Assembly (NCBI GenBank): GCA_016432485.1
Contig: CP066691.1
Location: forward strand, 452,709 to 516,708
Direction of reading: 5' to 3'
From: Candidatus Niyogibacteria bacterium
GTDB lineage: Bacteria; Patescibacteriota; Minisyncoccia; HO2-45-28
DNA length: 64,000 nt
Shown here: one piece after another, positions 1 to 64,000 of the stretch
Layout of the letters: each line of letters begins with the position of its first letter
Position numbering within the stretch: the first letter of the stretch is position 1
Position numbers and translations under genes: made by a program
Notes under the pieces: generated by a model
Told to the model about the DNA's origin: nothing
The model's input: the letters and a program-made list of their open reading frames with translations, nothing else
The model's database searches: none

Positions 1-30
1 GCATTTAATAAAAATAGCATAAAATTTGGC

Positions 31-57
31 AAAAGAAAAGGCCCCTTAAGTGGGGCC
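31..57 (-). terminator. Rho-independent terminator-like hairpin (ggcccc/ggggcc stem) with T-run on minus strand, downstream of ORF 83..574
   Basis: perfect 6-bp GC stem at 40-57 preceded by aaaagaaaa (T-run on minus strand). Confidence 0.4.
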
Positions 58-82
58 CCCAATGACTCAGGAAACGAATATT

Positions 83-574
83 TCAGATTTCAGGAGGAAC
101 GGGAAGATGTATGCCATTTACCCTACCAATATAGACTAGCGAGGTGTCATATTTATGAAAAACCTCGGGACGTATCCGAAATATTTCTTTTCTATTATAA
201 AGCAATTTTTCGTGTGCTTTCCGGGAAATGATTTCAATGCGTTTTTCCTCGTCCTTAATCATTGCCGCGAGTTTCAGATAAAAAAATACTTCGGCAAACC
301 ACATAAAACACATTGTCTGTCCGCTTGGAACGATCTGGAACTTCTGATCGTCGTCAGTTTCTTCGGGATTATATATGGCTGAGACAAAAACTTTTCCTTC
401 CCACGCAAATGTAATGGCGTATCTATTCTTATCATCATCAAACACTATCTGAGCAGTAATGTTAATTTCCGCTGTTAAGTTATTCACCAACTGGTTAACA
501 CATTGAATTATGCGGTCATCTATCGGATGTTTCTCGTGATTTCCGGAATACCTTACTACGGCTCTTTTTTCCAT
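83..574 (-). CDS. hypothetical protein (163 aa)
   Basis: long ORF with terminator hairpin downstream; no motif recognised. Confidence 0.4.
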   Translation of the reverse strand: MEKRAVVRYSGNHEKHPIDDRIIQCVNQLVNNLTAEINITAQIVFDDDKNRYAITFAWEGKVFVSAIYNPEETDDDQKFQIVPSGQTMCFMWFAEVFFYLKLAAMIKDEEKRIEIISRKAHEKLLYNRKEIFRIRPEVFHKYDTSLVYIGRVNGIHLPVPPEI

Positions 575-728
575 TACAGCCCTCCTGCCGCTCGGTTTTT
601 AGCCTACGGCTCGAAGTATGAAAGAACTTCGTCCCGCCGTAACGGGACAAGGCGGACCATTCCGCCGAAAGTATATTAGCACGCAATGCTAAGGTCTGCA
701 ACAACATGCGAACGAAGCACATACGACG

Positions 729-749
729 TACGGACGTTCAACGTCCGTA
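729..749. repeat. REP-like palindrome tacggacgt-tca-acgtccgta, copy 1, immediately 3' of RAYT gene
   Basis: 9-bp perfect stem; same sequence recurs at 1242-1260, 1433-1452, 42416-42434. Confidence 0.7.
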
Positions 750-1433
750 TTAGGGTTCTAAATAATCCTTTTGTTCGCCCAATAATTCTTGGTCTCTTTC
801 GCTCCATTTCAGCATTGAATCAATTAGCTCTTCTGGATTTAAAAATTCTTCTAAAGCATGCCTAGAAATTATTAGATCGTCCTTTTTTCCGACAATACCC
901 AACAAACTGGACCACGGATATCTAAGTAATGCCGCTTTTGCACTTAAAACGCGTTTTATTCTTCCCCCTCGCCATTGGGGATGGGTATAATCTAACGCAT
1001 TAAGATGAATATAATTTACAAGGTGCTGAAAATAACGATCGGAATCAACGCGTATTACTTTAGCTCTTCCTTGAAACAAAACGCCCTTTCTTTTATTACG
1101 AAGATTAAAATACTTAACGTACCCGCCGAATATTTTTCTGACAAACTCGGTTGCGCCTTCGGGAGTTCTGCAACGAAAAAGAATGTGCGCGTGGTTATTC
1201 ATTAGAATATAAGCCAAAACCTCAACCAATTTTTCCTTTTCCGGACGTTGAACGTCCGTATTGTTATTAAAATTTCTAAGCTCCGCCGGCTCCCAAGAGT
1301 TAAAGATGCGCATCCCCAGCAAAAATCTTTGAAAATAAGAGTTGCCAGGAAATATAATTCTCCCGTCAACCCCCTTTTGACAAACATGATAAATCTCTTC
1401 TTCCACAAAAATCATATATTTTATATAGTACAC
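750..1433 (-). CDS. IS200/IS605-family TnpA-like HUH tyrosine transposase (REP-associated tyrosine transposase, RAYT-like); real start probably ATG at ~1415
   Basis: HuH motif 'LMNNHAHILF', 'YHV..G' N-term, C-terminal 'RYFQHLVNYIHLNAL' (catalytic Tyr helix) typical of Y1 transposases; flanked by REP hairpins; ORF as given starts at GTG. Confidence 0.6.
   Translation of the reverse strand: MYYIKYMIFVEEEIYHVCQKGVDGRIIFPGNSYFQRFLLGMRIFNSWEPAELRNFNNNTDVQRPEKEKLVEVLAYILMNNHAHILFRCRTPEGATEFVRKIFGGYVKYFNLRNKRKGVLFQGRAKVIRVDSDRYFQHLVNYIHLNALDYTHPQWRGGRIKRVLSAKAALLRYPWSSLLGIVGKKDDLIISRHALEEFLNPEELIDSMLKWSERDQELLGEQKDYLEP
1242..1260. repeat. REP-like palindrome (opposite orientation, ttgaa loop) lying in-frame inside the RAYT ORF (encodes TDVQRP)
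   Basis: cggacgttgaacgtccg; translation of ORF across it gives NTDVQRPEK. Confidence 0.6.
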
Positions 1434-1452
1434 GGACGTTCAACGTCCGTAA
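1433..1452. repeat. REP-like palindrome copy at 5' end of RAYT gene
   Basis: acggacgttcaacgtccgta. Confidence 0.7.
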
Positions 1453-1535
1453 ACATCTGTAAAATCAAAGGGGGGGGCGACAAAATTTGCGACCAATCAT
1501 AAAACCCGCCCAAAGGGCGGGTTTAAAAAACTATT

Positions 1536-4217
1536 TCAAATTATTCCAAAAAAGAACTTCTTGATATTCGCGGCGTCTCTTGAAAGCCACCGAGCATTCA
1601 TCCGTATGTGCTCAAGCGACTGTTCAATGGTGCGTTTGGCCGACGGCACGGGATGAGAAGCAAAAAATTCTTCTATTTCACGGGCCTTGCCTTCGGAAAC
1701 AAAGTCGTTGATAAGGCCGCCGATTATGCTTTGAAACATAAAAATTCCGCCGTCCGAATAGCGCCTACTTAACTCCGCAAAATTATTCTTCAGAAATTCC
1801 CACGCCCGATCGCGAGCGTACGCGTTTGCGCCGACGCTTCCGCTGATGAAAAAGACGTCTTGAGGCCTCACTTCATCCGAGAGCATAAATTCAAGGACTG
1901 ATTCAATCAGAGCTTGGGACCTGAATTTTCCAAGCGCTCTTAAAATTCTGGTCTTTTCTTCCGAAAGGCCTGTCGCGCGGTAAAGGTCAAGCAGGGCATG
2001 GTATTCCGCGTCGCTTCCATGGTCGGCCACAATCGCGTATACCGCTTCCTTCAAGTCGGGACTGATAAAACCGGATTTGAATTGCCTATACGCCTCAAAA
2101 ACAGTCGCGGGGTCTTTAGCTAAATTTGCAAAACCCCTTAAAATACGGGAGCGCAGAAGTTTATCGGTGTGGGTTTCGTTATCTTTCTGTTTCCATCCGA
2201 CATGCTCACTGATATCTTTCATCAATAGCCGCGAAAAATCGACCAACCCTCCTGAAAAATCAGTACTACAGAGCAAATTATCAAGCGAAGCCAAAATGCT
2301 TAAAATTTCCTGCCAGACGGCGTAATTTCTTTCTCCCCTGTAATACGGAAGCAACGAAAGAAGTTCCTCGGCTGAGACGCGTCCGGAGCGCGCGTTATAA
2401 AAAAGGTCGCTCAAAACTCCGAAACGATCTATTGGCGGAAGGTCGCCATTTGATAAAGGGACGCGCAATTTATGCAGAAACTCGGGCTCGTAATGAACGC
2501 GGCAAAAAGCCATTTGACCGGTGTTGATTTTCAACCATGTGTTGCCGGCGCTGAAAAGCGACTGATAGTCGGCTTCACTGCTCGGCATAGTTACGCGCAG
2601 TTCTCCCAAACCGCCGAGCTCAATGCCGAGCGGAATGGTCCAACGTTTTCCCCTCTCTTCGGAATCCAGAGTTTCGCCGCTTGAAAGAAACCTTTCTTGC
2701 CCCAAAGACACAAAGCCGCCGTCAATCCTCCTGACAGAAACCGAGGGATAACCCGCTTGTTTTGTCCAGCCGTCCATAAAAGATTTCACCGATTTGCCTG
2801 AAACTTCTTCAAAAACTTCGTAAAGTTCATCGGTTGAAGCATTTTTATAAGCAAAACGAATCAAGTAGGCCTTAAGACACTTTCTGAAAACCTCTTCGCC
2901 AAGATATTCAACCAGCATTCTTATGACGCAAGCGCCTTTTGAATAACTTATGGCGTCAAATATCTCATTTATTTCAGCGGGGTCGTTAACTTCAACTTCA
3001 ATCGGGTGAGTGCTTTTCAGGCCGTCTTTGGAAAGAGCGTTCGCGTATTCCCCGGCGACGAATTGCGTCTGAATGTCCCATTCTGGAAACAAATAATCGG
3101 TGCATTTCGGCTCAAGAAAGCTCGCGAACCCCTCGTTAAGCCACAAATCGTTCCACCATTTCATTGTCACAAGGTCTCCAAACCACATGTGCGTGTTTTC
3201 GTGAATGACGACTTCGGCTACGCGCTGTTTGGCTGAAGCAGCGGAATTTTCCGGGTCGTAAAGAAGCGTAGTTTCTCTGTAAGTCACAAGCCCCCAGTTC
3301 TCCATGGCTCCCGAGGCAAAATCGGGAACAGCAACCAAATCAAGTTTTGGCAAGGGATACGGCACGCCAAGATATTCTTCAAAAAATTCAATGCTCTTTT
3401 TGCAAGTATCAAGCGCGAACCGGCCCTGCTCAACTTTTCCGGGCGTCGTCCAGACCCTGATGGGTTTCCCGGGAATAACTATTTTTGATTTTTGACCATT
3501 ACCGCAACATTCGCCCTCGCAACTTTCGGCCTCTAGTTCAAGATCTTTGGTCCTGGTTTCGATTGATTCAAATTCTCCAACCGCAAAAGCCAGAGCGTAA
3601 GTTGACATCGGCGGAGTTTTTTCAAACTGGATAACTTTAAAGGGCCAAAAATCGGGGCATCTCTGAACCGGCATATTGGACAAAACCTGCAGATGGCGCG
3701 GCACAATAAAAGCAATTCTGAAAGTCGCTTTTATCGCCGGCTCGTCCCAGCACGGGAAAGCCCTGCGGGCATCGGTTGCTTCAAATTGAGTACAAGCCAT
3801 CCATCTTTTTTCACCGTTCACTTCATAACTTGAACGATAAAAACCGCGCATTTTGTCGTTCAAAACTCCGCTAAAATTGATGGTGAGCGCGTATCTGCCT
3901 TTTTGGAAAACCCTATCAAATTTTAAAGTAACGGTCTCTGCCTCCTTATTAAATTCCGTACCCTGCAATCTGGGGATGAATCTGTCGCGAGCAATGACTT
4001 TCACGTTATATATTGAAAGGTCTACGGCGTGCAGGACGATTTCCGAGGTTTCTTCCAAAACTTCAATCTCTATCAACTCACTGCCATCAAAAGTGAATTT
4101 TTTAAGATTGGGAGTAAATGTCAAGTAATACTCATCGGGTCTTACATTTTTAGGAAGACGAACGCCGGGTCTTACAGCTGACGCTTCCGGACACACGATC
4201 CTGCCTCCTTTTTTCAA
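1536..4217 (-). CDS. pepN: aminopeptidase N, M1 family zinc metallopeptidase
   Basis: GAMEN motif 'SGAMENWGLV' and 'HENTHMWFGDLVT...WLNEGFASF' (HEXXH-X18-E). Confidence 0.85.
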   Translation of the reverse strand: MKKGGRIVCPEASAVRPGVRLPKNVRPDEYYLTFTPNLKKFTFDGSELIEIEVLEETSEIVLHAVDLSIYNVKVIARDRFIPRLQGTEFNKEAETVTLKFDRVFQKGRYALTINFSGVLNDKMRGFYRSSYEVNGEKRWMACTQFEATDARRAFPCWDEPAIKATFRIAFIVPRHLQVLSNMPVQRCPDFWPFKVIQFEKTPPMSTYALAFAVGEFESIETRTKDLELEAESCEGECCGNGQKSKIVIPGKPIRVWTTPGKVEQGRFALDTCKKSIEFFEEYLGVPYPLPKLDLVAVPDFASGAMENWGLVTYRETTLLYDPENSAASAKQRVAEVVIHENTHMWFGDLVTMKWWNDLWLNEGFASFLEPKCTDYLFPEWDIQTQFVAGEYANALSKDGLKSTHPIEVEVNDPAEINEIFDAISYSKGACVIRMLVEYLGEEVFRKCLKAYLIRFAYKNASTDELYEVFEEVSGKSVKSFMDGWTKQAGYPSVSVRRIDGGFVSLGQERFLSSGETLDSEERGKRWTIPLGIELGGLGELRVTMPSSEADYQSLFSAGNTWLKINTGQMAFCRVHYEPEFLHKLRVPLSNGDLPPIDRFGVLSDLFYNARSGRVSAEELLSLLPYYRGERNYAVWQEILSILASLDNLLCSTDFSGGLVDFSRLLMKDISEHVGWKQKDNETHTDKLLRSRILRGFANLAKDPATVFEAYRQFKSGFISPDLKEAVYAIVADHGSDAEYHALLDLYRATGLSEEKTRILRALGKFRSQALIESVLEFMLSDEVRPQDVFFISGSVGANAYARDRAWEFLKNNFAELSRRYSDGGIFMFQSIIGGLINDFVSEGKAREIEEFFASHPVPSAKRTIEQSLEHIRMNARWLSRDAANIKKFFFGII

Positions 4218-4267
4218 GGACCGAAAACTAATTTAGAGTTTAATGCCGCTATGTTATATTTACAAGT

Positions 4268-4837
4268 ATGAAAATAATAGTCGGGCTCGGAAATCCGGGG
4301 AGCGATTATTCCGAAACGCGCCACAACGCCGGACGGCTCGCTTTGGAATACTTTGCCAAGAAAAATGATTTTCCGGATTGGAAGGAATCAAACAAATATT
4401 TTTCTCTTATTTCGGAAGGGGAAATCGGCAAAAAGCCGGTTTTATTGTTATTGCCAGAGACCTTTATGAATAACTCGGGCAAGGCGATCGCGCATCTAAA
4501 AGCTAAAAGCTATAAGCTAAAAGCTGAATTGATCGTCCTTCACGACGATATTGATTTGCCGTTGGGAAAAATCAAAATTTCATTCGGTCGGGGTTCGGGC
4601 GGGCATAAAGGAGTTGAATCAGTAATCCGCGCGTTAAAAACAAAAGATTTTTGGCGGATTCGTATTGGCGTCTCGCCGAAAAACAAGCTGCCGCATAAAA
4701 AAATTCCGGACTTTCTGACCTCGCCTATGCGCAAACCGGATTTTGAAACACTCAAAAAGTCATTCAAAAAAATTTCCGAAGCGTTGGAAACCATGCTTTC
4801 GAAATCCCCAGAAAAAGCGATGAATTTATTTAATTAA
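4268..4837 (+). CDS. pth: peptidyl-tRNA hydrolase
   Basis: N-term 'MKIIVGLGNPGSDYSETRHNAG', Pth fold length; contains short in-frame tandem repeat aaagct(a)taagct. Confidence 0.85.
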   Translation: MKIIVGLGNPGSDYSETRHNAGRLALEYFAKKNDFPDWKESNKYFSLISEGEIGKKPVLLLLPETFMNNSGKAIAHLKAKSYKLKAELIVLHDDIDLPLGKIKISFGRGSGGHKGVESVIRALKTKDFWRIRIGVSPKNKLPHKKIPDFLTSPMRKPDFETLKKSFKKISEALETMLSKSPEKAMNLFN

Positions 4838-4875
4838 AAAGAAAAGGCGCAGCTCTTTGGCCGCGCTTTTTTATT

Positions 4876-5118
4876 TTACTCTCTGTTTCTCCAGCAGTCG
4901 CCCAATAAGCCGACCACCAGCATCAAAATCCCCAAGAAACCAAAAATTCCTGCTAAACTGCTGACTACTACCAAAGGAATATTAGGCGGGAAATCAAACT
5001 TAATAATAAATATCGTCAGGCCAAGAAGCGCGCAACCGATAAAAACGGCTATTTTATCCGGTTGATTCACGATAGTTATCCCCCTCCCATGATGGTTTTC
5101 CCCCTCTTGATTTAACAC
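4876..5118 (-). CDS. small 2-TM membrane protein; likely starts at internal GTG preceded by GGGAGGGGG SD
   Basis: hydrophobic helices; strong SD; sigma70-like promoter in conserved 34-bp element upstream. Confidence 0.35.
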   Translation of the reverse strand: MLNQEGENHHGRGITIVNQPDKIAVFIGCALLGLTIFIIKFDFPPNIPLVVVSSLAGIFGFLGILMLVVGLLGDCWRNRE

Positions 5119-5149
5119 TGCTCTGGCTTGAATTATGCCGATTTTAATC

Positions 5150-5183
5150 TAAAATGCAATAGTTGGCAGAAAAACCAACCAAA
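5150..5183 (-). promoter_or_regulatory. 34-bp conserved element (copy 1) containing TTGCAT -35 of a sigma70-like promoter for small membrane protein gene
   Basis: identical 34-mer at 6201-6234; on minus strand reads TTGCAT-N16/17-CATAAT. Confidence 0.4.
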
Positions 5184-5197
5184 TACCAAAACCTATT

Positions 5198-5236
5198 TTG
5201 CCCACATCGCTACGATCGTAGTGATGTAGGCAAAAC
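5198..5236. repeat. imperfect 18-bp-arm inverted repeat centred on acgatcgt, downstream of the wHTH gene
   Basis: tgcccacatcgctacgat/atcgtagtgatgtaggca; related sequence at 5838-5870 on the other side of the gene. Confidence 0.4.
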
Positions 5237-5253
5237 AAAAAGTGTATTAAAAA

Positions 5254-5811
5254 TTAGGATAAGTCAAAATGCAATTTAAGGTCGGCGTCCATTGACATTT
5301 TTTCTACGGTCAAAACTCTAACATGCTGCTGAACCTCAAAAAATTCGGCCAAAAAATTTATCTCATTCGAGCACTCGTACGGAAAAACCCACGTACTTTT
5401 TTGCAACTCATAAAATCCTAATTTTTTGAGTTTTTTTCGCAAAGCATCGCGCGCCGTTCTTTTTTTCTCCGGTATGTCAAAAACAACAATGCGCCATTTT
5501 TTGTCCCAACGCACCGGTTTGGCCATCTCGATCTGGTCCGGATTATAGCGCATGGCGAACCTCTTTCCCCTCTCATTAATAACAATTGACACGGTGCCGT
5601 CATCCTCGTCTTTAAAATTAACCAAGCGGTCATACTTAAATTCTCTTAACACCCTTCTTAAGGTGCGGCGGTCAACATCGCGCCATTCTTTAGACAAGTT
5701 CTTTATGATATGCCAGTTGGTTCGTGGCGAGCGCGAAAGCCCCATGGATATTCCGGCCACCAACAACAAAAGTATTTTTTGTTTAGTCGGACTATAATAA
5801 TATTTAGCCAT
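5254..5811 (-). CDS. putative regulator: N-terminal winged-helix-like domain plus C-terminal Cas2/VapD-like (PaaX-C-like) fold
   Basis: C-term 'RIVVFDIPEKKRTARDALRKKLKKLGFYELQKSTWVF' matches the Cas2 beta-alpha pattern; no cas1 or CRISPR array nearby. Confidence 0.4.
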   Translation of the reverse strand: MAKYYYSPTKQKILLLLVAGISMGLSRSPRTNWHIIKNLSKEWRDVDRRTLRRVLREFKYDRLVNFKDEDDGTVSIVINERGKRFAMRYNPDQIEMAKPVRWDKKWRIVVFDIPEKKRTARDALRKKLKKLGFYELQKSTWVFPYECSNEINFLAEFFEVQQHVRVLTVEKMSMDADLKLHFDLS

Positions 5812-5945
5812 AATATTTAGTCACATCACAATTGTACCACATTGATACGATCGGAGCAGTGTGGGCAAAATAAGTTAAGAATAAGTTAGGTAAGTTACAA
5901 GTAAGTTATAAGAAAAACGGCTTGCGAGGAGCCGTTTTTGCTTTA

Positions 5946-6149
5946 TTATGCCGCACTATCTTTTTTCTTTTTATCCTCGTCATCATTTCCTTGATCATTG
6001 TTTTTTTGTTGATCAAGAAAAGACCCAAAAATAAGCGCGCAGATGCCTGTTCCGACCACAACCCAAAGAACGGTTGACAAAGACAAATTAAACATCACGG
6101 ACAATACCACAAACGTTACTAACCAAGAACCCAATCCTGTCACCACCAC
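5946..6149 (-). CDS. small 2-TM membrane protein (paralogous arrangement to 4876..5118), GTG start with AAGGAGA SD
   Basis: hydrophobic N-terminus, acidic K/D-rich tail; same 34-bp promoter element upstream. Confidence 0.35.
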   Translation of the reverse strand: MVVTGLGSWLVTFVVLSVMFNLSLSTVLWVVVGTGICALIFGSFLDQQKNNDQGNDDEDKKKKDSAA

Positions 6150-6200
6150 TCAACTCTCCTTTTATTCAAAAACTCTCCTTGCATCATACATTCTTTCATA

Positions 6201-6234
6201 TAAAATGCAATAGTTGGCAGAAAAACCAACCAAA
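6201..6234 (-). promoter_or_regulatory. 34-bp conserved element (copy 2), overlaps annotated TTG start of mfd
   Basis: identical to 5150-5183. Confidence 0.4.
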
Positions 6235-8160
6235 CAACTTAATACACTTTTGATCGCAGGGCTTGCCCCATATTTTTTGGAAAAGCCCGTTTTGTGGTGG
6301 GAAGAAAATGAGGAGGAAATAATAAAAAAGCGCGGTCTAAGTCCGACTTGGACCAGAAACACGGTTTTGGTGGAAACGGGACAAAAAATAAAGCAGAGCG
6401 AATTTTTACGCCGAATTTCGGAGTTGGGATATGAAAGGGTTTTTGAAACGATACTCCCCGGGACTTACAAAACGCTTGGCTCAACGATTGTTATCTTTCC
6501 AATCAATAAAAAAATCCCTTGGGGCGTGGAATTCTCGGGCAATATCGTAGAGGCGATTGAAAAACACGAAACAATCGCGAAAGGCGGTCTGACACTAAAG
6601 CCGCAAAAAAATAAAGAATTGAGTATTGCTTCTGGCGATTATGTCGTCCATATAGACCACGGAATCGGAATTTTCCAGGGCCTGGAAGAAAAAAACGGCG
6701 AAAATTATTTTAAAATTGAGTACGCTTCTCCCGCGCACGGAGCCGACCCCGACGCGCTTTTCGTCCCGATTTCGGAAAAAAAACGCCTTGAGCCGTATTA
6801 CGGCCTTGAGCGTCCGCGGTTAAACAGGTTGGGCAGCCAATTCTGGACCAGAACCAAAAAGAAGTCGCGCGAAGAAATAATCGCCTTCGCCCAAGAACTC
6901 ATAAAAATTTATAAAAATCGCGTCATTCAAAAACGTCCGCCCTACCTGCCTGACTCGTTTGAAAAAATTGTCTGGGATTCATTCAGGCACGAACTTACTC
7001 CGAGCCAGGAAAACGCCCTTGAAGAAATTTTAAGCAATATGGCTAGTCCCGAACCTATGGATAGAATCTTAACGGGAGATGTCGGCTTTGGGAAAACCGA
7101 ACTGGCGCTGCGCGCCGCGCTTCGCGCGGCACTAAACAGCAGACAAACGGCGATCCTCGCGCCAACCACCGTGCTTGCCGACCAGCATCTTTCGGTCTTC
7201 AAAGAACGTCTTAAAAATCTGCCGATAAAAATCGGGGGCTTAACCCGCTTATCACCCGAAAAAGAAAATAAAAAAACGCTGGAAAATCTGGCCGAAGGCG
7301 AAACGGATATCGTTATCGGCACGCATCGCTTGTTTTCAAAAGACGTTAAATTCAAAAATCTGGGATTGGTGATAATAGACGAAGAACAACGCTTTGGGGT
7401 AAGACACAAAGAACATTTCAAAAAACTTCATCCGGCAACCGATATCCTTTCGCTTTCAGCAACTCCCATCCCGCGCACACTCACTTTCTTTTTGGCCGGA
7501 GTACGGCCGGCAAGCCAAATCAAAGAGGCGCCACGCGGTCGCAAAGCGCCTCTCACCAAAGTTTTACCTTTTTCCAAAAAATTTGTAAAGGAAGCTCTGA
7601 AAGCCGAGTTAAAACGCGGGGGACAGGTTTATTATGTCGCCAACCGCATCAAAAACATTCCCAAAATTGTTGAAATGCTGGAAAAACTTATTCCGAAATC
7701 CAAAATCGGCTCAATTCACGCGAGATTGTCCGAAAAAAATATAATTGAAACGATGCGCGATTTTCGCGAGAAAAAAATAGAGATTCTTGTTTCAACCACC
7801 ATTATTGAAAATGGCCTGGATATTTCTTCGGTAAACACTTTAATTGTTGAAAACGCGGCGCTTCTCGGACTTTCGCAAGCGCATCAGTTAAGAGGCAGAA
7901 TCGGGCGAGGCGATACGCAAGCAATCGCTTATTTCTTGTATAATCCAAAAAACCTCATGCCTAAGGCCGAAAAGCGCCTGAACAATCTTCTTAACTTTCA
8001 GGAGCTTGGCTCCGGGCTTGAACTCGCAAAACGCGATTTGGAAATCAGGGGCGCGGGCAACATTTTGGGCCGCGAACAATCGGGTATAGCCAACCGCATC
8101 GGCTGGAATTTATATTTTCAGTTTATGAACGAAGCGACTGAAAATCTTTCTCTATTTTAG
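6214..8160 (+). CDS. mfd: transcription-repair coupling factor Mfd, short form lacking N-terminal UvrB-homology domains (start codon uncertain)
   Basis: CarD/TRCF RNAP-interacting domain 'GDYVVHIDHGIGIFQGL', helicase motifs 'GDVGFGKTE', 'DEEQRFGV', 'LSATPIPRTL'. Confidence 0.7.
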   Translation: MAEKPTKQLNTLLIAGLAPYFLEKPVLWWEENEEEIIKKRGLSPTWTRNTVLVETGQKIKQSEFLRRISELGYERVFETILPGTYKTLGSTIVIFPINKKIPWGVEFSGNIVEAIEKHETIAKGGLTLKPQKNKELSIASGDYVVHIDHGIGIFQGLEEKNGENYFKIEYASPAHGADPDALFVPISEKKRLEPYYGLERPRLNRLGSQFWTRTKKKSREEIIAFAQELIKIYKNRVIQKRPPYLPDSFEKIVWDSFRHELTPSQENALEEILSNMASPEPMDRILTGDVGFGKTELALRAALRAALNSRQTAILAPTTVLADQHLSVFKERLKNLPIKIGGLTRLSPEKENKKTLENLAEGETDIVIGTHRLFSKDVKFKNLGLVIIDEEQRFGVRHKEHFKKLHPATDILSLSATPIPRTLTFFLAGVRPASQIKEAPRGRKAPLTKVLPFSKKFVKEALKAELKRGGQVYYVANRIKNIPKIVEMLEKLIPKSKIGSIHARLSEKNIIETMRDFREKKIEILVSTTIIENGLDISSVNTLIVENAALLGLSQAHQLRGRIGRGDTQAIAYFLYNPKNLMPKAEKRLNNLLNFQELGSGLELAKRDLEIRGAGNILGREQSGIANRIGWNLYFQFMNEATENLSLF

Positions 8161-8188
8161 AAGCCGAAAAAAAATATATAATAAAAAT

Positions 8189-8791
8189 ATGCTGATGAAA
8201 TTATTCGGCTCATTTACACTATTAATCTTTTTTATAATTTTTGGGCCGGTTAACGCGCAAGCGGCGGGATTTGGTATATCGAAATACGGAGAAGCCGGCT
8301 ATGGCTACGGCACAACTACCGGAGAGACTTCTACCGTCCGGATGACCAGTACATCAGGAACGGCCGGCGCCACGACTTCGGTTATGGCCACCACTTCTGA
8401 AATGACCCTTGCCACAACTTCTGAAATGGCCACTGCCACAACTTCTGAAATAACCCTTGCCACAACTTCTGAAATGGCCACTGCCACAACTTCGGTTATG
8501 GCCACCACTTCTGAAATAAGCTCGCCCTCAATTAAACCCGCGGCCGCCCCAGCGCGCATAAAAGATAAAAAAATTTCACCTAAAAACAAAACAACTTCGG
8601 CGCCGGAGCCGACAATAGCTTTAATTTCTACGGAAGAAGAATATAGCACCTCAACAAAAGCCGTTCTGAAATCTCAAATGCCTATTAAAACATTGGTAGT
8701 CGGCATAATCACCAATAGTCTGAAAATAGCGCGGCGCGTGATAAAATATAAACTGTGGCAAGCCGGTCAATTTTTATTTTCAATATTTTAA
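8189..8791 (+). CDS. secreted Thr/Ser-rich tandem-repeat protein (mucin-like)
   Basis: signal peptide; protein repeats ATTSEMTLATTSEMATATTSEITLATTSEMATATTSVMATTSEI mirrored by 18/36-bp DNA tandem repeats at ~8385-8525. Confidence 0.5.
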   Translation: MLMKLFGSFTLLIFFIIFGPVNAQAAGFGISKYGEAGYGYGTTTGETSTVRMTSTSGTAGATTSVMATTSEMTLATTSEMATATTSEITLATTSEMATATTSVMATTSEISSPSIKPAAAPARIKDKKISPKNKTTSAPEPTIALISTEEEYSTSTKAVLKSQMPIKTLVVGIITNSLKIARRVIKYKLWQAGQFLFSIF

Positions 8792-8819
8792 TTATTCGCT
8801 TAGTTGATTAAAATAAAAT

Positions 8820-10700
8820 ATGCCTTATCTGGTTTCAATAATTAAAAGAATAAAAAATAATCCCGCGCCGGCCTTATCAATTTTAATTGTTTTAGCTCTT
8901 CTGATTTTAGGGAACCAGCGCCGGCGGCCGCCCGACCGTCCGCGCTTGCCCGCGGTCATAAAAGACGGGGGGTACGGCCAATTTCTTTTTGCGGCCGCCA
9001 GATTACCCGTGGCGGGAGGCGATGAAAATAATTGGGGCGAAATTCTAAATGAATTTTTGCGAGTCAGCCACGAAGAAAACGGCGAGTTAAAACCGAGCGG
9101 TCTGGGAGATATAACCGGTCTTGGCATAGTAAACGTCAAGGAGTTTGGCGCCAAAGGCGATGGCACTACCGACGACACTTCGGCGATTCAAGCCGCGATT
9201 AATTACCGAGGCAGTGACGGCGGAATGGTTTATCTTCCGCCCGGGGTCTACCGCGTTACGAGTTCTCTGATATTTTTCAATAACAATCATATGAAATTCG
9301 CGGGCGCCGGCAAGAATCTGACGAATATATTGTGGGATGGCGGAGCGGCCGGCCCGGTGCTTGATGTCGGAAGCGTCCGAGACAGTTTTTTTGAGGGCTT
9401 CAGAATAGCCGTCCAGAGCGTTAATCTGAATCTGGCAATAAAAATACATAATGCTTCGGGCGCGACCGTATCCACAAATAATGTTTTCAGGGATATTTAC
9501 ATACACCCCACGGCTTGGGCTATAGGCGGGGGGTCTATCACCGACGGCGTCAAAATCGGAGACGGCACGGACGCCAACAATGATTTTCATAAGTTCATAA
9601 GAGTAAGTATGGGCGATATTCTTCGCGACGGATTTGTCATAGAAAACTCGTCACAAGCAAAACACATACTCTTTGAAGATTCTCATGTGGGCTCCTCAAG
9701 ATACGGCCTGCGGCAAGACGGAGGAGGAAGTTTCAAATGGGTCCGCGGCGGCATGCGCGGCCAGACCACGGCTAATTTCCACCTCGGTCAGCCGACGGAT
9801 GTCATTATGATAGACGGCATTGATGTTGAGCGTTCCGCGTCTTTTATGGACAGTTCCGGCGCCGCGTCAGATTGGGCGACCATAGTGCAGAATGTGCGCT
9901 GGGATTCTCCATCGGAGGCAAACGCGTCGGGTAAAGTTATAGAGTTTAATTTTTCCGGCCCTCTGGTGCTGATAGGAAACAGGTTTCAAAGCGGGACAAC
10001 GGACCTGATTGTAACCGGCAACACATCAACCTCGCTTGTCGCTATCGGTAATTACGTTAAAAATACGGCCACGACCAAATTTTGGTCCGGGTCGTGGAAA
10101 AGCATTGTTGCTCTCGGCAATCTGGTGGGCACTCCGTATACTTATCAAAACGCGGACGCGTCTTTCGGCGCGAATCTTTCCGTGTCCGAGGGTTCTAATT
10201 TTATCGTGCCCTCGGGCAAAATAGGAATCGGGACTTCAAACCCCCAAACCCCGCTGCATATAGTTTCTAATGCCGGAACTAAACTGGCCCTGGATCATCC
10301 CACTGCCGATTCAGGACAGGAAATATCATTTAGAGTCAACGGGGTGGATCGGGGGCTCATACAATGGTTCAACGGCGCTTTTCGTCTGCATCCAGACATA
10401 ACCGTGCTTGATCCGACAAGTCCTCCGTTTGTGGTCAACTCCTCCGGCAATGTCGGCATAGGCATCACCAGTCCAACCAGCAAACTGCATGTTGTGGGCA
10501 AAGCAACCATAACCGGCGGGATTGACCCTCCCTATGTATCATTTTCAGATGAAACGCGAGAAAGCATAATAAAACGCGCCGAAAACATTGAAGAGCACGA
10601 AAAAGTAATGATGTTCTGGAACAGCCAGACCAAAAGTATGGAGGTCTATAATATTCAGGAAGACACTTTTTATTCTGTCAGCGGTGAAAAATTGGACTAG
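8820..10700 (+). CDS. membrane-anchored right-handed beta-helix protein (pectate-lyase-3 / tailspike-like N-terminal domain) with C-terminal tail-fibre-like repeats
   Basis: 'VKEFGAKGDGTTDDTSAIQAAINY...GGMVYLPPGVYRV' motif; C-term repeats 'IGIGTSNPQTPLHIV' / 'VGIGITSPTSKLHVVG'; N-terminal TM. Confidence 0.6.
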   Translation: MPYLVSIIKRIKNNPAPALSILIVLALLILGNQRRRPPDRPRLPAVIKDGGYGQFLFAAARLPVAGGDENNWGEILNEFLRVSHEENGELKPSGLGDITGLGIVNVKEFGAKGDGTTDDTSAIQAAINYRGSDGGMVYLPPGVYRVTSSLIFFNNNHMKFAGAGKNLTNILWDGGAAGPVLDVGSVRDSFFEGFRIAVQSVNLNLAIKIHNASGATVSTNNVFRDIYIHPTAWAIGGGSITDGVKIGDGTDANNDFHKFIRVSMGDILRDGFVIENSSQAKHILFEDSHVGSSRYGLRQDGGGSFKWVRGGMRGQTTANFHLGQPTDVIMIDGIDVERSASFMDSSGAASDWATIVQNVRWDSPSEANASGKVIEFNFSGPLVLIGNRFQSGTTDLIVTGNTSTSLVAIGNYVKNTATTKFWSGSWKSIVALGNLVGTPYTYQNADASFGANLSVSEGSNFIVPSGKIGIGTSNPQTPLHIVSNAGTKLALDHPTADSGQEISFRVNGVDRGLIQWFNGAFRLHPDITVLDPTSPPFVVNSSGNVGIGITSPTSKLHVVGKATITGGIDPPYVSFSDETRESIIKRAENIEEHEKVMMFWNSQTKSMEVYNIQEDTFYSVSGEKLD

Positions 10701-11842
10701 GCGGACTTTACTTCTTTTTCCACGTCGCCCAAGTACACCAAAGTCATCTTGCGCTCGTCGGGTTCAAACAGGGTTATTTGAAACGGGTAGGTTTTGCCCA
10801 ATTCTATTTTCTCGCGCATAGTATTCTCGGTTCCAAATTCCGAAATATGAACCAACCCGGCCAAACCTTCTTCTACCGCGACCAGAGCGCCGTAACGGTT
10901 CAGCCGTATGACCACACCCTGCACGATGTCGCCTTTTTTATATTTTTCTTTAGCCCTCACCCATGGGTCCGGTTCCAGAGCTTTAATGGAAAGTGAAATT
11001 TTTCCGTTTTCAATAGCGATTATCTTGGCTTTTATTTTGTCGCCTATGTTAAAAAGTGTCCTCGGGTCTTCAACCAAAGACCACGAAAGTTCGGAGATAT
11101 GAGCCAAACCTTCCAATCCCTCTTCTATTTTTAGAAAAATGCCGAAGTCGACCACGCCCGTAATTTCGCCGTCAACGATATCGCCAACCTTATATTTAGA
11201 TAAAACTTCCTTCAGCTCCTCTGTCTGAGTTTCTTTTTCCGAAAAAATAAGCTTGTCTTCTTCTTGGTCCGCGGTAATTATTGTTACCGTCAAACTTTGG
11301 CCGATCATTTTTTGGAGCTCGCCTAAAATTTTTTCTTTATCGCCTCCCTCAACTCTCGGATAATGGATTGACCTTAATTGCGAGGCCGGCAAAAAACCCT
11401 GAATCCCTTCCCATTCCATAACTAGCCCGCCTTTATTGGCTTCTTTTATTACCAATTCCAAAGGTATCTTTTTTTCAGCCAAATCCCTGGCTTCGCGCCA
11501 GACTATCTCACGGCCGGCTTCTTTCAGCGAAAGTTCAACGTATCCGTCTTCATTTTCCGGTTCAACCACTTTCGCGGTTATGCGATCGCCCATTCTGATG
11601 TTTGAAACCATGTCGCGCGCGGCCATCAATTCGCGGCCATACACGATGCCGGTGCCGACCGAACCCAAATCCACGTACAGAGCCGATTTTTTGCGGGCAA
11701 TCACCATTCCATCTATAAAATCCCCAACCTTAAGCACAGGGAAACTAACCGCCTTAAAAAGATATTCCATAGGACTTAATTCGGCCTTTTGGGGCTCTAT
11801 CAGCTGTTCGGCACTATTATTATTACTGCCATCTAAATCCAT
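10697..11842 (-). CDS. rpsA: 30S ribosomal protein S1 (four S1 domains)
   Basis: repeated S1-domain pattern 'G..V.G.V......G..VDLG..G..G.VH.SE'. Confidence 0.7.
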   Translation of the reverse strand: MDLDGSNNNSAEQLIEPQKAELSPMEYLFKAVSFPVLKVGDFIDGMVIARKKSALYVDLGSVGTGIVYGRELMAARDMVSNIRMGDRITAKVVEPENEDGYVELSLKEAGREIVWREARDLAEKKIPLELVIKEANKGGLVMEWEGIQGFLPASQLRSIHYPRVEGGDKEKILGELQKMIGQSLTVTIITADQEEDKLIFSEKETQTEELKEVLSKYKVGDIVDGEITGVVDFGIFLKIEEGLEGLAHISELSWSLVEDPRTLFNIGDKIKAKIIAIENGKISLSIKALEPDPWVRAKEKYKKGDIVQGVVIRLNRYGALVAVEEGLAGLVHISEFGTENTMREKIELGKTYPFQITLFEPDERKMTLVYLGDVEKEVKSA

Positions 11843-11896
11843 AACAAAGATTATACAGTCTAGACCTTACCCCGTCAATCATCTATAATACGAGGT

Positions 11897-12532
11897 ATGG
11901 TTATCACCTACTACGGCCTGTCGTGCTTTAAAATAAGTTCGGGAGAATTTGTTTTGGTTTTTGACCCTCCGTCAAAAAAATCCTCTTTTAAATCTCCGCG
12001 CTTCAGGGCTGACGCGGTATTAATAAGCCATGACCACGCCGACCATAACGGCTACGAAATGATCTCGGACAAAGAAAACGGCAATCCGCTCAAAATAGAC
12101 GGCCCCGGGGAATACGAAATCAAAGGCATGGACATTACGGGCGTGCCTTCATTTCACGACCCTTCTTCCGGCAAAAAACTCGGCCGAAACACGATATACG
12201 CCGCGAAAATTGAGGATATAAAAATATGCCATTTGGGAGACTTCGGAGAGAAAGAACTCAGGAACGAAACTTTGGAATCCATAGGAACGGTGGATATATT
12301 ATTTTTGCCGATAGGCGGAAAAACAGTTATTGACCCGGAAAATGCCGTAAAAATAGCAAATCTTCTGGAACCGAAAATAATCATACCGATGCATTATGAA
12401 AAAAAAGAACTGTCTGATTTCCTGAAAGAGTCGGGAGTTGAAACGCTGAAACCCGAAGAAAAACTTACTTTAAAGAAAAAAGATTTGCCGGAGGGTAAGG
12501 CGGAAGTAAAGATTTTAAAACCGGCTATTTAG
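11897..12532 (+). CDS. MBL-fold metallo-hydrolase
   Basis: 'VLISHDHADHNGY' HxHxDH motif. Confidence 0.7.
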   Translation: MVITYYGLSCFKISSGEFVLVFDPPSKKSSFKSPRFRADAVLISHDHADHNGYEMISDKENGNPLKIDGPGEYEIKGMDITGVPSFHDPSSGKKLGRNTIYAAKIEDIKICHLGDFGEKELRNETLESIGTVDILFLPIGGKTVIDPENAVKIANLLEPKIIIPMHYEKKELSDFLKESGVETLKPEEKLTLKKKDLPEGKAEVKILKPAI

Positions 12533-12552
12533 AATAATTAGAAATTTAGTAA

Positions 12553-12786
12553 ATGAGTTTTTTAGACCAAATAGAAAAATTACAAAAAAGACCGGCGAGA
12601 TCGCGGGAGCGCATACTGGTATCAAGCGTCATCATTATTATGATTCTGATTGTCGCGGTCTGGATACAGACGACTCGCCAAAATTTTATGAATTCGCCCG
12701 TAAAAAGCGCCGAAAACCCGATAAAAACCCTCTGGAACGCCGCCAGTGAAGGATTTAAAAGCGCTATGGATCAATTGGAATTTTAA
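12553..12786 (+). CDS. small single-TM protein, hypothetical
   Basis: ORF with one hydrophobic helix upstream of gyrA. Confidence 0.3.
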   Translation: MSFLDQIEKLQKRPARSRERILVSSVIIIMILIVAVWIQTTRQNFMNSPVKSAENPIKTLWNAASEGFKSAMDQLEF

Positions 12787-12795
12787 TCTTTTCAA

Positions 12796-15237
12796 ATGCC
12801 GGAACACAATCAAAATAAAATTGAGCCCAGAGACATCGTGCGTGAAATGCGCGAGTCGTACTTAGATTACGCGATGTCGGTTATTGTTTCGCGCGCCTTG
12901 CCCGACGTTCGCGACGGGCTCAAACCCGTTCATCGCCGGATTTTATACACCATGCACGAGATGGGGCTCACTTCCGGCGCCAAATTCAGAAAGTCGGCGG
13001 CCATAACCGGAGATGTCATGGGTAAATATCATCCGCACGGTGATGCGGCAATTTACGACACGCTGGTGCGCATGGCTCAACCGTGGGCAATGCGCTATCC
13101 CCTGATTAACGGTCAAGGTAATTTCGGGAACATTGATGGCGATTCTGCCGCGGCAATGAGGTATACCGAAGCCAGAATGAGCTCAATCTCGTCTGAAATG
13201 CTTAAAGATATTGAAAAAGAAACTGTTGATTTTCAGCCAACTTATGACGGTACAAGGCAAGAGCCAAAACTTCTCCCCTCGGCTATTCCGCAATTATTAC
13301 TGAATGGCTCTTTGGGCATCGCGGTCGGAATGGCCACCAATATCCCGCCGCACAATTTAAACGAAGTCGTAAGCGCTACTCGACATCTGATAGACCACCC
13401 CAAAGCCACAACCGAGGATTTGGTGAAATTCGTGCAAGGCCCAGATTTTCCGACCGGCGGCCTTATTTTTAATAAAGACGAAATCCATCAGGCCTACGCC
13501 ACGGGACGCGGCGGTGTTATCAACCGAGGCGAAGCTGAAATTGTTGAAAAAAAGCAGGGACAGTTTCAAATTATAGTCAGTTCTATCCCTTATCAAGTAA
13601 ATAAATCCGAACTGATAATAAAGATCGCGGAACTTGTGCGCGAGAAAAAGATAGAAGGCATCCGCGACGTCAGAGACGAATCGGACAAAGAAGGTCTGCG
13701 CGTGGTTATTGACCTTAAACAAGACGCTTTCGCCCAAAAAATTCTGAACAACCTATACAAACACACCGATCTTGAACGAACATATCACTTTAACATGCTG
13801 GCGCTGGTGGACGGCATTCAGCCGCAGATATTATCGCTTAAAGGATTTCTTGAAAAATTCATAGAGCATAGGCAAATTATTGTTGAAAGACGAACGCGCT
13901 TTGAACTTAAAAAAACAGAAGACCGCGTCCACATATTAGAGGGCCTGTCGCGCGCCCTTGACCATATAGACGCGATAATTAAAACCATAAAATCTTCAGC
14001 TGATCGTGAAACGGCAAAAAAGAACCTTGTTAAAAAATTCTCTTTTTCGGAGCGGCAGGCCGACGCCATACTGGAAATGCGCCTCTCGGCGCTTGCTAAT
14101 CTTGAGCGCCAAAAAATCACGGACGAATTAAAAGAAAAACAGAAACTCATCCGCGATCTTAAAGCTTTGCTGAAAAACCCGGCGCTTATTCTTGAGGTAA
14201 TCAAAAAAGAGCTTGAGGACATAAAAAATAAATACGGCGACGAACGCAAAACCAAAGTCATTTTAAGCGCGGCCAAATCGTTCAAAGCCGAAGACCTGAT
14301 ACCTGAATCCGAACAGGTAATGGTTCTGACTAAGGGCGGCTATGTCAAAAGGGTCAATCCCGAAGAATATCGCCTGCAAAAACGGGGCGGCAAAGGCTTA
14401 ATAGGCGCGGAGATTAAAGAAGAGGATGTGGTCAGCGTTTTTCTTTCGGCCAACACGCACGACGACCTTCTATTTTTCTCGTCTTTGGGCAAAGTATATC
14501 AAACAAAAATGTATGATGTTCCCGAAGGAAAGCGAACGTCAAAAGGCAAATCCGTGCTGAACATCCTGCCGCTTACGCAAACCGAGGAAATCACATCGGT
14601 CTTGGCGCTTCCCAAAACCAAAAAAGGAGAAAAAATATTTTTGGTTATGATTACGGCGCTTGGTATAATAAAAAAGGTGGAGCCGCATAATTTTGAGGGG
14701 GTCAGGCGTTCCGGCATAATAGCCATTCGCCTTCAAAAAGGAGATTCGCTGAGATGGGTAAGGCTGGCCGGAACCAAAGACCACGTTATTCTTGCCACCA
14801 AACTCGGCAAAGCCATTAGATTTAAAGAATCGGACGCAAGGCCGATGGGCAGGAATGCCGCGGGCGTGAAAGCCATGAGAATCGGCAAAAAAGACGAATT
14901 GATAGGAGCTGACGTCATATCGGCTCAGGAAAAAAACGCTCACCTCTTAGTAATGAGCTCCGAGGGATTCGGCAAAAGGACAAATGTGAAAAATTACAGA
15001 CTGCAGAAACGCGGGGGCTCCGGCGTAAAAACCGCGAAAATAACTTCAAAGACCGGACCATTAATGTCGGCTAAGGTTATTTATCCCGAACTGGAAGAAT
15101 TAATCGCCATTTCCCAAAAAGGCCAGGTCATCAAAACCGAGCTTAAGAGCATCCCCGAACTTGGCCGCGATACCCAGGGAGTGCGAATAATGAGACTGGA
15201 TAATAAAGACGCCATCGCTTCGCTCACATGTTTGTAA
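12796..15237 (+). CDS. gyrA: DNA gyrase subunit A
   Basis: '[26 protein letters not shown]', active-site region, GyrA-box 'QKRGGKG' in CTD. Confidence 0.9.
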
Positions 15238-15755
15238 ATCCGGAACAAACAATAAAATCAATGGGAATAAAATACGGCATGCAGGTGGCCGATTTCGGAA
15301 GTGGAACCGGTTTTTATACCGTCCCCCTGGCCCGGGCAGTCGGGCCTTCAGGAAAAGTTTACGCTTTGGATGCGCAGCCGGAAATGCTGGAGCTTACGCG
15401 CTCAAAGGCCCGCGAATCGCGTCTGCTGAATATAGCGGCAATGCGGGTTGACCTTGAGAGTCCCAGGGGGTCCAAACTTGCCGAAAACACGATGGATTTT
15501 GTACTCATATCCAATATCCTTTTTCAAGCCGAAGACAAGCCGGCACTTTTAAAAGAAGCTTTCCGAATTTTAAAAAATGGGGGCGAGGTCGCGGTGATTG
15601 AATGGAGTTCATTCGGCAGCGCAGCAGGGCCCCGGACAGAAAAAATAGTACCGCGGGAAGCCGCGGAAAAACTCCTGGATGATTCCGGTTTCAAACGAAT
15701 TAAAGAATTTAACGCGGGAGACAATCATTACGGTTTGCTGTACGGCAAACCATAA
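15228..15755 (+). CDS. class I SAM-dependent methyltransferase
   Basis: motif I '[16 protein letters not shown]'. Confidence 0.65.
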
Positions 15756-15850
15756 TAACTAATTTCTAATTGACCTAATTAATCTAAAAACTCTACGATT
15801 AAAACACAAAACATAGGAACCAAAATACAAATAATCAGAAATTTTACGAA

Positions 15851-17137
15851 ATGAATACTTTGCAAATCATCATAATCATTTTCTCAATCATCATCGCGGT
15901 GGCGGCTTTGCTGATTTTTTCCGGCATCTTACCGGGTTTCGGACCAAACGCCCCGGGGCAAACCGGAGAAATTTCTTTTTGGGGAACACTGCCTTCCGAA
16001 AATTTGTCGCCGGTTTTGAATGATTTCAGCCAGCGTTTCAAAAATATAAAAGTGGATTATCGCGAAATAGACCCCAAAATTTATATTGAAGAACTGATAA
16101 GCGCTTTGGCTTCTGGTCTTGGTCCGGATGTTTTTCTCCTGCCTCAAGACCAGATAATAAAACAAAAAGATTTGGTGTTCGCGCTTGATTCAACAACTTA
16201 TCCTTTGCGCGTTTTTCGCGACAACTTCGCGGACCTTGCCAATCTTTACGCGCGCCCGGAAGGCATTGTCGGCTTGCCTTTCTACATAGACCCCCTGGTC
16301 CTCTATTGGAATCGCGACCTTTTTAGAAACGCGGGACTGGTGCTTCCGCCGCGGTTCTGGGATGAATTTTCAGAATCAGCCAAAAATTTGACAATTCGCG
16401 ACGGACAGAAAATAACGCAGTCAGGCGCGGCTATGGGCGAATTTTCAAACATTTCGCAGGCAAAAGACATTCTGGCGTTATTGATACTGCAGACGGGCAA
16501 TAAAATAACAAATCCCGAAACTCTTCGCTCTGTTTTTGCCGAACGCGCCGCAGAAGCCTTGAGTCCGGCCGAAACCGCTCTTTTATTTTTTGTGAGTTTT
16601 TCGGACCCGATTAAAGAAACTTATAGCTGGAACAAGGCTCAGGGCGAAGCAATTGAAGCCTTCGGAGGAGGGCGGCTGGCTATGTATATCGGATACGCTT
16701 CCGAAATTGAACAAATCCTGGCTTTAAATCCGCACCTTGATTTTGACGCAAGCGAAGTTCCGCAGATAAGGGGCGGAAAACTAAGCGCCTCATACGGCCG
16801 AAGCTCGGCTTTGGCCATAAGCCGACAAAGCGCAAACAAAACAACGGCTTTTACTTTTATTTATGAATTAACCGGTCTTAATGCCCAAAATTTGCTGGCT
16901 AAAAATTCATTTTTAGCGCCCGCGTTAAGAAGCGCTCTGGCCGAAAAACAGGAAAATCCGATACTTGATGTTTTTTATAAATCGGCCGTAAAATCGCTCG
17001 GCTGGCTGGATCCGGACCCGGTCCAAACTAAAAATATATGGCGGGAAATGACTTCGTCTGTCGTTTCGGGCATCAAAAGAATAAATCAAGCGGTAACGGA
17101 AGCCCAAAGAAAATTTGAAACTTTAATGCCCAGATAA
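15851..17137 (+). CDS. extracellular solute-binding protein (ABC transporter family 1-like), membrane-anchored
   Basis: N-terminal TM, overall SBP-like pattern; weak assignment. Confidence 0.45.
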   Translation: MNTLQIIIIIFSIIIAVAALLIFSGILPGFGPNAPGQTGEISFWGTLPSENLSPVLNDFSQRFKNIKVDYREIDPKIYIEELISALASGLGPDVFLLPQDQIIKQKDLVFALDSTTYPLRVFRDNFADLANLYARPEGIVGLPFYIDPLVLYWNRDLFRNAGLVLPPRFWDEFSESAKNLTIRDGQKITQSGAAMGEFSNISQAKDILALLILQTGNKITNPETLRSVFAERAAEALSPAETALLFFVSFSDPIKETYSWNKAQGEAIEAFGGGRLAMYIGYASEIEQILALNPHLDFDASEVPQIRGGKLSASYGRSSALAISRQSANKTTAFTFIYELTGLNAQNLLAKNSFLAPALRSALAEKQENPILDVFYKSAVKSLGWLDPDPVQTKNIWREMTSSVVSGIKRINQAVTEAQRKFETLMPR

Positions 17138-17144
17138 AACTAAA

Positions 17145-17612
17145 ATGAAACTTTTTAACTTTTCAACTCTTAAACCTTTTAACTCTTTAACCTTTAAACT
17201 TTTTAACCTTTTAACCTTTATCTCTTTGGGCTTTATTGTTGCCGTCTTTTTGCCGTCTTTCGCTTTAGCTCAACAGCCGCTTGTCCCTTGCGGCGGCCCG
17301 GGACAGCCCTGTACTTTCTGCCATTTAATGGAGCTTGCGAATAGAGTCGTCAAGTTTGGCTTCAACTTCCTTATCCTGCCGTTGGCTGCCCTAGGAATAC
17401 TGGCTTCCGGCCTAACCTTGCTTACTGCCGGCGGGTCCCAAACCCAGCTGGAAAAGGGCAAGTCAATGCTCAAAGCCATCATCATCGGCTTCTTTATTGC
17501 CGTTTCGGCTTGGGTTATAATAAATACTATACTCGGAACATTAGTACAAGAAGGGCAGTTCTTTAATCCGTTAACGGAACCATTTCCGGCATGCGTTACC
17601 CCGAGGAACTAG
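17145..17612 (+). CDS. T4SS-pilin-like / TrbC-VirB2-like small membrane protein (paralog 1)
   Basis: signal peptide + two hydrophobic helices, 'AGG...K..IIG..IAVSAW.IIN' pattern shared with next three ORFs. Confidence 0.5.
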   Translation: MKLFNFSTLKPFNSLTFKLFNLLTFISLGFIVAVFLPSFALAQQPLVPCGGPGQPCTFCHLMELANRVVKFGFNFLILPLAALGILASGLTLLTAGGSQTQLEKGKSMLKAIIIGFFIAVSAWVIINTILGTLVQEGQFFNPLTEPFPACVTPRN

Positions 17613-17647
17613 AAGCATTACAAGGAGGCGCTTTTCGTTAAAATTTC

Positions 17648-18016
17648 ATGCAAAAACTTATTCACAAAATATTAAAAGGCATTTTGCTCAAATTGGGCGT
17701 TTTTTCTATAATAATAGAGGTGGCTTTGACAAAATCGGTTTTTGCCCAAACCCTTGAAAATCCGTTGGGCGAGACAAAAACTTTCGGCGAAGTCATTGAA
17801 AACTTGGCTCGGGCCGTCGCCTATGTTGGGGTGCCGATGGCCGGCATTTTCATAATCTATTCCGGATTTTTGTTCGTGACCGCTCGCGGTTCGGAAGACC
17901 AGCTGAAAAAAGCCAAAACAACTTTTTATTGGACAATCATCGGAACTATCCTGATTGTGGGCGCCTGGGCAATTGCTTCTGCTCTTAATGAATTCGCGAC
18001 AGGTTTACAAGGATAA
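17648..18016 (+). CDS. T4SS-pilin-like small membrane protein (paralog 2)
   Basis: same architecture: 'ARG...KAK...W.IIGTILIVGAWAI'. Confidence 0.5.
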   Translation: MQKLIHKILKGILLKLGVFSIIIEVALTKSVFAQTLENPLGETKTFGEVIENLARAVAYVGVPMAGIFIIYSGFLFVTARGSEDQLKKAKTTFYWTIIGTILIVGAWAIASALNEFATGLQG

Positions 18017-18115
18017 CTTTTAACGGCTAGCCATCGATTAAACATCGGGGGTTAGCGGTTGAAAATTATAAATCAAATAAAGGTCGTTAAATTTTAAAAC
18101 TTTATAAGACAAATT

Positions 18116-18472
18116 ATGGAAAAAATCAAAAAAATTATGATTGGCGTCGGCAGCGCGGGAATATTAGGCCTGCCCACGCTGGTCTTTGCCGTAACAACAT
18201 TTGATGCTTTTCTCACAAACATTAAAACCCAGATTAACAGAATTATACCAATAATCACAGCAATTGCCGCTTTAGTTTTCTTATGGGGGGTCGTAACTTA
18301 TATAATGTCCGCCGGAGACGAAGAAAAAAGAAAAGAAGCGAGACAATTCATAATCTGGGGTCTTGTTGGATTTGCCATCATTGTTGGTATTTGGGGGCTG
18401 ATTAATATAGCTGTAAACGCCCTTGGAATAGAAACTGGTGGAACTATTACGCCTCCAAGTGTCAGATTCTAA
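18116..18472 (+). CDS. T4SS-pilin-like small membrane protein (paralog 3)
   Basis: 'SAGDEEKRKEARQFIIWGLVGFAIIVGIWGLIN'. Confidence 0.5.
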   Translation: MEKIKKIMIGVGSAGILGLPTLVFAVTTFDAFLTNIKTQINRIIPIITAIAALVFLWGVVTYIMSAGDEEKRKEARQFIIWGLVGFAIIVGIWGLINIAVNALGIETGGTITPPSVRF

Positions 18473-18481
18473 TAAAAATCG

Positions 18482-18730
18482 GTGACTTCCAATAATTTCC
18501 TGCAAAAACTAGCCGATCAGATAATAAACCCGCTAATTGTCATTTTCATCGGAATCGCTTTAATTGTTTTTATCTGGGGCATTGTGGAATTCATCGCCAA
18601 AGCCGGAAGCGAGGATGCCAAAACCACCGGTAAGAAACACATGCTTTGGGGGATTATCGGAATGGCGATAATGATAGGCGTAGCGGGTATAATCAATATC
18701 CTTTCAAGTCTGTTTGAAAGCGGCCAGTAA
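18482..18730 (+). CDS. T4SS-pilin-like small membrane protein (paralog 4, no cleavable signal)
   Basis: 'KAGSEDAKTTGKKHMLWGIIGMAIMIGVAGIIN'. Confidence 0.5.
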   Translation: MTSNNFLQKLADQIINPLIVIFIGIALIVFIWGIVEFIAKAGSEDAKTTGKKHMLWGIIGMAIMIGVAGIINILSSLFESGQ

Positions 18731-18753
18731 ATAAATAAACGGTGAAACAAACC

Positions 18754-18779
18754 AAAAAACCCGACACATCGGGTTTTTT
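18754..18779. terminator. bidirectional Rho-independent terminator between pilin-like array (+) and rnhA (-)
   Basis: aaaaaacccgacacatcgggtttttt. Confidence 0.6.
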
Positions 18780-18783
18780 GGTT

Positions 18784-19227
18784 TTAAAATATTTTTCCTT
18801 GTTCTTTTTTGTCTAGTTCAATATTTACCAATCGGTCGGCTTCGCGGTTTTTTTCGCGAGGCACCGCGAAAAAAGAAATTTCTTCAAAATCCTGCTTTAA
18901 ATTCCAAATTTTAATAAAAAGCGGAAAAAGACGCTCTTCTTCAATTTTATATCTGGCGTTTAGCTGGTTGTACACCAATTCAGAATCCAGATATATCTCA
19001 ACTTCAGAGTTTTTAATCTTTTCCTTGCCAAAAATCTGTTTAGCTTTTTTCATAGCGAAAATAACCGCCTCGTATTCGGCTTCGTTATTCGTTCGCGTCC
19101 CTAAAAATTCGCTATATTTTTTGTCCTTGCCTCCTCCGCGGATAACGACACCCAAAGCGGAGGGCCCCGGATTGCCCCTGGATCCTCCGTCAGCGTTTAT
19201 GGTAATTTTTAATTCGTTTTTTCGCAT
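18784..19227 (-). CDS. rnhA: ribonuclease HI-like
   Basis: 'INADGGSRGNPGPSALGVV' and C-terminal 'REKNREADRL' RNase H motifs. Confidence 0.6.
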   Translation of the reverse strand: MRKNELKITINADGGSRGNPGPSALGVVIRGGGKDKKYSEFLGTRTNNEAEYEAVIFAMKKAKQIFGKEKIKNSEVEIYLDSELVYNQLNARYKIEEERLFPLFIKIWNLKQDFEEISFFAVPREKNREADRLVNIELDKKEQGKIF

Positions 19228-20930
19228 TAAATAATTTTAAAATCCTCTATCTTTAAACGCAATTCCTCGCGGCCTTTATATTTTGATAAATCCAGAGACC
19301 CGGCAAGGTCAATTTTGTCACCCGCCTTTATTTCCGGAAGAGAGCGTGCAGAAAAAAAACCGATGGCGTTTATGATTTCGTTCTTGGAATTCTTGAAAGA
19401 GATTTCGAGATGCGTCCCGCCGTTGCCGAAAGTCCTTGCGCTAAAAATATCAAGATTTTTGAATAAAAAATTCGGCCTTGGATTTTCCTGCCCAAAGGGT
19501 TCAAACTTTGAAATAATAGCGGAAGTTTCCGCGCTGACATCACTCATCGCAAGCTCACTCTCCAGAATCAAATCCGCATACGCATTTTTATCTTTGGGCA
19601 TACTCGCAAACGCTTTTTTAATTTTATTATTAAAATCGCGGGCGTATTCTTTTTTTAAAGTAAAGCCGGCGGCCATAGGGTGCCCGCCAAAATCAAGGTA
19701 CATCTCAATGCCCGCTTCGATCAAAAGATCTCTGACATTTACGTCGCCAGCCGAACGCGCAGAGCCTTTGATGGAGACTGCGTCGCCCTTGCCCCATAAA
19801 ATGACGGTACTAGAAAGGTTTTTTGATATTCTGCTCGCGGCCGCTCCCAAAACACCCGTCTGCCAGTCATTATTTCCCGCAACGATTATTTCTGCGCAGT
19901 CGCCGCGTAAAAACATCTCCTCAACTTCTTTGGCTATACGCTCGGTGGCTGCTTTTCTTTCCACGGTAAGTTCTTCAAGGCGTCTCACAAGCCACTCGGC
20001 CTCTTCATAAGAGTTGGTCAAAATAAGATCCCCGGCCAAGGTGGCATGATCCAGCCGACCAGCGACATTGATGCGCGGCGCTAAATAAAAAGACACGTCT
20101 TCTGAATTGATGCCCGATAGATCAACCCCCGCTTTTTCCGCCAAAATTTTAAGACCCACTCTTCTTGTCTTTTTCAAAACTTCAAGGCCCCAGTAAACCA
20201 AAACCCTGTTCTCTCCCAGAAGCGGCACCATATCGGCAATTGTGCCCAGGGCCGCCAGGTCCAGAAGCCATTTTTCCCAGCCCTCAACAAGCCCGAATCT
20301 ATTTTTTTGCAAAATAGCCGAAACCGTTTTAAAAGCAAGGCCGGACGCGCAAAAATCATGGAACGGATACTTTTCCCCTTTTTGACACAAGTCGACGATC
20401 ACGTAGGCCGGGGGTAAGTCATCCGGAACAATATGATGGTCAAGCACAACTACATTCACCCCGCCTTCTTCAAGTTTTTTTATTTCTTTATTTTCGGAAA
20501 TGCCGTTATCAATGGTTATAACTAAACTTGCCCTTTTTTCAAAAATATATTTAACGGCATCATCATTTAAGCCGTGCCCGTACTTAAAAAGGTCGGGTAT
20601 AAAAATCTCTGCATTTTCGAGCCCTGCCGCTCTGAAAAAATCCGCTAAAATCGCGGATGAACATACGCCATCGGCGTCATAATCCCCGTAAATTATTATT
20701 TTTTCTTTTTTTGATACGGCTTCAATAATCCTGTTCGTTGCTTTATCCATTCCTTTTATGTCAAGCGGATTTCCGAGACTGCCATAATCGGGATTCAAAA
20801 ATTTTTCAATATCTTCTTTTGTTTCAAGGCCGCGATTATAAGCCAGCTGTAAAGTTAAATCGCCGTACTCTTTTAAATCTTCCGCCCAATCTTTAGGATA
20901 TTTTACCTTTTTGTCCCACCTTTTTTGCAT
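19227..20930 (-). CDS. recJ: single-stranded-DNA-specific exonuclease RecJ
   Basis: DHH motifs 'DYDADGV', 'LDHH', DHHA1 'GGHPMAAG'. Confidence 0.8.
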   Translation of the reverse strand: MQKRWDKKVKYPKDWAEDLKEYGDLTLQLAYNRGLETKEDIEKFLNPDYGSLGNPLDIKGMDKATNRIIEAVSKKEKIIIYGDYDADGVCSSAILADFFRAAGLENAEIFIPDLFKYGHGLNDDAVKYIFEKRASLVITIDNGISENKEIKKLEEGGVNVVVLDHHIVPDDLPPAYVIVDLCQKGEKYPFHDFCASGLAFKTVSAILQKNRFGLVEGWEKWLLDLAALGTIADMVPLLGENRVLVYWGLEVLKKTRRVGLKILAEKAGVDLSGINSEDVSFYLAPRINVAGRLDHATLAGDLILTNSYEEAEWLVRRLEELTVERKAATERIAKEVEEMFLRGDCAEIIVAGNNDWQTGVLGAAASRISKNLSSTVILWGKGDAVSIKGSARSAGDVNVRDLLIEAGIEMYLDFGGHPMAAGFTLKKEYARDFNNKIKKAFASMPKDKNAYADLILESELAMSDVSAETSAIISKFEPFGQENPRPNFLFKNLDIFSARTFGNGGTHLEISFKNSKNEIINAIGFFSARSLPEIKAGDKIDLAGSLDLSKYKGREELRLKIEDFKII

Positions 20931-20958
20931 CTGTATAGTATAGCACGGCGAAACAAAC

Positions 20959-22035
20959 CTATTTCTTCAACGCTTCAATCCCCGGCAAAGTTCCTCTCAC
21001 CAAAAAATCGAGCATAGCTCCGCCAGCCGTGGATATAAAGTGAAAACCTTTGCCCAAACGTCGGGACTGCAAAAAAGCGGCGGTGTCTCCTCCTCCGGCG
21101 ATTACTTTTGCTTTTGTCATGCGCAAGGCCTTGATTAAACTCAACGTTCCCGAAACATACCCCCCCTCAACAAAACCGAGAGGGCCGTTCCATAAAATAA
21201 AACGGCTTTTTGAAGCTAGCTCGGCTATTTCTTTCATACTTTTCGGCCCAAGGTCATAAATAATATCTTCTTTTTTAAGTTGTAAGGTATCGATGACGAT
21301 TTTTCTGTTTTTGCGCCTTACTGTCACATCGCGCGGCAATAAGATTTTTGATGTTTTTAATCCCCTTCCTTTGCTGTCAATAAAAGAGCGCGCAAGCGAG
21401 CCGCCGACTATTATATAATCCGCTTTTTTAAAAAATTTTTTGATCAAAGGAATTTTGGTCGCAAGCTTGTTTCCACCGACTACAAGCATAAAGGGATTAG
21501 ACGGATTAAACGCCAGCGAAAGATTTTTAATTTCCTCTTTAAAAAGCGGGCCGGCATATGACGGCAGATATTTAGGCAAACCGACAATTGAAGCGTGCCT
21601 GCGATGTGAAACAGAGAAAGCTTCGTTTATGTAGATATCCGCGAGCGAGGCCAGATTCTTGGCAAAAACCGGGCTGTTTTTTTTCTCTCCGGCATTCCAA
21701 CGCAGATTTTCAAGCATTAAAATCTGTCCCGGCTTTAAACTATTAACCTCTTTTGATGTTTTGTGGCCAACAAGCCCACTAGAAAAACGCGCATTTCTAA
21801 TTTTCCTTTTTATCTTATCAAAAACCGTTTTCATGCTCGGGTGCACGCCCCCCTTTTCCAGATGGCTTATTAATATAATCCTGGCTTTTTTGCGGATTAA
21901 AAATTTTATTGTCGGCAGAGTGTTCGCCCAACGAAGGTCATCGCCAACTTCCCTTTTGGACGGCATATTAAAGTCAACCCTCAAAAGAACTTTTTTGCCG
22001 GATAAATTTCCCGGGATCGATTTTAAATTAAACAT
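20959..22035 (-). CDS. pgk: phosphoglycerate kinase
   Basis: 'LRVDFNMP', 'AGGGDTAAF', 'STAGGAMLDFL'. Confidence 0.85.
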   Translation of the reverse strand: MFNLKSIPGNLSGKKVLLRVDFNMPSKREVGDDLRWANTLPTIKFLIRKKARIILISHLEKGGVHPSMKTVFDKIKRKIRNARFSSGLVGHKTSKEVNSLKPGQILMLENLRWNAGEKKNSPVFAKNLASLADIYINEAFSVSHRRHASIVGLPKYLPSYAGPLFKEEIKNLSLAFNPSNPFMLVVGGNKLATKIPLIKKFFKKADYIIVGGSLARSFIDSKGRGLKTSKILLPRDVTVRRKNRKIVIDTLQLKKEDIIYDLGPKSMKEIAELASKSRFILWNGPLGFVEGGYVSGTLSLIKALRMTKAKVIAGGGDTAAFLQSRRLGKGFHFISTAGGAMLDFLVRGTLPGIEALKK

Positions 22036-22747
22036 TGATTGATTTCACGATGTCTATAAACTCTTTAGACAAAAGGCTGGCTCCGCCGACCAAAAGACCG
22101 CCCACACCTCTCGCGCGCAAAAATGCTTCGGCATTTTTGCGGTCAACAGAACCGCCGTATAAAATCGGCGTCTCATAAGCCGCTTTTTTGCCTAAAATAT
22201 CAAAAATATTTCTGCGGATGTAAGTTGCCATTTCAAAAATATCGTCCGGTTCGGCCGCGTTTCCCGTGCCGATGGCCCAAAGCGGTTCGTAAGCGATAAT
22301 TAAATTCTTGGCAAAGCGTTGGGAAACGCCCTCAAGGTCCGAGCGCAATTCATCTTTTACGAAATTCAGAACAGTTTTTAATCCGGCCGAAAGCGCCGCC
22401 TTCACCTTTCTGTTTATCATCTCGTCGGTTTCGCCCAAAAACTCGCGTCTTTCGGAATGTCCGACTATAACATAACTCACTCCGACATTTTTAAGCATTT
22501 TGGGAGAGATTTCGCCGGTATAAGCTCCCTCATCTTTCCAAAAAACATCCTGCGCCGCCAAATCCAGGCCGCCTATCTTTTGAAGGGCGGGCAGAAAAAC
22601 AAAAGGAGGCGCTACAACCACTTTTGACTTTCGACTTTTTTTTACTCCCAAAACAATTTTCTTAAATAAACTGGCGGCTTGTTCTGAATTCTGCGGATTC
22701 ATTTTCCAATTGGCAATTATTATTTTTTTTGTGTTATATTTTTTCAT
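22028..22747 (-). CDS. tpiA: triosephosphate isomerase
   Basis: 'ANWKMN', 'VIVGHSERR', 'AYEPLWAIGTG'. Confidence 0.85.
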   Translation of the reverse strand: MKKYNTKKIIIANWKMNPQNSEQAASLFKKIVLGVKKSRKSKVVVAPPFVFLPALQKIGGLDLAAQDVFWKDEGAYTGEISPKMLKNVGVSYVIVGHSERREFLGETDEMINRKVKAALSAGLKTVLNFVKDELRSDLEGVSQRFAKNLIIAYEPLWAIGTGNAAEPDDIFEMATYIRRNIFDILGKKAAYETPILYGGSVDRKNAEAFLRARGVGGLLVGGASLLSKEFIDIVKSINV

Positions 22748-22834
22748 ATATTAGGATTCATTTTCTCCCGATTTTGTTCAAATTTTTAATTTGAATACAA
22801 AATCGAGGACCCCGTTAATTTAAAATAAAAGATT

Positions 22835-23314
22835 TTAGATTTTATTAAAAATTGTTAAACCAAAAAGAGAAGCCCCTAATACCAGCGCGGCCGCGGTCAA
22901 AACGCCCAAAAAAATAATGAACGATGCCTTGGGCCACGGAACGCCGAAAATAAAAGAGGCCACGACTCCGCTCCACGCTCCGGTTAAAGGCAAAGGAATG
23001 GCCACGAAAATAAAAAGAGCGAGGGGCGTCCAACGCCAGTAATGAAAATGGTCGGCGTGTCTGGCCCTAGTATACTCAAAAATCCAGGACAAAAATCTGT
23101 TCACGAAATAAAAACGGCGCATTAAGAATTCGGAAAAATAATTAAGAAAAAAGATAAGCGGGATAATCGGCAATAAATTTCCCAGAACGCTCAAGAAAAA
23201 GGCCTTTAGGGGGCTCATCCCGAATAAAAGAATGCCGAGCGGTATCGCTCCCCTTACTTCGGATATGGGAGCGGCCCCGGAAAGTAAAACGATTAATTCT
23301 TGCTGGTAGGGCAT
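22835..23314 (-). CDS. small membrane protein (small multidrug-export-like, COG2426-like)
   Basis: 4 predicted TM helices; weak family resemblance. Confidence 0.35.
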   Translation of the reverse strand: MPYQQELIVLLSGAAPISEVRGAIPLGILLFGMSPLKAFFLSVLGNLLPIIPLIFFLNYFSEFLMRRFYFVNRFLSWIFEYTRARHADHFHYWRWTPLALFIFVAIPLPLTGAWSGVVASFIFGVPWPKASFIIFLGVLTAAALVLGASLFGLTIFNKI

Positions 23315-23322
23315 AATGCGGT

Positions 23323-24405
23323 TCAGGAATTCTTTAAGTCCCGGGCCGCTTCTTCGGGAGAAACGGCCACCACCTCAACACCCGTCCCCAACTCAAGGCC
23401 GGCCCATATAGAAGTTTTGGGCAGTATTTCAATATGCCAATGATAATAACTTCTGCCGTCTTTGGCCGGAGCGGTGTGTATAAAAAAATTGTAGTCGGGA
23501 TCGTTCATGGCTTTTTTTATTTTTTTAAGGGAGGCAATCATGGCATCGGCCAGCGCCATTCTCTCCTTCGCTTTCAAATCCTCAAAATTTCCGGCGTGCC
23601 TCTTTGGAAAAATCCTGGTCTCATAAGATACGCGCGAGGCGAACGGCGCCAAAACCGTAAAATAATTATTTTCGTAAATCACGCGCGTTCGTTTTTTGCG
23701 TTCCCACTCAAGCATGGCGCAATGAACGCATTTTTTATGGCGCTCAAAATAAATTCTGGAACCCTCCAAGCTCTTCGCGACATCCGGCGGTATAATGGGC
23801 AAAGCAATGAGTTGAGAGTGGGGATGAAAAATAGTGGCGCCCGCTCCCGGCCCCTGATTATGAAATATCAAAATATATTCAATGCATTCCTCGCGGGCTA
23901 GAGTCCGCCAGCGTTCCTGATAAGCGTAAATTAAAATCTCGACTTCTTTGGAAGTCATTTCCGATATTCTTCGGAGGTGGTCGCGGGTAATTATAACCTC
24001 GTGAAATCCTACCCCTTTCATTTTCGCGTACGGACCGTCGGACGTTATCGTCGGACAAATTTTATGCTGTTCAAGAGCCGGATATTTATTTTGTATAATC
24101 TGAACCCACCAGTTATCAAATGAGCTTTCGGCTTTTAGTCCCGACTCAGTCGAGGATCCTCGATGGCTTTGCCATCGGGACTTATAGCTTTTAGTCGGGT
24201 GAGGCAGCCACAATAAAGGAGGGGGCGTGCCTCTTTTCTGCGGGTCGTCAAACGGACAATTTTTTTTTGACGAACTAAGACGCCTTCTTTTTGACGCTTT
24301 GGTTTGAGGCCTTTTGGCGCGCTTGGCGGCTACCAATATCCAGTCGCCGGAAACCAAATCCCGCCTGAATTCCGAGCCGTCAATATTTTCTATTTTTCCC
24401 GTCAT
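23323..24405 (-). CDS. galT: galactose-1-phosphate uridylyltransferase (HIT superfamily), carrying an in-frame palindromic insertion
   Basis: 'RAKRP', 'CPF', 'NKYPAL', 'FHNQGPGAGATIFHPHSQLIALP', second half-site 'YYHWHIEILP'. Confidence 0.65.
   Translation of the reverse strand: MTGKIENIDGSEFRRDLVSGDWILVAAKRAKRPQTKASKRRRLSSSKKNCPFDDPQKRGTPPPLLWLPHPTKSYKSRWQSHRGSSTESGLKAESSFDNWWVQIIQNKYPALEQHKICPTITSDGPYAKMKGVGFHEVIITRDHLRRISEMTSKEVEILIYAYQERWRTLAREECIEYILIFHNQGPGAGATIFHPHSQLIALPIIPPDVAKSLEGSRIYFERHKKCVHCAMLEWERKKRTRVIYENNYFTVLAPFASRVSYETRIFPKRHAGNFEDLKAKERMALADAMIASLKKIKKAMNDPDYNFFIHTAPAKDGRSYYHWHIEILPKTSIWAGLELGTGVEVVAVSPEEAARDLKNS
24131..24196. repeat. palindromic element bounded by 10-bp direct repeat gcttttagtc, in-frame inside galT
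   Basis: DR at 24131-24140 and 24187-24196; stem agtcccga/tcgggact enclosing perfect palindrome tcgaggatcctcga; DR-to-DR distance 56 bp (not a multiple of 3); ~19 extra codons inferred from protein alignment. Confidence 0.5.
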
Positions 24406-25139
24406 AATATATACCTGTTTCTCCAAAAATTAAAACGGATTTTTAAAGTATCGCGCAAGACCTGCAGATATCCTGAAAGTTTAACATGGCTCCTGGGATC
24501 GTTAATCCAATAAGCCGGGATAATGCCGATTTTGTAGCCAAGCGCTTTAGCCAAAGCCAGTGTCTCAATATCAAATCCCCAGCCCGGTACGCGCTGCTGG
24601 GAAAAAATCTTTTCGGCAGCAAAGTCACGGAAGGCCTTAAAACCGCATTGGGTATCCCACACTCCGCGAATTGCCACCCATTGAATAAATAAATTTCCCA
24701 AGGTGCCCATCAAACGTTTATACCATACTTGCGCCACCGCTTGCCTCGCGCCAGGGGCGTCTTTGGAATCGCGCGAACATATCACCACTTCATAACCCTG
24801 GTCAAAAAACGGGCGCATCTTATCAAAATGGCTTATGTCCGTGGAGTTATCGGCGTCGGTAAAAAGCCGTATCCGCCCCTTGGCCGCGAGCATCCCCACT
24901 TTAACCCCCTCTCCCTTGCCCTTGTTTTTCTGACTGATTATTTTTAGATTCGTTATCTCCGGAATTTTTTGCCTGACGATTTCGGCGGTTTTATCGGGAG
25001 AAGCGGCATCAGAAACGATTATTTCGGATTTAAACGGCTGACGCGCGAGATAAGCTCCGATAATATCAATCGTTTTGCCGATTCTCTTTTCTTCATTATA
25101 AGCCGGAATTATAACTGATAGGTAAACATCCTCATTCAT
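24402..25139 (-). CDS. family 2 glycosyltransferase (dolichol-phosphate mannosyltransferase-like)
   Basis: 'LSVIIPAYNEEKRI', 'DADNSTD'. Confidence 0.8.
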   Translation of the reverse strand: MNEDVYLSVIIPAYNEEKRIGKTIDIIGAYLARQPFKSEIIVSDAASPDKTAEIVRQKIPEITNLKIISQKNKGKGEGVKVGMLAAKGRIRLFTDADNSTDISHFDKMRPFFDQGYEVVICSRDSKDAPGARQAVAQVWYKRLMGTLGNLFIQWVAIRGVWDTQCGFKAFRDFAAEKIFSQQRVPGWGFDIETLALAKALGYKIGIIPAYWINDPRSHVKLSGYLQVLRDTLKIRFNFWRNRYIL

Positions 25140-25151
25140 ATCTCCATTCTA

Positions 25152-25553
25152 TCACAAATCCTTATCTCGCCGCCTGTCTAAAAATGTCTGTAAAATCAGG
25201 GCGGCGGATGAAGCGTCAATCTTATGCTCCGGCGCGGATCCTTCGGTTCTAATTTGAGCCGAACTATAAACTTCGTTTTCAAAATGAATCGGCACGCTAA
25301 AAACTTCTTTTAATTTTTCCGCGAATTTGCGGACATCGCCCGAAAGCGGAGTTTCTTCGCCATTGAGTCCCACGGGCAAACCAATGACGATTTCGGAAAC
25401 ATTTTCTTTCAAAATAAAATCGCGAATTGAATCGCGCGCGTAATCCCAGACATTCGGCTGAACGGTCTTAGGAAAAGCGATTTTTTGACTTTCGTCCGAA
25501 AGAGCAAAACCGATTTTTTTAGTGCCATAGTCAATTCCCAAAATCCTAGCCAT
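25152..25553 (-). CDS. ruvX: putative pre-16S rRNA nuclease / Holliday junction resolvase-like YqgF
   Basis: 'MARILGIDYGTKKIGFALSD'. Confidence 0.85.
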   Translation of the reverse strand: MARILGIDYGTKKIGFALSDESQKIAFPKTVQPNVWDYARDSIRDFILKENVSEIVIGLPVGLNGEETPLSGDVRKFAEKLKEVFSVPIHFENEVYSSAQIRTEGSAPEHKIDASSAALILQTFLDRRRDKDL

Positions 25554-25630
25554 TTACCTATTTTATAAGAATTTAAAATATTATCCATTCAAAATGATAA
25601 CTCAATAACAAAAAGTATATCGCCTTATCA

Positions 25631-25666
25631 AAAAAGTTGGCCTGCCACGCAACTGCGCGGCAGGCC
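25631..25666 (-). terminator. Rho-independent terminator for GC-rich gene (8-bp GC stem ggcctgcc/ggcaggcc + TTTTTT on minus strand)
   Basis: perfect stem 25639-25666, aaaaaag at 25631-25637. Confidence 0.7.
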
Positions 25667-25696
25667 AAGAACCAAGGGGTCGAAGCCCCACAAGCC

Positions 25697-26266
25697 CTAC
25701 TTTCCGGAAACAACCCGAGAGCAGGTAAACCACCCACCCGGGCTCCCAACCGAGAGGGCCTCGACGCGCCAGCAGCCGTCGACATCGTACCGATTCGCGC
25801 CCACGACACAGAGTTTTCCACCATACCCTCGGATGTAGGCGAAATGCCAGCCTCTACGACCCTTAAGGCACTTCAGGAAGTGAAACAGACAAATCTCGTT
25901 CTTGTCTCCGAGCTCCTTTAGAATCGGCCCGTCCACCGATGCCTTCTTGAGCTCGTGGACATTGAGCTCTGCCCGGGGAATGCCCTCCTCAACCTTGCCC
26001 CTGAACAGGCGGTCAAAGCTGGACTCGGCGTAGGCATCTGCCTCTTCGAGGGCCCGGTCGTCAACCACGAACCTGTCGTCGGCGCCCTCCACTGCGACCG
26101 ACTCCACGAACTTGAGGAGGTCGGATTCGTGTGGAATGAGACCGCGAAGGAATTCCTGAAGACCAACCGGGTCATCAATCCACCTCTGCCTGTCGGCTCT
26201 CCCCATACTCGGAAGGTTTTCTGCGATTCGAGCAATGAGCTTGGCAACCTGCTTCTCTACATTCAT
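25697..26266 (-). CDS. hypothetical protein encoded in a ~60% GC island (probable horizontally acquired gene); start at ATG 26266 with AGGAGG SD
   Basis: AAGGAGGaaaaaccgccATG; terminator downstream; composition sharply different from flanks; ORFs open on both strands (GC effect). Confidence 0.5.
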   Translation of the reverse strand: MNVEKQVAKLIARIAENLPSMGRADRQRWIDDPVGLQEFLRGLIPHESDLLKFVESVAVEGADDRFVVDDRALEEADAYAESSFDRLFRGKVEEGIPRAELNVHELKKASVDGPILKELGDKNEICLFHFLKCLKGRRGWHFAYIRGYGGKLCVVGANRYDVDGCWRVEALSVGSPGGWFTCSRVVSGK

Positions 26267-26429
26267 GGCGGTTTTTCCTCCTTGGGGTTTTCGCCATTTT
26301 TGTTTTGTTAGAGGGCCATCCCAATGACAGCCATAGCCAGAAAACACCGAAGAATCGGGACCTTTTGGCTATAGCCGCCAAATTGCAAGTAGCAATATAA
26401 AAGAGCTGTTATTTTTTAAGCATAGCAAA

Positions 26430-27197
26430 TTATTTATCATTTGTCAACACCTCACAGCCGCCGCGCTTTACCAAAACCGTATGCTCAAAATGAGCCGCGC
26501 GAGAGCCATCTAAAGTGCGGTAAGTCCAGCCGTTTTTATCCGTAATAATTTTGGCTTCCCCTTCCGCAATCATTGGCTCAATGGCCAGCACCATTCCGTC
26601 TTTTAATTTTTCGCCGGCGCCGGCTTTACCCCAATTAGGAATATGCGGCGGTTCGTGAACCGCCCTGCCCACTCCGTGCCCCACCAATTCCCTAAAAACA
26701 TTAAAGCCGTTTTTTTTAACGAAGAATTCAACCGCGTGGCCGATATCTCCGATGGCTATACCCGCTTTGCATTTTTTAATCGCGGCATCAAGAGCTTGCC
26801 GGCAAACTGATATCAGACGATTTGAACGGCCGTCCGGATCGTATGACCCGCATAAAACCGTTCTGGCGCCGTCAGTAAAAAATCCTTTGTAATTTACGCC
26901 CAAATCCAAAGTTACGACATCGCCCTCACGCAAAATTTTTTTACCCGGAATGCCGTGCACCACCTCATCATTTATTGAAACGCAAATTGAAGAGGGATAC
27001 GGCCGTTCTCCGCCTTCGCCATAACCCTTAAACGATGGAACGGCTCCGGCTTTTATAATTTCACTCTCGGCAATAGCATCAAGTTTCAAGGTTTCAATGC
27101 CGGGCACAATTTCTCGCGCGACACGCGCCAAAACGCGGGCAAGTATTTGCCCGCTTATCCTTAACATTTCTATTTCTTTTTTTGATTTTGCGATCAT
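26430..27197 (-). CDS. map: methionine aminopeptidase type I
   Basis: 'ICVSINDEVVHGIP', 'HGVGRAVHEPP'. Confidence 0.85.
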   Translation of the reverse strand: MIAKSKKEIEMLRISGQILARVLARVAREIVPGIETLKLDAIAESEIIKAGAVPSFKGYGEGGERPYPSSICVSINDEVVHGIPGKKILREGDVVTLDLGVNYKGFFTDGARTVLCGSYDPDGRSNRLISVCRQALDAAIKKCKAGIAIGDIGHAVEFFVKKNGFNVFRELVGHGVGRAVHEPPHIPNWGKAGAGEKLKDGMVLAIEPMIAEGEAKIITDKNGWTYRTLDGSRAAHFEHTVLVKRGGCEVLTNDK

Positions 27198-27832
27198 TTA
27201 TTTTCAAACCCCAGCGCCTTCAAAATGTTTTGATGGATTTTTTGCGGATCGCGGGAGTTGCCATCGATCTCAATAAGACGATTCAAACTTTTGGTGCGAT
27301 AATATTCTACTGCCGGACCAACATGAACTTCAAAAAAATCCAGCCGATTATTTATTACTTCATCAGTATCATCCGCGCGGCCCCGTTCTTTTAGCCGACG
27401 AAAGGCCTCGTCTCGCTCCACCTTCAAAAAAATAGGATAATAAGGGCTGATACCCAAAAAATCCACAAGATCATCCATAACCCGAGCTTCTATTTCGGTC
27501 CTTGGAGAGCTAGAAAAAAGCAGATGTTCCTTGCCGGTAAAATGTTCAATAATCTCGTGTGTCCAGGACCAAATTGCCAAGAAATCCGGAGCTTTGGCGC
27601 CGACGCGCATTACCTTTTCATCGGTGAGTTTTGAAAGATACAGTCCCCGCTTTATCATATTTCGCAGAACCTCTCCTGTATAAACATAAAGCACCGAACC
27701 CAAACCATGTTTTTTCTCTAAAAATTCCTTCAAAAGAACAACCTGTGTATCTTTTCCCGAGCCGGACAATCCCATAAAAACCGCGACAACTATTCGTGAT
27801 TTCATTGTGCCTCTTTCAAAATCTAATCCCAT
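27194..27832 (-). CDS. adk: adenylate kinase-like nucleoside monophosphate kinase (position between secY and map)
   Basis: P-loop 'GLSGSGKDTQ', synteny secY-adk-map. Confidence 0.7.
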   Translation of the reverse strand: MGLDFERGTMKSRIVVAVFMGLSGSGKDTQVVLLKEFLEKKHGLGSVLYVYTGEVLRNMIKRGLYLSKLTDEKVMRVGAKAPDFLAIWSWTHEIIEHFTGKEHLLFSSSPRTEIEARVMDDLVDFLGISPYYPIFLKVERDEAFRRLKERGRADDTDEVINNRLDFFEVHVGPAVEYYRTKSLNRLIEIDGNSRDPQKIHQNILKALGFENK

Positions 27833-27876
27833 TTAAATTCAAGATAACACTTGCCGCGTTTAAACGCAACCCAATA

Positions 27877-29142
27877 TCACTCGTAACTTCTCATAACAAT
27901 CTGCGCCTCAACTTGTTTAATGGTTTCAAGAACAACAGAAACCACAATCAAAAGAGCGGTGCCGCCGATAGTCAGCGTCACGAGGCCGGTAATAGCGCGC
28001 ATGGCGAGCGGCAAAACCGCGATCGCGCCCAAAAACAAAGCGCCTATTAAAGTAATGCGGTTTAAAATCTTGTATAAAAATTCCGAGGTCGGGCGTCCGG
28101 GTCTTATTCCGGGCACGAACGCTCCCGATTTCTGGAGGTTGCCGGATATGGCGTCCGGGTCAAAAGTTACGGCCGTGTAAAAATAAGTGAAAAGAAAAAC
28201 CAAAAGAAAATAAAGGCCGGCGTAAACCCACGGATTATTCAAAAAATTTAAAAGCGCGGAACTTATTACTCTAAGAGTATTATTATCAATACTGGACATA
28301 AAATTAACTATCATCTGAGGAAAAAGGAGGATAGATAGGGCAAAAATTATCGGTATGACTCCGGCCTGATTCACCCTTAAAGGCAGGTAGGTGGATATTC
28401 CGCCGTACATCTTGGAACCGCGGATACGGCGGGCATAAGATATCGGCACCGGCCTCTGGCCTTCGGTTATGATTACCACAGCGGCAATAATTAAAACCGC
28501 GGCAACCACGAATCCAAAAATAACGGGCAGTTGATAAATATCGGAGGCAAAAATAGTCCGGCTCAAAGACTGCGGCACACCGGATATGATACCCGCGAAA
28601 ATAAGAATAGAAACCCCGTTTCCAAAACCGTATTCCGATATGAGCTCCCCCAACCACATCAAAAGAACGGACCCCGCAGTCACAATTATTATATTTGTTA
28701 CTTCACCAAAAAGAGAAAGCTCGCCTAAAACGCCTTGTCGGGATAAAAGTGTTAAAAGCCCGAAACCCTGCAAAGCAGCCAAAGGGGCGGCGGCCAGACG
28801 CGAATATTGATTAAATTTCTTTCGGCCGGCCTCGCCTTCTTCCTGATACATCTCTTTAAATCGGGGAATCATCATTGTTAAAAGCTGCATTATAATTGAA
28901 GCAGTAATATAGGGACCGACTCCGAGCATCATTACCGAAAGATTATCCATAGCTCCGCCCGAAAAAATATTCAGCAAGCCGAAAAATTGATTACCGCCGA
29001 AAAACGCCGCAAGCCTTTCGTGATCCACGCCCGGAATTGGAATGGCGGCCCCCAGCCTGAAAACGATAAGAATCGCCAAAACAAAAAGTATTTTTTTCCT
29101 TAAATCCGGGTCGGTAAAAATTAATTTTATTTTTTGCCACAT
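27877..29142 (-). CDS. secY: preprotein translocase subunit SecY
   Basis: 10-TM pattern, 'GNGVSILIFAGI', synteny after rplO. Confidence 0.9.
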   Translation of the reverse strand: MWQKIKLIFTDPDLRKKILFVLAILIVFRLGAAIPIPGVDHERLAAFFGGNQFFGLLNIFSGGAMDNLSVMMLGVGPYITASIIMQLLTMMIPRFKEMYQEEGEAGRKKFNQYSRLAAAPLAALQGFGLLTLLSRQGVLGELSLFGEVTNIIIVTAGSVLLMWLGELISEYGFGNGVSILIFAGIISGVPQSLSRTIFASDIYQLPVIFGFVVAAVLIIAAVVIITEGQRPVPISYARRIRGSKMYGGISTYLPLRVNQAGVIPIIFALSILLFPQMIVNFMSSIDNNTLRVISSALLNFLNNPWVYAGLYFLLVFLFTYFYTAVTFDPDAISGNLQKSGAFVPGIRPGRPTSEFLYKILNRITLIGALFLGAIAVLPLAMRAITGLVTLTIGGTALLIVVSVVLETIKQVEAQIVMRSYE

Positions 29143-29145
29143 AAA

Positions 29146-29586
29146 TTATGCGTTTTGAACTATACTTCCTCCGGCTTTTTCTATTTTTTCTTTAGCTCCC
29201 CTGGATATCTGGCATTCCGCAACCAATAGGTTTTTCGTCAATTCCCCGGAACCAAGAAGTTTTACCTCGGGGACTCGGCCGCTTATTTTTTTAACCAAGC
29301 CCTTTTTAACCAGTTCCTGGGGGGTCACTTTGCTTCCGGGCTGAAAATGTTTTTCCAAATCTAAAGTATTAACAATGACAGTATGCCTCGGCCTGGTTTT
29401 TACGCGATACCCGCGAAGTTTAGGTATCTTTTTCAAGACATCGCGTATTTCCGGTCTGATTCTGTGACCGGCCCTTGCCTTCTGGCCCTTTATGCCGCGT
29501 CCGGAATACGTGCCGCGTTTGCCTCCGCGGCCTATTCTTTTTTTATTCTTAAAACGGGTTTTTGGTTTTAAATGATGAAGCTGCAT
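29146..29586 (-). CDS. rplO: 50S ribosomal protein L15
   Basis: 'KRIGRGGKRGTYSGRG'. Confidence 0.85.
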   Translation of the reverse strand: MQLHHLKPKTRFKNKKRIGRGGKRGTYSGRGIKGQKARAGHRIRPEIRDVLKKIPKLRGYRVKTRPRHTVIVNTLDLEKHFQPGSKVTPQELVKKGLVKKISGRVPEVKLLGSGELTKNLLVAECQISRGAKEKIEKAGGSIVQNA

Positions 29587-29590
29587 ATTT

Positions 29591-30061
29591 TTATTTAAGT
29601 TTTTTAAGCGCTTCCATCGCCGCGCGGGCGTTGGAAATCTTATTTTTTGTACGTGATAAAATCTTGGCCGAGGCGTTTTTTACGCCAGCGAGATCCAAAA
29701 TCGCGCGCACCGAACTGCCGGCTACCAAACCATGTCCCTCAAGAGCCGGCCTAATTATGACTTCAGAGCTCGCGAACTTGCCGTAAACATCATGGGAAAT
29801 TGACATATTTTTATTCAAAGAAATCCTAATGGTCCTTTTCCCGGCTTGTTTAACGGCTTTTTGTATGGCCGTAGACGTATCTGAGCCCTTGGCCGTTCCT
29901 ATTCCGACCTCCCCAAATTTATTGCCGACAACCATTGTCGCCCTGAAACTGAAACGCCGGCCGCCGGCCACAACTCTGGCAACGCGACGCAAATCAATCA
30001 GCTTCTGTTCAAACTCAGAATCACTTTTTTCGCGTCTTTTTGAAAAATTTTTTGACCGCAT
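29591..30061 (-). CDS. rpsE: 30S ribosomal protein S5 (start at internal Met of the annotated ORF)
   Basis: 'RVARVVAGGRRFSFRATMVVGNKFGEVGIG'. Confidence 0.85.
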   Translation of the reverse strand: MRSKNFSKRREKSDSEFEQKLIDLRRVARVVAGGRRFSFRATMVVGNKFGEVGIGTAKGSDTSTAIQKAVKQAGKRTIRISLNKNMSISHDVYGKFASSEVIIRPALEGHGLVAGSSVRAILDLAGVKNASAKILSRTKNKISNARAAMEALKKLK

Positions 30062-30065
30062 AAAA

Positions 30066-30416
30066 TTAAAATTCCAGCCCGCCCTCCCTGGCACCATCAG
30101 CCAAAGATTTAAGCCGACCATGATAATTATAACCCCCTCGGTCAAAAACTACTTTTTTAACCTTGGCTTCTTTGGCGCGCTGGGCAAGCAGTTTGCCTAA
30201 AGCGCGGGCGCGGATGCTTTTGTTCTGTTTTTTGGCATCTTTTGCCGCCGGGTCGGAAATGCCTACGATGGTCCTGCCTTTTTCATCATCTATCACCTGA
30301 GCATAAATATGTTTATTGGAACGGAAAACCGAAAGTCGCGGACGCTTCGCGGTTCCGCTAACTTTTATACGAATCATTTTGTGGCTGCGTATTCTTTTTT
30401 CTTTCTTGTTTTTCAT
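30066..30416 (-). CDS. rplR: 50S ribosomal protein L18
   Basis: 'KRPRLSVFRSNKHIYAQVIDD'. Confidence 0.85.
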   Translation of the reverse strand: MKNKKEKRIRSHKMIRIKVSGTAKRPRLSVFRSNKHIYAQVIDDEKGRTIVGISDPAAKDAKKQNKSIRARALGKLLAQRAKEAKVKKVVFDRGGYNYHGRLKSLADGAREGGLEF

Positions 30417-30441
30417 TCGAATAATTAAAATAATCTTAAAA

Positions 30442-30984
30442 CTAAGCCGAGGCGGCCACCTTTTTGCCGGCCTTTCGCCTTATTATTTCTCCGGAATAAC
30501 GTATGCCCTTGCCTTTGTAGGGCTCGGGTTTTTTGTGGCTTCTTATGGTCGCGGCTAGATTGCCGACGGTTTCTTTGTCCGGACCAGAAACAATAATCGT
30601 ATTTTTTTCCACCGAAAAGGAAACTCCCTTAGGCGGAGAAACTGTTATCGGGTGCGAAAAACCCAGGTTCAGGACCAAGTCGTTGCCTCTGACTTCGGCT
30701 CTAAAGCCCACGCCCTCCAATTCCAGTTTTTTTTCAAATCCTTTGGTCACACCATCAATCATATTGTTCAAATGTCTGACAAATGTCCCCAAGAAAGCCG
30801 AAATATCTTTAGTGTTTAATTTGGGTTTAATATAAACTTCGCCCGCCGAAACGTCAAAGTCAAGAAACGCCGGAACTTTTCGGTTTAGCTCCCCCTTCGG
30901 CCCTTTAACTTTTAATTCGCCCCCGCTAAATTCAACGGAGACGCCTTGAGGAATTATTATCGGTTTTTTGGCTAAACGGCTCAT
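30442..30984 (-). CDS. rplF: 50S ribosomal protein L6
   Basis: 'MSRLAKKPIIIPQGV...GPKGEL'. Confidence 0.85.
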   Translation of the reverse strand: MSRLAKKPIIIPQGVSVEFSGGELKVKGPKGELNRKVPAFLDFDVSAGEVYIKPKLNTKDISAFLGTFVRHLNNMIDGVTKGFEKKLELEGVGFRAEVRGNDLVLNLGFSHPITVSPPKGVSFSVEKNTIIVSGPDKETVGNLAATIRSHKKPEPYKGKGIRYSGEIIRRKAGKKVAASA

Positions 30985-31033
30985 ATTGCGAATTAAAAAT
31001 TAAAATCCAAAAAATAAAGGTCTTTATTCAGAT

Positions 31034-31429
31034 TTACCATGCTTCGCCGAGAATTTCTCCGCCCACCTTTAATTTTCTAGCTTGCTTATCATCTATTATC
31101 CCGAACGGTGTTGAAATTATGTACAGGCCTGTCCCGCCTTTAACCGGCTTCAACTCGCGCCAACCTTTATAAATTCTTCGCGACGGTTTTGAAACGCGTT
31201 TTATTTCCGTAATTTTGCCCGAGCCGGATTCGTCATAAAATAGCGGCAACTCAATTGCGCGGCGGTTCTTTTTGCCTTTCCGCGCGGCTTCACCGGCTAA
31301 ACCACGTTTTTCCAGAAGTTTAGCTATTTCCATTTTTATTTTGGAATACGGAACCGCAACCACGGATTTTTTCGCCCGTCCGGCATTATTTATACGACTG
31401 AACATGTCGCCGATTGGATCTCCTACCAT
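31034..31429 (-). CDS. rpsH: 30S ribosomal protein S8 (start inferred at [10 protein letters not shown], overlaps rpsN end)
   Basis: '[13 protein letters not shown]'. Confidence 0.8.
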
Positions 31430-31608
31430 GATGATTTTCTTATTCCGGGTATTTCTCCTTCGTTGGCTAACTCTCTGAAACAAATTCGGCAAAGGTCAAA
31501 ATCGCGCATGTAACCCCGCTTCCGGCCGCACCGAAAACAACGGCGCACTAAGCGCGATTTAAATTTGGGTGTTTTTTGGGATCTGGCGACAACCGATGTT
31601 TTGGCCAT
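31423..31608 (-). CDS. rpsN: 30S ribosomal protein S14, zinc-ribbon type Z
   Basis: 61 aa, '[20 protein letters not shown]'. Confidence 0.85.
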
Positions 31609-31654
31609 ATTTCAAACTAAAAACTTAAAGCGTAATTCGTTTTGCATTTTACGC

Positions 31655-32188
31655 TTATTTCTTAAACGGTACTCCAATCGCCTTAAACAGCGCCTCTGCC
31701 TCATCTCTCGTCTTGGCGTTCGTCACTAAGGTCACCTCCAATCCGAACGGCGCCTTGACATCTTCGCCGGCTATCTCCGGAAATACAATATGCTCTTTAA
31801 AGCCGATAGTCAAGTTTCCGGAAGAATCTATGGACTTCAAATCAATGCCCCTGAAATCGCGGATGCGAGGAAGCGCCACATTTATCAGTTTATCCAAAAA
31901 ATCATACATCCGCGCCCCGCGCAAAGTGCAGGCAAAACCAACCACTACCCCCTGCCTTGTCTTGAAAGCAGCAATAGACTTTTTAGCCCCGCGGGGCGCG
32001 CATTTCTGTCCAGAAATAAGCTCAAAATGCCTGATAATAATCTCTTTATCTTTTTCCTCCTTGCGGCCCGTACCGGTATTTATGACAATTTTAATCAGTC
32101 TCGGGGCGGCAAGGCTGTTTTTAAATCCGAGCTTTTTTTTCAAAATATCCGCGATATTTTCACCGTATTTTAATTTTAATTCATTCAT
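31655..32188 (-). CDS. rplE: 50S ribosomal protein L5
   Basis: 'MNELKLKY...NTGTG'. Confidence 0.85.
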   Translation of the reverse strand: MNELKLKYGENIADILKKKLGFKNSLAAPRLIKIVINTGTGRKEEKDKEIIIRHFELISGQKCAPRGAKKSIAAFKTRQGVVVGFACTLRGARMYDFLDKLINVALPRIRDFRGIDLKSIDSSGNLTIGFKEHIVFPEIAGEDVKAPFGLEVTLVTNAKTRDEAEALFKAIGVPFKK

Positions 32189-32499
32189 GGTATTTTTGCT
32201 CCGCATTTGCGGCAAACCCTTGTTCGGTGGCCTTTATCATCCAAAACGCTCTTGGTTCTTTGCGGCTTTGAACAAGAAGGACAAATCAGCATAGCGTTTG
32301 AAATATGAATGGGGGAAGGAACCTGAACAACTTGGCCCTTTTCCCCCTGACGCTTTGGGCGACGATGGCGTTTCCTGATATTTAAACCCTCAACCACGAC
32401 CAGATTATCCTTTGGTAAAACTTTAAGCACGCGGCCGGATTTTCCACGGTCTTTACCGCTTAATACTTTGACCAAATCGTTCTTTTTTATTTTTTCCAT
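32185..32499 (-). CDS. rplX: 50S ribosomal protein L24
   Basis: 'KKNDLVKVLSGKDRGKSGRVLKV'. Confidence 0.85.
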   Translation of the reverse strand: MEKIKKNDLVKVLSGKDRGKSGRVLKVLPKDNLVVVEGLNIRKRHRRPKRQGEKGQVVQVPSPIHISNAMLICPSCSKPQRTKSVLDDKGHRTRVCRKCGAKIP

Positions 32500-32524
32500 T
32501 TTGCTTAAATTTTAAAGTGTTTCC

Positions 32525-32890
32525 TTAAATTACTTCCGGAGCCAAAGATATAATCTTGATAAATCCCATCTCTCTCAATTCCCGCGGCATCGGCCCGAAA
32601 ATTCTGCCGCCCTTAGGCTCTTTGCCGTCTACGATTACCGCGGCGTTATCGTCAAACCTTATGTAAGTTCCGTCTTTTCGGCGATAGGGCTGACGCTGCC
32701 GGACTACAACGGCACGCACAACATCTTTTTTCTTTACTTCTTTGCGCGGTTCGGCTTTTTTAACCGAGGCTATAATAATATCGCCGATACGGGCATATCT
32801 GCGCCTTGTCCCGCCTAAAACACGGATGCACTGTATAATTTTTGCTCCGGAATTATCGGCAACTCCAATAATTGATCTTGGCTGAATCAT
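32525..32890 (-). CDS. rplN: 50S ribosomal protein L14
   Basis: '[17 protein letters not shown]'. Confidence 0.9.
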
Positions 32891-32891
32891 G

Positions 32892-33131
32892 TTAAATTAA
32901 AACCCATTTTTTAGTCTTGGAAATCGGGCGCGCCGATTCAATCACCGCCATCTCGCCGATTTTATGCTGGCCGGTTTCATAATGAGCGCTGTATCTTTTA
33001 AACCTTTTAAAATATTTCTTGTATTTCGGATGTTTTAAAAGGCGCGTAACTTCAACAATCGCCGTCTTATTCTGCGACAAAGAAATAATTTTGCCTTTAA
33101 ACCTTTGTTTATGTTTTATTGAGTCGTTCAT
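32892..33131 (-). CDS. rpsQ: 30S ribosomal protein S17
   Basis: '[16 protein letters not shown]'. Confidence 0.85.
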
Positions 33132-33328
33132 TTTCGTTTTAATTGATTAATGCGCGTAAGAAGACGGGCGATAATATGTTTTATTTCACGGCCTGATTTA
33201 ACATTTTTAATCTTGGATTGGGACGCCGAAAAACGAAACTCACGAAGTTCCTCGCGGCTGGAAGCAAGCTCACGCTCAAGGTCCCCGATATTATTGCGGC
33301 TAAAAATTTCTTTTGTTTTCATTTTCAT
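33128..33328 (-). CDS. rpmC: 50S ribosomal protein L29
   Basis: 66 aa, L29 helical pattern, position between rplP and rpsQ. Confidence 0.8.
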   Translation of the reverse strand: MKMKTKEIFSRNNIGDLERELASSREELREFRFSASQSKIKNVKSGREIKHIIARLLTRINQLKRK

Positions 33329-33735
33329 CTTTTTACTATTTTGGTTTTAAGTCCCAGTTTGGCTCCGGCTTTGCGCAGAGATTCGTGCGCGTTTTCATCG
33401 CTTAGACCGTCCACCTCAAAAATAACTCGCCCGGCCTTAACCATCGCGAAATATCCGACCAAATCGCCCTTTCCGGCTCCCATCCCGACCTCCGGAGGTT
33501 TAGCGGTTTTGGGACGATCAGGAAATATTCTGATCCACATTCGTCCTCCTTTCTGAACGTAACGCGATATGGCTTTGCGGCCGGCTTCAATTTGTTGGGC
33601 GGTTATATGGCCCCCTTCTTGAGACTTCAAACCAAAAGACCCGAAGGAAACTTCGGTTCCCCGATTGTCAACGCCGCGCTCACTACCGCGCAGACGATGC
33701 CATTTTCTATGTTTTACTTTTTTAGGCAACAACAT
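33325..33735 (-). CDS. rplP: 50S ribosomal protein L16
   Basis: 'MLLPKKVKHRKWHR'. Confidence 0.9.
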   Translation of the reverse strand: MLLPKKVKHRKWHRLRGSERGVDNRGTEVSFGSFGLKSQEGGHITAQQIEAGRKAISRYVQKGGRMWIRIFPDRPKTAKPPEVGMGAGKGDLVGYFAMVKAGRVIFEVDGLSDENAHESLRKAGAKLGLKTKIVKR

Positions 33736-33776
33736 GTCAAATTTATATGAATGTTAGTGAATAATAAATTTGAGCA

Positions 33777-33901
33777 CCCCACACATAATTTACGATGGCC
33801 TGCTTCAAAAAATTGTCCGCAAGACAATTTTTTATTTTTATGCTGTTGCTGTGAATTATCATAATTTTTGTTATTTTTACTATTGTAAATTATGTGTGGG
33901 G
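33777..33901. repeat. nested palindromic element in the rplP-rpsC spacer: 17-bp perfect inverted repeat ccccacacataatttac/gtaaattatgtgtgggg enclosing a second palindrome aaaaaattgtc-cgcaa-gacaatttttt
   Basis: arms at 33777-33793 and 33885-33901; rplP and rpsC are normally contiguous. Confidence 0.55.
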
Positions 33902-33937
33902 TTCTCGAAAAATATAGTCGCTCACTTCGTTCGCTCC

Positions 33938-34594
33938 TTATTTTTCGGAAAATACCTCGCCCTTATAAATCCAGACCTTTATGCCGATATCGCCGTAAGG
34001 CAGGTGGGCTCTGGTCCGCGCAAAATCAATGTCGGCCCTTATGGTCTGCAAAGGAATCCGGCCGTCCGAAAGCCATTCGCGCCGGCTCATTTCGGCGCCG
34101 TCAAGACGTCCGGCTAAAGCAACTTTCACCCCCAAGACCTCTTTGTGGGAAGACACCTTGCTTAAAATCTGCTTGAGCACTCTTCTGAAAGGGAGCCTTT
34201 TTTCCAAACTTTCGGCCACCATTCTGGAGACCACCGCCGCGTCCGTTTCCGGACTCTTTATTTCCTCAATCGCCAGCTGCAATTCGCGAGGCCGGTTCAG
34301 ACCAAACTTCTCAAAAAACTTTTCTATTTCCTTTTTTAAAGAATTCGCGCCGGCTCCGGATCTCCCGATGATAAGGCCGGGCCTTGAAGTGTGGATTATG
34401 ATTTTCAAAAGCGTGGGCGATCTTTCAATTTCTATTTTTGAAACATACATCTTAATAAGACGATCATTAAGCCACGAACGCAATTTAACGTCGGCTTTTA
34501 AAAATTTACGGTAATTGCGCAAATCAAACCAGCGCGATTTCCAATCGCGAACCTGGCCTAATCTGAATGAATATGGGTGAACTCGATGGGTCAT
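33938..34594 (-). CDS. rpsC: 30S ribosomal protein S3
   Basis: 'MTHRVHPYSFRLG...W.SRWF', KH domain. Confidence 0.85.
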   Translation of the reverse strand: MTHRVHPYSFRLGQVRDWKSRWFDLRNYRKFLKADVKLRSWLNDRLIKMYVSKIEIERSPTLLKIIIHTSRPGLIIGRSGAGANSLKKEIEKFFEKFGLNRPRELQLAIEEIKSPETDAAVVSRMVAESLEKRLPFRRVLKQILSKVSSHKEVLGVKVALAGRLDGAEMSRREWLSDGRIPLQTIRADIDFARTRAHLPYGDIGIKVWIYKGEVFSEK

Positions 34595-34621
34595 AATAAA
34601 CCAATAATCAATAATCAAATG

Positions 34622-34954
34622 TTATTTCTCTTTTTCTGCGAGAACGAGTCTTACGCGGCTTGTTTTTTTTCTGATAAGCGACGGAACGCCTCTGGCCCGC
34701 GCCATGAAACGTTTGAAAACCGGGCCTTCATCTACGGTCAATTTTGAAATATAAAGATTTTTGGGCAACGAACTTAAATTATTGCGGGCATTGGCCGCGG
34801 CCGATTCCAAAAGCTTAGCCATGGGCTTGGCCGCTCCTTTTTTGGAAAATTTCAAAATTGTCCGGACTTCGTCTATATTTTTGCCCCTGATAGCGTCGGC
34901 CACCAATCTTAATTTTCTGGGAGCTATTCTAATGTAATTTAATTCGGCTTTCAT
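34622..34954 (-). CDS. rplV: 50S ribosomal protein L22
   Basis: L22 pattern, synteny. Confidence 0.85.
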   Translation of the reverse strand: MKAELNYIRIAPRKLRLVADAIRGKNIDEVRTILKFSKKGAAKPMAKLLESAAANARNNLSSLPKNLYISKLTVDEGPVFKRFMARARGVPSLIRKKTSRVRLVLAEKEK

Positions 34955-34956
34955 AT

Positions 34957-35274
34957 CTACGGCGTTTTAGCGGCGGCCTTCACCGATTCGGTTTCTTTCT
35001 GTTCCAGTTCTCTTTGCATACGCCCGCCGTGCCTCGTAAATTTTTTAGTCGGAGAAAATTCGCCCAAACGATGTCCGACCATCTCTTCGCTGACGGATAC
35101 CGATATAAACTCGCGGCCGTTATGAACTCCGAAAACATAGCCGACCATCTCCGGAGAAATTTGGGAATTTCTGGACCAGGTCTTAATAACCTCCCTTGAA
35201 CCGGCTGGAAGCCGGCTTATCTTTTTCAATAATTTTGGGTCCACATACGGACCTTTTTTCGCGCTTCGCGTCAT
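34957..35274 (-). CDS. rpsS: 30S ribosomal protein S19
   Basis: '[12 protein letters not shown]', '[10 protein letters not shown]'. Confidence 0.9.
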
Positions 35275-35275
35275 A

Positions 35276-36103
35276 TTATTTTTTTCTTTTTTGGAGAATC
35301 AGCGAGTTGGAATACTTGTGGCGCTTTCGCGTCTTTACTCCTCTCGTGCCCCGGCCCCAAAGATTCTTCGGCCTTCTTGTTCCGCGCAAAGTCCTGCCCT
35401 CACCGCCTCCATAAGGATGATCAACCGGATTCATTGCCGACCCCCTCACGGTCGGTCTGATGCCCATATGTCTGGACCTGCCAGCCTTACCGATAGTGAT
35501 GAAACTTCTTTCCTCATTGGAAACCTGGCCAACGGAGGCCCAGGAATTTTTATTTATCCGCCTTATCTCCCCGGACGGCATCTTAATCTGGCTGTATTTT
35601 TCCTCATGGGCTAAAATCTCGGCGCGGCCTGCGGCAGCTCTTACAAGTTTAGCTCCTGATCCTGGCTCAATTTCAACATTATAAACCGATGTTCCCGAAG
35701 GAATCAAGCGAAGCGGCAAACGATTCCCGGGTTTAATCGGAGCATGTTCGGAAATAATAACCTCGTCGCCCGCCTTGATTCCAACAGGCAAAAGATGATA
35801 CCTGTATTCGCCGTCACGATAAAGCACCAGCCCTATGAATCCCGACCGCCCGGGATCATATTCCGCTGATACGACACGAGCCGGAACATCCAACTTGTCG
35901 TATTTAAAATCAACTATTCTCTGGAGCCTTTTTGCCCCGCCGCCTCTATGACGAACGGTTATCCGCCCTCGATTATTCCGTCCGGCGGATTTTTTCATAC
36001 CTTTAGTCAGACTTTTTCGGGGCTGGACCGAATACACAAGCGCTTTATATTCAGCAACTTGCATATGACGGCGCGATGGAGTTGTGGGTTTATAAGATTT
36101 CAT
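35276..36103 (-). CDS. rplB: 50S ribosomal protein L2
   Basis: '[13 protein letters not shown]'. Confidence 0.9.
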
Positions 36104-36510
36104 TATGTGAATTCTATTTTATGACCCCGAGAGAGCCTAACCAAGGCCTTGCGGTATCCGGGACTATGGCCGAATTTCCGGCCGAAACTTCTTAAACGCG
36201 GGGGCATATTTATCACGTTCACTTTATCAACTTTTACTTTATATAATTCTTCAACCGCCATTTTTATATCTTTCTTGGAAGCTTCGTAAGCCACGTTAAA
36301 GACATAAACGCCTTCTTCTTTCATAATAGAAGATTTTTCAGTTATTTTGGGGCGAAGCAGGGTGGAAGCCGCGTGTTTAGATTCCCCCAGATTTTTACGT
36401 TCCTCTTTTTTCTCAACCTCGTCCGGCTCCAAAACAACATCGCGCCTGGAAACAATTTTTTCAAGCCTTTTTCTTTTTTCTTTTTTCTTAAAAAAATCAA
36501 GCAGATTCAT
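36103..36510 (-). CDS. rplW: 50S ribosomal protein L23 (with N-terminal K/E-rich extension)
   Basis: C-terminal L23 core 'VYVFNVAYEASKKDIKMAVEELYKVKV'. Confidence 0.8.
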   Translation of the reverse strand: MNLLDFFKKKEKRKRLEKIVSRRDVVLEPDEVEKKEERKNLGESKHAASTLLRPKITEKSSIMKEEGVYVFNVAYEASKKDIKMAVEELYKVKVDKVNVINMPPRLRSFGRKFGHSPGYRKALVRLSRGHKIEFT

Positions 36511-36515
36511 ACTTT

Positions 36516-37157
36516 TTAAATCTTGACTAAATTTAAAAGGTCTTTTTGACCCAGAATCAGATATTTTACCGCCAGCAAATCAAGAGGATTGATATTTCTG
36601 GCTTCCAAAGTTTTGACGCCGTAAATATTGCGAAAAGCCAGGTGGGTATTTCTGTCTTTAGCCGCAACTATGATTTTAGACCCCTTTTTAGCCAAACCTT
36701 CAAATCCTTTAATTTTACCCAGGGCTGTCAGAGCTTCTCTGGCTTTTTTGGTTTTGGACTCAAGCAATAAAACCTCATCCATAATCATCATTTCTTGATC
36801 AGCCATCTTTTTGGATAAAATCATAAATAAAGCTTTCTTTTTGGCTTTTTTGTTTATTTTCCGGCCGTATTTTTTTTCGTTCGTCGGTCCATGAGTCACC
36901 CCTCCGCCGACCCATATCGGAGAACGCGTTGAGCCGTGGCGAGCCCTGCCGGTTCCTTTCTGGCGCCAAGGCTTTTTTCCACCGCCGGAAACATCTCCGC
37001 GCCCCCGAGCCTGAGCAAGTCCTTTTCGGCTTTGGGAGCGCATGGATTCTATCACCTGATGAACCAAATCCGCGTTCCATTTCAAAGCAAAAATTTTCTC
37101 CGGCAATTCCAGAGTGTCCACTTTTTCGGCTTTTAAGTTGTATACGGAGACTTCCAT
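36516..37157 (-). CDS. rplD: 50S ribosomal protein L4
   Basis: L4 pattern, synteny. Confidence 0.85.
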
Positions 37158-37160
37158 AAA

Positions 37161-37856
37161 TTAATTTCTTATCTCTACCAACGTCCCGCGTCTTCCGGGA
37201 ACCGCTCCGGACACCAAAATCAGATTGTTTTCAGAATCCACTTTAAGGATTTTCAGATTGCGCATAGTAACGCGCCGTCCGCCCATCCTTCCGGGCATGC
37301 GCATACCCTTTGTAACCCGGCCTCCGGATCGGCCTCCGCCGCCTATTGAACCGGCTTCCCTCTCGGAATGCTTCTGACCATGAGTCCTCGGCCCGCCCGC
37401 GAACCCATGGCGCCTAACCACGCCCTGAAAACCCTTACCCTTGGAAATCGCGGAAACCCTTACTTTATCGCCTTCTTTAAAAACTCCTGCGCCAATAACA
37501 TCTCCGGGTTGAAAATCTTCCGGCTTTTCAACCCTGAACTCCTTTAACCATTTCACATTGGAAATCGAAAATTGCCTGTCCGCCGAAGCTTTACTGTATC
37601 CTTCCGTAGCCTTTGGCGGAGGAGCGAAGGCGGAAAAATTGGAAATTTTTTTAAGATGTCCCTTTTGAGGTTTTTTAATGTGTTTGGAATTTTTGAAACC
37701 ATACCCAATCTGAACGGATTTATATCCGTCCTTTTCGGGGGTTTTCAGCTGAACGATAACCACAGGACCCGCCTCGATCAGAGTCGCCGGCGTCAGATGG
37801 CCGTCCTCTGAAAAAACCTGCGTCATTTCCTTTTTTTGTCCTAAAATAAAACTCAT
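37161..37856 (-). CDS. rplC: 50S ribosomal protein L3
   Basis: 'MSFILGQKKEMTQVF'. Confidence 0.85.
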   Translation of the reverse strand: MSFILGQKKEMTQVFSEDGHLTPATLIEAGPVVIVQLKTPEKDGYKSVQIGYGFKNSKHIKKPQKGHLKKISNFSAFAPPPKATEGYSKASADRQFSISNVKWLKEFRVEKPEDFQPGDVIGAGVFKEGDKVRVSAISKGKGFQGVVRRHGFAGGPRTHGQKHSEREAGSIGGGGRSGGRVTKGMRMPGRMGGRRVTMRNLKILKVDSENNLILVSGAVPGRRGTLVEIRN

Positions 37857-37935
37857 GCGCTTGTTTTAATACCCCTAATTAAAAAACTCCGAGGCTCCGG
37901 AGTCTTTTAATCGGAAATCCCACGTGGTGATAAGC

Positions 37936-38292
37936 TTACATCATTTTAACTTCTATGTCCACACCTGCGGGAAGATTAAGATTTGTCAGAGAATCTATGA
38001 TTTTAGGATTGGTATTCAAAATATCAATCAATCTTTTATGGACGCGCATCTCGAACTGTTCCCGGGAATTTTTATGGACGAAGGTTGAACGATTAACGGT
38101 ATATTTTCTTATCTCGGTCGGCAAAGGAACAGGACCGACTATCTCGGCTCCGTATCTCAAAGAAGTGTCCACTATCTGTTTTACGCTGGAATCCAGAATC
38201 TTATTGTCATAGCCGCGCACGCGTATACGCAATTTCTGGCGTTCTTCTTTTTTGAGAGCCTTTGGCTTCTCGGCTGTCTTTATCTTTGCCAC
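37936..38292 (-). CDS. rpsJ: 30S ribosomal protein S10
   Basis: '[14 protein letters not shown]'. Confidence 0.85.
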
Positions 38293-38305
38293 AATTTTAA
38301 AGAAT

Positions 38306-39499
38306 TTATTTGATTATTTTAGTCACGACTCCCGCGCCGACTGTTTTGCCGCCTTCGCGAATCGCAAAACGCTGACGCTCTTCAAGGGCCACCGGAGCTA
38401 TAAGCTTGATGCTCAAATTAACCGTATCTCCCGGCATAACCATTTCCGTTCCTTGGGGCAAAACCGCTTCACCCGTCACATCAGTTGTGCGCATATAAAA
38501 CTGCGGTTTGTATCCGGCAAAAAACGGGGTGTGTCTGCCTCCTTCTTCTTTGGTCAGAATATAAATCTCGGCTTCAAATTCAGTGTGGGGCGTAATTGAA
38601 CCGGGCTTAGCCAAAACCTGTCCGCGCTCAACATCTTCTTTTTTAAGGCCGCGCAAAAGTATTCCGGCGTTATCTCCGGCCATGCCCTCGTCTAAAGATT
38701 TATTAAACATTTCAATTCCGGTAACGACGGTCTTTTGCGTGTCTTTCAAACCCACGACCTCAATTTCTTCGGCAGTTTTGACTTTTCCGCGCTCAATTCG
38801 TCCGGTTACAACCGTGCCTCGGCCTTCAATGGAAAAGATGTCTTCAACCGGCATCAAAAACGGTTTTTCTACGTCGCGCACCGGCTCCGGTATATATTCA
38901 TCCAGCTGTTTGGTCAATTCAAGCACTTGTTTCGCCCACTCATCATCGGCTGATTTGGCTTCAAGGGCCTTGAGAGCCGACCCGCGAATAATCGGGGTTT
39001 TATCGCCCGGATATTCGTATTTATTCAGAAGTTCCCTGACTTCGGCCTCAACCAAATCAACCAAATCTTTATCTTCAGCGGCATCAACTTTATTCAAAAA
39101 AACAATAATCGCGGGAACCCCGACTTGGCGCGCAAGAAGTATGTGCTCACGGGTTTGCGGCATAGGACCGTCAACGGCCGAAACCACCAAAACCGCTCCG
39201 TCCATTTGTGCAGCGCCCGTAATCATATTTTTGATGTAATCGGCATGTCCAGGAGCATCAATGTGGGCGTAATGCCTTTTCGGAGTTTCGTATTCCGAGT
39301 GATGCAAAGCAATGGTAATTCCGCGCTGGCGTTCTTCGGGAGCGTTATCAATATCCTCGACTTTTTCCTCTTTGACCTTGTTGCCGGCCAATTTAAGCAC
39401 GTGCAAAATGGCCGCGGTCAAAGTGGTTTTGCCGTGGTCAACGTGCCCTATGGTGCCGACATTGACATGCGGCTTGGTCCGTTCAAATTTCTCTGCCAT
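38306..39499 (-). CDS. tuf: elongation factor Tu
   Basis: '[10 protein letters not shown]', 'DAPGHADY', 'NKVD', start [11 protein letters not shown]. Confidence 0.95.
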
Positions 39500-39866
39500 G
39501 TTTTTTAAAAATTTTGGAGCCGGGGCGAACAAAATTTTTGTAAAAATATGAGCACCCCTGCTCTAATTTTGCTTAATTTAACTAATAATCATTAATTATT
39601 TTCCGACTATCTTCGCCCTCGCGACCTGAGAACCGCGAATAGCGGCAAACTTATGGGGCGAAGCGGGTCGCCATGGATTTCCCCGCGAAATTAGAGCGGA
39701 GTAGCCATTCCAAGATATAAATTATAGTTTATTATACGCCTTATTTAAAGTCAAGTATGCCAATTTTCTGGATTTTCACAAAGAAACAGCTATACTTAAT
39801 ATCATTATGGGTAATCCCATTTGCAAATTAAATTTTATTTGTTAACACTCTAAAATTTAAGCAAAT

Positions 39867-40862
39867 ATGGCAAAAGAAATTGTTTTGTCCGGAATGAGAC
39901 CGACGGGAGAATTGCATCTCGGAAATTACTTCGGCGCGTTGCGTCAGTGGGTTAACGCGCAGAATCGGGGATATAAATGTTTTTGGATGGTGGCCGACTT
40001 GCACTCCCTGACAACGCTTGAAGACACCAAAAGCGTCCGCAAAAATACTTACGAAATGGCCGCGACATGGATCGCCTCCGGACTTGACCCGAAAAAATCA
40101 GTTATCTTTTTGCAATCAGCCGTTCCGGAACACGGCGAACTTGCGTCGATTTTTTCCACGCTCCTTCCGGTTTCGATGCTGGAACTAAACCCGACTTATA
40201 AAGAAATGACTGCCGAACATCCGAAATCGGGGTCGTTTGGCATACTTAATTATCCGGTTTTACAGGCCGCCGATATTTTAATTTACAAAGCGACGGCAGT
40301 GCCAATAGGCAAAGATCAAAACGCGCATATTGAAATCGCGCGCGAAGTCGCGCGTAGATTTAATCACCGCTTCGGAAAAATTTTTCCGGAGCCGCAAGCG
40401 CTTTTCGGGGCATTGCCTAAAATATTTTCGCTCAAATTTCCAGACAAAAAAATGTCCAAATCGCACGGTTCTGATTCATATATTGCCCTTTTGGATTCGC
40501 CCGACAAAATCCGAGAAAAAATAAAAAGCGCGGTCACGGACTCCGGCTCTGATATTAAGTATGACGGGGCAAAAAAACCGGCCATATCCAACCTGCTTGC
40601 GATTTATGAATTGATTTCGGGTGTATCAATAAAAAAGCTTGAAACAAAATACAAAAAATCAGGATACTCCGAATTTAAAAAAGACCTAGCCGAAGCCGTC
40701 ATCGCCCATCTTTCGCCGATTCAAAAAAAATACGCTCTGCTTTCGAAAAATCCCAAGGCAATAGATAAAATTTTAAAAGACGGCTCAAAAGCGGCTCGCA
40801 TTTTCGCCCAAAAAACAATGGAAGAGGTCAAACAAAAAATAGGGCTTCTTGATTTTTATTAG
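39867..40862 (+). CDS. trpS: tryptophan--tRNA ligase
   Basis: HIGH-class 'PTGELHLGNY', 'KMSKS', ~330 aa. Confidence 0.85.
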   Translation: MAKEIVLSGMRPTGELHLGNYFGALRQWVNAQNRGYKCFWMVADLHSLTTLEDTKSVRKNTYEMAATWIASGLDPKKSVIFLQSAVPEHGELASIFSTLLPVSMLELNPTYKEMTAEHPKSGSFGILNYPVLQAADILIYKATAVPIGKDQNAHIEIAREVARRFNHRFGKIFPEPQALFGALPKIFSLKFPDKKMSKSHGSDSYIALLDSPDKIREKIKSAVTDSGSDIKYDGAKKPAISNLLAIYELISGVSIKKLETKYKKSGYSEFKKDLAEAVIAHLSPIQKKYALLSKNPKAIDKILKDGSKAARIFAQKTMEEVKQKIGLLDFY

Positions 40863-40870
40863 AAATGTCA

Positions 40871-40920
40871 AAATCCAAAACCCCGCAGTTATGCGGGGCA
40901 AGTCGGCCTTTTGGATTTTT
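40871..40920 (+). terminator. Rho-independent terminator after trpS (nested hairpin aaatccaaaa.../ccccgcag..cgggg + T-run)
   Basis: perfect 10-bp outer stem and 6-bp inner stem. Confidence 0.7.
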
Positions 40921-41018
40921 TCGTCAAGAGTTAGCGTAAGCTCTCTTTTTGCAGCTATGTTTGTTTTTACCACGATCGTGAGATTTTCTAACATCTCAAA
41001 AACGTAAATAAGTAAATA

Positions 41019-41050
41019 AAAACCGCCTCGACTGCGCCGAGACGGTTTTC
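41019..41050 (-). terminator. Rho-independent terminator for minus-strand gene 41060..41524
   Basis: aaaaccgcctcg...cgagacggtttt hairpin followed by T-run on minus strand. Confidence 0.6.
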
Positions 41051-41059
41051 AACCGCGAG

Positions 41060-41524
41060 TTAATCGCTTAATTTTTTAAAAGTCCTTTTGTGCATATCAA
41101 CCACCGCTTTAATTATTAAACTAATTAGTGCGACAAGAACTGTGATAAGACCCAGAGCAAGACCCGCGATAGGACCCGTGACAAAACCTGCGCCAAAGCC
41201 CGCGATAAGACCCAGGGCAAGACCCGCGATAAGACCTAGAACAAGACCCGTGACAAAACCCGCGACAAGGTCTTCGTAATCTGCTCTATATTTTTTTAAA
41301 ACAGGAAACAACCAGAGATAAACGGATAAAATGAGGTTCAGATAGAGTGGGAACAAAAAGACGTCAAACCAGCGGTTAACTGTTATTGAAAAAGAGCCGA
41401 TTGCCACTTCGTAGGCGTGAGGAACATTTGCCAAGTAGCTGACAAGACCCCAGCCAACAGCGTAAATCAGAGCACCCCAGAAAAAAACGACCCCCATCAG
41501 ATAAAACTTCTGTGTTTGGGACAT
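41060..41524 (-). CDS. membrane protein with glycine-zipper repeats (GLxLGLIAG)n
   Basis: repeats 'GLVLGLIAGLALGLIAGFGAGFVTGPIAGLALGLI' and underlying DNA tandem repeats ~41140-41260. Confidence 0.45.
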   Translation of the reverse strand: MSQTQKFYLMGVVFFWGALIYAVGWGLVSYLANVPHAYEVAIGSFSITVNRWFDVFLFPLYLNLILSVYLWLFPVLKKYRADYEDLVAGFVTGLVLGLIAGLALGLIAGFGAGFVTGPIAGLALGLITVLVALISLIIKAVVDMHKRTFKKLSD

Positions 41525-41591
41525 CTTCTATTCTCCCTTGGCATCTAGGCCGGAGAGAAATCAAAAGCCAAACTCCGATGAGTATTGTACA

Positions 41592-42929
41592 TTATAAGAT
41601 TGACTCTATCAATTCTCTTATTTTCTCCTCCATCAGTTCTTTGCTTTCGGCTTCAACAACTAGACGGACGAGGGGTTCGGTTTTTGAGGCGCGGATGTTG
41701 AACCACCATTTTGGATATTCAACCGTCAGACCGTCAAGAAATGACTGCTTACCGCCTGAATATTCTTTTTTTAACCTTTCAATCGCCTCGGCCGGATTTT
41801 TGGTTTCAAAGTTTAATTCGCCGGAGTGAAAATACCGCATATAAGGTTTAAGGGTTTCAGAAAATGGCTTATCGGTTTTGGAGGCCAGAGACAAAACATG
41901 CGCCGCCATCAAAAGAGCCGAATCGGAATAATAAAAATCACGAAAATAAAAATGTCCCGAGAGTTCTCCTCCAAAACGAGCGTCTTTTAAACGCATTGCC
42001 GTCTTAATATTGGCATGGCCCACGGGAACACGCTCAAAACGAGCATTTTTATTTTTGGCGACATCCTCAATAATTTTTGAAACAGAGGCTGTGCCTAAAC
42101 ACAATTCTCCGCTTTGCAAAAAATTATCAAGTAAGAAAGCGTAAACATGGTTTGACTCAACCGTTTCTCCTTTTTCGTTTATAAAAAACACCCTGTCGCC
42201 GTCGGCGTCCACCATAAATCCCAGATCCGCTCCGGAATTTTTAACTTTTTCTTCAATCGTTTTTCTTGCTTCGGGTAAAAGCGGGTTTGGCGAGTGGTTT
42301 GGAAAATTTCCGTCGGGCTCAAAAAATAATTTTTCGGCTGAAACTCCGATTTCATCCAAAAATTTTTCCAAAACGAGTCCGGCCGAGCCGTTTGACGCGT
42401 CAACAACTATTTTTAACGGACGTTCAACGTCCGTATATTTTTTCAGGAAATCCAGATAACCGCGGACAAAATCTTTTTTCGCGATTTTTCCCGCGCCTAT
42501 TTTCCGAGGCATTTCGGAGCCAGCCAGTATTTCAATTTCGGGCAGGCCGTCTTTTTTATAGACCGGCCATCCGCCCTCGCGCACAAGTTTTAAGCCATTA
42601 TATTCTTTGGGATTGTGAGATGCGCTAACCATTGCCCCGCCCGCAGCACCCGATGAATTCACGGCGAAATAAAAAAGAGGAGTTGAAACAAGTCCAATAT
42701 CAATAACATCCCTGCCCCGGTCCAAACCCCCCCGGCTAAAGGCCTCAAATAATTCCGGCGACGAAAGACGCGCGTCGCGGCCAACTACGATATTTCCGAA
42801 AATTTTTTTGCGCCCCAGATATTCCGAAAACGCCGCGCCTATTTTATAAGCCGCGCTTTCATCAATTTCATCGGGGTATTTCCCGCGGATATCGTATTCT
42901 TTGAAAATTTCCGACTTGATATTACGCAT
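41592..42929 (-). CDS. phosphoglucomutase/phosphomannomutase (alpha-D-phosphohexomutase) carrying an in-frame REP copy
   Basis: active-site 'SASHNP', Mg loop 'DADGDR'. Confidence 0.8.
   Translation of the reverse strand: MRNIKSEIFKEYDIRGKYPDEIDESAAYKIGAAFSEYLGRKKIFGNIVVGRDARLSSPELFEAFSRGGLDRGRDVIDIGLVSTPLFYFAVNSSGAAGGAMVSASHNPKEYNGLKLVREGGWPVYKKDGLPEIEILAGSEMPRKIGAGKIAKKDFVRGYLDFLKKYTDVERPLKIVVDASNGSAGLVLEKFLDEIGVSAEKLFFEPDGNFPNHSPNPLLPEARKTIEEKVKNSGADLGFMVDADGDRVFFINEKGETVESNHVYAFLLDNFLQSGELCLGTASVSKIIEDVAKNKNARFERVPVGHANIKTAMRLKDARFGGELSGHFYFRDFYYSDSALLMAAHVLSLASKTDKPFSETLKPYMRYFHSGELNFETKNPAEAIERLKKEYSGGKQSFLDGLTVEYPKWWFNIRASKTEPLVRLVVEAESKELMEEKIRELIESIL
42416..42434. repeat. REP-like palindrome (same as RAYT-flanking REPs) in-frame inside pgm, encoding TDVERP
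   Basis: acggacgttcaacgtccgt; ORF reads ...KKYTDVERPLKIV... Confidence 0.7.
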
Positions 42930-42951
42930 CTTTATATTTTAACATTTCTCT

Positions 42952-43965
42952 ATGGCTTTAACTGTAGGTATCATTGGCCTGCCGAATGTGGGAAAATCGT
43001 CCCTTTTTAACGCGCTATTAAAACGCGAGCAAGCGCTCGTGGCCAATTACCCTTTCGCGACAATTGAGCCGAATATAGGCGTGGTCAGCGTCCCCGATGA
43101 ACGCCTTGATAAACTCGCGCGCTGGTTTAATCAAGAAAACCCGCCGCCGACGATTCCGACCGCCATAACCTTTGTTGATATTGCGGGACTGGTCAAGGGC
43201 GCGTCCGCCGGAGAAGGCCTTGGGAATCAATTTTTAAACCACATTAAAAACGCTTCCATAATACTGGAGGTCGTGCGCGACTTTGACGATCCGGAAATTT
43301 CCAGAGAACATTCAAAGGACCCCAGCGAGGATGCCGAAACCATTGAGACCGAACTTAGACTAAAAGACCTTGAAACACTAGATAAAAAAATTAGCTCCGT
43401 GAAAAAAGACCCGGCCAAAAAAAACGAATCTTCTTTTCTGGCGGCGCTGAAAGAAAAAATTTCTTCCGGCGAGGATTTAAAAATCCCGGAAAAAGATTCC
43501 CAAAATGAAAAAATATCCGAACTACTTAGGGAGCTAAGCTTGCTTTCTTTGAAACCAAAAATTTACGCCTTCAACAGCGATTCGTCAAAACTCGCGCAAA
43601 AAGACGAACGCCCCAAGACCCATCGCGGAAGGCTAGTCGTATATTTTTCCGCGATTTCAGGCGAAGGGCTTGAAAAGATAATAAAGGCCGGCTATGAAAC
43701 GCTGGACTTGATTTCTTTTTTAACTGTCGGCGAGAAAGAAGCGCGGGCATGGACAATAAAAAGGGGGACGAAAGCCAGAGAAGCCGCGGGCGTCATTCAT
43801 TCCGATTTTGAGAAAAACTTCATAAGAGCGCGGATTATAGATTGGAAAAAACTGGTCGCGGTCAAATCTTTGGCCGATGCCGCAAGCCGCGGACTAATTC
43901 GCTCCGAAGGCAAAGATTATATAATGCAGGACGGCGACGTGGTTGAATTTCTGGTGGGCAAATAG
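42952..43965 (+). CDS. ychF: ribosome-binding ATPase YchF (Obg-family)
   Basis: 'IGLPNVGKSSLFNAL', C-terminal TGS 'GKDYIMQDGDVVEF'. Confidence 0.85.
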   Translation: MALTVGIIGLPNVGKSSLFNALLKREQALVANYPFATIEPNIGVVSVPDERLDKLARWFNQENPPPTIPTAITFVDIAGLVKGASAGEGLGNQFLNHIKNASIILEVVRDFDDPEISREHSKDPSEDAETIETELRLKDLETLDKKISSVKKDPAKKNESSFLAALKEKISSGEDLKIPEKDSQNEKISELLRELSLLSLKPKIYAFNSDSSKLAQKDERPKTHRGRLVVYFSAISGEGLEKIIKAGYETLDLISFLTVGEKEARAWTIKRGTKAREAAGVIHSDFEKNFIRARIIDWKKLVAVKSLADAASRGLIRSEGKDYIMQDGDVVEFLVGK

Positions 43966-44005
43966 AACTTGCGTCAGAGCTCAAGGTATGATATTCTTTT
44001 ATTCA

Positions 44006-44416
44006 ATGGACACGGAAAGCGATCCGAAATTATACGAAATATCCTATCTGGCTAAAGCCGCCGACGAACAAGCGGCTTTAGATGGTGCGGCTTCAATTAC
44101 CGGAATCATAGAAAAAGAACGCGGCATTATCGCGACACAAAACCGGCCGACAAAGAAAGATTTAAGCTACCCTATAGAAGGCGCGCGGGAAGGATGGTGG
44201 GGATGGATAAAATTCATGTCCAGGCCGGAAAGTATAGGAGCTATCAGAGAAAAAGCGAATAACGACCCGAAAATAGAGCGGTTTGCCATTTTTAAAATTA
44301 ATAAAGCCGAGATAGCCGAAAAATCCAGGACTAAAAGAAGAATTATCCGCCCTCCCGAGGAAAAAACCAACATTGAAGAAATAGATAAAAAACTCGAGGA
44401 AATACTCGGAAATTAA
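44006..44416 (+). CDS. rpsF: 30S ribosomal protein S6
   Basis: 'YEISYL....L...YPIEG..G.W.WIKF' pattern; rpsF-ssb-rpsR synteny. Confidence 0.7.
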   Translation: MDTESDPKLYEISYLAKAADEQAALDGAASITGIIEKERGIIATQNRPTKKDLSYPIEGAREGWWGWIKFMSRPESIGAIREKANNDPKIERFAIFKINKAEIAEKSRTKRRIIRPPEEKTNIEEIDKKLEEILGN

Positions 44417-44436
44417 TATTAATTTTCAATAAAAAT

Positions 44437-44871
44437 ATGAACCTAAATAAAATTTTTATAATCGGCAATTTGACCCGCGACCCGGAAACAAGATCACTGC
44501 CGTCGGGCCAAAACGTAACTTCGTTCGGCGTGGCCACGAACAGATTCTTCAATAAAGACGGACAAAAACAACAGGATACCCAATTCCATAATGTCGTGGC
44601 TTTCGGTCGTCTGGCAGACGTCGCCAAACAATATCTGAACAAGGGATCCCTTATAATGGTTGAGGGCCGGATTCAAAATCGCTCATGGCAGGGGCAAGAC
44701 GGACAGAAAAAATACCGCACCGAGATAGTGACTGAAAGAATGCAGCTCGGCCCAAGAAATTCCGGCTCTTCGGCAAGCCGCCCGGAAAAAGCGAAAGAAG
44801 AAAGCCAGCCGGAAGTGGACACGATTGAATACGGAGAAGAAAATATTAATCCGGACGATATCCCGTTTTAA
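44437..44871 (+). CDS. ssb: single-stranded DNA-binding protein
   Basis: OB fold 'MNLNKIFIIGNLTRDPE', C-terminal acidic tail ending 'DDIPF'. Confidence 0.9.
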   Translation: MNLNKIFIIGNLTRDPETRSLPSGQNVTSFGVATNRFFNKDGQKQQDTQFHNVVAFGRLADVAKQYLNKGSLIMVEGRIQNRSWQGQDGQKKYRTEIVTERMQLGPRNSGSSASRPEKAKEESQPEVDTIEYGEENINPDDIPF

Positions 44872-44950
44872 AATTAAATGTGGATCCGCCTTCGCCAAGG
44901 CTTCGGCGGATTCTCATTTTTGCAATTACTCGTTAAATTCGTAAGTAAAA

Positions 44951-45160
44951 ATGGAAAAAAAACAGCAGTGCTATTTTTGCACTTCAAATATGAAATCGGT
45001 GGATTATAAAAACACCGAGGTCTTAAAGCGTTTTTTGACTCCGCAGTCAAAAATTTTGGCTCGCCGCAAAACCTTTGTCTGCTCCGCCCACCAACGTAAG
45101 CTCGCCCGTGCCATCAAACGCGCGAGACAAATGGCCCTTATGCCGTTTGTTACGCATTAG
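44951..45160 (+). CDS. rpsR: 30S ribosomal protein S18
   Basis: 'CYFC....VDYKN...LKRFL...KILARR'. Confidence 0.85.
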   Translation: MEKKQQCYFCTSNMKSVDYKNTEVLKRFLTPQSKILARRKTFVCSAHQRKLARAIKRARQMALMPFVTH

Positions 45161-45165
45161 CGTCT

Positions 45166-46173
45166 TTAGGCCTTTGCCGCTTCTTTTATTTTTTTGACCA
45201 ACTCCTGAACGATTTTATGGTTTTCTTTCAAAAAAATCCTGGCGTTATCATATCCGACGCCGAGTTTATCGGCTTCATAAGAAAAAGTGTTGCCTGATTT
45301 TTTGATCAGCTCGTATTTAATGCCTAAATTCAAAATATCGCCCTCATAAGAAATGCCTTCTCCGAACATTATGTCAAATTCGGCGACCCTAAACGGAGGC
45401 GCCACTTTGTTTTTTACCACTTTGGCCTTAACTCTGTTGCCGATTGATTCTTCGCCTTTTTTAATTTGGGCCATGCGCCTGACGTCAATTCGGACCGAAG
45501 CGTAAAATTTGAGCGCCTTGCCGCCCGGGGTCGTTTCCGGGTTGCCGAACATCATGCCGATTTGCATCCTGATTTGATTTATAAAAATAACAATGGTTTT
45601 AGTTTTGGCCACAAGCGCCGTAAGTTTGCGAAGCGCTTGAGACATCAATCTTGCCTGCAGGCCGATATGGGCCTGGCCCATTTCTCCCTCAATTTCAGCC
45701 TGCGGAGTGAGCGCCGCGACCGAATCAATGACTACCACATCAATGCTTCCGGAACGAACCAGGGATTCAACTATTTCCAAAGCTTGCTCGCCGGTATCGG
45801 GCTGAGATATTAAAAGATCATTTATTTTAACACCAATCCGCTTGGCATACTCCGGATCAAGCGCGTGCTCGGCATCCACAAAAGCGCAAAGACCTCCTTT
45901 TTTCTGGGCTTGAGCCACGATATTTAAAGCCAAGGTTGTTTTGCCGGAACTTTCCGGGCCGAAAATTTCAATCACCCGGCCTCTCGGGACTCCGCCAACG
46001 CCCAAGGCCATATCAAGCGACAGCGAACCCGTAGGAATGACGTCAACGTCAACCCTTCGCGCCTCGCCCAATTTCATAATCGCGCCCTCGCCATATTTTT
46101 GCTGAATCCCTTTAATCGCGGCCTCTATATTGGCAGCTTTGTTGCTTTTTTCTTCGCTTGGTTTTTTTGTCAT
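45166..46173 (-). CDS. recA: recombinase RecA
   Basis: '[16 protein letters not shown]', loop L1/L2. Confidence 0.9.
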
Positions 46174-46194
46174 AAATTTTAATAATTATTCTAA

Positions 46195-46539
46195 TTATTC
46201 GGGCATTCTCACCATCACCATCCTTTGTTCGAAAAGCTTCCTGCCGAAACGTCCGTCGGCCTTCAGCTCAATGATATTCAAACCGGAAAATAAAATCAAT
46301 TCCTCTTCAAAATTCCCTTTTTCGTCCGTATAAATCGGGCGTCCGTTCAACTCAAGCCGGGAAATATCCCGACTACGGCCCTTGACTAAAACCCTGGAAT
46401 TATTAAGCGTTACGCCCTCTTCGGGAAAATCAATTGATACGGTCGGGCCGAGCCAAAATCCCTGAAAATTAAAAACAAAATAAATAAAAAAGGCGGTGAG
46501 CAGGAGGCCGAAAATAAAAATCGCGGCAAAACGGCGCAT
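46195..46539 (-). CDS. membrane-anchored hypothetical protein
   Basis: N-terminal TM; no motif. Confidence 0.35.
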   Translation of the reverse strand: MRRFAAIFIFGLLLTAFFIYFVFNFQGFWLGPTVSIDFPEEGVTLNNSRVLVKGRSRDISRLELNGRPIYTDEKGNFEEELILFSGLNIIELKADGRFGRKLFEQRMVMVRMPE

Positions 46540-46544
46540 AAAAA

Positions 46545-48785
46545 TTAAAACGAATCAAAAAAATTTTTATCCCCGGCACTAAACTCCTCATTTTCACCTT
46601 CAGAAGATGATTCTTCCTTCTTTGCCCCCTTTTTAGTCAAAACATCTCGGGGCTTTGCGCCGTCAGCCGGACCGATAATTCCCCGCGATTCCATAATATC
46701 TAAAAGACGCGCCGCCCGCGCATAGCCCACTCTTAACCGGCGCTGCAAATAAGAGGCCGAGGCCTTACCGGCCTGCATCACAACCTCTTCGGCTTGTTTA
46801 TATAATTCATCATCAACGTCTTCTTCTTCGGATGAATCAAAAATTGAGGAAGTGCTGCTTTCCGGTTCAAGATTCAACCCGCCGAATTCGGCTTGGGCGT
46901 ATTGAGCTTCAAGATGCTGGGTAACACGGCGCACTTCGGATTCTGAAACAAAAGCGCCCTGCAAACGCTTGGGCTTGGAAGTGTCACCGGATAAATACAG
47001 CATATCGCCGTTTCCCAGAAGTTTTTCAGAGCCGGCCATATCAAGAATTGTTCTGGAATCAACTTGCGAAGCCACCTGAAAAGCAATGCGGCTGGTTATA
47101 TTTGCCTTAATCAAACCGGTTATCACTTCCACCGACGGCCTTTGGGTTGAAACAACCAGATGTATTCCGACGGCTCTGGACATTTGAGCCAAACGAACTA
47201 TTGAAGCTTCCATTTCTCTGGGATATGCCGCCATCATATCCGCCAACTCATCTATAACTACAATAATATATGGCATTGGATTTTCTCCGGCGTCTTTTAA
47301 GGGTTGATAAGATTTTATGTCGCGGACTTTGGCTCCGGCCAAAAGCTCGTATCTTCGTTCCATTTCTTTCACCGCCCACCTCAGGGCCATAATCGCTTTT
47401 TTGGAATCCGTAATAACCGGCGTCAAAATATGCGGAATTCCGGAGTAAACGGATAGTTCAACTCTTTTGGGGTCTATCATTAAAAACCTGAGTCTTTCGG
47501 GAGGATTGCGGAATAAAAGCGACATCATCATCGCGTGAATCGCAACTGATTTTCCGGAACCGGTCGAACCGGCTACCAAAAGATGCGGCATTTTACAAAG
47601 ATCGGCAAAAATTGCCCGTCCCGTAACATCGCGCCCAAGGCCCAAAAGAAGCGGAGTCGGAGAGACAGCATATTCTTCTTGAGACAAAATACTGCCCATT
47701 CCCACAAGAGCTATGGATTTATTCGGTATCTCAACGCCGACCAAAGACTTGCCGGGAATTGGAGCCTCAATCCTTATGGGATGAGCCGCCAGGGCCAAAG
47801 ATAAATCATTTTGCAAACCGGTAATGCGTGAAAGTTTTATGCCTTCGGCCGGCCTTAAAGTATATTGAGTGATGGACGGCCCGACATTTATCTCACCCAT
47901 TTCAACCACGATGCCGAAATTCTGAAGAGTTCTTTTTATTATGTTGGAATTGGCTTTGATGTCGCCCGATGACGGCTTGCCTTTGTCGTTTTCCAAAAGA
48001 TCCAGCGGCGGAGGTTTAAACTCTCCTCCTACGGCTAAAAAGACCGCGCTATTTTTGTTTTTCTGGGCAAAATTTAGAGGCATCCGTTCCTCATCCGGTT
48101 CGGCTTCCGGCTCTTCTTTCGGAACTTCTTCAGTTTTTAGGCCTTCAAGCGCGGCATTATCTTCAAACCGCTGACGAATAACAGTGCCCGGAATTTCTTT
48201 TGCCACGGACCAGGCCGAAGACGGAGATTCTTTGACTTCCGAGTCCGCTTCTTCCGGCTCTGTTTCTTCTTTTTTAGCAAACCAGCGCCGCGGTTTTATA
48301 GAAACATTAAGCATTAAAAGAAACGATACTCCCACTAAAGCAAACAATATTACCAGAGTAGCCCAAAAATCAAAAAGTTTTAAAAGCGGCAGGGAAAACG
48401 CGAAGCCCAGAAAACCCGCGGTTTTTTCGCCAAAAACCGCGTCAAAAATACCTAGAGCCGAAAAAAGCATTAAAACCCCTCCGCCAACGGTAGTGGCCAC
48501 CAGATGAGCGCGAAGCGAAAAAATAAAAGACAGACCGGCCAGGAAAAAAACCAGCGGGACCAAAAAGAAAGCCCGGCCGAAAAGAAGCTCCAAAAAACCG
48601 TAAATGCGTTCTCCGACCAAGCCGGCTTGCCCGTAGGCGGCAAGAACAAAAAGAAGGGAGGAGGCAAAAGAAAAAATAGCCCAAATGGAGTGTTTGGTTT
48701 CGCTGTTTAATCTTTCAAATTTAACCTCGTCTTCAGCTTCTTTTTTTTTAGCTCTGCGCCTTAATTTTTTTCTGGCCATTTGCAT
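46545..48785 (-). CDS. ftsK: DNA translocase FtsK
   Basis: N-terminal TM domain, 'LLVAGSTGSGKSV', gamma domain at C-terminus. Confidence 0.9.
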   Translation of the reverse strand: MQMARKKLRRRAKKKEAEDEVKFERLNSETKHSIWAIFSFASSLLFVLAAYGQAGLVGERIYGFLELLFGRAFFLVPLVFFLAGLSFIFSLRAHLVATTVGGGVLMLFSALGIFDAVFGEKTAGFLGFAFSLPLLKLFDFWATLVILFALVGVSFLLMLNVSIKPRRWFAKKEETEPEEADSEVKESPSSAWSVAKEIPGTVIRQRFEDNAALEGLKTEEVPKEEPEAEPDEERMPLNFAQKNKNSAVFLAVGGEFKPPPLDLLENDKGKPSSGDIKANSNIIKRTLQNFGIVVEMGEINVGPSITQYTLRPAEGIKLSRITGLQNDLSLALAAHPIRIEAPIPGKSLVGVEIPNKSIALVGMGSILSQEEYAVSPTPLLLGLGRDVTGRAIFADLCKMPHLLVAGSTGSGKSVAIHAMMMSLLFRNPPERLRFLMIDPKRVELSVYSGIPHILTPVITDSKKAIMALRWAVKEMERRYELLAGAKVRDIKSYQPLKDAGENPMPYIIVVIDELADMMAAYPREMEASIVRLAQMSRAVGIHLVVSTQRPSVEVITGLIKANITSRIAFQVASQVDSRTILDMAGSEKLLGNGDMLYLSGDTSKPKRLQGAFVSESEVRRVTQHLEAQYAQAEFGGLNLEPESSTSSIFDSSEEEDVDDELYKQAEEVVMQAGKASASYLQRRLRVGYARAARLLDIMESRGIIGPADGAKPRDVLTKKGAKKEESSSEGENEEFSAGDKNFFDSF

Positions 48786-48842
48786 TTATTATACAGATTT
48801 CTCGCAAAAAATAAAAACTCTCGGCTGTGCCGAGAGTTTCAT

Positions 48843-50162
48843 TTATTTACTGTGTTTTAAAACCTCAAGCGCCATATCAAGCGCTTCGTCCTTGAGCGTC
48901 AATCGGTCATCTGTTGCCGGAACATGCGGTTCAACTCCTTTGCCGTGAACTCTGTAACCGGAAACTGGAAAAATGTATTCATAAGTCGTTATATAAGCTT
49001 CCCCTCCGCTTTCCATCCCCCAATTTGACTGCACAAGCCCTTTGCCAAATGTTTTTTCGCCAACAATCTTCGCAAGACCGTAGTCTTTCAAAACCCCCGC
49101 CAAAATTTCAGAAGAGCTCGCCGAATTTCTATTTATCAAAACCGCGATCGGCCCCTCAAATATTACGGGTACGGAATAGTCGGAGTAAAAAGCAATTTCT
49201 TTTTTCCCTCTTTTCTCGTGAAAAAGCATGATCCTTCCCGGAGGGACGAGGCGGTCAAGCACGCCATCGACAGCGTTTTCCAAGCCGCCCGGATTATTCC
49301 TGACATCAATAACAAGCTTTTTCATTCCCTGTTTTTTCAGCTCAAAAACAATGTCTTCAAATCCTTTTGCCGTATCGGGGGAAAAAGCAGTTATCTGAAC
49401 ATAGCCGATATCATTTGTTTTCATCTCGCCCCAGACGGTTTCACGCGCTACGGTTTTTCGCAAAATTTGTAAAACAACCTCCGTGCTGTCGGGCTTTCTA
49501 AACTTAATCCTTACGTTCGTGTTTTCAGAACTTTTTTCAAGATATGTTCCTTTAATAAGGTCCAGCACGTCTTTCGTTTCCATACCCGCGGCTTTTTTCA
49601 GCTCGCCCTTTTGGTTTTGCACGGCAACAATTGACCATCCGCGCTTCACGCCCGCCAAATGCGCTCCGCCATTTTTGAAAACCTGCGTTATGTAAATTCC
49701 CCGCTCACCCACAATACCATAGCGCTTTATCAAAATCTGCCCTTCCTTTTGTATCAAAGTTTCATATTCCGGGTCAGTCTCGGGAAGTTGCTGTCTTTTT
49801 TTCAAATGCGTTTCAAGTTCCTTCAAAAATTCAATCTCGTCTTCGGGATGCGCGGAGAGACCAACTCCTATTCCCACAAACTTCTCTCCTAACCTTTCCA
49901 AGGTGGTTTTTCCCTGCGGAGCAAGGCGGAAAAAGCTAAAACGGTCAAGATTGTCGCGAACGATTTTATTCAAGGACTCCTCAAGCCCCTGGATGATGGC
50001 TTTTTCCTGCTCTGGAGTTAATTTCTTGTAATATTCTTCTTCAATAATGGTCAGGGCTTCCTGAATCCGTTTGCCCGCGTTCTCAAGTTCACCCGCGTAC
50101 CCGATAATTGCCGAGAAAACAAAAATTGAAGCAAGTAAAGACGCAAATATTCTTTTCATCAC
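48843..50162 (-). CDS. ctpA: carboxy-terminal processing protease (S41 family)
   Basis: signal peptide, PDZ, 'LINRNSASSSEILAGVLKD...GEKTFGKGLVQS'. Confidence 0.8.
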   Translation of the reverse strand: MMKRIFASLLASIFVFSAIIGYAGELENAGKRIQEALTIIEEEYYKKLTPEQEKAIIQGLEESLNKIVRDNLDRFSFFRLAPQGKTTLERLGEKFVGIGVGLSAHPEDEIEFLKELETHLKKRQQLPETDPEYETLIQKEGQILIKRYGIVGERGIYITQVFKNGGAHLAGVKRGWSIVAVQNQKGELKKAAGMETKDVLDLIKGTYLEKSSENTNVRIKFRKPDSTEVVLQILRKTVARETVWGEMKTNDIGYVQITAFSPDTAKGFEDIVFELKKQGMKKLVIDVRNNPGGLENAVDGVLDRLVPPGRIMLFHEKRGKKEIAFYSDYSVPVIFEGPIAVLINRNSASSSEILAGVLKDYGLAKIVGEKTFGKGLVQSNWGMESGGEAYITTYEYIFPVSGYRVHGKGVEPHVPATDDRLTLKDEALDMALEVLKHSK

Positions 50163-50412
50163 AAATCCTCCTCAATTTCAAAAAACCTGTTTTTAAGATA
50201 ACACCTGAAACCAAGCCGCGCCTCTTTACAAAAGGAATAAAATGGTTTTTAAAAATTTCAAGAGAAAGCACCCTCCCGAAATTTTGGAAAAATTAGGGTT
50301 TTGAGATCACAAAATCCTCCCCGCGAACGGAGGGGTTTTTAATATTTACTTAAAAACGCCCGTGTGTTATTTTCAGCCCAGAGATGGCTTTCCTTGAAAA
50401 TATAAGCAGGGG

Positions 50413-51246
50413 GTGGAAATGCTCAAAAGCAATGAATTTCCAAACGGACAAAAGGAGCATCTTACCTATTACAAGGCGCTGTTTGGTTATATCGTCATCG
50501 GGACCATTTTTATTTTTCTTGTAAGCGTCGGCATCGCGCAAACACTTCTTGCCTGGAACACCTCGGTATTTGTCAGCACCATGCTAATGTTCGCGGTAAT
50601 GGTTTTTTATTTCAGAAAAACCTTGAAAAGATCGGGGTTTATGGGTCTCGAAAAAGACGCTTTGGACTTGGTAAGAAAAAAGTTGGCGGAGACGGAAACG
50701 GAAAAACTGCCCGATTGCCATGAACTTATTTTTGAAACCGACGCTTTTTTTGAAAGATATTCCGCGACGGAATTTAACGGCACTTCTGTCGTCGACTATT
50801 TCAGGGACTTAGGAAAAAGAATCAAGGCGGTCGGCGCGCTTGCGGGCAAACACAAAAAAGAACCCGTGCTCACAGATGAATTAAAATTCTGTTTCTATGC
50901 CAATATGGAACGGCTTATCAAACCAACGGTCAATGGCGCTAGAAAACTTCTTCTTTTCGGTTTTCTGGGAACGGTCACGGGAATTCTGTTAATCGGTGTG
51001 GGCATGCAATTCGGGGAAAGCGCGCAACAGGCTCAGCTCATAGCGAAAGAACTGATCGGCGGACTTGGGGTGGCGGCAATAACAACCATTTTAGGCCTTG
51101 TCGGAAACTTGTTCTTGAGTTCTATTTACGAGCAGCATGAAGACATAAGAGATCGGATTCTCGCGGAACTTGCGCGCCTGACAAGTATCTACGGATTGGA
51201 TCTGTGCTCGCCTCCCGAACCAGAGGAGGAAATGGCGAATGGATAA
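50413..51246 (+). CDS. MotA/TolQ/ExbB-family proton channel-like protein
   Basis: C-terminal 'FGFLGTVTGILLIGVGMQF...LGVAAITTILGLVGNLF' matches family signature helices. Confidence 0.5.
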   Translation: MEMLKSNEFPNGQKEHLTYYKALFGYIVIGTIFIFLVSVGIAQTLLAWNTSVFVSTMLMFAVMVFYFRKTLKRSGFMGLEKDALDLVRKKLAETETEKLPDCHELIFETDAFFERYSATEFNGTSVVDYFRDLGKRIKAVGALAGKHKKEPVLTDELKFCFYANMERLIKPTVNGARKLLLFGFLGTVTGILLIGVGMQFGESAQQAQLIAKELIGGLGVAAITTILGLVGNLFLSSIYEQHEDIRDRILAELARLTSIYGLDLCSPPEPEEEMANG

Positions 51247-51895
51247 ATGGAGAATTTTTTCAAGAAGAGAATCCGACCATGCTATCGTCCAGGGAGACCT
51301 GACGCTTCTTATAGCCATTATTCCTTTTATGCTTGTGTTTTTGTTTCTAATTCACCTAAACGACGCCTCAAGCAAAGACCAAGACAAAAATCCCTTTGAA
51401 GTCACGGTTGAATGGGACGGAAAATCGCCGGTTGATATTGATACCTGGACTTGGTGCACCAACCCCTCGACGGAACTTTGGGAAATTGTCAGTTACCAAA
51501 ACAGAAAGGGCAAATTTCTTCTTCTGGACCAGGACGACAGAGGTTACAAAGACGAAAGTCCTCTTGACGACAAAAATAAAGAGAAAGTAAAATCGCTAGG
51601 TAACCGTCTGCCGGCTGCCCTTTGCGGGGTAAATCTGCATGTCTACGGCACAAACGGCGGAACTCTGCCCATTGAAGTAACTGTGTCTGCAGTCCTTTTC
51701 AAGGGGCACGAGACCGGAAAACAAATTGTGCTTTTGGACCAGAAAAAATTTACCCTAAGCAGAGTTGGAGAAGAAATTACGACAACCAGTTTTGAAATTG
51801 ACACGGAAGGCAAATTAATGGTAGGAAGTAATAAGACGACAATCCAGATGCGTTGCGCCAGTTCTTCTGGTCGCAACTGTACTCCTGCCTGGTGA
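51239..51895 (+). CDS. ExbD/TolR/MotB-like single-TM partner protein with extended periplasmic domain
   Basis: N-term 'RRESDHAIVQGDLTLLIAIIPFMLVFLFLI' resembles ExbD/TolR TM segment; 4-bp overlap with preceding gene. Confidence 0.4.
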   Translation: MDKWRIFSRRESDHAIVQGDLTLLIAIIPFMLVFLFLIHLNDASSKDQDKNPFEVTVEWDGKSPVDIDTWTWCTNPSTELWEIVSYQNRKGKFLLLDQDDRGYKDESPLDDKNKEKVKSLGNRLPAALCGVNLHVYGTNGGTLPIEVTVSAVLFKGHETGKQIVLLDQKKFTLSRVGEEITTTSFEIDTEGKLMVGSNKTTIQMRCASSSGRNCTPAW

Positions 51896-51905
51896 GGGAC
51901 GGAAA

Positions 51906-52628
51906 ATGGACGCACCGCTCTTCGGCGTGCTAAAAACTACTTTCAGAATTGTTTTTTATTCAGAGCCATGGTTTGAATGGTTGGTGCCTATTTTGACGAC
52001 TCTTGTAATGTTGTACTGGCTCTTTATAATTCTGCACCGGACACATGCTTCAAGAAATTTTAAAGTTTCCATGGCGATCTTATCTCTGCCGATCTCTTTC
52101 ATGCTGTTAAACATACCTAATTTCTATAAATATATGAACGCGGGCGCGCCAGACAAAAACTGCCCGGAAATCAACATCAATCCGTTAACCAAAGAAATTG
52201 AACCGATTAAATACGATTATTTAGCACAGCATGTGGTGCCGGGTCCGGTAGAATCGGGATTCGCCGACTTGTTTCTTAAACAGCACGAAATCTTTGGGCA
52301 AAGTTTGAACGTCCAAAACTCTCATGTTTGCCGTCTCCCTTACGATGAGCGAACAAGAATGCTCCTGCAAAATTTGCAAGAAGCAAAAAGACTTCAGGGG
52401 GAGGCGGCTAAAAGAGCCGGCGTGCCTGTCGAATCGGCCTCGGAATTCGGAAACATTCGGATTACTCTGCCGGGTTCTGCAGAAAGCAGAGCGAAAATGG
52501 ATTCTGCTTTACGCAAAAAGGGCGACAAAGAACAAAAGGGTGAACGAGATCGTGATGAAAGTTTCGGTCGCGCCGAATTCAAGGCGCCAAAGACAAATCT
52601 TGTCCCAAAGACGGAAACGGGCCGGTGA
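51906..52628 (+). CDS. membrane protein, hypothetical (third gene of MotA/ExbD-like operon)
   Basis: 3 hydrophobic helices then charged C-terminal tail. Confidence 0.35.
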   Translation: MDAPLFGVLKTTFRIVFYSEPWFEWLVPILTTLVMLYWLFIILHRTHASRNFKVSMAILSLPISFMLLNIPNFYKYMNAGAPDKNCPEININPLTKEIEPIKYDYLAQHVVPGPVESGFADLFLKQHEIFGQSLNVQNSHVCRLPYDERTRMLLQNLQEAKRLQGEAAKRAGVPVESASEFGNIRITLPGSAESRAKMDSALRKKGDKEQKGERDRDESFGRAEFKAPKTNLVPKTETGR

Positions 52629-52728
52629 AATATCCGGCCTTTTAATTTGACAGATCGGCTATCTTTATAAAAATAGCCCCGCCATCCGTTATATTCCTAT
52701 AACGATTAGCGGGACTGGATTCAAAAAA

Positions 52729-53565
52729 TTATTTTGGAGGAATAAAAAATCTTTTTATTTCATCCGAACACTTTGCGCATTTATCCATAATTTCGCGCCC
52801 AATCGCGTTAATTTTCAGCATTCCGCCGATGCGGCTAAGGTATCTGCCGAATGGGTCCATAAGCACATACTGCGCCAGACCAACCAACTCAAATTCTCCG
52901 TCCTTTATAGCCACAACCGGCCCGCCGCTGTCGCCCGGATATATGCCGTTAGAGATACGCGCGGTATCTTGATTTTCAGATGCGGTCAAAGATGACACAA
53001 TGCCCTCGCGGACGTTAACGCCGCTTGAAGCCGGATCGCCTACGATATAAATAAAATTCCCCAGGCTCAGTTTATTGCTATTTCCGATGGAATAAGGAAA
53101 AAACGGGACTTTTAAAAACGGGGGTATTTCAAAAAGAGCCACTTCAACAATCCCATCCGCGCTCACGTAAAGCGGGTCTAATTTATACTCTCGGCCACCG
53201 ACCATAATAAAAGTTTCTTCGGATATTTTTTTCGCGGGGATTATGGTCGGGCCGAACGGCGTCATAACCTGCAAAGAAGGCGGGTGCTTCACCACGTGAG
53301 TCAGGGTCAGCAACAGCCGCCCCTCATTTATGGCCAACCCCCGTCCGTCCAAGATGCGGATTATTTTTTTGGAAACATTGGGAGGCACATCTTCGGTTTG
53401 TTCAAAAACAGTTTTGGTTCTTATTCTGGCAAGGGCCGGAATAATCTTTTCGAGCTTGCTTCCCAAATCAGGAATCAAAGAATTATTATTGTCGTACGGC
53501 TCGGCTCGAGCCAGAAAACCGCCCAAAAACACCAAAATAAAGGCCATTAAAAGAATCTTCCTCAT
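52729..53565 (-). CDS. secreted trypsin-like serine protease (S1 family)
   Basis: signal peptide; 'GDSGGPVV' catalytic Ser motif. Confidence 0.7.
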   Translation of the reverse strand: MRKILLMAFILVFLGGFLARAEPYDNNNSLIPDLGSKLEKIIPALARIRTKTVFEQTEDVPPNVSKKIIRILDGRGLAINEGRLLLTLTHVVKHPPSLQVMTPFGPTIIPAKKISEETFIMVGGREYKLDPLYVSADGIVEVALFEIPPFLKVPFFPYSIGNSNKLSLGNFIYIVGDPASSGVNVREGIVSSLTASENQDTARISNGIYPGDSGGPVVAIKDGEFELVGLAQYVLMDPFGRYLSRIGGMLKINAIGREIMDKCAKCSDEIKRFFIPPK

Positions 53566-53624
53566 CTTCTTCCTCCTTTTTTGTCAACGAACGAAGGAAT
53601 TTCGTCCGTGATTAGCCTAAAGAA

Positions 53625-53691
53625 AAACCGAGTTTTTGGCGTGACTAAAATTCCTTGGCTAGGAATAGAGTCGGCGCCGAAAACTCGGTTT
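53625..53691 (-). terminator. long-stem terminator (17-bp arms aaaccgagtttttggcg/cgccgaaaactcggttt) with T-run on minus strand, downstream of fusA
   Basis: near-perfect inverted repeat followed by ttttctttag on minus strand. Confidence 0.55.
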
Positions 53692-53927
53692 GCCCTTTTC
53701 TTTTCACCCTTACCTCCAAAATACTCTTCTCATTTTGTTTGTCAAACCCTTATACCGGAAGATCTTCCAAATCGTCAGAAAGCTCAAAATCTTCGTCCAG
53801 CAACTCATCAGAAATGATGTCTTCCTTTTTTTCACTATCCTGAAAAGTTTTGTCAGTCATGTTTTTAATAACCAAGATACAATAATCAATAATCAAACAA
53901 ATTCAAATAACCAATATTATTGGTTAT

Positions 53928-56030
<2,103 letters not shown>

Positions 56031-56038
56031 AAATCAAA

Positions 56039-56183
56039 TGAAATTTAGTTTAACATACGAATATTGACGTGCGAAAGGGGGTCGGGGAAAACTGTAGTTT
56101 TCCCCGTAGAGGAAAACAGCGACCCCGCAGTTGCGGGGGAGCGCTAGAAACCGAGAGGTTTCTAGGGAGGCCTTTGGCCGACG
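56039..56183. mobile_element. ~145-bp GC-rich element of three consecutive perfect hairpins inserted at the fusA start, flanked by ~71-bp direct duplication of fusA 5' end (55968-56038 and 56184-56254)
   Basis: hairpins ggggaaaac/gttttcccc, ccccgc/gcgggg, ctagaaacc/ggtttctag; duplicated 5'UTR+21 codons. Confidence 0.5.
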
Positions 56184-56244
56184 CGTCAATATGAGCGATT
56201 ATTCCGATATCTCTTGTCTTTTCAATAGGAAAATCTCTTGGCAT
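56050..56244 (-). pseudogene. duplicated fusA 5' fragment (first 21 codons [21 protein letters not shown] then unrelated sequence)
   Basis: identical to fusA N-terminus; diverges at insertion boundary. Confidence 0.6.
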
Positions 56245-56258
56245 AAATCAAACGAGTA

Positions 56259-57068
56259 TTAATTTATTTCTTTCTTTTTATCTTCTTTTATTTTCTGGTA
56301 CGCCCTTTCAAAATCTTCATGGGCTTTACGACGCTCCTTGGAGCCAGGTTCAGAAAGTCGCAAAAGCTGACGCCTCAATCCGTGCCATGCCTGTTCTTTC
56401 AAATATTTTTCGCCTTTCTCGGCTAACGCTTTTTCGTCTTCCGGCAATTCTTCCGAAGAAATTCCGCGGGACTTTACTTCTTTATCCGCGCTTGCGTCTG
56501 CGCCTTTCGTTTGCTCTTTTTCTTTGGCGCGCCGTCCCATCACCACATCCTTCTCTTCCACAAAAGGGTAAATCTCGGTGGGGTCAATGCCATTATGACG
56601 ATAATAATCTGCCTCCAATTCATACGCGCGCGCGATAAACGGCGCTATCTCAAACATTTCCTTCTTCGCCCCACCCTCTTCAATCATAAATTTCATAGTT
56701 AAGGCAAACCATTGCCGAAAAATCTCCGGCTGTTCAAACGGCGTCTCCTTTTCAGGTTCTGCGGATGCTGTTAAATTTTCAACTTTTTGCTGAAAATCGC
56801 GAAATCGGTTGTTAAATTCCTCGTCGTTATCCGATTCTCTCAAGACAGGGTGATTAAGCTCTCCATCAGCGGCGGTAAAACCAACTACAATCATTTCTTG
56901 AAAGGTTTTCTCCCTTAAATTCTTTTCAAGTTTCTCATCGCTCCAAAAACGTTCAGCTTCTTTAGGGTCTTCGTGGAGTTTACGTAAATATTCACGTCTC
57001 AACGGCGGAATTATGGATTCATCCCACGGAACGGGTTTTTCAAATCGCGGTTCTTGTTCAATTCCCAT
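56259..57068 (-). CDS. highly charged (E/K-rich) hypothetical protein inserted between rpsG and fusA
   Basis: 269-aa ORF in conserved str operon position where no gene is expected; no motif. Confidence 0.45.
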   Translation of the reverse strand: MGIEQEPRFEKPVPWDESIIPPLRREYLRKLHEDPKEAERFWSDEKLEKNLREKTFQEMIVVGFTAADGELNHPVLRESDNDEEFNNRFRDFQQKVENLTASAEPEKETPFEQPEIFRQWFALTMKFMIEEGGAKKEMFEIAPFIARAYELEADYYRHNGIDPTEIYPFVEEKDVVMGRRAKEKEQTKGADASADKEVKSRGISSEELPEDEKALAEKGEKYLKEQAWHGLRRQLLRLSEPGSKERRKAHEDFERAYQKIKEDKKKEIN

Positions 57069-57184
57069 AAATTAAAATTACCATGCAAAATGACCAAACT
57101 TCAAATTTCCCCCGACCCCCGTCTCGGACACCCTCGGTTTCTGACGGTCGCTTCGCTCCCTGCCTTCCGACGCGGGGGAAATTT

Positions 57185-57222
57185 CTTCGCTCATTTCGTG
57201 TTACCACGCGAAATGAGCGAAG
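57185..57222. promoter_or_regulatory. 14-bp perfect stem hairpin overlapping rpsG stop codon
   Basis: cttcgctcatttcg-tgttaccacg-cgaaatgagcgaag; no T-run. Confidence 0.4.
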
Positions 57223-57668
57223 GCACGGTTGGCTTCGGCCATCTTGTGGGTGTCCTCTTTTTTCTTAACCGCGGCTCCTTCGTTCTTGGACGCCAGAATC
57301 AGTTCTTCAGCCAATTTTTCAGACATTGGTTTTCCTTTTTTGGATTCGGCCGCCTGAATCAACCAGCGCATCGCGAGCGTCAACCTCCTTTCCGGCCTGA
57401 CTTCGCGCGGCACCTGATAATTCGCGCCTCCAACCCGGCGCGACCTGACCTCAAGCGCGGGCGAGATATTTTTAATTGCTTCATCCAAGACCGTCATCGG
57501 TTCTTTTTTGGCTGTTTTTCCGGCTAAATCCAACGCGCTATAAACGATTTTTCGCGCAATATTTTTTTTACCGGAAAGCATAATATGATTAATAAGTTTT
57601 GAAACAACAATGGACCCGTAGCGATAATCGGGCTCAATTGATGTTTTTATTTTTACTTTTCTTCTCAT
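57201..57668 (-). CDS. rpsG: 30S ribosomal protein S7
   Basis: 'MRRKVKIK...IEPDYRYGS..V.KLIN'. Confidence 0.9.
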   Translation of the reverse strand: MRRKVKIKTSIEPDYRYGSIVVSKLINHIMLSGKKNIARKIVYSALDLAGKTAKKEPMTVLDEAIKNISPALEVRSRRVGGANYQVPREVRPERRLTLAMRWLIQAAESKKGKPMSEKLAEELILASKNEGAAVKKKEDTHKMAEANRAFAHFAW

Positions 57669-57717
57669 AACGCGATACTAATATACGAATTCATGCGAAT
57701 AACACGAATAATTAAAA

Positions 57718-58131
57718 TTATTGCTTTGGTCTTTTGGCTCCGTATTTGCTTCTTTGCTGTTTTCGTTTATCAACGCCGGCGGTATCAAGAACGCCCCGAA
57801 CAATATGATAGCGCACGCCGGGCAAATCCTTCACCCTGCCGCCGCGAATCACCACCACCGAGTGTTCCTGCAGATTGTGCCCTTCGCCCGGAATGTAGGC
57901 CGTAACCTCCATACCGTTGGTAAGCCGGACCCTGGCCACCTTACGCAAAGCCGAATTGGGCTTTTTAGGCGTAACCGTCGAGACTTTAACGCAGACTCCG
58001 CGCTTAAAAGACGACGGATAAAATATCGGCCTGTTTTTCAAGACATTAAAACCGCGCCGCAGGGCAACGGCTTTAGACTTCCTTATTAAAGGCTTGCGGC
58101 CCCTTTTTATCAGCTGATTAAAAGTCGGCAT
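57718..58131 (-). CDS. rpsL: 30S ribosomal protein S12
   Basis: '[13 protein letters not shown]', '[10 protein letters not shown]'. Confidence 0.95.
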
Positions 58132-58174
58132 AAAAGTAATAAGTACTATAACTTTTTGAGTTTAAATAGTCAAA

Positions 58175-58882
58175 TTAAAACAACCCAACTCCGGTTATCA
58201 GACGAAAGGCCCATAAAATAACGGGGAAAATGAAACGAAAGAGGAAAAATATGAAAAAGATGAGAACCATAAACCCCCACCGTTCCATAAAATACTCAAG
58301 CTCCGGCCAGTGCCGGCCTATGAGAGCGAAAAGCACCTTTGAGCCGTCAAGCGGAGGAATGGGCACAAGGTTGAAAAAAGCAAGAAGCAGGTTTATAAAT
58401 ATTATCAACAGAAAAATAGCATACACGGATTCTACGAAGTTTGACCCAATCACACCAAGAGATATCTGTCTGGTCAAAAAACCAAAAACAAATTTAACCC
58501 ACAGCTCTTCCCTAATGCTGGCAGTAAGTGGTAAAAGAAATCCTAATATCCCAAAAATAAACGCAACAAAAATATTTGAAGCCGGCCCCGCAGCACCAAC
58601 CAAGGCTGGTCCCCAACGTTGGTTACTAAGATTATAAGGATTATACGGAACCGGTCGGGCCCAACCAAAAATAAACGGGGATCTAATTAAAACTAAAATA
58701 AGAGGCAAAAGCACGGAGCCGAACGGATCAAGGTGTTTTAACGGATTAAGCGTAAGACGGCCCTCGTTTTTTGCTGTGGGGTCGCCCAAGGAATAAGCGG
58801 CATAACCATGGGAAACCTCGTGCACCACGACCGACATTATCAAAACCGTTATTGAAAATATAAAATCTACTGATCCTGACAT
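58175..58882 (-). CDS. site-2-protease-family (M50) zinc metalloprotease (start inferred at MSGSVDF...)
   Basis: 'VVHEVSHGYAAY' HExxH in TM helix, 'LNPLKHLDPFG'. Confidence 0.65.
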   Translation of the reverse strand: MSGSVDFIFSITVLIMSVVVHEVSHGYAAYSLGDPTAKNEGRLTLNPLKHLDPFGSVLLPLILVLIRSPFIFGWARPVPYNPYNLSNQRWGPALVGAAGPASNIFVAFIFGILGFLLPLTASIREELWVKFVFGFLTRQISLGVIGSNFVESVYAIFLLIIFINLLLAFFNLVPIPPLDGSKVLFALIGRHWPELEYFMERWGFMVLIFFIFFLFRFIFPVILWAFRLITGVGLF

Positions 58883-58918
58883 TGATTTAATCTTTAGTTT
58901 ATCATAAACTCTTAAGAT

Positions 58919-59161
58919 ATGGCGCAAAAGTGCGAACTCTGCGGCAAGGGGTCCAAAATGGGCGGAAAGCGAAACTTGCTTCGCGGAAAATACAATCCCA
59001 CAAAGACACAAAGAAAAAAACCCAATTTGCAATGGGCGCGCTTGCCCGCCGAAGCTTTACTCGCCCGGCGTAGCCTTGGCGTAGCGGGGGCGAAGGCGGA
59101 ACTTCCCAATGGCAAAAGGGCTTTAGTTTGCGCGAAGTGTATTAAAAAATTGTATAAATAA
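58919..59161 (+). CDS. rpmB: 50S ribosomal protein L28 with a GC-rich internal segment
   Basis: 'MAQKCELCGKG', 'KPNLQ', C-terminal 'CAKCIKK'. Confidence 0.75.
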   Translation: MAQKCELCGKGSKMGGKRNLLRGKYNPTKTQRKKPNLQWARLPAEALLARRSLGVAGAKAELPNGKRALVCAKCIKKLYK

Positions 59162-59216
59162 AATCCGCCTTGGCGAGACTGCCGCGTGTCTCTAAAACTT
59201 TAACGGTAGCGCAAGA

Positions 59217-59290
59217 CGGGACGTAGTATAGTGGTAGTACGTATGCATGGGGTGCATATAGTGGGAGTTCGATTCTCCCCGTCCCGACCA
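59217..59290 (+). tRNA. tRNA-Pro (anticodon GGG), CCA encoded
   Basis: manual cloverleaf: acceptor cgggacg/cgtcccg, D-stem gtat/gtac, anticodon stem tatgc/gcata, loop atGGGgt, T-arm gggag-ttcgatt-ctccc. Confidence 0.8.
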
Positions 59291-59418
59291 AGTTAAACTT
59301 TTTTTAAATCTTTTGCTGGGGACAGAGAGGTTGCCTCGCGGCCTCTTTCATTTGAAAATCAGGAGTGGTATTATCTAGTCGGCAGTATTTTAACTAATGA
59401 CTAAAGAAAGGGGGCCAA

Positions 59419-60696
59419 ATGCGCAATCTGGAAAACATTCTGGGACGCGTCCGAAAAAGCGCGGAACTGCTTGAACTCGGAGACAAATTAATCGAAATCC
59501 TCACCAGTTTTAAATGCATCTGGTCATGCGATCTTCCGGTAAAAATAAGAGGCAAACAGCAGTTAATACCGGCAGTACGAGTTTGGCATCGCTCCCCCCA
59601 CAACGATAAGCCCACAAAAGGCGGAATCCGCTTTCACCCGAATATCAAGTTAACCGATATGCAGGCGCATGCTATTGAAATGTCGCTTAAAAATTGGCTG
59701 ATGGAATTGCCCTTTGGCGGCGCAAAAGGCGGAGTGGCAATTGATCCCGGTAGATGCAGTAAATCAGAACTCAAAGCTATAACTGAAAAACTGGTGGATG
59801 AATTAGACGAACGCAATATGATCGGGCCGTATCTGGATGTTCCCGCGCCGGATGTCGGAACAAATCCTGAAATTATGAATTGGATTCGCCAGCGCTTTGC
59901 CCAAAGACGCCGGACGCGCGAAACAGCCCAATTCGCCGGCGTTGTAACCGGAAAACCGGTAGGCTACGGCCGCGACGGCATCCCAGGCAGAGAACAGGCA
60001 ACCGGCTATGGATTGATTGAGGTTCTGGAAATAGTCCTTAGATTGAAAAGAATTTCGCCGGATAATATGAAACGAGTAGCTATAATGGGCTTTGGAAATG
60101 TCGGAGCGAACGCGGCGCGTTTTCTGGCTCAAAAAGGCTATGAGATAATCGCTCTGGGGGATGTCGATGGCGCGGTGTACAGGCGCGACGGCTTTGACCC
60201 AGATGAATTATCGCGTGTAAAGACGCCCCATGAATTAAAAGCCGCGAAAATCACTAATCATGAACTTCTGGAACTTTTTGATATAGATATTTTGCTGCCG
60301 GCGGCTTTGGAAAACGTGATTACCGAAGAAAACGCTTTACACGTTAAAGCAAAAATTATTCTTGAAGGCGCCAACGGCCCGACAACGCCGGAAGCGGATG
60401 AAATTCTGGAAAGCCGAGAAATTTTGGTCATCCCCGACATACTGGCTAACGCCGGCGGCGTTACGGTTTCATTTTTTGAATGGGCGCGAAATACCGGATA
60501 CGCCAAAGATCCGCGCGTGCCGTTCAACACCGAATATGATAAGAGCATTCTAACGGCGATGTCAGACATACTGAAAAAAGCGGCGGTGGAAGTTTTTGAA
60601 TACAGCTCTAAACACCAGCTTTCATTACGTCAAGCGGCCTATACTGTTGCCATAAAACACGTGGCTTCCTTGCTTCGCGATAAATATCTCGTCTGA
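59419..60696 (+). CDS. gdhA: NAD(P)-dependent glutamate dehydrogenase (Glu/Leu/Phe/Val DH family)
   Basis: 'KGGIRFHP', 'LPFGGAKGGV', Rossmann 'GFGNVG'. Confidence 0.85.
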   Translation: MRNLENILGRVRKSAELLELGDKLIEILTSFKCIWSCDLPVKIRGKQQLIPAVRVWHRSPHNDKPTKGGIRFHPNIKLTDMQAHAIEMSLKNWLMELPFGGAKGGVAIDPGRCSKSELKAITEKLVDELDERNMIGPYLDVPAPDVGTNPEIMNWIRQRFAQRRRTRETAQFAGVVTGKPVGYGRDGIPGREQATGYGLIEVLEIVLRLKRISPDNMKRVAIMGFGNVGANAARFLAQKGYEIIALGDVDGAVYRRDGFDPDELSRVKTPHELKAAKITNHELLELFDIDILLPAALENVITEENALHVKAKIILEGANGPTTPEADEILESREILVIPDILANAGGVTVSFFEWARNTGYAKDPRVPFNTEYDKSILTAMSDILKKAAVEVFEYSSKHQLSLRQAAYTVAIKHVASLLRDKYLV

Positions 60697-60697
60697 T

Positions 60698-60730
60698 CAA
60701 ACAGGCGGCTCAAAGAGCCGCCTGTTTTTT
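60698..60730 (+). terminator. Rho-independent terminator after gdh
   Basis: aaacaggcggctc-aaa-gagccgcctgtttttt. Confidence 0.75.
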
Positions 60731-60736
60731 ATTTTC

Positions 60737-60756
60737 GTGTCCGCCCGGAAGGAATC
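60737..60756. repeat. 20-bp direct repeat of the tRNA-Lys 3' end (distal att-like copy)
   Basis: gtgtccgcccggaaggaatc identical to 61330-61349. Confidence 0.7.
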
Positions 60757-60785
60757 TCCCGCAACTCTAGCCGTCTTCCAATGCA

Positions 60786-60818
60786 GAAAAAAGAGGCGGT
60801 CTCTGTAGAAACCGCCTC
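60786..60818 (-). terminator. Rho-independent terminator for cassette gene 60843..61151
   Basis: gaggcggt-ctctgtagaa-accgcctc preceded by aaaaaaa (T-run on minus). Confidence 0.65.
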
Positions 60819-60842
60819 CCTATGTTGTGTGGAGCACAATCA

Positions 60843-61151
60843 TCACCGCACCCGAACGGTGCCGCCCTTGAAGATGACGCCCGCGCAGACGTACACCTCC
60901 GCGGGCTTGCCCGCTGGATTGGTTGCCTTCGCGGTAAACCGCGCTGCGTCCTTCTTGTCGCATCCCCGAAAGCCGACCGCAAACCAGGCATGGTCCACAA
61001 TCTGGATATTGCTGTATCCCTGTGCTTGGAGTGTACGGACAGCGACGTCCTGGCTCGCGAAGACACCCCTGCCGACTCCAATGAAGAGAGCGACAAGGAT
61101 GAGAATAACGTAGAGCACGATCGGCCCATCGTTACTGCTGTGCCCGCTCAT
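60843..61151 (-). CDS. small N-terminally membrane-anchored protein encoded on a GC-rich cassette next to tRNA-Lys
   Basis: GGAGGG SD 7 nt upstream of ATG; TM 'IVLYVILILVALFIGVG'; terminator downstream. Confidence 0.45.
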   Translation of the reverse strand: MSGHSSNDGPIVLYVILILVALFIGVGRGVFASQDVAVRTLQAQGYSNIQIVDHAWFAVGFRGCDKKDAARFTAKATNPAGKPAEVYVCAGVIFKGGTVRVR

Positions 61152-61332
61152 TGTTTCTCCCTCCTCAAAGAGCTGTTCTCTGCCACAGGGTTGCGGCAGA
61201 GATTATTGGTTTTTAGGGTTTCCAATAATAACCGAAATATAGCAGTAATCACCGTGAGGTCAAGACAAACAAAAAACCAGCATCCCTGCTGTTTTCGTAG
61301 CTAAAATCTTTAGCTTGCGCTTTTCTAAAGTG

Positions 61333-61405
61333 TCCGCCCGGAAGGAATCGAACCTTCAACCTTATCCTTAAGAGGGATCTGCTCTGCCAATTGAGCTACG
61401 GGCGG
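61333..61405 (-). tRNA. tRNA-Lys (anticodon CTT), CCA not encoded
   Basis: manual cloverleaf: acceptor ccgcccg/cgggcgg, D-arm gctc-aattggca-gagc, anticodon loop ctCTTaa, T-arm gaagg-ttcgatt-ccttc. Confidence 0.75.
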
Positions 61406-61455
61406 AATCTAATATATAATAAGTAGAGAAAACTTTGATTTCAAGGAGGAAAGAA

Positions 61456-61785
61456 ATGATTAAACTGACTGAATCCGCGATAAAAGAAATCAAAAGATTA
61501 AAAGAAGAAAAAAATCTGCAAAATCATGTTCTTAGAATAGGTGTACAGGGAGGAGGCTGTTCCGGTCTTTCCTATACTTTGGGCTTTGACACGGAAATTA
61601 AAGACAAAGACAAAGTTTTTGAAATTGAAGGAATCAAGGTGGTTGTTGACCAAAAAAGCTTGCTTTATATAGATGGAACAACCCTGACATACGAACAGTC
61701 CATGATGGGCGGCGGTTTCCGGTTTGAAAACCCCAACGCCAGCCGCACTTGCGGCTGCGGCGAATCATTCTCTCCAAAAAATTAA
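61456..61785 (+). CDS. iscA: iron-sulfur cluster insertion protein (HesB/IscA/ErpA family)
   Basis: 'GGGCSGLSY', C-terminal 'CGCGESF'; AAGGAGG SD. Confidence 0.8.
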   Translation: MIKLTESAIKEIKRLKEEKNLQNHVLRIGVQGGGCSGLSYTLGFDTEIKDKDKVFEIEGIKVVVDQKSLLYIDGTTLTYEQSMMGGGFRFENPNASRTCGCGESFSPKN

Positions 61786-61877
61786 ACTTCCGGAGCCCAA
61801 TTTTGGGCTCTTTTTCTTTTGCGTTATGTGGATAACTAACGCTTTTACACTTTCGATTTATTTTCTATAATATCACT

Positions 61878-63380
61878 ATGATAACAAAAAGGCAAAAACA
61901 AACCCTCGACTTTATAACCGACTATCAGGAGCAGAAAGGATATGCCCCCTCTCTTGACGAGATACGCAAGAAATTAAAACTCTCGTCAGTTTCAACAGCC
62001 CATTTTCATGTTTCTAAACTTCGCGATTTGGGACTTTTATCCAAAGAAGAGAACAAACCGCGCTCTATTGAAGCGTTCGGTCGCGAAACAATGGTAAAAA
62101 TTCCACTTTTAGGGGCTATTGCTGCCGGTCAACCAATAGAGGCAATACAGAACAAAGAAATGATTGCCATTCCTAAAAGTAAGATCCCTTCTTCGTCAGA
62201 AGTTTACGCTCTCCGCGTGGTCGGGAGCAGTATGATTGACGAAAACATAAACGATGGCGATGTGGTTTTGGTGCGCCAGCAGGAAGTCGCGGAAAATGGC
62301 CAGCGGGTAGTCGCTTTGATAGACAATTACGAAGCGACGCTAAAAAAATTTTATAAAGAGCGCGGACATATCCGCCTACAACCTGCGAACAAAACTATGG
62401 AGCCGCTTATTTTTAGAAATGGGCGAGATGTTTCAATTCAAGGAATTGTGCTTGATGTTATTCGTGATGGGGGTTTTATGTCTCCAGTAGAAATTTATCC
62501 AGACGCAAAACTTCTTAATCGAGAAAGAAAAGTCAAAAATAGAGAAGCGAAAGAAAGGGCGCGGGGTGGTACAAAATTTCAAAAAGAAGCTTTTGCGGTT
62601 GCGCAAGCAAACGGCATTGAGAAGTTTACAGACAAAATTATATGTGGCGACAGCGGAGAAGTTTTGCGTAAAATCCCAACTGGTTCGATTGATATCATCA
62701 TTACATCCCCACCGTATAATTTTGGCCTAGAATATAAAGACGATAAGAAAAATGATGCGATTCATTGGGACGAGTATTTTAAGAAGATAGATACAATTTG
62801 GAAAGAGTGTGCGCGCGTTCTAAAACCCGGAGGACGGCTCTGCCTTAACGTGCAGCCGTTGTTTTCAGATTACATTCCGACACATCATTTGATGTCAAAA
62901 CAACTACTTAATCATGGGCTGATCTGGAAGGGAGAAATTTTGTGGGAGAAAAATAACTATAACTGCAAGTATACAGCATGGGGCAGTTGGAAAAGCCCCA
63001 GTATGCCATATCTAAAATACACGTGGGAATTTGTTGAAGTTTTCTCGAAAGATACACACAAAAAGACTGGCGACTCATCAAAAGCCGATATAACTGGTGA
63101 TGAATTCAAAAAATGGGTTTATGCAAAATGGTCCATCGCTCCCGAACGAAACATGAAAGAATACGATCATCCTGCAATGTTTCCAAAAGAGTTAGCAACG
63201 CGACTAATGAAACTTTTTAGCTATCAAGACGATATTGTGCTTGATCCGTTCAACGGCGCGGGGACAACCACGCTTTGCGCCGCAGAAACAGGCAGAAAAT
63301 ATATCGGAATAGATATCTCACCAAAATACTGCAAAATCTCCGAGAAACGAATAAAGGAAATCCCCGCGAAGTTATTTTAG
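61878..63380 (+). CDS. fusion protein: full-length LexA repressor (wHTH + S24 autopeptidase) joined to a beta-class DNA amino-methyltransferase (N4-C/N6-A)
   Basis: LexA: 'TKRQKQTLDFITDY...LDEIRKKL', 'LLGAIAAGQPIEA', 'LRVVGSSMIDENINDGDVVLV', 'ATLKKFYKE'; MTase: motif IV 'IIITSPPYN' preceding motif I 'VLDPFNGAGTT'. Confidence 0.7.
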   Translation: MITKRQKQTLDFITDYQEQKGYAPSLDEIRKKLKLSSVSTAHFHVSKLRDLGLLSKEENKPRSIEAFGRETMVKIPLLGAIAAGQPIEAIQNKEMIAIPKSKIPSSSEVYALRVVGSSMIDENINDGDVVLVRQQEVAENGQRVVALIDNYEATLKKFYKERGHIRLQPANKTMEPLIFRNGRDVSIQGIVLDVIRDGGFMSPVEIYPDAKLLNRERKVKNREAKERARGGTKFQKEAFAVAQANGIEKFTDKIICGDSGEVLRKIPTGSIDIIITSPPYNFGLEYKDDKKNDAIHWDEYFKKIDTIWKECARVLKPGGRLCLNVQPLFSDYIPTHHLMSKQLLNHGLIWKGEILWEKNNYNCKYTAWGSWKSPSMPYLKYTWEFVEVFSKDTHKKTGDSSKADITGDEFKKWVYAKWSIAPERNMKEYDHPAMFPKELATRLMKLFSYQDDIVLDPFNGAGTTTLCAAETGRKYIGIDISPKYCKISEKRIKEIPAKLF

Positions 63381-63988
63381 AGACGCTCTTTTAATGCGCG
63401 CTCAAAATATTTGATTGCGCGGTCTAATCTTTCGGGACGCAGTGGTTTATAAAACTGCTTTTTGTGTATTTCCCCTTTGATGTTTCGCTCTCCGTCCAGC
63501 ATAGTGATGATCTCAATGTCGAGATTTGGAAAATGATACTCAAGAACTTTGACCGATGGGCTTCCGCTCGGATGATCAACGGCAACGGAGTAATCGCCAC
63601 CAAGCATACTTTCTAATTGGAAAAGGCAGAATTTAAGTTTTGGAAAATGCTTTTTTAGCAAAAAGGCATCAACTAATATGCGTTTATACATCGCGACCTC
63701 TGCATACGCCTTACACTCAACTGAAAGCACAAATTCATCATCAATATAGACCTGTTTATCTTGGGACAGTTTATAAACATTTCCCCTTCCATCACTGATA
63801 GGATATTTTGTTTTGTTGATTTTGATGCGCAAAGGTTTGCCGCCGATATTTTTCCATGCGAGTAAAACCATCTCCTCGGCCATCGTCTCAACGAGCGTGC
63901 CCTTCAGCGAACGTAAAGTGCCGCCGGCACGAATGCGCCACATTTTTCGTATTGTTCTATTGTAGAATTTTATAAATCTGTTGAACAT
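63377..63988 (-). CDS. putative type II restriction endonuclease (PD-(D/E)xK-like), convergent partner of the methyltransferase
   Basis: 'YIDDEFVLSVECK' PD-x(n)-E-x-K-like motif; 4-bp tail-to-tail overlap with MTase gene; ORF starts 12 nt from the window edge (63988 of 64000), so the true start may lie further upstream. Confidence 0.4.
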   Translation of the reverse strand: MFNRFIKFYNRTIRKMWRIRAGGTLRSLKGTLVETMAEEMVLLAWKNIGGKPLRIKINKTKYPISDGRGNVYKLSQDKQVYIDDEFVLSVECKAYAEVAMYKRILVDAFLLKKHFPKLKFCLFQLESMLGGDYSVAVDHPSGSPSVKVLEYHFPNLDIEIITMLDGERNIKGEIHKKQFYKPLRPERLDRAIKYFERALKERL

Positions 63989-64000
63989 GTTGCTTAAAAA

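Follow-up and report, generated by a model that had tools for sequence, protein, structure and literature searches.

Why does a transposase gene in the genome of a Candidatus Niyogibacteria bacterium carry the same short palindrome at both of its ends and once more inside its own reading frame? The gene lies in a 64-kb stretch of DNA, referred to here as the window, and a sequence-only reading of that stretch had described a REP-associated tyrosine transposase (RAYT) gene that appeared to have been invaded by its own REP. The answer turns on whether the internal copy is a newcomer in this lineage or an old part of the gene, and on what the three copies have in common.

Anatomy of the locus

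The 17-nt palindrome at the transposase gene reads CGGACGTT-S-AACGTCCG (written out, ACGGACGTTSAACGTCCGT). When the 64 kb were scanned with this 17-mer, allowing up to three mismatches, four matches were found against 0.11 expected, all four copies being exact, and none of 100 shuffles gave four. Among the window's 29 perfect palindromes, no other family is repeated. Chance and assembly artefact were rejected as explanations on the strength of the shuffles and of recurrence across dozens of independent assemblies. The palindromes at the two gene ends and the third copy in frame, as reported in the sequence-only reading, are therefore real (Table 1); a fourth copy, within a phosphomannomutase/phosphoglucomutase gene, had been overlooked, and with it two of the four window copies fall within coding sequence.

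The downstream hairpin (D) begins at the first base past the stop codon of the ORF (TAA, 752–750, minus strand). The internal hairpin (I) has the centre base opposite to that of D and of the upstream hairpin (U), and on the gene strand it reads ACG GAC GTT CAA CGT CCG, encoding T53-D-V-Q-R-P58 in the context N-T-D-V-Q-R-P-E. The upstream copy had been placed over the start codon, which holds only for the mechanical ORF with a GTG start (750–1433, minus strand, 227 aa). The deposited protein, like every homologue, begins at the ATG, which in the window is the likely start at 1415, and U ends 16 nt 5' of it. U is identical in the close relatives L209, L210 and L212.

Table 1. Features of the transposase locus and the orphan palindrome copy (window positions).
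Feature	Position	Strand	Description
Downstream hairpin (D)	729-749	.	Perfect 21-nt palindrome, TACGGACGTT-C-AACGTCCGTA
Y1 HuH/tyrosine enzyme gene	750-1415	-	221 aa, identical to QQG45816.1
Internal hairpin (I)	1242-1258	.	CGGACGTT-G-AACGTCCG, in frame inside the ORF
Spacer from U to ATG	1416-1431	-	GTACTATATAAAATAT, AT-rich, resembles a -10 box
Upstream hairpin (U)	1432-1450	.	ACGGACGTT-C-AACGTCCGT
Orphan copy	42416-42434	.	ACGGACGTT-C-AACGTCCGT, within phosphomannomutase/phosphoglucomutase gene 41592-42929(-)

The encoded enzyme

The deposited protein is annotated as 'transposase' in Candidatus Niyogibacteria and is encoded on an 836,981-bp contig; the source is a tiny groundwater bacterium. 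Both stretches on which the sequence-only reading had based its identification, NNHAHILF and HLVNYIHLNAL, are present in the ORF translation, and the C-terminal tail of the enzyme is YPWSS. Pfam PF01797 (Y1_Tnp) was matched over residues 65–143 (E 2.6e-5); its 24.8 bits pass the gathering score of 23 by a narrow margin, and the same family was found on most homologues. With the NCBIfam RAYT equivalog NF047646 the score was 30.2 bits, below the cutoff of 80. H75 and H77 of the HuH motif, the catalytic-type Y135 within YIHLNA, and N139 were invariant across an alignment of 23 sequences, and the family consensus comprised the motifs LMxNHxH, GVLFQG, YIHLNx and YPWSS in proteins of 211–260 aa.

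An AF2 model (pLDDT 89.9) consists of a strand (8–15), a helix (25–37), a coil (38–63) and the HuH strands (64–82), and places Y135 on a helix at 126–141. The best solved match found by Foldseek was 4er8_A (E. coli RAYT with REP), followed by the TnpA proteins of ISDra2 (2xm3) and IS608 (2a6m), and a profile search agreed with these matches; sequence identity between the 221-aa enzyme and the 4ER8 protein is 13%. The earlier assignment to Y1 transposases of a RAYT-like class, for which a Pfam search had been proposed as one check, is borne out by the Pfam score, by the invariant H75, H77 and Y135, and by the Foldseek match. In a motif-level comparison with the published table, the enzyme fits TnpA-Y1 subclass 2.1, which corresponds to Bertels Group 1.

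The linker that carries the internal hairpin

I sits in the coil between helix 25–37 and strand 64–71, where the confidence of the model falls to 59–77. The Pfam and NCBIfam models both skip ~25 aa at this segment, and the distant homologue P0036 is without the linker in the 23-sequence alignment, so the statement that the segment is absent from canonical proteins was confirmed. The P0036 gene has no hairpins, but terminal inverted repeats are present, as in TIRYTs. Among family members at 31–55% identity there is a variable linker of similar length at the position of I, and the idea that the segment is an insertion relative to close homologues was rejected because it shows no length gain over any of them. 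The alignment proposed earlier as a way of recognising an insertion thus gave a divided answer, the segment being extra relative to distant homologues and canonical models only.

The same layout in related loci

Eighty metagenome loci were fetched via an alignment of 7 close sequences and their perfect hairpins were tabulated; overall, 86 related loci were considered. In most of the 86, the gene is flanked by its hairpins. All five of the closest homologue loci (L121–L125) show the full order of a flanking hairpin, an ORF that contains another in frame at a shared position of the alignment, and a second flanking hairpin, and the hairpins themselves differ from locus to locus (ACGGATGT, ACGGCAGT, TCGGAAGT, GGAGAT and CCAGAGAT). 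In relatives, the equivalent of D starts -7 to +30 nt from the stop codon.

A repeated hairpin family near the gene could be defined in 65 loci. In 50 of these 65 (77%), at 31–55% identity, the locus's own hairpin lies +42 to +54 aa past a conserved N-terminal Tyr-His, where a match was taken as three or fewer mismatches in 14 arm bases and most matches had none. As a cross-locus control, the probes of other loci were matched anywhere in the ORF, which gave 46 hits in 2134 (2%). Other loops and the C-terminal tail almost never hold a copy (2 loci). That so many loci keep a hairpin of their own at this one place shows that the arrangement is old and has been maintained. An intact internal copy is missing from the remaining 15 loci and from the window's nearest relative, and the internal copy is therefore not essential.

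The hairpins of different loci share an apex, GAnGT-nnn-ACnTC, which is conserved over 37 distinct arms above a variable lower stem, and the hairpin type tracks the protein clade. A conserved apex together with clade-specific hairpin types is the pattern expected of enzyme–site co-evolution. Internal stems have a median of 10 bp and reach up to 20 bp. The frame in which the internal copy is read differs by clade ("...S-E-V-G-L-P..." versus "...L-Q-G-S-T-L..."), from which it follows that the conserved thing is the DNA element and not the peptide. Across the three copies, loop orientation is random, with four patterns occurring 9, 8, 7 and 7 times. A fixed loop-orientation rule, as strand-specific transposition predicts, was sought among the related loci and none was found; this randomness argues against the geometry of strand-specific transposition and does not itself identify the function.

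Concerted change of the copies

Between relatives, all copies change together. In the comparison of L141 with L159 (83% nt identity), two stem positions differ, and they do so in both arms of all three copies. L131 holds two paralogues 2.4 kb apart with 64% aa identity; one stem is used at all six sites, and the loops are specific to each paralogue. Individual copies often have a palindromic extension of their own past the shared core, as in L134 and L138.

The internal copy can also be lost by decay. The loci L209, L210 and L212, with ~92% nt identity to the window, have the same aminopeptidase neighbour and intact flanking hairpins, and at the internal site they read ACAGACATTCGACATCCG, with four transitions and an adjacent 3-nt indel. 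The internal copy of L165 has decayed likewise relative to L142, and here too the flanking copies are intact.

Position of the upstream hairpin relative to a putative promoter

A hexamer resembling TATAAT was present in 37 of 55 loci, ending 3–16 nt (mode 6–7) before the ATG, versus 15% in shuffles, and in relatives the upstream hairpin ends 0–21 nt 5' of this hexamer. The promoter reading is based on these relatives: a sigma-70 scan of the window called no promoter between U and the ATG, where the -10-like match is weak. On this evidence the upstream copy overlaps the core promoter of an apparently leaderless or short-leader mRNA, and we infer that in the window this promoter would be the spacer at 1416–1431. 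Since U lies upstream of the -10-like box, it would be outside the transcript made from the gene's own promoter, and such a position speaks for a role that all three copies share at the level of DNA.

Abundance, neighbourhood and mobility

In the 62.7 kb of the window away from the gene there is one orphan copy, which lies in coding sequence. In relatives, 9 copies were counted in 303 kb of sequence more than 300 nt from the gene (0.3 per 10 kb), 3 of the 9 belonging to the L131 paralogue, and the orphans examined there were mostly intergenic or at gene ends. A scan of genome contigs with the 17-mer returned, among the matches listed, chance or unrelated ones, many of them in Amycolatopsis. 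The palindromes also lack the GT[AG]G foot of a canonical REP, their flanks being TTT, AAT or TAT followed by ACGG..., with no GTAG. The name REP, as used in the sequence-only reading, finds no support in its usual sense of an abundant, extragenic repeat dispersed over the genome, given the two coding copies among four, the single orphan in 62.7 kb, the ~0.3 copies per 10 kb in relatives and the NCBIfam RAYT score below its cutoff.

The window contains one copy of the gene, and L131 contains two diverged paralogues. Gene neighbourhoods are conserved over deep divergence in three locus groups: xerC-like/NYN/pnp (PNPase), pilD/pilin/pilB/pilC (type IV pilus), and M1 aminopeptidase. No near-identical copies of the gene in different contexts were found among the 86 loci. 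From the conserved neighbourhoods and the lack of such copies, the gene looks vertically inherited and low-copy, not like an active insertion sequence. It has a domesticated look.

The copy in the phosphomannomutase gene

The orphan copy is read as Y-T-D-V-E-R-P-L within the 445-aa phosphomannomutase/phosphoglucomutase ORF. Homologues have the same length at this site and carry the peptides TDIKRPLK, AEIKKPLK and TDVRRPLK; with equal length and a related peptide, an in-frame insertion of the kind made by Rickettsia palindromic elements was rejected for the orphan. Two orthologues, L208 (95% aa identity) and L206 (79% aa, 75% nt identity), also contain the exact palindrome, L206 coming from sample ERZ27254763; a third, L207 (78% aa identity), does not. 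The orphan has the look of an overwrite, without change of length, of a T-D-[IV]-x-R-P stretch that was already there and similar in sequence, and it has been kept in at least two lineages. This copy hints that the hairpins can overwrite as well as insert.

What the three palindromes may be

The reading that we favour, and that we hold to be probable by a modest measure, is that the locus represents a REPtron-like unit of a Y1 HuH clade of the CPR/Patescibacteria, closest by its motifs to TnpA-Y1 subclass 2.1 (Bertels Group 1), in which the three palindromes are putative cognate sites, the internal copy is old and the sites serve autoregulation. It builds on features that were observed directly (how the locus is laid out, the position kept throughout the family, copies that change in concert, a hairpin overlapping the promoter, and the protein fold) and adds enzyme binding, a copying mechanism and autoregulation as inferred steps. 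The encoded dimeric enzyme most likely has its cognate DNA sites in the three palindromes; on single-stranded DNA these would fold into hairpins and be bound by it in the manner of the 4ER8 and IS608 complexes. As for the internal copy, its most likely origin is a hairpin that inserted in frame long ago, in the clade's ancestor. The linker that holds it would be a dispensable segment at the protein surface. Since then, short-patch conversion or enzyme-mediated replacement would have copied the sites onto one another again and again and so kept the internal copy equal to the flanking ones; in some lineages the internal copy has decayed. The likeliest use of the sites would be to control the enzyme's own gene, because U overlaps the putative core promoter; the internal site may be a second operator or a roadblock, or may merely be tolerated as a passenger. 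As perfect palindromes, the copies could equally be duplex operators for another dimeric protein.

A bolder reading, possible in our view though on the doubtful side, takes the internal hairpin to be a selected self-target. The enzyme would bind its own coding sequence there, and perhaps nick and rejoin it, the sites at the promoter, inside the gene and at the stop codon would together throttle expression, and the concerted replacement of the copies would be a footprint of enzyme catalysis in vivo. Length-neutral overwriting of similar sequences elsewhere, as in the phosphomannomutase gene, could belong to the same activity. If true, this would amount to a copy-over mode of REP spread, distinct from insertion.

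It seems unlikely that the internal copy is a neutral passenger, with template switching perfecting the stems and flipping the loops, short-patch conversion matching the three repeats, and neither a selected role for the internal copy nor any involvement of the enzyme. The private palindromic extensions beyond the shared core in L134 and L138 and the random orientation of the loops both fit such processes, and the internal copy does lie in a disordered linker and is lost in some lineages. What neutrality leaves unexplained is why a single fixed position is kept in 77% of loci when other loops and the tail hold a copy in only 2, and why the apex GAnGT/ACnTC is conserved across the whole family.

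We regard as decidedly unlikely an autonomous element of the IS200/IS605 type, in which U and D would be the left and right subterminal hairpins used for transposition through a single-stranded circle and the internal copy would be incidental. The order hairpin–gene–hairpin is indeed that of IS200, the hairpins cluster at the gene with few to be found away from it, and the Y1 fold matches the TnpA proteins of IS608 and ISDra2. Against this, the enzyme has the Y---N arrangement of class 2 and not the Y---Q of IS200, its neighbourhoods are conserved across deep divergence, and the 86 loci hold no near-identical copies in different contexts. Moreover, left and right ends are not distinct, U and D being one and the same perfect palindrome with loops oriented at random, and orphan single hairpins exist.

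An explanation at the RNA level, under which the palindromes would act in the mRNA, as a structure at its 5' end, as a site of translational pausing or RNase action inside the gene, and at the 3' end as a stabiliser or an expression-lowering stop-proximal REP, we consider improbable to a still clearer degree. D abuts or overlaps the stop codon, stop-proximal REPs have been reported to down-regulate E. coli genes, and the internal stems are long (up to 20 bp, with the median given above). Set against these points are the position of U upstream of the -10-like box, outside the own-promoter transcript, the free flipping of the loops, which alters the RNA loop sequence, and an Rfam scan of positions 500–1700 in which no family reached the gathering score. 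The stems are perfect Watson–Crick helices with no excess of G-T over A-C mismatches, a comparison that at counts of 1 and 1 is uninformative and too small to separate RNA-level from DNA-level function.

The least probable reading, largely refuted, is a recent one-off invasion, in which a mobile REP of this genome would have landed in frame within its own transposase gene in the window lineage only. In its favour, canonical IS200/RAYT models and P0036 have no such segment, subclass 2.4 provides documented cases of REPs inserted in frame into tnpA-REP genes (PMC6006769), and the non-palindromic site of the nearest relative could mean a recent conversion in the window lineage. Against it, there is no length gain over any homologue of 31–55% identity, a locus-specific hairpin occupies the same position in 50 of 65 loci, and the sister lineage carries a recognisable decayed copy (14 of 18 nt) instead of an empty site. 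Of the earlier proposal that the gene was invaded by its own REP, what stands is that the segment is extra relative to canonical and distant proteins; an invasion of this gene in recent times finds no support.

The locus bears on how REP-type hairpins spread and stay uniform, and on what host roles domesticated Y1 transposases have. Its clade offers a compact natural system, with three putative cognate sites within 700 bp, one of which is constrained to stay translatable, and with joint change of enzyme and sites in hundreds of lineages independent of one another. Such a system makes it possible to test directly how the sites evolve in concert, how they are recognised and whether they serve autoregulation.

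Comparison with known systems

Di Nocera et al. 2013 catalogued intragenic REPs in host genes, together with TIRYTs (PMC3733652). The phosphomannomutase copy is like these intragenic REPs and the Rickettsia palindromic elements in being a palindrome in frame within a housekeeping gene; unlike them, it adds no length, whereas the published elements add residues (PMC3733652).

With IS200/IS605 TnpA (IS608, ISDra2), the enzyme described here shares the Y1 HuH fold, and its gene has subterminal hairpins at both ends. IS200/IS605 proteins (subclass 1.1) are characterised by Y---Q, a core-only length of ~150 aa and many near-identical copies per genome. Here, by contrast, there is Y---N (YIHLNA), a protein of 221 aa with an extra linker and a C-terminal domain, identical ends and no multicopy behaviour seen among the loci.

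The E. coli TnpA-REP/RAYT REPtron (PDB 4ER8) is the best structural match. In both systems hairpins flank the gene, cognate ones in E. coli and putatively cognate ones here, and the present gene may likewise be single-copy and vertically inherited. The differences are considerable: the proteins have 13% identity, the NCBIfam cutoff is missed, and the locus described here has no GTAG guide tetranucleotide, no bulged stems, no REPIN doublets and no sign of hundreds of dispersed copies.

For subclass 2.4 (Bertels Group 4), tnpA-REP genes that contain REPs in frame have been published, at another position (PMC6006769). There, as here, the REP that flanks the gene is also found inside it, with the frame kept and in a peripheral loop of the protein. 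Subclass 2.4 has its own motifs (NH[IFV]H, WQ, YIxNNP), long REPs with GT[AG]G feet, and insertions between HuH and Y; the present clade of CPR bacteria differs in having FQ and YIHLNA, one fixed site upstream of HuH (residues 53–58) and no GTAG foot. What appears to be new here is an in-frame hairpin at a fixed position that co-varies with its flanking copies in a 2.1-like clade of the CPR, of which we found no description in the open-access literature, whether for a 2.1-like or a CPR clade.

The closest published group by motifs is subclass 2.1, which corresponds to Bertels Group 1 and to the TIRYT of Di Nocera 2013. Its reported features are the motifs NHVH/NH[YF]H, W[EQ]/FQ and YIELNP/Y[IV]HLNP, an SS tail and a median length of 238 aa (PMC6006769). 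The likeness comprises NH[YF/A]H, FQ in place of WE/WQ, Y[IV]HLN[P/A], the 'SS' tail (YPWSS), a length of ~220–240 aa and low copy number, and it extends to the TIRYTs in that terminal inverted repeats flank the gene of P0036, the distant homologue. Bertels et al. found low flanking-16-mer counts for Groups 1 and 4 (PMC5581495), and Quentin, Siguier, Chandler and Fichant 2018 reported no REP-like structures for subclass 2.1 (PMC6006769). What sets the CPR clade apart from subclass 2.1 as published is a perfect palindromic hairpin on either side of the gene, another in frame within it, and ~25 aa of additional linker. The association with hairpins is thereby extended to a 2.1-like group of TnpA-Y1 enzymes and to the reduced genomes of the CPR.

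Hairpin copy in the phosphomannomutase gene

Beyond the Y1 locus, the window's phosphomannomutase gene contains the hairpin in an exact copy, and the same hairpin is found in orthologues of that gene (Table). The gene has gained no length from this copy. In one orthologue (L206), the 30-nt stretch with the hairpin is identical to that of the window, despite just 75% nucleotide identity overall; in a third orthologue (L207, 78% amino acid identity), a similar peptide is present at this place and is encoded by an unrelated codon series.

Table. Positions of hairpins, repeats and genes in the window and in comparison loci
Feature	Locus	Position	Remarks
Eight-G run	window	about 1463-1470	between M1 aminopeptidase gene and upstream hairpin
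Strong terminator-like hairpin, AAACCCGCCC-aaa-GGGCGGGTTT	window	1502-1524	between M1 aminopeptidase gene and upstream hairpin
M1 aminopeptidase gene	window	1536-4217	minus strand
Exact hairpin copy inside phosphomannomutase gene	window	42416-42434	gene 41592-42929, minus strand
Same hairpin in phosphomannomutase orthologues	L206; L208	2206-2228; 10497-10519	
Two paralogous Y1 genes	L131	949-1626 and 3986-4669	64% amino acid identity, 2.4 kb apart
Hairpin copies flanking metallo-beta-lactamase-fold gene	L176	4667-4693 and 5372-5398	
Terminal inverted repeats around P0036 gene, GGGGACGGTTCTATTTA ... TAAATAGAACCGT	L213	about 700-771 and 1465-1490	same in L214

Hairpins at related Y1 loci

In L131, each Y1 paralogue has one hairpin upstream, one inside and one downstream of the gene. 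The stem GTTTGAAGT is common to all six hairpins, but the loop triplet differs by paralogue, being CCG/CGG in one and TCC/GGA in the other. Upstream of the window's Y1 gene, the terminator-like hairpin is conserved in close relatives, whereas the G run is not.

Partial arm duplications adjoin downstream hairpins in L209 (about 3535-3575), one of the window's nearest relatives, and in the related Y1 locus L121 (2751-2785). In L209 and in L210, another of these nearest relatives, AATACGGACGT is present in duplicate beside the downstream hairpin, and in L121 it is the right arm of this hairpin, ACATCCGT, that occurs twice. Slippage may have left these duplications behind, or the hairpin may have been cleaved and rejoined there.

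Next to the Y1 gene, the locus hairpin also forms short tandem arrays in L173 (8-191; four copies upstream of the gene, spaced ~55 nt) and in L139 (1086-1169; three copies downstream, spaced ~30 nt), and a second palindrome, built from adjacent arms, is interleaved with the three downstream hairpins of L139. In L176, the metallo-beta-lactamase-fold gene beside the Y1 gene sits between two copies of one hairpin: the downstream hairpin of the Y1 gene and an orphan. In L161, one hairpin copy is separated from the Y1 gene by 251 nt (about 3735-3985), a stretch that seems to include a putative tRNA gene on the opposite strand.

Comparison with other repeats

Among the matches listed in a scan of genome contigs (L001-L120), the hairpin's 17-mer, CGGACGTTSAACGTCCG, occurred at many sites in Amycolatopsis genomes. 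Amycolatopsis sp. cmx-11-12 had it at more than 25 loci, and it was also carried by A. decaplanina and WAC 01376. Because it was far commoner in Amycolatopsis than in other genera among these matches, the Amycolatopsis copies may be part of a separate actinobacterial repeat family.

The distant homologue P0036 (loci L213 and L214) has neither the linker nor the hairpins. The terminal inverted repeats that flank its gene resemble those of published TIRYT genes (Di Nocera 2013).

What the first reader, a model, noticed from the sequence alone, without database searches (positions are those of the whole stretch)
17145..18730. Tandem array of four paralogous T4SS-pilin-like (TrbC/VirB2-like) small membrane proteins
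Four consecutive same-strand ORFs of 82-155 aa share the same architecture. Each has a signal peptide or N-terminal hydrophobic segment and two hydrophobic helices separated by a short charged loop ('AGG/ARG/AGD/AGS-E..K..'), then a 'W.IIG.I.IVGAW.I.N' helix. This is the signature of the T4SS-pilin family that is expanded in CPR bacteria. No VirB4/VirB6 or PilB/PilC genes are in the window, so the array is detached from an obvious secretion or pilus machinery.
Basis: partly seen in the sequence, partly recalled or inferred. Interest (0 to 1): 0.55.

Follow-up and report, generated by a model that had tools for sequence, protein, structure and literature searches.

The report
Sugar-binding protein plus VirB2-like pilin operon
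The four small genes are real members of the type IV secretion pilin family that ultra-small (CPR/Patescibacteria) bacteria are already known to carry in arrays, but here they form a deeply conserved operon with a membrane-anchored sugar-binding protein, a link that the papers I could search do not mention.

Summary
Four same-strand ORFs (17145-18730) are paralogous two-helix membrane proteins, and all four pass Pfam's curated cutoff for T4SS_pilin (PF18895). P2 also passes the TrbC/VirB2 cutoff. The source is a Candidatus Niyogibacteria (class Paceibacteria) chromosome. No VirB4, VirB6 or VirD4 gene lies in the window.

Such VirB2-like arrays are already published for Patescibacteria (441 arrays in 383 assemblies; essential in Southlakia epibionticum), so the array itself is not new.

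- In all 72 related species genomes with enough downstream sequence, an ortholog of this protein is followed directly by 1-8 pilin genes.
- Two independent assemblies carry it fused in frame to a P1-type pilin.
- The array is ordered. A Cys-loop "head" pilin (P1) comes first, then the canonical TrbC-like P2, then the copy-variable P3. A short P4 comes last and lacks a signal peptide.
- Orthologs diverge about as fast as neighbouring genes, which argues against an antigenic-variation cassette.

Most likely this is a specialised pilin set working with a surface glycan-binding partner and assembled by a T4SS encoded elsewhere. That last step is inferred, not shown.

The parts
12796..15237 (+). 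gyrA. A conserved upstream neighbour whose stop overlaps the methyltransferase start. Context only, not claimed as a functional part.
   Evidence: ORF. GyrA lies upstream of the SBP in about 66 of 79 related loci. DNA_topoisoIV/DNA_gyraseA_C annotation at the same position in L008 and L012.
15228..15755 (+). UbiE-like class I SAM methyltransferase (175 aa, no TM segment). A conserved neighbour; whether it has any role in the system is unknown.
   Evidence: Pfam Ubie_methyltran 67.9 bits. Present directly upstream of the SBP in about 68 of 79 loci. The gap to the SBP gene is 95 nt here but 4 nt, 17 nt or overlapping in L008, L013 and L007.
15851..17137 (+). Membrane-anchored family-1 solute-binding protein (428 aa): N-terminal TM helix, disordered linker, MalE-type oligosaccharide-binding fold. 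It is the first gene of the SBP-pilin unit.
   Evidence: SBP_bac_1 71.5 bits and SBP_bac_8 68.3 bits. AlphaFold pLDDT 86.2, pTM 0.84, helix 3-24. Foldseek best hits are oligosaccharide-binding SBPs, E 4e-24 to 1e-21. Followed by pilin genes in 72 of 72 loci. Fused to a pilin in P0224 and P0241. No ABC ATPase nearby.
17145..17612 (+). P1: 'head' pilin (155 aa). Signal peptide, a Cys-flanked variable loop (VPCG...PC.FC), the hairpin, and a C-terminal tail carrying a fourth conserved Cys.
   Evidence: PF18895 29.2 bits. C49, C56, C59 and C150 are conserved in orthologs. The first-position gene best matches P1 in 43 of 57 arrays.
17148..17220 (+). In-frame 24-nt x 3 tandem repeat encoding the n-region of the P1 signal peptide (KLFNFSTL/KPFNSLTF/KLFNLLTF).
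   Evidence: TRF: period 24, 3.0 copies, 83% matches. Orthologs have one or two copies.
17648..18016 (+). P2: the most canonical TrbC/VirB2-like pilin (122 aa), with a conserved NPL motif just after the signal-peptide cleavage site.
   Evidence: PF18895 46.1 bits and PF04956 31.5 bits, both above cutoff. 39 of 39 orthologs match both families and 37 of 39 match NF045849. AlphaFold hairpin.
18018..18064 (+). Strong RNA hairpin directly after the P2 stop codon, with no U tract. Candidate intra-operon attenuator or mRNA stabiliser.
   Evidence: -25.1 kcal/mol, z -5.65. Conserved in L008 (-29.2 kcal/mol, z -6.55), where the inner stem differs on both sides but stays paired. Absent in L013.
18080..18108 (+). 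AAGGTCGT motif (18080-18087) and a TATAAG -10-like hexamer (18103-18108). Candidate internal promoter for P3-P4.
   Evidence: 14 of 29 + strand AAGGTCGT copies in the 80 loci lie in array-internal gaps (1.77% of the bases). 12 of 13 lie 25-53 nt before a P3-type gene. The window copy lies 36 nt before the P3 ATG. The promoter function is inferred.
18116..18472 (+). P3: the fast-evolving, copy-number-variable pilin type (118 aa; other gene callers start it at 18137, giving 111 aa).
   Evidence: PF18895 32.1 bits; NF045849 39.3 bits against a cutoff of 40. 52% and 39% identity to the orthologs, against 59-70% for the SBP. Mid-array genes are mostly P3-type, and double-domain forms exist.
18482..18730 (+). 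P4: short terminal pilin without a signal peptide (82 aa, GTG start).
   Evidence: PF18895 30.5 bits. Only two hydrophobic segments. The last gene best matches P4 in 48 of 57 arrays (median 95 aa) and has two hydrophobic segments in 46 of 57.
18749..18784 (.). Bidirectional intrinsic terminator between P4 and the convergent RNase H gene. It marks the end of the operon.
   Evidence: -22.1 kcal/mol, z -5.14, A-run/stem/U-run. An equivalent hairpin follows the L008 array (-31.6 kcal/mol, z -7.5).

Best explanation
The locus is a chromosomal operon conserved across the class Paceibacteria. It encodes a membrane-anchored MalE-type oligosaccharide-binding protein (SBP) followed by an ordered set of four specialised VirB2/TrbC-superfamily (PF18895) hairpin pilins.

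Shown here: family membership, hairpin topology, operon layout with tight gene spacing, strict SBP-pilin adjacency, natural SBP::pilin fusions, conservation of the order of pilin types, and ordinary rates of divergence.

Inferred mechanism:
- P1-P3 are exported by Sec and cleaved by signal peptidase. P4 inserts without a leader.
- All four adopt an N-out/C-out hairpin with the positively charged loop in the cytoplasm.
- A VirB4/VirB6/VirB3/TrsD-type T4SS encoded elsewhere in the genome extracts them into a surface filament or pseudopilus.
- P1 carries a variable disulfide-type loop, and in other lineages an Ig-like, FN3-like or SBP domain in the same place. It is therefore the exposed 'head' subunit.
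- P2 and/or P3 are the bulk subunits.
- The SBP works next to or on P1 as the module that binds a glycan from the host cell surface, either for recognition or for capture and uptake.
For: Family membership: all four proteins exceed the PF18895 cutoff and P2 exceeds the TrbC cutoff. 39 of 39 P2 orthologs match both families, and 37 of 39 match the Mycoplasma ICE pilin-like family NF045849.

Topology: hydropathy and the AlphaFold hairpin. All four conserved Cys of P1 lie in the N- and C-terminal segments, which are predicted to be on the same outer side.

Operon layout: gaps of 7, 35, 99 and 9 nt, and a strong terminator only after P4.

SBP coupling:
- 72 of 72 loci have pilin ORFs directly downstream, and in 55 of 72 the first one starts within 50 nt.
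- 332 pilin hits lie in arrays against 14 elsewhere in the loci.
- The fusion proteins P0224 and P0241 come from independent JGI and ENA assemblies.
- The SBP's TM anchor is as conserved as its globular domain (0.61 against 0.58).
- No ABC ATPase is in the window or the 80 loci.

Ordered types: the first gene is P1-like in 43 of 57 arrays and the last is P4-like in 48 of 57. First-position genes with Big_5 or FN3-like N-terminal domains occur in L023, L059 and L075.

SBP ligand class: Foldseek hits are to manno-, malto-, cello- and sophoro-oligosaccharide binders.

T4SS elsewhere: both Niyogibacteria genomes in the published table are VirB4-positive, and Paceibacteria T4SS clusters are described there (PMC12102498).

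Family function and expression: the pilin array is essential in S. epibionticum (PMC10633639). T4SS pilins are among the most highly expressed secreted-protein genes in cultured Paceibacteria (PMC10936435).
Against: No T4SS machinery is in the window or within 8-10 kb of any related array. I could not establish that the source genome has VirB4; attempts to extend beyond the window failed.

No significant sequence match was found to any solved conjugative pilin. The fold search on the hairpin was uninformative: the best E was 0.7, to ATP synthase subunit c.

Published Paceibacteria T4SS clusters already carry their own single pilin next to VirB4, so this array might not be their substrate.

Nobody has shown a filament for this family in any Patescibacterium. 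The SBP is TM-anchored, which fits a membrane complex as well as it fits a filament partner.
Confidence: 0.55

Rival explanations
1. T4SS-independent membrane complex. The hairpin proteins stay in the cytoplasmic membrane as a hetero-oligomer that docks the TM-anchored SBP. Together they form an unconventional SBP-dependent uptake or signalling device, with the hairpins taking the place of the missing ABC permease.
For: SBP-pilin adjacency is strict and fusions exist. The SBP's TM anchor is conserved. No ABC ATPase lies nearby. The arrays are always far from VirB4 where the context is known. Paceibacteria T4SS clusters have their own pilin. The hairpin fold is as close to membrane rotor subunits as to anything else.
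Against: There is no precedent for VirB2-like proteins acting as a permease. P2-type members match TrbC/VirB2 profiles robustly. In other Patescibacteria classes the same family sits inside T4SS clusters. Large Ig-like or FN3-like head domains on first-position members suit an exposed filament or adhesin better than a channel.
Confidence: 0.2
2. Antigenic or host-range variation cassette. The paralogs are interchangeable variants of one pilin, kept to vary the surface or to match different host strains, as proposed for Patescibacteria arrays and for Bartonella and Anaplasma virB2 paralogs.
For: Pairwise identity within the array is low (22-40%), as in published arrays (PMC12102498). The Cys-flanked loop of P1 is hypervariable even between 88%-identical proteins. 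P3-type genes vary in copy number and evolve fastest.
Against: One-to-one orthologs keep the same order across genomes. P1, P2 and P4 diverge no faster than the neighbouring SBP and methyltransferase: 68, 67 and 73% against 70 and 66% with L008. The types differ in architecture (Cys loop, NPL motif, lack of a leader), so they are not interchangeable.
Confidence: 0.1
3. Not pilins at all: type IV pilus or competence pseudopilins, phage holins or coat proteins, or spurious ORFs.
For: Small two-TM proteins are easy to misassign. P3 gives a weak hit to Inovirus Coat_B (E 0.0056, below cutoff).
Against: No class III (G|FTLIE) prepilin motif occurs in the array, and the window count is at chance level (3 against 2.8 expected). 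No PHROG family hit is better than E 0.0078. The context is housekeeping chromosome. The orthologs are conserved across the class.
Confidence: 0.03

Closest known systems
VirB2-like pilin arrays of Patescibacteria (Quinonero-Coronel et al. 2025, PMC12102498), including the essential six-gene array of Southlakia epibionticum ML1 (Wang et al. 2023, PMC10633639)
   Same: Same Pfam family (PF18895/PF04956). Tandem same-strand paralogs (2-11 genes) with low mutual identity (mean 25%, maximum 54% published; 22-40% here). Chromosomal, with no relaxase context.
   Different: The published exemplars in Saccharimonadia and Microgenomatia lie inside or next to the virB4 cluster. This array is far from any T4SS gene and is instead coupled to an SBP gene. 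Its paralogs fall into ordered, orthologous types. The SBP link is not mentioned in those papers.
TrbC/VirB2 conjugative pilins of diderm T4SSs (RP4 TrbC, Ti VirB2, F TraA)
   Same: A long leader followed by a two-helix hairpin with a short basic loop. P2 passes the TrbC Pfam cutoff.
   Different: No detectable sequence similarity to solved pilus subunits. The host is a monoderm. There are several specialised paralogs rather than one major pilin. P1 carries conserved Cys in both its N- and C-terminal tails where TrbC and VirB2 are cyclised head to tail (the cyclisation is from established knowledge; a disulfide in P1 is only inferred).
Small two-TM proteins of monoderm MPF-FATA systems: pCF10 PrgF and the Mycoplasma ICE Mbov_0395 pilin-like family (NF045849)
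   Same: Leaderless or short hairpin proteins of T4SSs from monoderms. P3 scores 39.3 bits against the NF045849 cutoff of 40, and 37 of 39 P2 orthologs match it. In a closed Campbellbacteria genome the published table calls three consecutive genes far from virB4 'FATA_PrgF', probably this same array.
   Different: NF045849 is not reached at its curated cutoff. The direct P4-type profile against PrgF gives only 10.9 bits and 3% hhalign probability, so homology is unproven.
Major/minor pilin sets of type IV pili and T2SS/Com pseudopili (analogy only)
   Same: An ordered operon of several divergent paralogs with distinct roles. One subunit carries a bulky or disulfide-looped exposed module.
   Different: An unrelated fold and a different signal peptide class. 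No G|FTLIE motif.
Plasmid-encoded pheromone-binding SBPs PrgZ/TraC of enterococcal conjugative plasmids (analogy only)
   Same: An SBP gene encoded alongside T4SS-related genes. TraC is annotated on pCF10.
   Different: Those are family-5 peptide binders that feed a chromosomal Opp permease for regulation (established knowledge). Here the SBP is a family-1 sugar-type protein, translationally coupled to the pilins and sometimes fused to them.

Membership tests
Pfam PF18895 T4SS_pilin | Profile score at or above the curated gathering cutoff (26.6 bits) | tested here: met
   P1 29.2, P2 46.1, P3 32.1, P4 30.5 bits.
Pfam PF18895 T4SS_pilin | Two hydrophobic helices joined by a short charged loop (helical hairpin) | tested here: met
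   Hydropathy for all four. AlphaFold model of P2: helices 46-78 and 83-121, pLDDT 86-92.
Pfam PF18895 T4SS_pilin | Cleavable N-terminal signal peptide before the hairpin | tested here: inconclusive
   Present in P1-P3 (ALA|QQ, VFA|QT, VFA|VT). Absent in P4, and in 46 of 57 last-position orthologs. Cleavage itself was not tested.
T4SS pilin in the functional sense | Encoded with, or dependent on, VirB4/VirB6-type machinery | tested here: not met
   None in the 64-kb window or within 8-10 kb of related arrays. The genome-wide question is a separate row.
T4SS pilin in the functional sense | A VirB4-type T4SS exists somewhere in the same genome | not testable with these tools
   Extension beyond the window failed. 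Both Niyogibacteria genomes in PMC12102498 Table S1 are VirB4-positive.
T4SS pilin in the functional sense | Polymerises into an extracellular filament | not testable with these tools
   Needs cryo-ET, proteomics or immunolabelling.
Pfam PF04956 TrbC/VirB2 | Profile score at or above the cutoff (27.9 bits) | tested here: inconclusive
   Met by P2 only (31.5 bits). P4 gives E 0.82; P1 and P3 give no hit. 39 of 39 P2 orthologs match at E <= 1e-3.
Pfam PF04956 TrbC/VirB2 | Recognisable similarity to experimentally solved conjugative pilins | tested here: not met
   A profile of 39 P2-type sequences against all PDB sequences gave a best E of 0.41, to unrelated proteins. Foldseek gave no hit at E <= 0.001.
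NCBIfam NF045849 (Mbov_0395 pilin-like conjugal transfer protein) | Score at or above the curated cutoff (40 bits) | tested here: not met
   P3 39.3, P2 27.6, P4 24.9, P1 16.9 bits. This shows relatedness, not membership.
MPF-FATA PrgF | Significant profile similarity to pCF10 PrgF | tested here: inconclusive
   10.9 bits against a shuffle maximum of 6.3, but hhalign probability of 0.3-3%.
Patescibacteria VirB2 array (as defined in PMC12102498) | Two to eleven PF18895/PF04956 genes in tandem, or separated by one gene, with low mutual identity | tested here: met
   Four adjacent genes with 22-40% pairwise identity.
Type IV (T4P/Com) pilins | Class III signal peptide with the G|F(T/S)L(I/L)E motif | tested here: not met
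   Absent from all four proteins. The window-wide pattern count is at chance level.
Family-1 extracellular solute-binding protein (the upstream gene) | SBP_bac_1/SBP_bac_8 profile and a two-lobed MalE-type fold | tested here: met
   71.5 and 68.3 bits. pTM 0.84. Foldseek E 4e-24 to oligosaccharide-binding SBPs.
Family-1 extracellular solute-binding protein (the upstream gene) | Encoded with ABC permease and ATPase partners | tested here: not met
   No Walker A + LSGGQ ORF in the window. The only such ORF in the 80 loci is a ClpB-like protein. Genome-wide presence was not testable.

The most novel reading that the evidence does not exclude
The SBP-pilin operon is a distinct functional module of Paceibacteria and not a spare set of T4SS pilins. 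In this reading a glycan-binding SBP is built onto, or docks with, a heteromeric VirB2-like filament or membrane assembly. The SBP recognises host cell-surface oligosaccharides, or captures them and hands them on for uptake. That would be the first case of a solute-binding protein mechanistically coupled to VirB2-type pilins. It would also give concrete support to the idea that Patescibacteria T4SS components work in import or host recognition and not in conjugation.
Probability: 0.3. Interest if true: 0.75.

Novelty: new variant of a known kind. Interest (0 to 1): 0.5.

Why it matters
What the essential T4SS and its unexpected pilins do in Patescibacteria is an acknowledged open question (PMC11665869, PMC12857230). 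Uptake from the host has been proposed only as speculation.

A solute-binding protein is the hallmark of import or ligand capture. Finding one strictly coupled to an ordered VirB2-like pilin set across at least hundreds of species genomes, and occasionally fused to a pilin, gives that speculation a specific and testable molecular handle: the SBP's ligand, SBP-P1 contact, and dependence on VirB4.

The result also refines the published 'antigenic variation' reading of these arrays. The paralogs are specialised, ordered, and conserved one to one.

It further suggests that some arrays were counted in the literature as PrgF-like and not VirB2-like. That would bear on whether Patescibacteria pilins were co-opted from diderm systems or are native to the monoderm MPF-FATA lineage.

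Tried and rejected
(1) Fold search of the P2 hairpin against the PDB. There were no significant hits; a bare hairpin cannot be told apart from other hairpins, so I dropped this as evidence either way.

(2) P2-type profile against all PDB sequences. Nothing significant.

(3) Direct profile comparison with pCF10 PrgF. Inconclusive.

(4) Looking for VirB4 in the source genome.
- The paper's supplementary tables do not hold this assembly, and the Niyogibacteria rows of Table S3 were cut off in the stored copy.
- Three attempts to extend beyond the window ends by exact protein look-up failed.

(5) Sigma-70 promoter and terminator scan of the operon. Counts equalled the shuffled expectation, so I did not use its sites. 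The terminator and the hairpin were established by folding instead.

(6) Phage origin (PHROGs) and type IV prepilin motifs. Both rejected.

(7) Methyltransferase as a pilin-modifying enzyme. I considered this because the gene is conserved next to the SBP. It is cytoplasmic and translationally coupled to gyrA, and nothing links it to the pilins, so it is left as a neighbour of unknown relevance.

(8) Literature search for a described SBP-pilin link in Patescibacteria. None was found in the searchable library. That is not proof that none exists.
Full report
**1. The observation**

Four consecutive + strand ORFs lie exactly where stated:
- P1, 17145-17612, 155 aa
- P2, 17648-18016, 122 aa
- P3, 18116-18472, 118 aa
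- P4, 18482-18730, 82 aa, GTG start

They are paralogs. P3 and P4 are 40% identical (E 1e-17), P1 and P2 are 34% identical (E 1e-10), and the remaining pairs give E 3e-5 to 2e-2.

P1-P3 have a signal-peptide-like segment with plausible AXA-type cleavage sites, followed by two hydrophobic helices. P4 has only the two helices. It begins exactly where the mature domain of the others begins, and the P3 stop codon lies 9 nt upstream. Everything else holds.

**2. Family assignment**

All four exceed the Pfam gathering score of PF18895 T4SS_pilin (29.2, 46.1, 32.1 and 30.5 bits against 26.6). P2 also exceeds that of PF04956 TrbC/VirB2 (31.5 against 27.9).

The NCBIfam model for the Mycoplasma ICE 'Mbov_0395 pilin-like conjugal transfer protein' is approached but not reached (P3 39.3 bits against 40). 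Across 39 P2-type orthologs, all match PF18895 and TrbC, and 37 match the Mycoplasma family.

An AlphaFold model of P2 is a helical hairpin (helices 46-78 and 83-121, pLDDT 86-92) behind a signal-peptide helix.

Tests that went nowhere:
- A P2-type profile finds no solved pilin in the PDB.
- Foldseek on the hairpin is uninformative (best E 0.7).
- pCF10 PrgF is not significantly similar.

Phage families and type IV prepilin motifs are excluded.

**3. Organism and window**

P1 and P4 are recorded in NCBI as HYY55_02495 and HYY55_02510 of a Candidatus Niyogibacteria MAG, on a contig of 836,981 bp.

The window is housekeeping chromosome: gyrA, RecJ-like, RecA, FtsK, EF-G, ribosomal proteins, tRNA synthetase and similar genes. 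Every ORF of 425 aa or more was scanned except the presumed SecY (27877-29142, 421 aa). None is VirB4, VirD4, PilB or PilC. The 'detached' part of the finding therefore holds for the window.

**4. What is already known**

Tandem VirB2-like arrays in Patescibacteria are published.
- Quinonero-Coronel et al. (PMC12102498) report 441 arrays of 2-11 genes in 383 assemblies, with mean identity 25% and maximum 54%. They found pilins near virB4 in only 1135 of 1948 assemblies.
- Wang et al. (PMC10633639) showed that the array inside the T4SS cluster of Southlakia epibionticum is essential.
- A 2025 review highlights this as the first possible pilus of a monoderm T4SS and speculates about uptake from the host (PMC12857230).
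- Kuroda et al. (PMC10936435) found T4SS pilins among the five most highly expressed signal-peptide genes of unknown function in cultured Paceibacteria.

The array as such is a new member of a known kind.

**5.

The ORF at 15851-17137 ends 7 nt before the P1 start codon. It is a family-1 solute-binding protein (SBP_bac_1 71.5 bits). It has an N-terminal TM helix (residues 3-24), a disordered linker and a confident MalE-type fold (pLDDT 86, pTM 0.84). Its closest solved relatives bind manno-, malto-, cyclo-, sophoro- and cello-oligosaccharides (E 4e-24 to 1e-21).

Syntenic loci in other Niyogibacteria and in more distant relatives all show methyltransferase, SBP, then 4-7 pilins, even where the downstream genes differ.

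I used a 16-sequence SBP alignment to pull loci from the species-representative genome collection. At least 581 loci encode a relative, and the best 80 were kept. They span Giovannoni-, Terry-, Campbell-, Kaiser-, Nomura-, Taylor-, Zambryski-, Wolfe- and Lloydbacteria, among others.

With a pilin HMM built from the homologs:
- 72 of 72 loci with at least 600 bp downstream have a pilin ORF on the same strand within 1.5 kb of the SBP stop.
- In 55 of 72 the first pilin starts within 50 nt, often with overlapping stop and start codons.
- Array size is 1-8 genes, with a mode of 5.
- 332 pilin hits lie in these arrays, against 14 elsewhere in the 80 loci. Most of those 14 appear to be array members that my gap rule excluded.

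No ABC ATPase lies in the window or next to any of these SBPs. No VirB4 or VirD4 lies there either. The SBP's TM anchor (consensus AVLIFAGILPGF) is as conserved as the globular domain (0.61 against 0.58 majority fraction), which is unusual for a passive anchor.

Two 88%-identical proteins from independent JGI and ENA assemblies (P0224 of 549 aa, P0241 of 558 aa) are in-frame fusions of this SBP to a P1-type pilin. Both are followed by P2-type and further pilins.

**6. The array is an ordered set of specialised paralogs**

In 57 complete arrays:
- The first gene best matches P1 in 43 (P2 in the other 14).
- The last gene best matches P4 in 48. Its median length is 95 aa, and it has only two hydrophobic segments in 46.
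- The middle genes are P3-, P2- or P4-like.

P1-type proteins carry a [LIV]VPCG...C.F motif, which is two Cys flanking a loop of very variable length just before helix 1. In Niyogibacteria there are two further conserved Cys, one at the start of helix 1 and one in the C-terminal tail (C49, C56, C59, C150). Between the two fusion proteins almost all divergence, including an indel, lies inside this loop.

In other lineages the first-position gene carries a large N-terminal extracellular domain in the same place: Big_5 Ig-like in L023, FN3-like in L059 and L075, and the SBP itself in the fusions. This fits an N-out topology and an exposed 'head' role for P1.

Identity to the orthologs in two syntenic genomes:

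| Protein | vs L008 | vs L013 |
|---|---|---|
| GyrA | 89% | not compared (intein-interrupted) |
| Methyltransferase | 66% | 63% |
| SBP | 70% | 59% |
| P1 | 68% | 53% |
| P2 | 67% | 63% |
| P3 | 52% | 39% |
| P4 | 73% | 62% |

Only P3 evolves faster than its neighbours. P3 is also the type that varies in copy number and occurs as double-hairpin proteins of 237-277 aa. This pattern argues against interchangeable antigenic variants, except possibly for P3 and the P1 loop.

**7. Operon signals**

- Gene gaps are 7, 35, 99 and 9 nt.
- A strong bidirectional terminator follows P4 (18749-18784; -22.1 kcal/mol, z -5.1).
- Directly after P2 there is a strong hairpin without a U tract (18018-18064; -25.1 kcal/mol, z -5.7). 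It is conserved in L008, where the inner stem differs on both sides but stays paired, and is absent in L013.
- Across the arrays, long gaps lie almost only upstream of P3-type genes.
- The motif AAGGTCGT is about 27-fold enriched in those gaps and lies 25-53 nt before a P3-type start codon. The window copy is at 18080, 36 nt before the P3 ATG, with a TATAAG hexamer at 18103-18108.

I read this as a probable internal promoter for P3-P4 plus an attenuator or stabiliser after P2. Both readings are inferences.

**8. Mechanism**

Shown: family membership, topology, operon layout, SBP coupling and fusion, positional orthology, and ordinary divergence rates.

Inferred: P1-P3 are exported by Sec and cleaved, while P4 inserts without a leader (its net-positive loop predicts the same N-out/C-out orientation). 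A T4SS encoded elsewhere assembles them. Relatives do have one: both Niyogibacteria genomes in the published table are VirB4-positive, and Paceibacteria clusters of VirB6-VirB3-TrsD-VirB4 plus one pilin are listed there. P1 is the exposed head, and the SBP is its glycan-binding partner.

The main rival is that the hairpins and the SBP form a T4SS-independent membrane complex. It is supported by the constant distance from virB4, and by the fact that Paceibacteria T4SS clusters carry their own pilin.

I could not determine whether the source genome has VirB4.

**9. A side result on classification**

In the closed Campbellbacteria genome GCA_000990745.1, the published table lists three consecutive genes (174-176) as FATA_PrgF, far from VirB4 (gene 619). 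Campbellbacteria loci in my set carry SBP-linked arrays of four genes (L019, L042), so these are probably the same genes. If so, part of this family was counted as PrgF-like and not VirB2-like. That would bear on whether the pilins are native to the monoderm MPF-FATA lineage. I did not verify this.

**10. Verdict**

The array itself is a known kind of feature. The conserved coupling to an orphan oligosaccharide-type SBP, the natural fusions and the ordered paralog types are features I did not find described. They make the locus a new variant of a known kind, of moderate interest.

Noticed in passing
window 17148-17220: An in-frame 24-nt x 3 tandem repeat encodes the n-region of the P1 signal peptide. 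Orthologs carry one or two copies, so the leader length varies by repeat copy number.
   Followed up: partly
window 18018-18064; L008 10343-10394: A strong hairpin without a U tract lies directly after the P2 stop codon. It is conserved between two Niyogibacteria, and its inner stem differs on both sides while staying paired. It may be an intra-operon attenuator or mRNA stabiliser.
   Followed up: partly
window 18080-18087; array-internal gaps of L016, L022, L028, L029, L044, L050, L055, L063, L076, L077, L083, L094: The motif AAGGTCGT is about 27-fold enriched in gaps inside the arrays and lies 25-53 nt upstream of P3-type pilin genes. It may be the -35 region of an internal promoter.
   Followed up: partly
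array-internal gaps of L020, L027, L038, L040, L049, L053, L055, L063, L079, L089, L092, L093 (not in the window's array; window copies at 61827 and 34390, - strand): T[TA]ATCCACA, identical to the DnaA-box consensus, is about 26-fold enriched in the intergenic gaps upstream of P3-type pilin genes: 21 of 46 copies lie in 1.8% of the sequence. Whether DnaA or another regulator binds it is unknown.
   Followed up: partly
L012 9163-9876; L014 8803-9636: 'Double pilins' of 237-277 aa consist of two P3-type hairpins in one polypeptide. Many proteins of about 236-244 aa in the homolog list are probably the same kind.
   Followed up: partly
L031 1878-2482: A HicB/HicA-like toxin-antitoxin pair (judged from the sequences only) is inserted between the SBP gene and the pilin array in one genome.
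   Followed up: no
L013 4033-7596: In this relative, the gyrA gene upstream of the operon is interrupted by an intein (Intein_splicing domain; product of 1187 aa).
   Followed up: no
window 61878-63380 (+): A single 500-aa ORF combines a LexA DNA-binding domain, a Peptidase_S24 domain and an N6_N4 DNA methylase domain. This is an unusual repressor-methyltransferase fusion.
   Followed up: no
window 50413-52628 (+): Three overlapping or adjacent membrane-protein ORFs (277, 218 and 240 aa) have no Pfam hit. By eye, the C-terminal TM region of the first resembles MotA/ExbB-type proteins. They lie next to an S41 peptidase and FtsK.
   Followed up: no
window 8189-10700 (+): A signal-peptide protein with Thr/Ser-rich 'ATTSEM' repeats (200 aa) is followed by a 626-aa TM-anchored protein with a pectate-lyase-like domain. 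Both are probably cell-surface proteins.
   Followed up: no
window 750-1433 (-): An ORF with an IS200-like Y1 transposase domain (24.8 bits against a cutoff of 23).
   Followed up: no
window ~58000: Cumulative GC skew reaches its minimum near 58 kb, and gene orientation switches there from mostly - strand on the left to + strand on the right. This might mark a replication origin or a skew switch. No dnaA gene was identified in the window.
   Followed up: no

Follow-up and report, generated by a model that had tools for sequence, protein, structure and literature searches.

Among the small mobile units described in bacteria, classical MITEs measure about 50–500 bp, are flanked by target-site duplications (TSDs) of fixed length and share their ends with a parent insertion sequence (IS). 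Considerably shorter are the small dispersed repeats (SDRs) of the cyanobacterium Nostoc, which reportedly are hairpin-forming, mobile repeats of about 21–27 nt that nest in each other and in other repeats, and whose host genomes are said to abound in tandem repeats of heptanucleotides (STRR). REPs are imperfect palindromes of 21–65 nt whose inverted doublet, the REPIN, replicates and folds into a hairpin in single-stranded DNA or RNA. They are mobilised by the HUH-Y1 enzyme RAYT (TnpA-REP) and leave no TSD, their singlets are decayed remnants, their stems are kept by compensatory changes, and they are now and then found within genes, notably those of replication and repair (PMC3116915, PMC6006769, PMC3733652). 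Subterminal hairpins in place of inverted ends defined by their sequence, the lack of a TSD, a short preferred target and a chemistry acting on single-stranded DNA also characterise the IS200/IS605 family and its miniature derivatives (PMC6006769). Finally, Rickettsia palindromic elements (RPEs) are described as ten families of about 100–150 bp, each encoding a conserved peptide, that are found in-frame in unrelated housekeeping genes where the peptide is tolerated (PMC10969869, citing Ogata et al. 2000).

The element investigated in this study is, by analogy of its architecture, closer to a REP doublet than to a MITE. It was identified in a member of the CPR, or Patescibacteria, whose tiny streamlined genomes are thought to be poor in mobile DNA, and yet the 42-nt unit is found throughout the radiation and inside essential genes, including those for NusA, topoisomerase I, DNA ligase, L22 and tRNA-modification enzymes.

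An insertion in the variable loop of a GalT-like protein

The host gene is located on the minus strand of a 64-kb stretch of DNA, which was analysed as a whole and is referred to as the window. Its open reading frame (23323–24426, with a likely start at 24405) is intact and carries the annotation 'HIT domain-containing protein' of Candidatus Niyogibacteria. The label galT, assigned in an initial annotation of the sequence, needs correcting to a GalT-like member of the HIT family, which is nearer to the Arabidopsis At5g18200-type structure 1z84, its best solved relative (E = 5.5e-56), than to E. coli GalT (2e-14). The element sits between the CPF and NKYPAL blocks, as initially described, in a variable loop that is flanked by LLWLPHP and DNWWVQI. 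Across the family this loop usually contains 11–13 residues, and in the host protein it is 13–21 residues longer than in the closest orthologues, with 14 residues being supplied by the element. In an AlphaFold model with a mean pLDDT of 65.5, residues 74–94 show values below 50 and are devoid of secondary structure, and with moderate confidence the region of the insert is predicted to be unstructured.

Table 1. Coordinates of the element, its parts and its surroundings in the window
Feature	Position	Strand	Sequence or description	Basis
Host gene, GalT-like HIT-family nucleotidyl transferase/phosphorylase	23323..24405	(-)		Pfam and PDB matches, homologue alignment
Core of element, 42 nt	24139..24180	(-)	coding strand TCCCGATGGCAAAGCCATCGAGGATCCTCGACTGAGTCGGGA; in-frame translation SRWQSHRGSSTESG	
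Hairpin A	24157..24180	(-)	TCC-CGATGGC / AAA loop / GCCATCG-A-GGA; 10 bp, one bulged A	predicted folds
Hairpin B	24139..24156	(-)	TCC-T-CGAC / TGA loop / GTCG-GGA; 7 bp, one bulged T	
Array part upstream of core	24181..24195	(-)	A CTAAAAG CTATAAG; holds the second 'direct repeat' of the initial annotation	
Array part downstream of core	24118..24138	(-)	CTAAAAG CCGAAAG, then degenerate CTCATTT; holds the first 'direct repeat'	
Solo B-type hairpin, partial family member	22766..22809	(-)		weak R1 match

The boundaries of the core (Table 1) were set from orthologues that lack the element and from a 22-nt exact match that is recreated once the core is deleted. It consists of two hairpins abutting without spacer, which read TCCCGATGGC-AAA-GCCATCGAGGA for hairpin A and TCCTCGAC-TGA-GTCGGGA for hairpin B, the latter constituting an inverted and shortened copy of the former. 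The loop of hairpin A varies in the family alignment (A2) and its stem is kept. At its termini, the element carries the inverted repeats GTCCCGA/TCGGGAC. Both the stem AGTCCCGA (24137–24144)/TCGGGACT (24175–24182) and the palindrome TCGAGGATCCTCGA (24150–24163), which had been noted initially, are present, together with a previously overlooked small hairpin (GA)TGGC-TTT-GCCA(TC) at 24162–24176. The fold of the 46–73 nt segment is characterised by z-scores of −3.5 to −4.9 relative to dinucleotide shuffles, with none of 200 shuffles being as good, and when every 50-nt stretch of the 64 kb is ranked by folding, it comes about tenth. The covariance model R1 recognises positions 24138–24181 with 71.2 bits (E = 3e-17) as the sole full copy in the window, where searches with a pattern allowing up to three mismatches, with blastn-short and with the unfiltered covariance model revealed no further copy except for one weak half copy.

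The history of the insertion is illustrated by the surroundings of the core, which interrupts a tandem heptanucleotide array of the CTAAAAG type, with ACTAAAA GCTATAA preceding and GCTAAAA GCCGAAA following it. In an alignment with orthologues the closest ones do not contain the 42 nt, and once this stretch is removed the window becomes colinear with the orthologues P0003 and P0010, the former containing the same number of units (ACTAAAA ACTATAA ACTAAAA ACCAAAA) and the latter a similar array. When applied to the core-deleted sequence, TRF detects 4.3 units of CTAAAAG across the junction. The same deletion extends a 14-nt match at window positions 4503–4516, located in a heptamer array in pth, to the 22-nt exact match mentioned above, upon which a chance origin of the shorter match was dropped.

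These arrays also account for the 10-bp direct repeats GCTTTTAGTC at 24131–24140 and 24187–24196, which occur in only two copies in the 64 kb (0.18 expected by chance) at a distance of 56 nt, and which had been interpreted as a TSD. This interpretation does not hold, since the repeats are units of the heptamer array that are equally found in element-free orthologues. Their spacing is composed of 14 + 42 nt and the net insertion amounts to exactly 42 nt, or 14 codons, which removes the apparent conflict between a 56-bp spacing and an open frame. Since the element measures 42 nt and is free of stops in all six frames, the gene stayed open; the consensus is likewise stop-free in six frames, which is matched by 3.8% of shuffles. 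Equivalent evidence was obtained from four copies nested in other copies, where taking out exactly 36 nt restores the canonical host element with no repeat at the junction. As judged from these comparisons, the insertion is without target-site duplication at the window locus and in the four nested copies.

The described features weigh on the interpretation as a classical MITE that was moved by a DDE transposase and duplicated the 10-bp GCTTTTAGTC repeats as its target site. With its terminal inverted repeats, the bracketing direct repeats and the numerous dispersed copies, the element does resemble such a unit, but the term 'MITE-like', used initially, is imprecise. However, the equal number of repeats in orthologues without the element, the net gain of 42 nt rather than 42 nt plus a TSD, and the four nested insertions contradict this interpretation at five sites altogether. 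In addition, a length of 42 nt is below the size range of MITEs, and no parent IS with such ends was found in 1.27 Mb, which leaves a classical MITE as a highly improbable explanation. A copy in NusA (L036) was considered as a clean empty site and rejected, since it is located in a hypervariable linker with about 50 extra residues and many other hairpins, and no filled/empty polymorphism was seen within one population. We are highly confident that the core belongs to a dispersed family and that it entered the array in the described manner.

A family of hairpin doublets dispersed in Patescibacteria

The initial suggestion of a mobile palindromic element whose insertion left the frame open was borne out by the search for other copies. 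In two scans of sequence collections, the same sequence of about 42 nt was found in other genomes and metagenomes, with about 140 non-redundant copies among the matches listed, nearly all of them from Patescibacteria and in unrelated genes. An 18-mer from the core matches 54 stretches of GTDB genomes compared to about 17 expected by chance according to our own arithmetic. About 38 of the 54 contain the whole element, again nearly all from Patescibacteria and with several copies per MAG. A complementary pattern matched more than 120 metagenome stretches, and the covariance model R1 recovers additional copies without the seed sequence. The number of copies per genome is small, with a density of about one per tens of kb. 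Neither viral contigs nor the records of phages and plasmids yielded a match to the element, and none was detected in Rfam at E-values up to 10 over window positions 23800–24500, and at gathering thresholds no Rfam family overlaps with any copy in 13 loci. The element is apparently undescribed so far.

The abundance of near-identical copies, listed from genomes and metagenomes of many projects, bears on a possible local origin of the palindrome by template switching or slippage in a hypervariable loop, or as an artefact of assembly. The loop is indeed prone to indels and contains unrelated hairpins at the same position in two orthologues (L002 and L006). Yet, besides the dispersed copies, the identical locus in an independent assembly (L012), which rules out an artefact, and the intact reading frame render the probability of such an origin practically negligible. 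Arms of the palindrome were sought in the flanks as potential templates, which yielded a single 7-nt match at chance level before the collection scans made the question moot.

More than half of the listed copies (79 of 140) are located where 120 or more amino acids are encoded without a stop. Of 20 host reading frames compared to Pfam, 18 are identifiable as mutually unrelated housekeeping genes. The hosts comprise NusA, UvrC, Mur ligases, MurB, trigger factor, TopA, a PBP, TsaD, LigA, a subunit of Phe-tRNA synthetase, FolD, Fpg, L22, TsaE and others. All three phases and both strands are used to read the element in one host or another, which amounts to at least five frames and yields unrelated peptides. 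It is therefore an element of the DNA, and its reading as a protein motif is ruled out by the differing frames and strands. Co-oriented and oppositely oriented copies relative to the host gene are found at a ratio of 53:26, for which selection on the encoded peptide could be an alternative cause. The length is divisible by three in 73 of the 79 copies in reading frames compared to 13 of 23 others (p = 1.8e-4), a signal that mostly originates from the 42- and 48-nt classes and that loses significance once both are left out (p = 0.25). In light of these counts, a statement that all copies in reading frames but no non-coding ones are divisible by three would be too strong.

By size, the family falls mainly into classes of 42 and 48 nt, besides a 36-nt form that is seen mostly nested and some longer derivatives. 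The 48-nt variants contain three more complementary base pairs, and in them the two hairpins are reverse complements of one another. In hairpin B, compensatory changes were found at three pairs in ten cells, which is reached by none of 500 shuffles, and the bulged base of the element varies freely. The half copy in the window reads TCCTCGA-TTTTGTATTCAAATT-AAAA-ATTTGAACAAAA-TCGGGA with an AT-rich extended stem and is located in the spacer between a Sm_multidrug_ex gene and tpiA. In the closest relative, the corresponding spacer contains a full copy with both hairpins (within the R1 match L001 1795–1885), to whose B half the window copy is orthologous, and we read the latter as an element decayed to a singlet.

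The preserved hairpins and the near-identity of the core in distant CPR lineages would also be consistent with a cis-element selected by the host, such as a protein-binding site, a hairpin conferring RNA stability or termination, or an uptake-type signal, that was spread by recombination or horizontal transfer. Several non-coding copies directly beside tRNA genes point in the same direction. Against such a role stand the presence of copies in unrelated housekeeping genes in every frame and both orientations, with close orthologues being devoid of the element, its low density, the nesting and the decay to half copies, the lack of a U-tract for termination and the absence of an Rfam match. We regard this role as improbable in place of mobility, with which it would be compatible, and the near-identical core across deep lineages could be owed to a function kept by the host and not to selfishness alone.

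Heptanucleotide arrays and the choice of insertion sites

The location of the window copy within an array is shared by other family members. Flanks with a periodicity of seven, and of no other period, are found in 20–22% of copies compared to a background of 0.3–0.45%, and the 7-mers abutting the core on its left and right match at six or more of seven positions in about 20% of copies compared to 0.6%. In core-deleted sequences, 40 of 265 period-7 arrays touch the junction of the core, compared to 0–4 arrays of other periods. The consensus of the insertion site is otherwise loose, being A/T-rich and followed by G^CWA (WWG^CWA). The remaining 225 arrays have no core nearby, and we conclude that the arrays are an independent and far commoner feature. 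They occur about once per 4 kb, several-fold above arrays of any neighbouring period, and their abundance in these genomes requires an explanation of its own. A role of the arrays as restorers of the reading frame was rejected, since a non-coding copy (L026 7439–7495) is array-flanked as well and most arrays do not contain a core.

The association with heptanucleotides could alternatively originate from the element itself, if it generated a 7-bp TSD whose units were multiplied by slippage, by which the frame could be regained in genes, or remained as scars of repeated insertion and excision, in which case coreless arrays, as in the GalT-like loop of P0003 or in pth of the window, would be excision footprints. 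Such a process would account for the strong and period-specific match of the flanking 7-mers, for a loop in the closest relative (L001) that is shorter than that of the window by exactly 63 nt (42 + 21), and for the unit pattern CTAAAAG/CTATAAG, which goes with a core in the MurB gene of a different genome and is coreless in pth of the window. It is less easily reconciled with the large majority of coreless arrays, with the array around the non-coding L026 copy, where there is no frame to restore, and with the complete lack of duplication at nested insertions. Moreover, loops of 11–13 residues are the norm in the family, so that a loop of the length of the array is not plainly an addition. In view of these features we consider a 7-bp TSD quite improbable and favour an insertion into arrays that already existed.

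Mobilisation and relation to described repeats

In the preferred scenario, the family unit is an abutted inverted doublet of a hairpin of about 24 nt with the feet TCC/CGA...TCG/GGA, whose second hairpin has shed three base pairs in the canonical 42-nt form. In the source lineage, a copy entered between two units of an older CTAAAAG-type array without duplication. This array codes for a surface loop of the GalT-like HIT enzyme, whose length is variable in the family and which was extended by 14 residues. From the pairing of hairpins, the missing TSD, the entry of copies into the hairpin loops of others, the loose site and the decay to solo hairpins we infer a structure-specific enzyme that would act in trans on single-stranded DNA, as do the HUH-Y1 enzymes of REP/REPIN and IS200/IS605 (RAYT and TnpA). 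In its entirety, the explanation as a small mobile element of Patescibacteria that was inserted in-frame is very probably correct, whereas an HUH-like mechanism is proposed tentatively, at less than even odds. A tblastn search for a Y1 transposase, carried out as a weak test with an approximate sequence of IS608 TnpA as query, gave no match in 1.27 Mb and no RAYT was found in this way; in the same 1.27 Mb, and likewise as a weak test, neither a longer element nor a parent IS with such ends came to light.

With REPs and REPINs, the element shares hairpins of similar size (24 and 18 nt), compensatory changes, an inverted doublet, a decayed singlet and the absence of a TSD. Unlike in these repeats, its hairpins abut to form a unit of only 36–48 nt, and the GTAG/GTGG/CGTC tag is not conserved, with the consensus foot being (G)TCC-CGA. 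The feet CCGA/TCGA recall the 'CnGA' foot of class 3 TnpA-Y1 (PMC6006769), which is a mere resemblance. Further differences concern the few copies per genome, the preference for heptanucleotide arrays and the large share of copies in long reading frames, which contrasts with the predominantly extragenic REPs. REPs are also confined to a species and evolve together with their RAYT, whereas the core of the element is near-identical across the superphylum. Hairpin ends and a lacking TSD are also found in IS200/IS605, from which the element differs by the absence of any transposase gene or long form seen, by ends that are alike save for three base pairs and by its loose target. As in RPEs, palindromic DNA is found in-frame in unrelated genes of a host-dependent bacterium with reduced genome, although at a length of 42 nt, without regard to frame or strand, and in Patescibacteria, a comparison that is based on descriptions. 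The likeness to cyanobacterial SDRs, which belong to another phylum, differ in sequence and are smaller, serves as a lead only.

Few known mobile units of coherent form are smaller than this element, which, by inserting precisely and without duplication, offers a compact substrate for studying the chemistry of single-strand transposition. It may help to account for the unusual insertions and the length variation reported in CPR proteins. Together with its preferred heptamer arrays, it could serve as a marker of mis-binned CPR contigs, and both are a source of spurious protein 'motifs', which calls for caution with gene callers and alignments of CPR proteins. A more far-reaching view would regard the doublet as an undescribed class of minimal mobile DNA of 36–48 nt, near-identical across the radiation, which enters arrays and hairpins without duplication and colonises essential genes in frame. 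The arrays would then originate from the same or a coupled machinery working in a 7-nt register, and both would together act, by means of a conserved enzyme, as an engine, specific to this lineage, for the evolution of loops and linkers in CPR proteins. As a whole, we consider this view rather unlikely. No significant bias relative to the replication fork, as IS200/IS605-type insertion on the lagging-strand template would predict, emerged from the GC skew of the loci, with respect to which copies are oriented at a ratio of 66:48 (p = 0.11) that follows the strand of the reading frames, and in the single case of the window copy the top strand of the element is found on the G-rich strand.

Extent and setting of the insertion

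The palindromic segment in this gene is a copy of a widespread and apparently undescribed family of minimal hairpin-doublets of Patescibacteria that has inserted in-frame. The ten-base repeat, the stem and the palindrome of the initial annotation were all confirmed at their positions, with the repeat found only twice in the entire 64 kb (0.18 expected). The segment folds more stably than its dinucleotide shuffles (z = -3.5 to -4.9, whether treated as DNA or as RNA, for each strand), and its stability is about the tenth highest of the 50-nt windows in the 64 kb. The product of the host gene, which had been proposed to be galT, is a GalT-like HIT-family protein that matches E. coli GalT at only 2e-14. 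Its closest solved relative is of the Arabidopsis At5g18200 type (1z84, E = 5.5e-56), and an identical protein labelled Candidatus Niyogibacteria is on record.

The extent of the insertion is defined by comparison with orthologous loops, whose orthology is confirmed by synteny. Among the 20 nearest homologues, the interval between the motifs LLWLPHP and DWWVQI is of variable length, with 26 residues in the window, 5 in P0002, 13 in P0003 and P0010, 20 in P0004 and 23 in P0008. On the coding strand, the loop of P0003 reads ACTAAAA ACTATAA ACTAAAA ACCAAAA and that of P0010, which is likewise 7-periodic, AAAACTA AAAACTA TAAATTA AGAACTG, whereas the window contains ACTAAAA GCTATAA G(42 nt)CTAAAA GCCGAAA. 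Since both orthologous arrays lack the insert, the extra DNA amounts to exactly 42 nt (TCCCGATGGCAAAGCCATCGAGGATCCTCGACTGAGTCGGGA on the coding strand), with a G+C content of 60% compared to 45% in the window. The repeats that had been interpreted as target-site duplication thus instead each represent one unit of a heptanucleotide tandem array older than the insertion, and the 56-nt spacing, which had appeared to be incompatible with the reading frame, poses no paradox, as it equals 14 + 42 and as 42 nt correspond to 14 codons (peptide SRWQSHRGSSTESG). The suggestion of a mobile element that left the frame open is borne out by the length of the insert and by dispersed copies in other genomes. 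Upon removal of the 42 nt in silico, the locus matches a second array in the window exactly over 22 nt (CTAAAAGCTATAAGCTAAAAGC), and the CTAAAAG/CTATAAG unit pattern of that array is also found around a core in the MurB gene of a different genome (L023/L042).

The 14 added residues are located in a length-variable loop. An AlphaFold model of only moderate overall quality (mean pLDDT of 65.5) assigns residues 74-94 pLDDT values below 50 and no secondary structure, which is consistent with a tolerated surface loop, and the intact frame suggests that the insert is translated. At nearly the same array position, the genes of P0008 and P0004 contain other, unrelated GC-rich hairpins (CCCCGTAGC-11 nt-GCTACGGGG within a perfect (GCTACAA)x4 array in locus L002 and CTGGCCGG/CCGGCAG in L006, respectively). 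The NusA linker of locus L036 (7420-7590) carries about 50 extra residues with several nested hairpins, one of which has a stem of 13 bp (CCCCGTTAGAAGT...ACTTCTAACGGGG). These inserts suggest the existence of several families of small hairpin elements.

Repeats, hairpins and related features of the window
Feature	Position	Strand	Remarks
Host ORF (GalT-like)	23323-24426	minus	annotated form starts at 24405
Two-hairpin element	24139-24180	minus	42 nt
10-bp repeat GCTTTTAGTC	24131-24140, 24187-24196
Stem AGTCCCGA/TCGGGACT	24137-24144 / 24175-24182
Palindrome TCGAGGATCCTCGA	24150-24163
Small hairpin TGGC-TTT-GCCA	24162-24176		additional to initial annotation
Solo B-type hairpin, second family member	22766-22809	minus	extended AT-rich stem; spacer between Sm_multidrug_ex gene and tpiA
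(CTAAAAG)x4.3 array	4496-4525	plus	one CTATAAG variant unit; inside peptidyl-tRNA hydrolase gene 4268-4837
Tandem repeat (GCCACAACTTCTGAAATGGCCACT)	8369-8505		TRF; 24/48-nt unit x5
Tandem repeat (AACTTTTT)	17148-17220		TRF; 8/24-nt unit x9
Tandem repeat (GCGACAAGACCC)	41130-41269		TRF; 12/60-nt unit x11.7
Folds among the most stable 50-nt segments	25636-25685, 56116-56165, 57176-57225		-27.8 to -30.2 kcal/mol
GC-rich region between ruvX and map	25573-26347		contains overlapping, unconvincing ORFs only; includes 25636-25685

The GC-rich region between ruvX and map may represent a gene for a non-coding RNA or an insert of foreign origin.

Architecture and distribution of the family

The element consists of two abutting hairpins, A (TCC-CGATGGC / 3-nt loop / GCCATCG-A-GGA) and B (TCC-N-CGAC / 3-nt loop / GTCG-GGA). 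No second full copy is found in the window, but there are many in other genomes. A scan of GTDB, with one genome per species (1.2e12 positions), for an exact 18-mer of the core returned 54 stretches compared to about 17 expected by chance, about 38 of which contain the whole element (consensus GTCCCGATGGCAAAGCCATCGAGGATCCTCGACAAAGTCGGGAC). The carriers are nearly all labelled as Patescibacteria (Saccharibacteria, Yanofsky-, Magasanik-, Sungii- and Staskawiczbacteria, Paceibacterota and others), and several MAGs hold copies on two or three contigs. A covariance model trained on 28 copies scores the element of the window at 71.2 bits (E = 3e-17) and also detects copies without the 18-mer seed. 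In metagenomes, a pattern that fixes hairpin A alone and leaves hairpin B unconstrained yielded at least 120 stretches with 121 copies, 98 of them non-redundant, among the matches listed.

The hairpins are maintained through compensatory change. Among the matches listed in the metagenome set, 99.4% of the cells of hairpin B are paired and three pairs show compensatory changes in 10 cells, a result equalled by none of 500 shuffles; its closing pair, for example, changes from C-G to U-A. The base of the proposed bulge in B is unconstrained (T, A, G or C). An alternative fold, where an outer stem encloses the central palindrome, lacks compensatory changes and is mismatched exactly at the co-changes of the two-hairpin fold. 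Among the matches listed, 65 of 109 measurable copies are 42 nt long and 15 are 48 nt long, while a 36-nt class mostly occurs as nested copies and longer derivatives contain AT-rich expansions of stem or loop. All 13 distinct 48-nt variants carry three extra complementary pairs in hairpin B, which in these variants is practically the reverse complement of hairpin A. The unit is thus an inverted doublet of a hairpin of about 24 nt.

The element is absent from the searched viral contigs and phage and plasmid records and matches no family in Rfam. No literature on palindromic elements or heptamer repeats in Patescibacteria was found in a search of incomplete coverage, which is absence of evidence only. 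Full copies also occur on contigs labelled Gammaproteobacteria (L010, L029, L050, L060) and Dehalococcoidia (L037, L043), and locus L012 bears the label Saccharibacteria although the identical protein is assigned to Niyogibacteria. Either the binning or labelling of these contigs is wrong or the spread of the element extends outside Patescibacteria. L012 represents the locus of the window itself, independently assembled, and thereby excludes an assembly artefact.

Insertion, decay and heptanucleotide arrays

Four copies are nested in other copies (two in L031 and one each in L034 and L134). In each case, removal of exactly 36 nt restores a well-formed host element of 42 or 48 nt, one of which is identical to an independent copy elsewhere, and no junction repeat exceeds one shared base. 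Together with the GalT-like locus, these sequences show insertion without target-site duplication. Two of the four insertions are found at the same point (GGATC^CTCGAC), and the site consensus of all copies is loose, with an A/T-rich stretch ending in G preceding and CWA following the element. In the closest relative (L001), the spacer between the Sm_multidrug_ex gene and tpiA holds a full two-hairpin copy whose sequence matches the solo hairpin of the window. Copies can thus be old and common to related species, and they can decay to singlets.

When joined, the flanks are 7-periodic in 20-22% of copies compared to 0.3-0.45% of positions drawn at random from these loci, with no such signal for periods 5, 6, 8 and 9, and abutting 7-mers match at 6 or more of 7 positions across the element in about 20% of copies (0.6% background). 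The unit differs by locus (CAATTTT, CAAATTC, GCAAATA, CTAAAAG and others). In a census of about 1.0 Mb of DNA bearing the element (the window and 139 loci from the set L001-L183), with cores deleted computationally and a threshold of 2.8 units, we found 265 period-7 arrays, about one per 4 kb and many within genes, compared to 30, 59 and 42 arrays of periods 6, 8 and 9 and about 10 each of periods 5 and 10-12. A core junction is touched by 40 of the 265, compared to 0-4 arrays of other periods. Heptanucleotide arrays thus abound in these genomes independently of the element, which is preferentially located within them. Their typical length of 4.3-4.9 units is that expected from an in-frame expansion by 21 nt, and their excess, of which we found no published description, resembles a genome-wide mutational signature of these Patescibacteria. 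As a minor alternative, the element could generate a 7-bp duplication that seeds the arrays. We favour the targeting of pre-existing arrays, in light of the orthologous loops, the many arrays without core and the duplication-free nested insertions.

Host genes and resemblance to known elements

Among the matches listed, 79 of 140 copies reside in stop-free stretches of at least 120 residues. Pfam searches on 20 host ORFs identified 18 unrelated housekeeping genes, encoding NusA, UvrC, two Mur ligases, MurB, a Wzy-like ligase, a DHH phosphoesterase, trigger factor, topoisomerase I, a PBP transpeptidase, TsaD, TsaE, LigA, a Phe-tRNA synthetase subunit, FolD, Fpg, a PilB-like ATPase and ribosomal protein L22. 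All three phases on the element's own strand are used (10, 9 and 10 copies), as is the opposite strand, and the encoded peptides are mutually unrelated (SRWQSHRGSSTKSG, PDGKAIEDPRQSR, PMAKPSRILDKVG, PDFVEDPRWLCHR, SRLCRGSSMAPPSG). The family is thus one of DNA elements and not of protein modules. The consensus is free of stop codons in six frames, a property shared by 3.8% of composition-matched shuffles. Among the matches listed, lengths divisible by three prevail in long ORFs (73 of 79 compared to 13 of 23 in non-coding regions, p = 1.8e-4), an excess that mostly originates from the 42- and 48-nt classes and loses significance without them (p = 0.25). Element and host gene are co-oriented in a ratio of 53:26 (p = 0.003), and GC skew provides no independent support for a replication-strand bias (66:48, p = 0.11), both among the matches listed.

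Several non-coding copies are located directly beside tRNA genes, often within a few tens of nucleotides (L021, L040, L061, L027, L033, L052 and L026). In L021, L040 and L061, from three genomes, the spacer between element and tRNA is identical and the right flank is common to all, while partial copies in L027 and L033 abut or overlap tRNA ends. On the Saccharibacteria-labelled contig of L061, a group I intron match (RF00028, 83 bits, 3869-4062, minus strand) is found beside a tRNA gene.

The dispersed near-identical copies, the insertion polymorphism among orthologues, the lack of duplication, the compensatory maintenance of hairpins, the nesting, the decay and the preference for arrays are established. 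By analogy, the element would be moved by a structure-specific enzyme that is supplied in trans and works on single-stranded DNA, for which HUH-Y1 enzymes (RAYT for REP/REPIN and TnpA for IS200/IS605) may serve as model. These enzymes recognise hairpins, are guided by short sequences and cause no duplication (PMC6006769). No Y1 gene was found in 1.27 Mb of collected sequence, which is a weak test. REPINs share the architecture of an inverted hairpin doublet and are proposed to decay to singlets (PMC3116915), as observed for copies of the element. In contrast to REPINs, the element contains no spacer (PMC3116915), and, unlike in REP/REPIN, there is no GTAG/CGTC tag and the copies are not extragenic. 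REPINs are similar in build and the RPEs of Rickettsia in behaviour, but the element fails defining tests of both. Unlike in REPs, its core is near-identical across deep lineages of Patescibacteria, pointing to a highly conserved partner enzyme or else to horizontal spread at high frequency.
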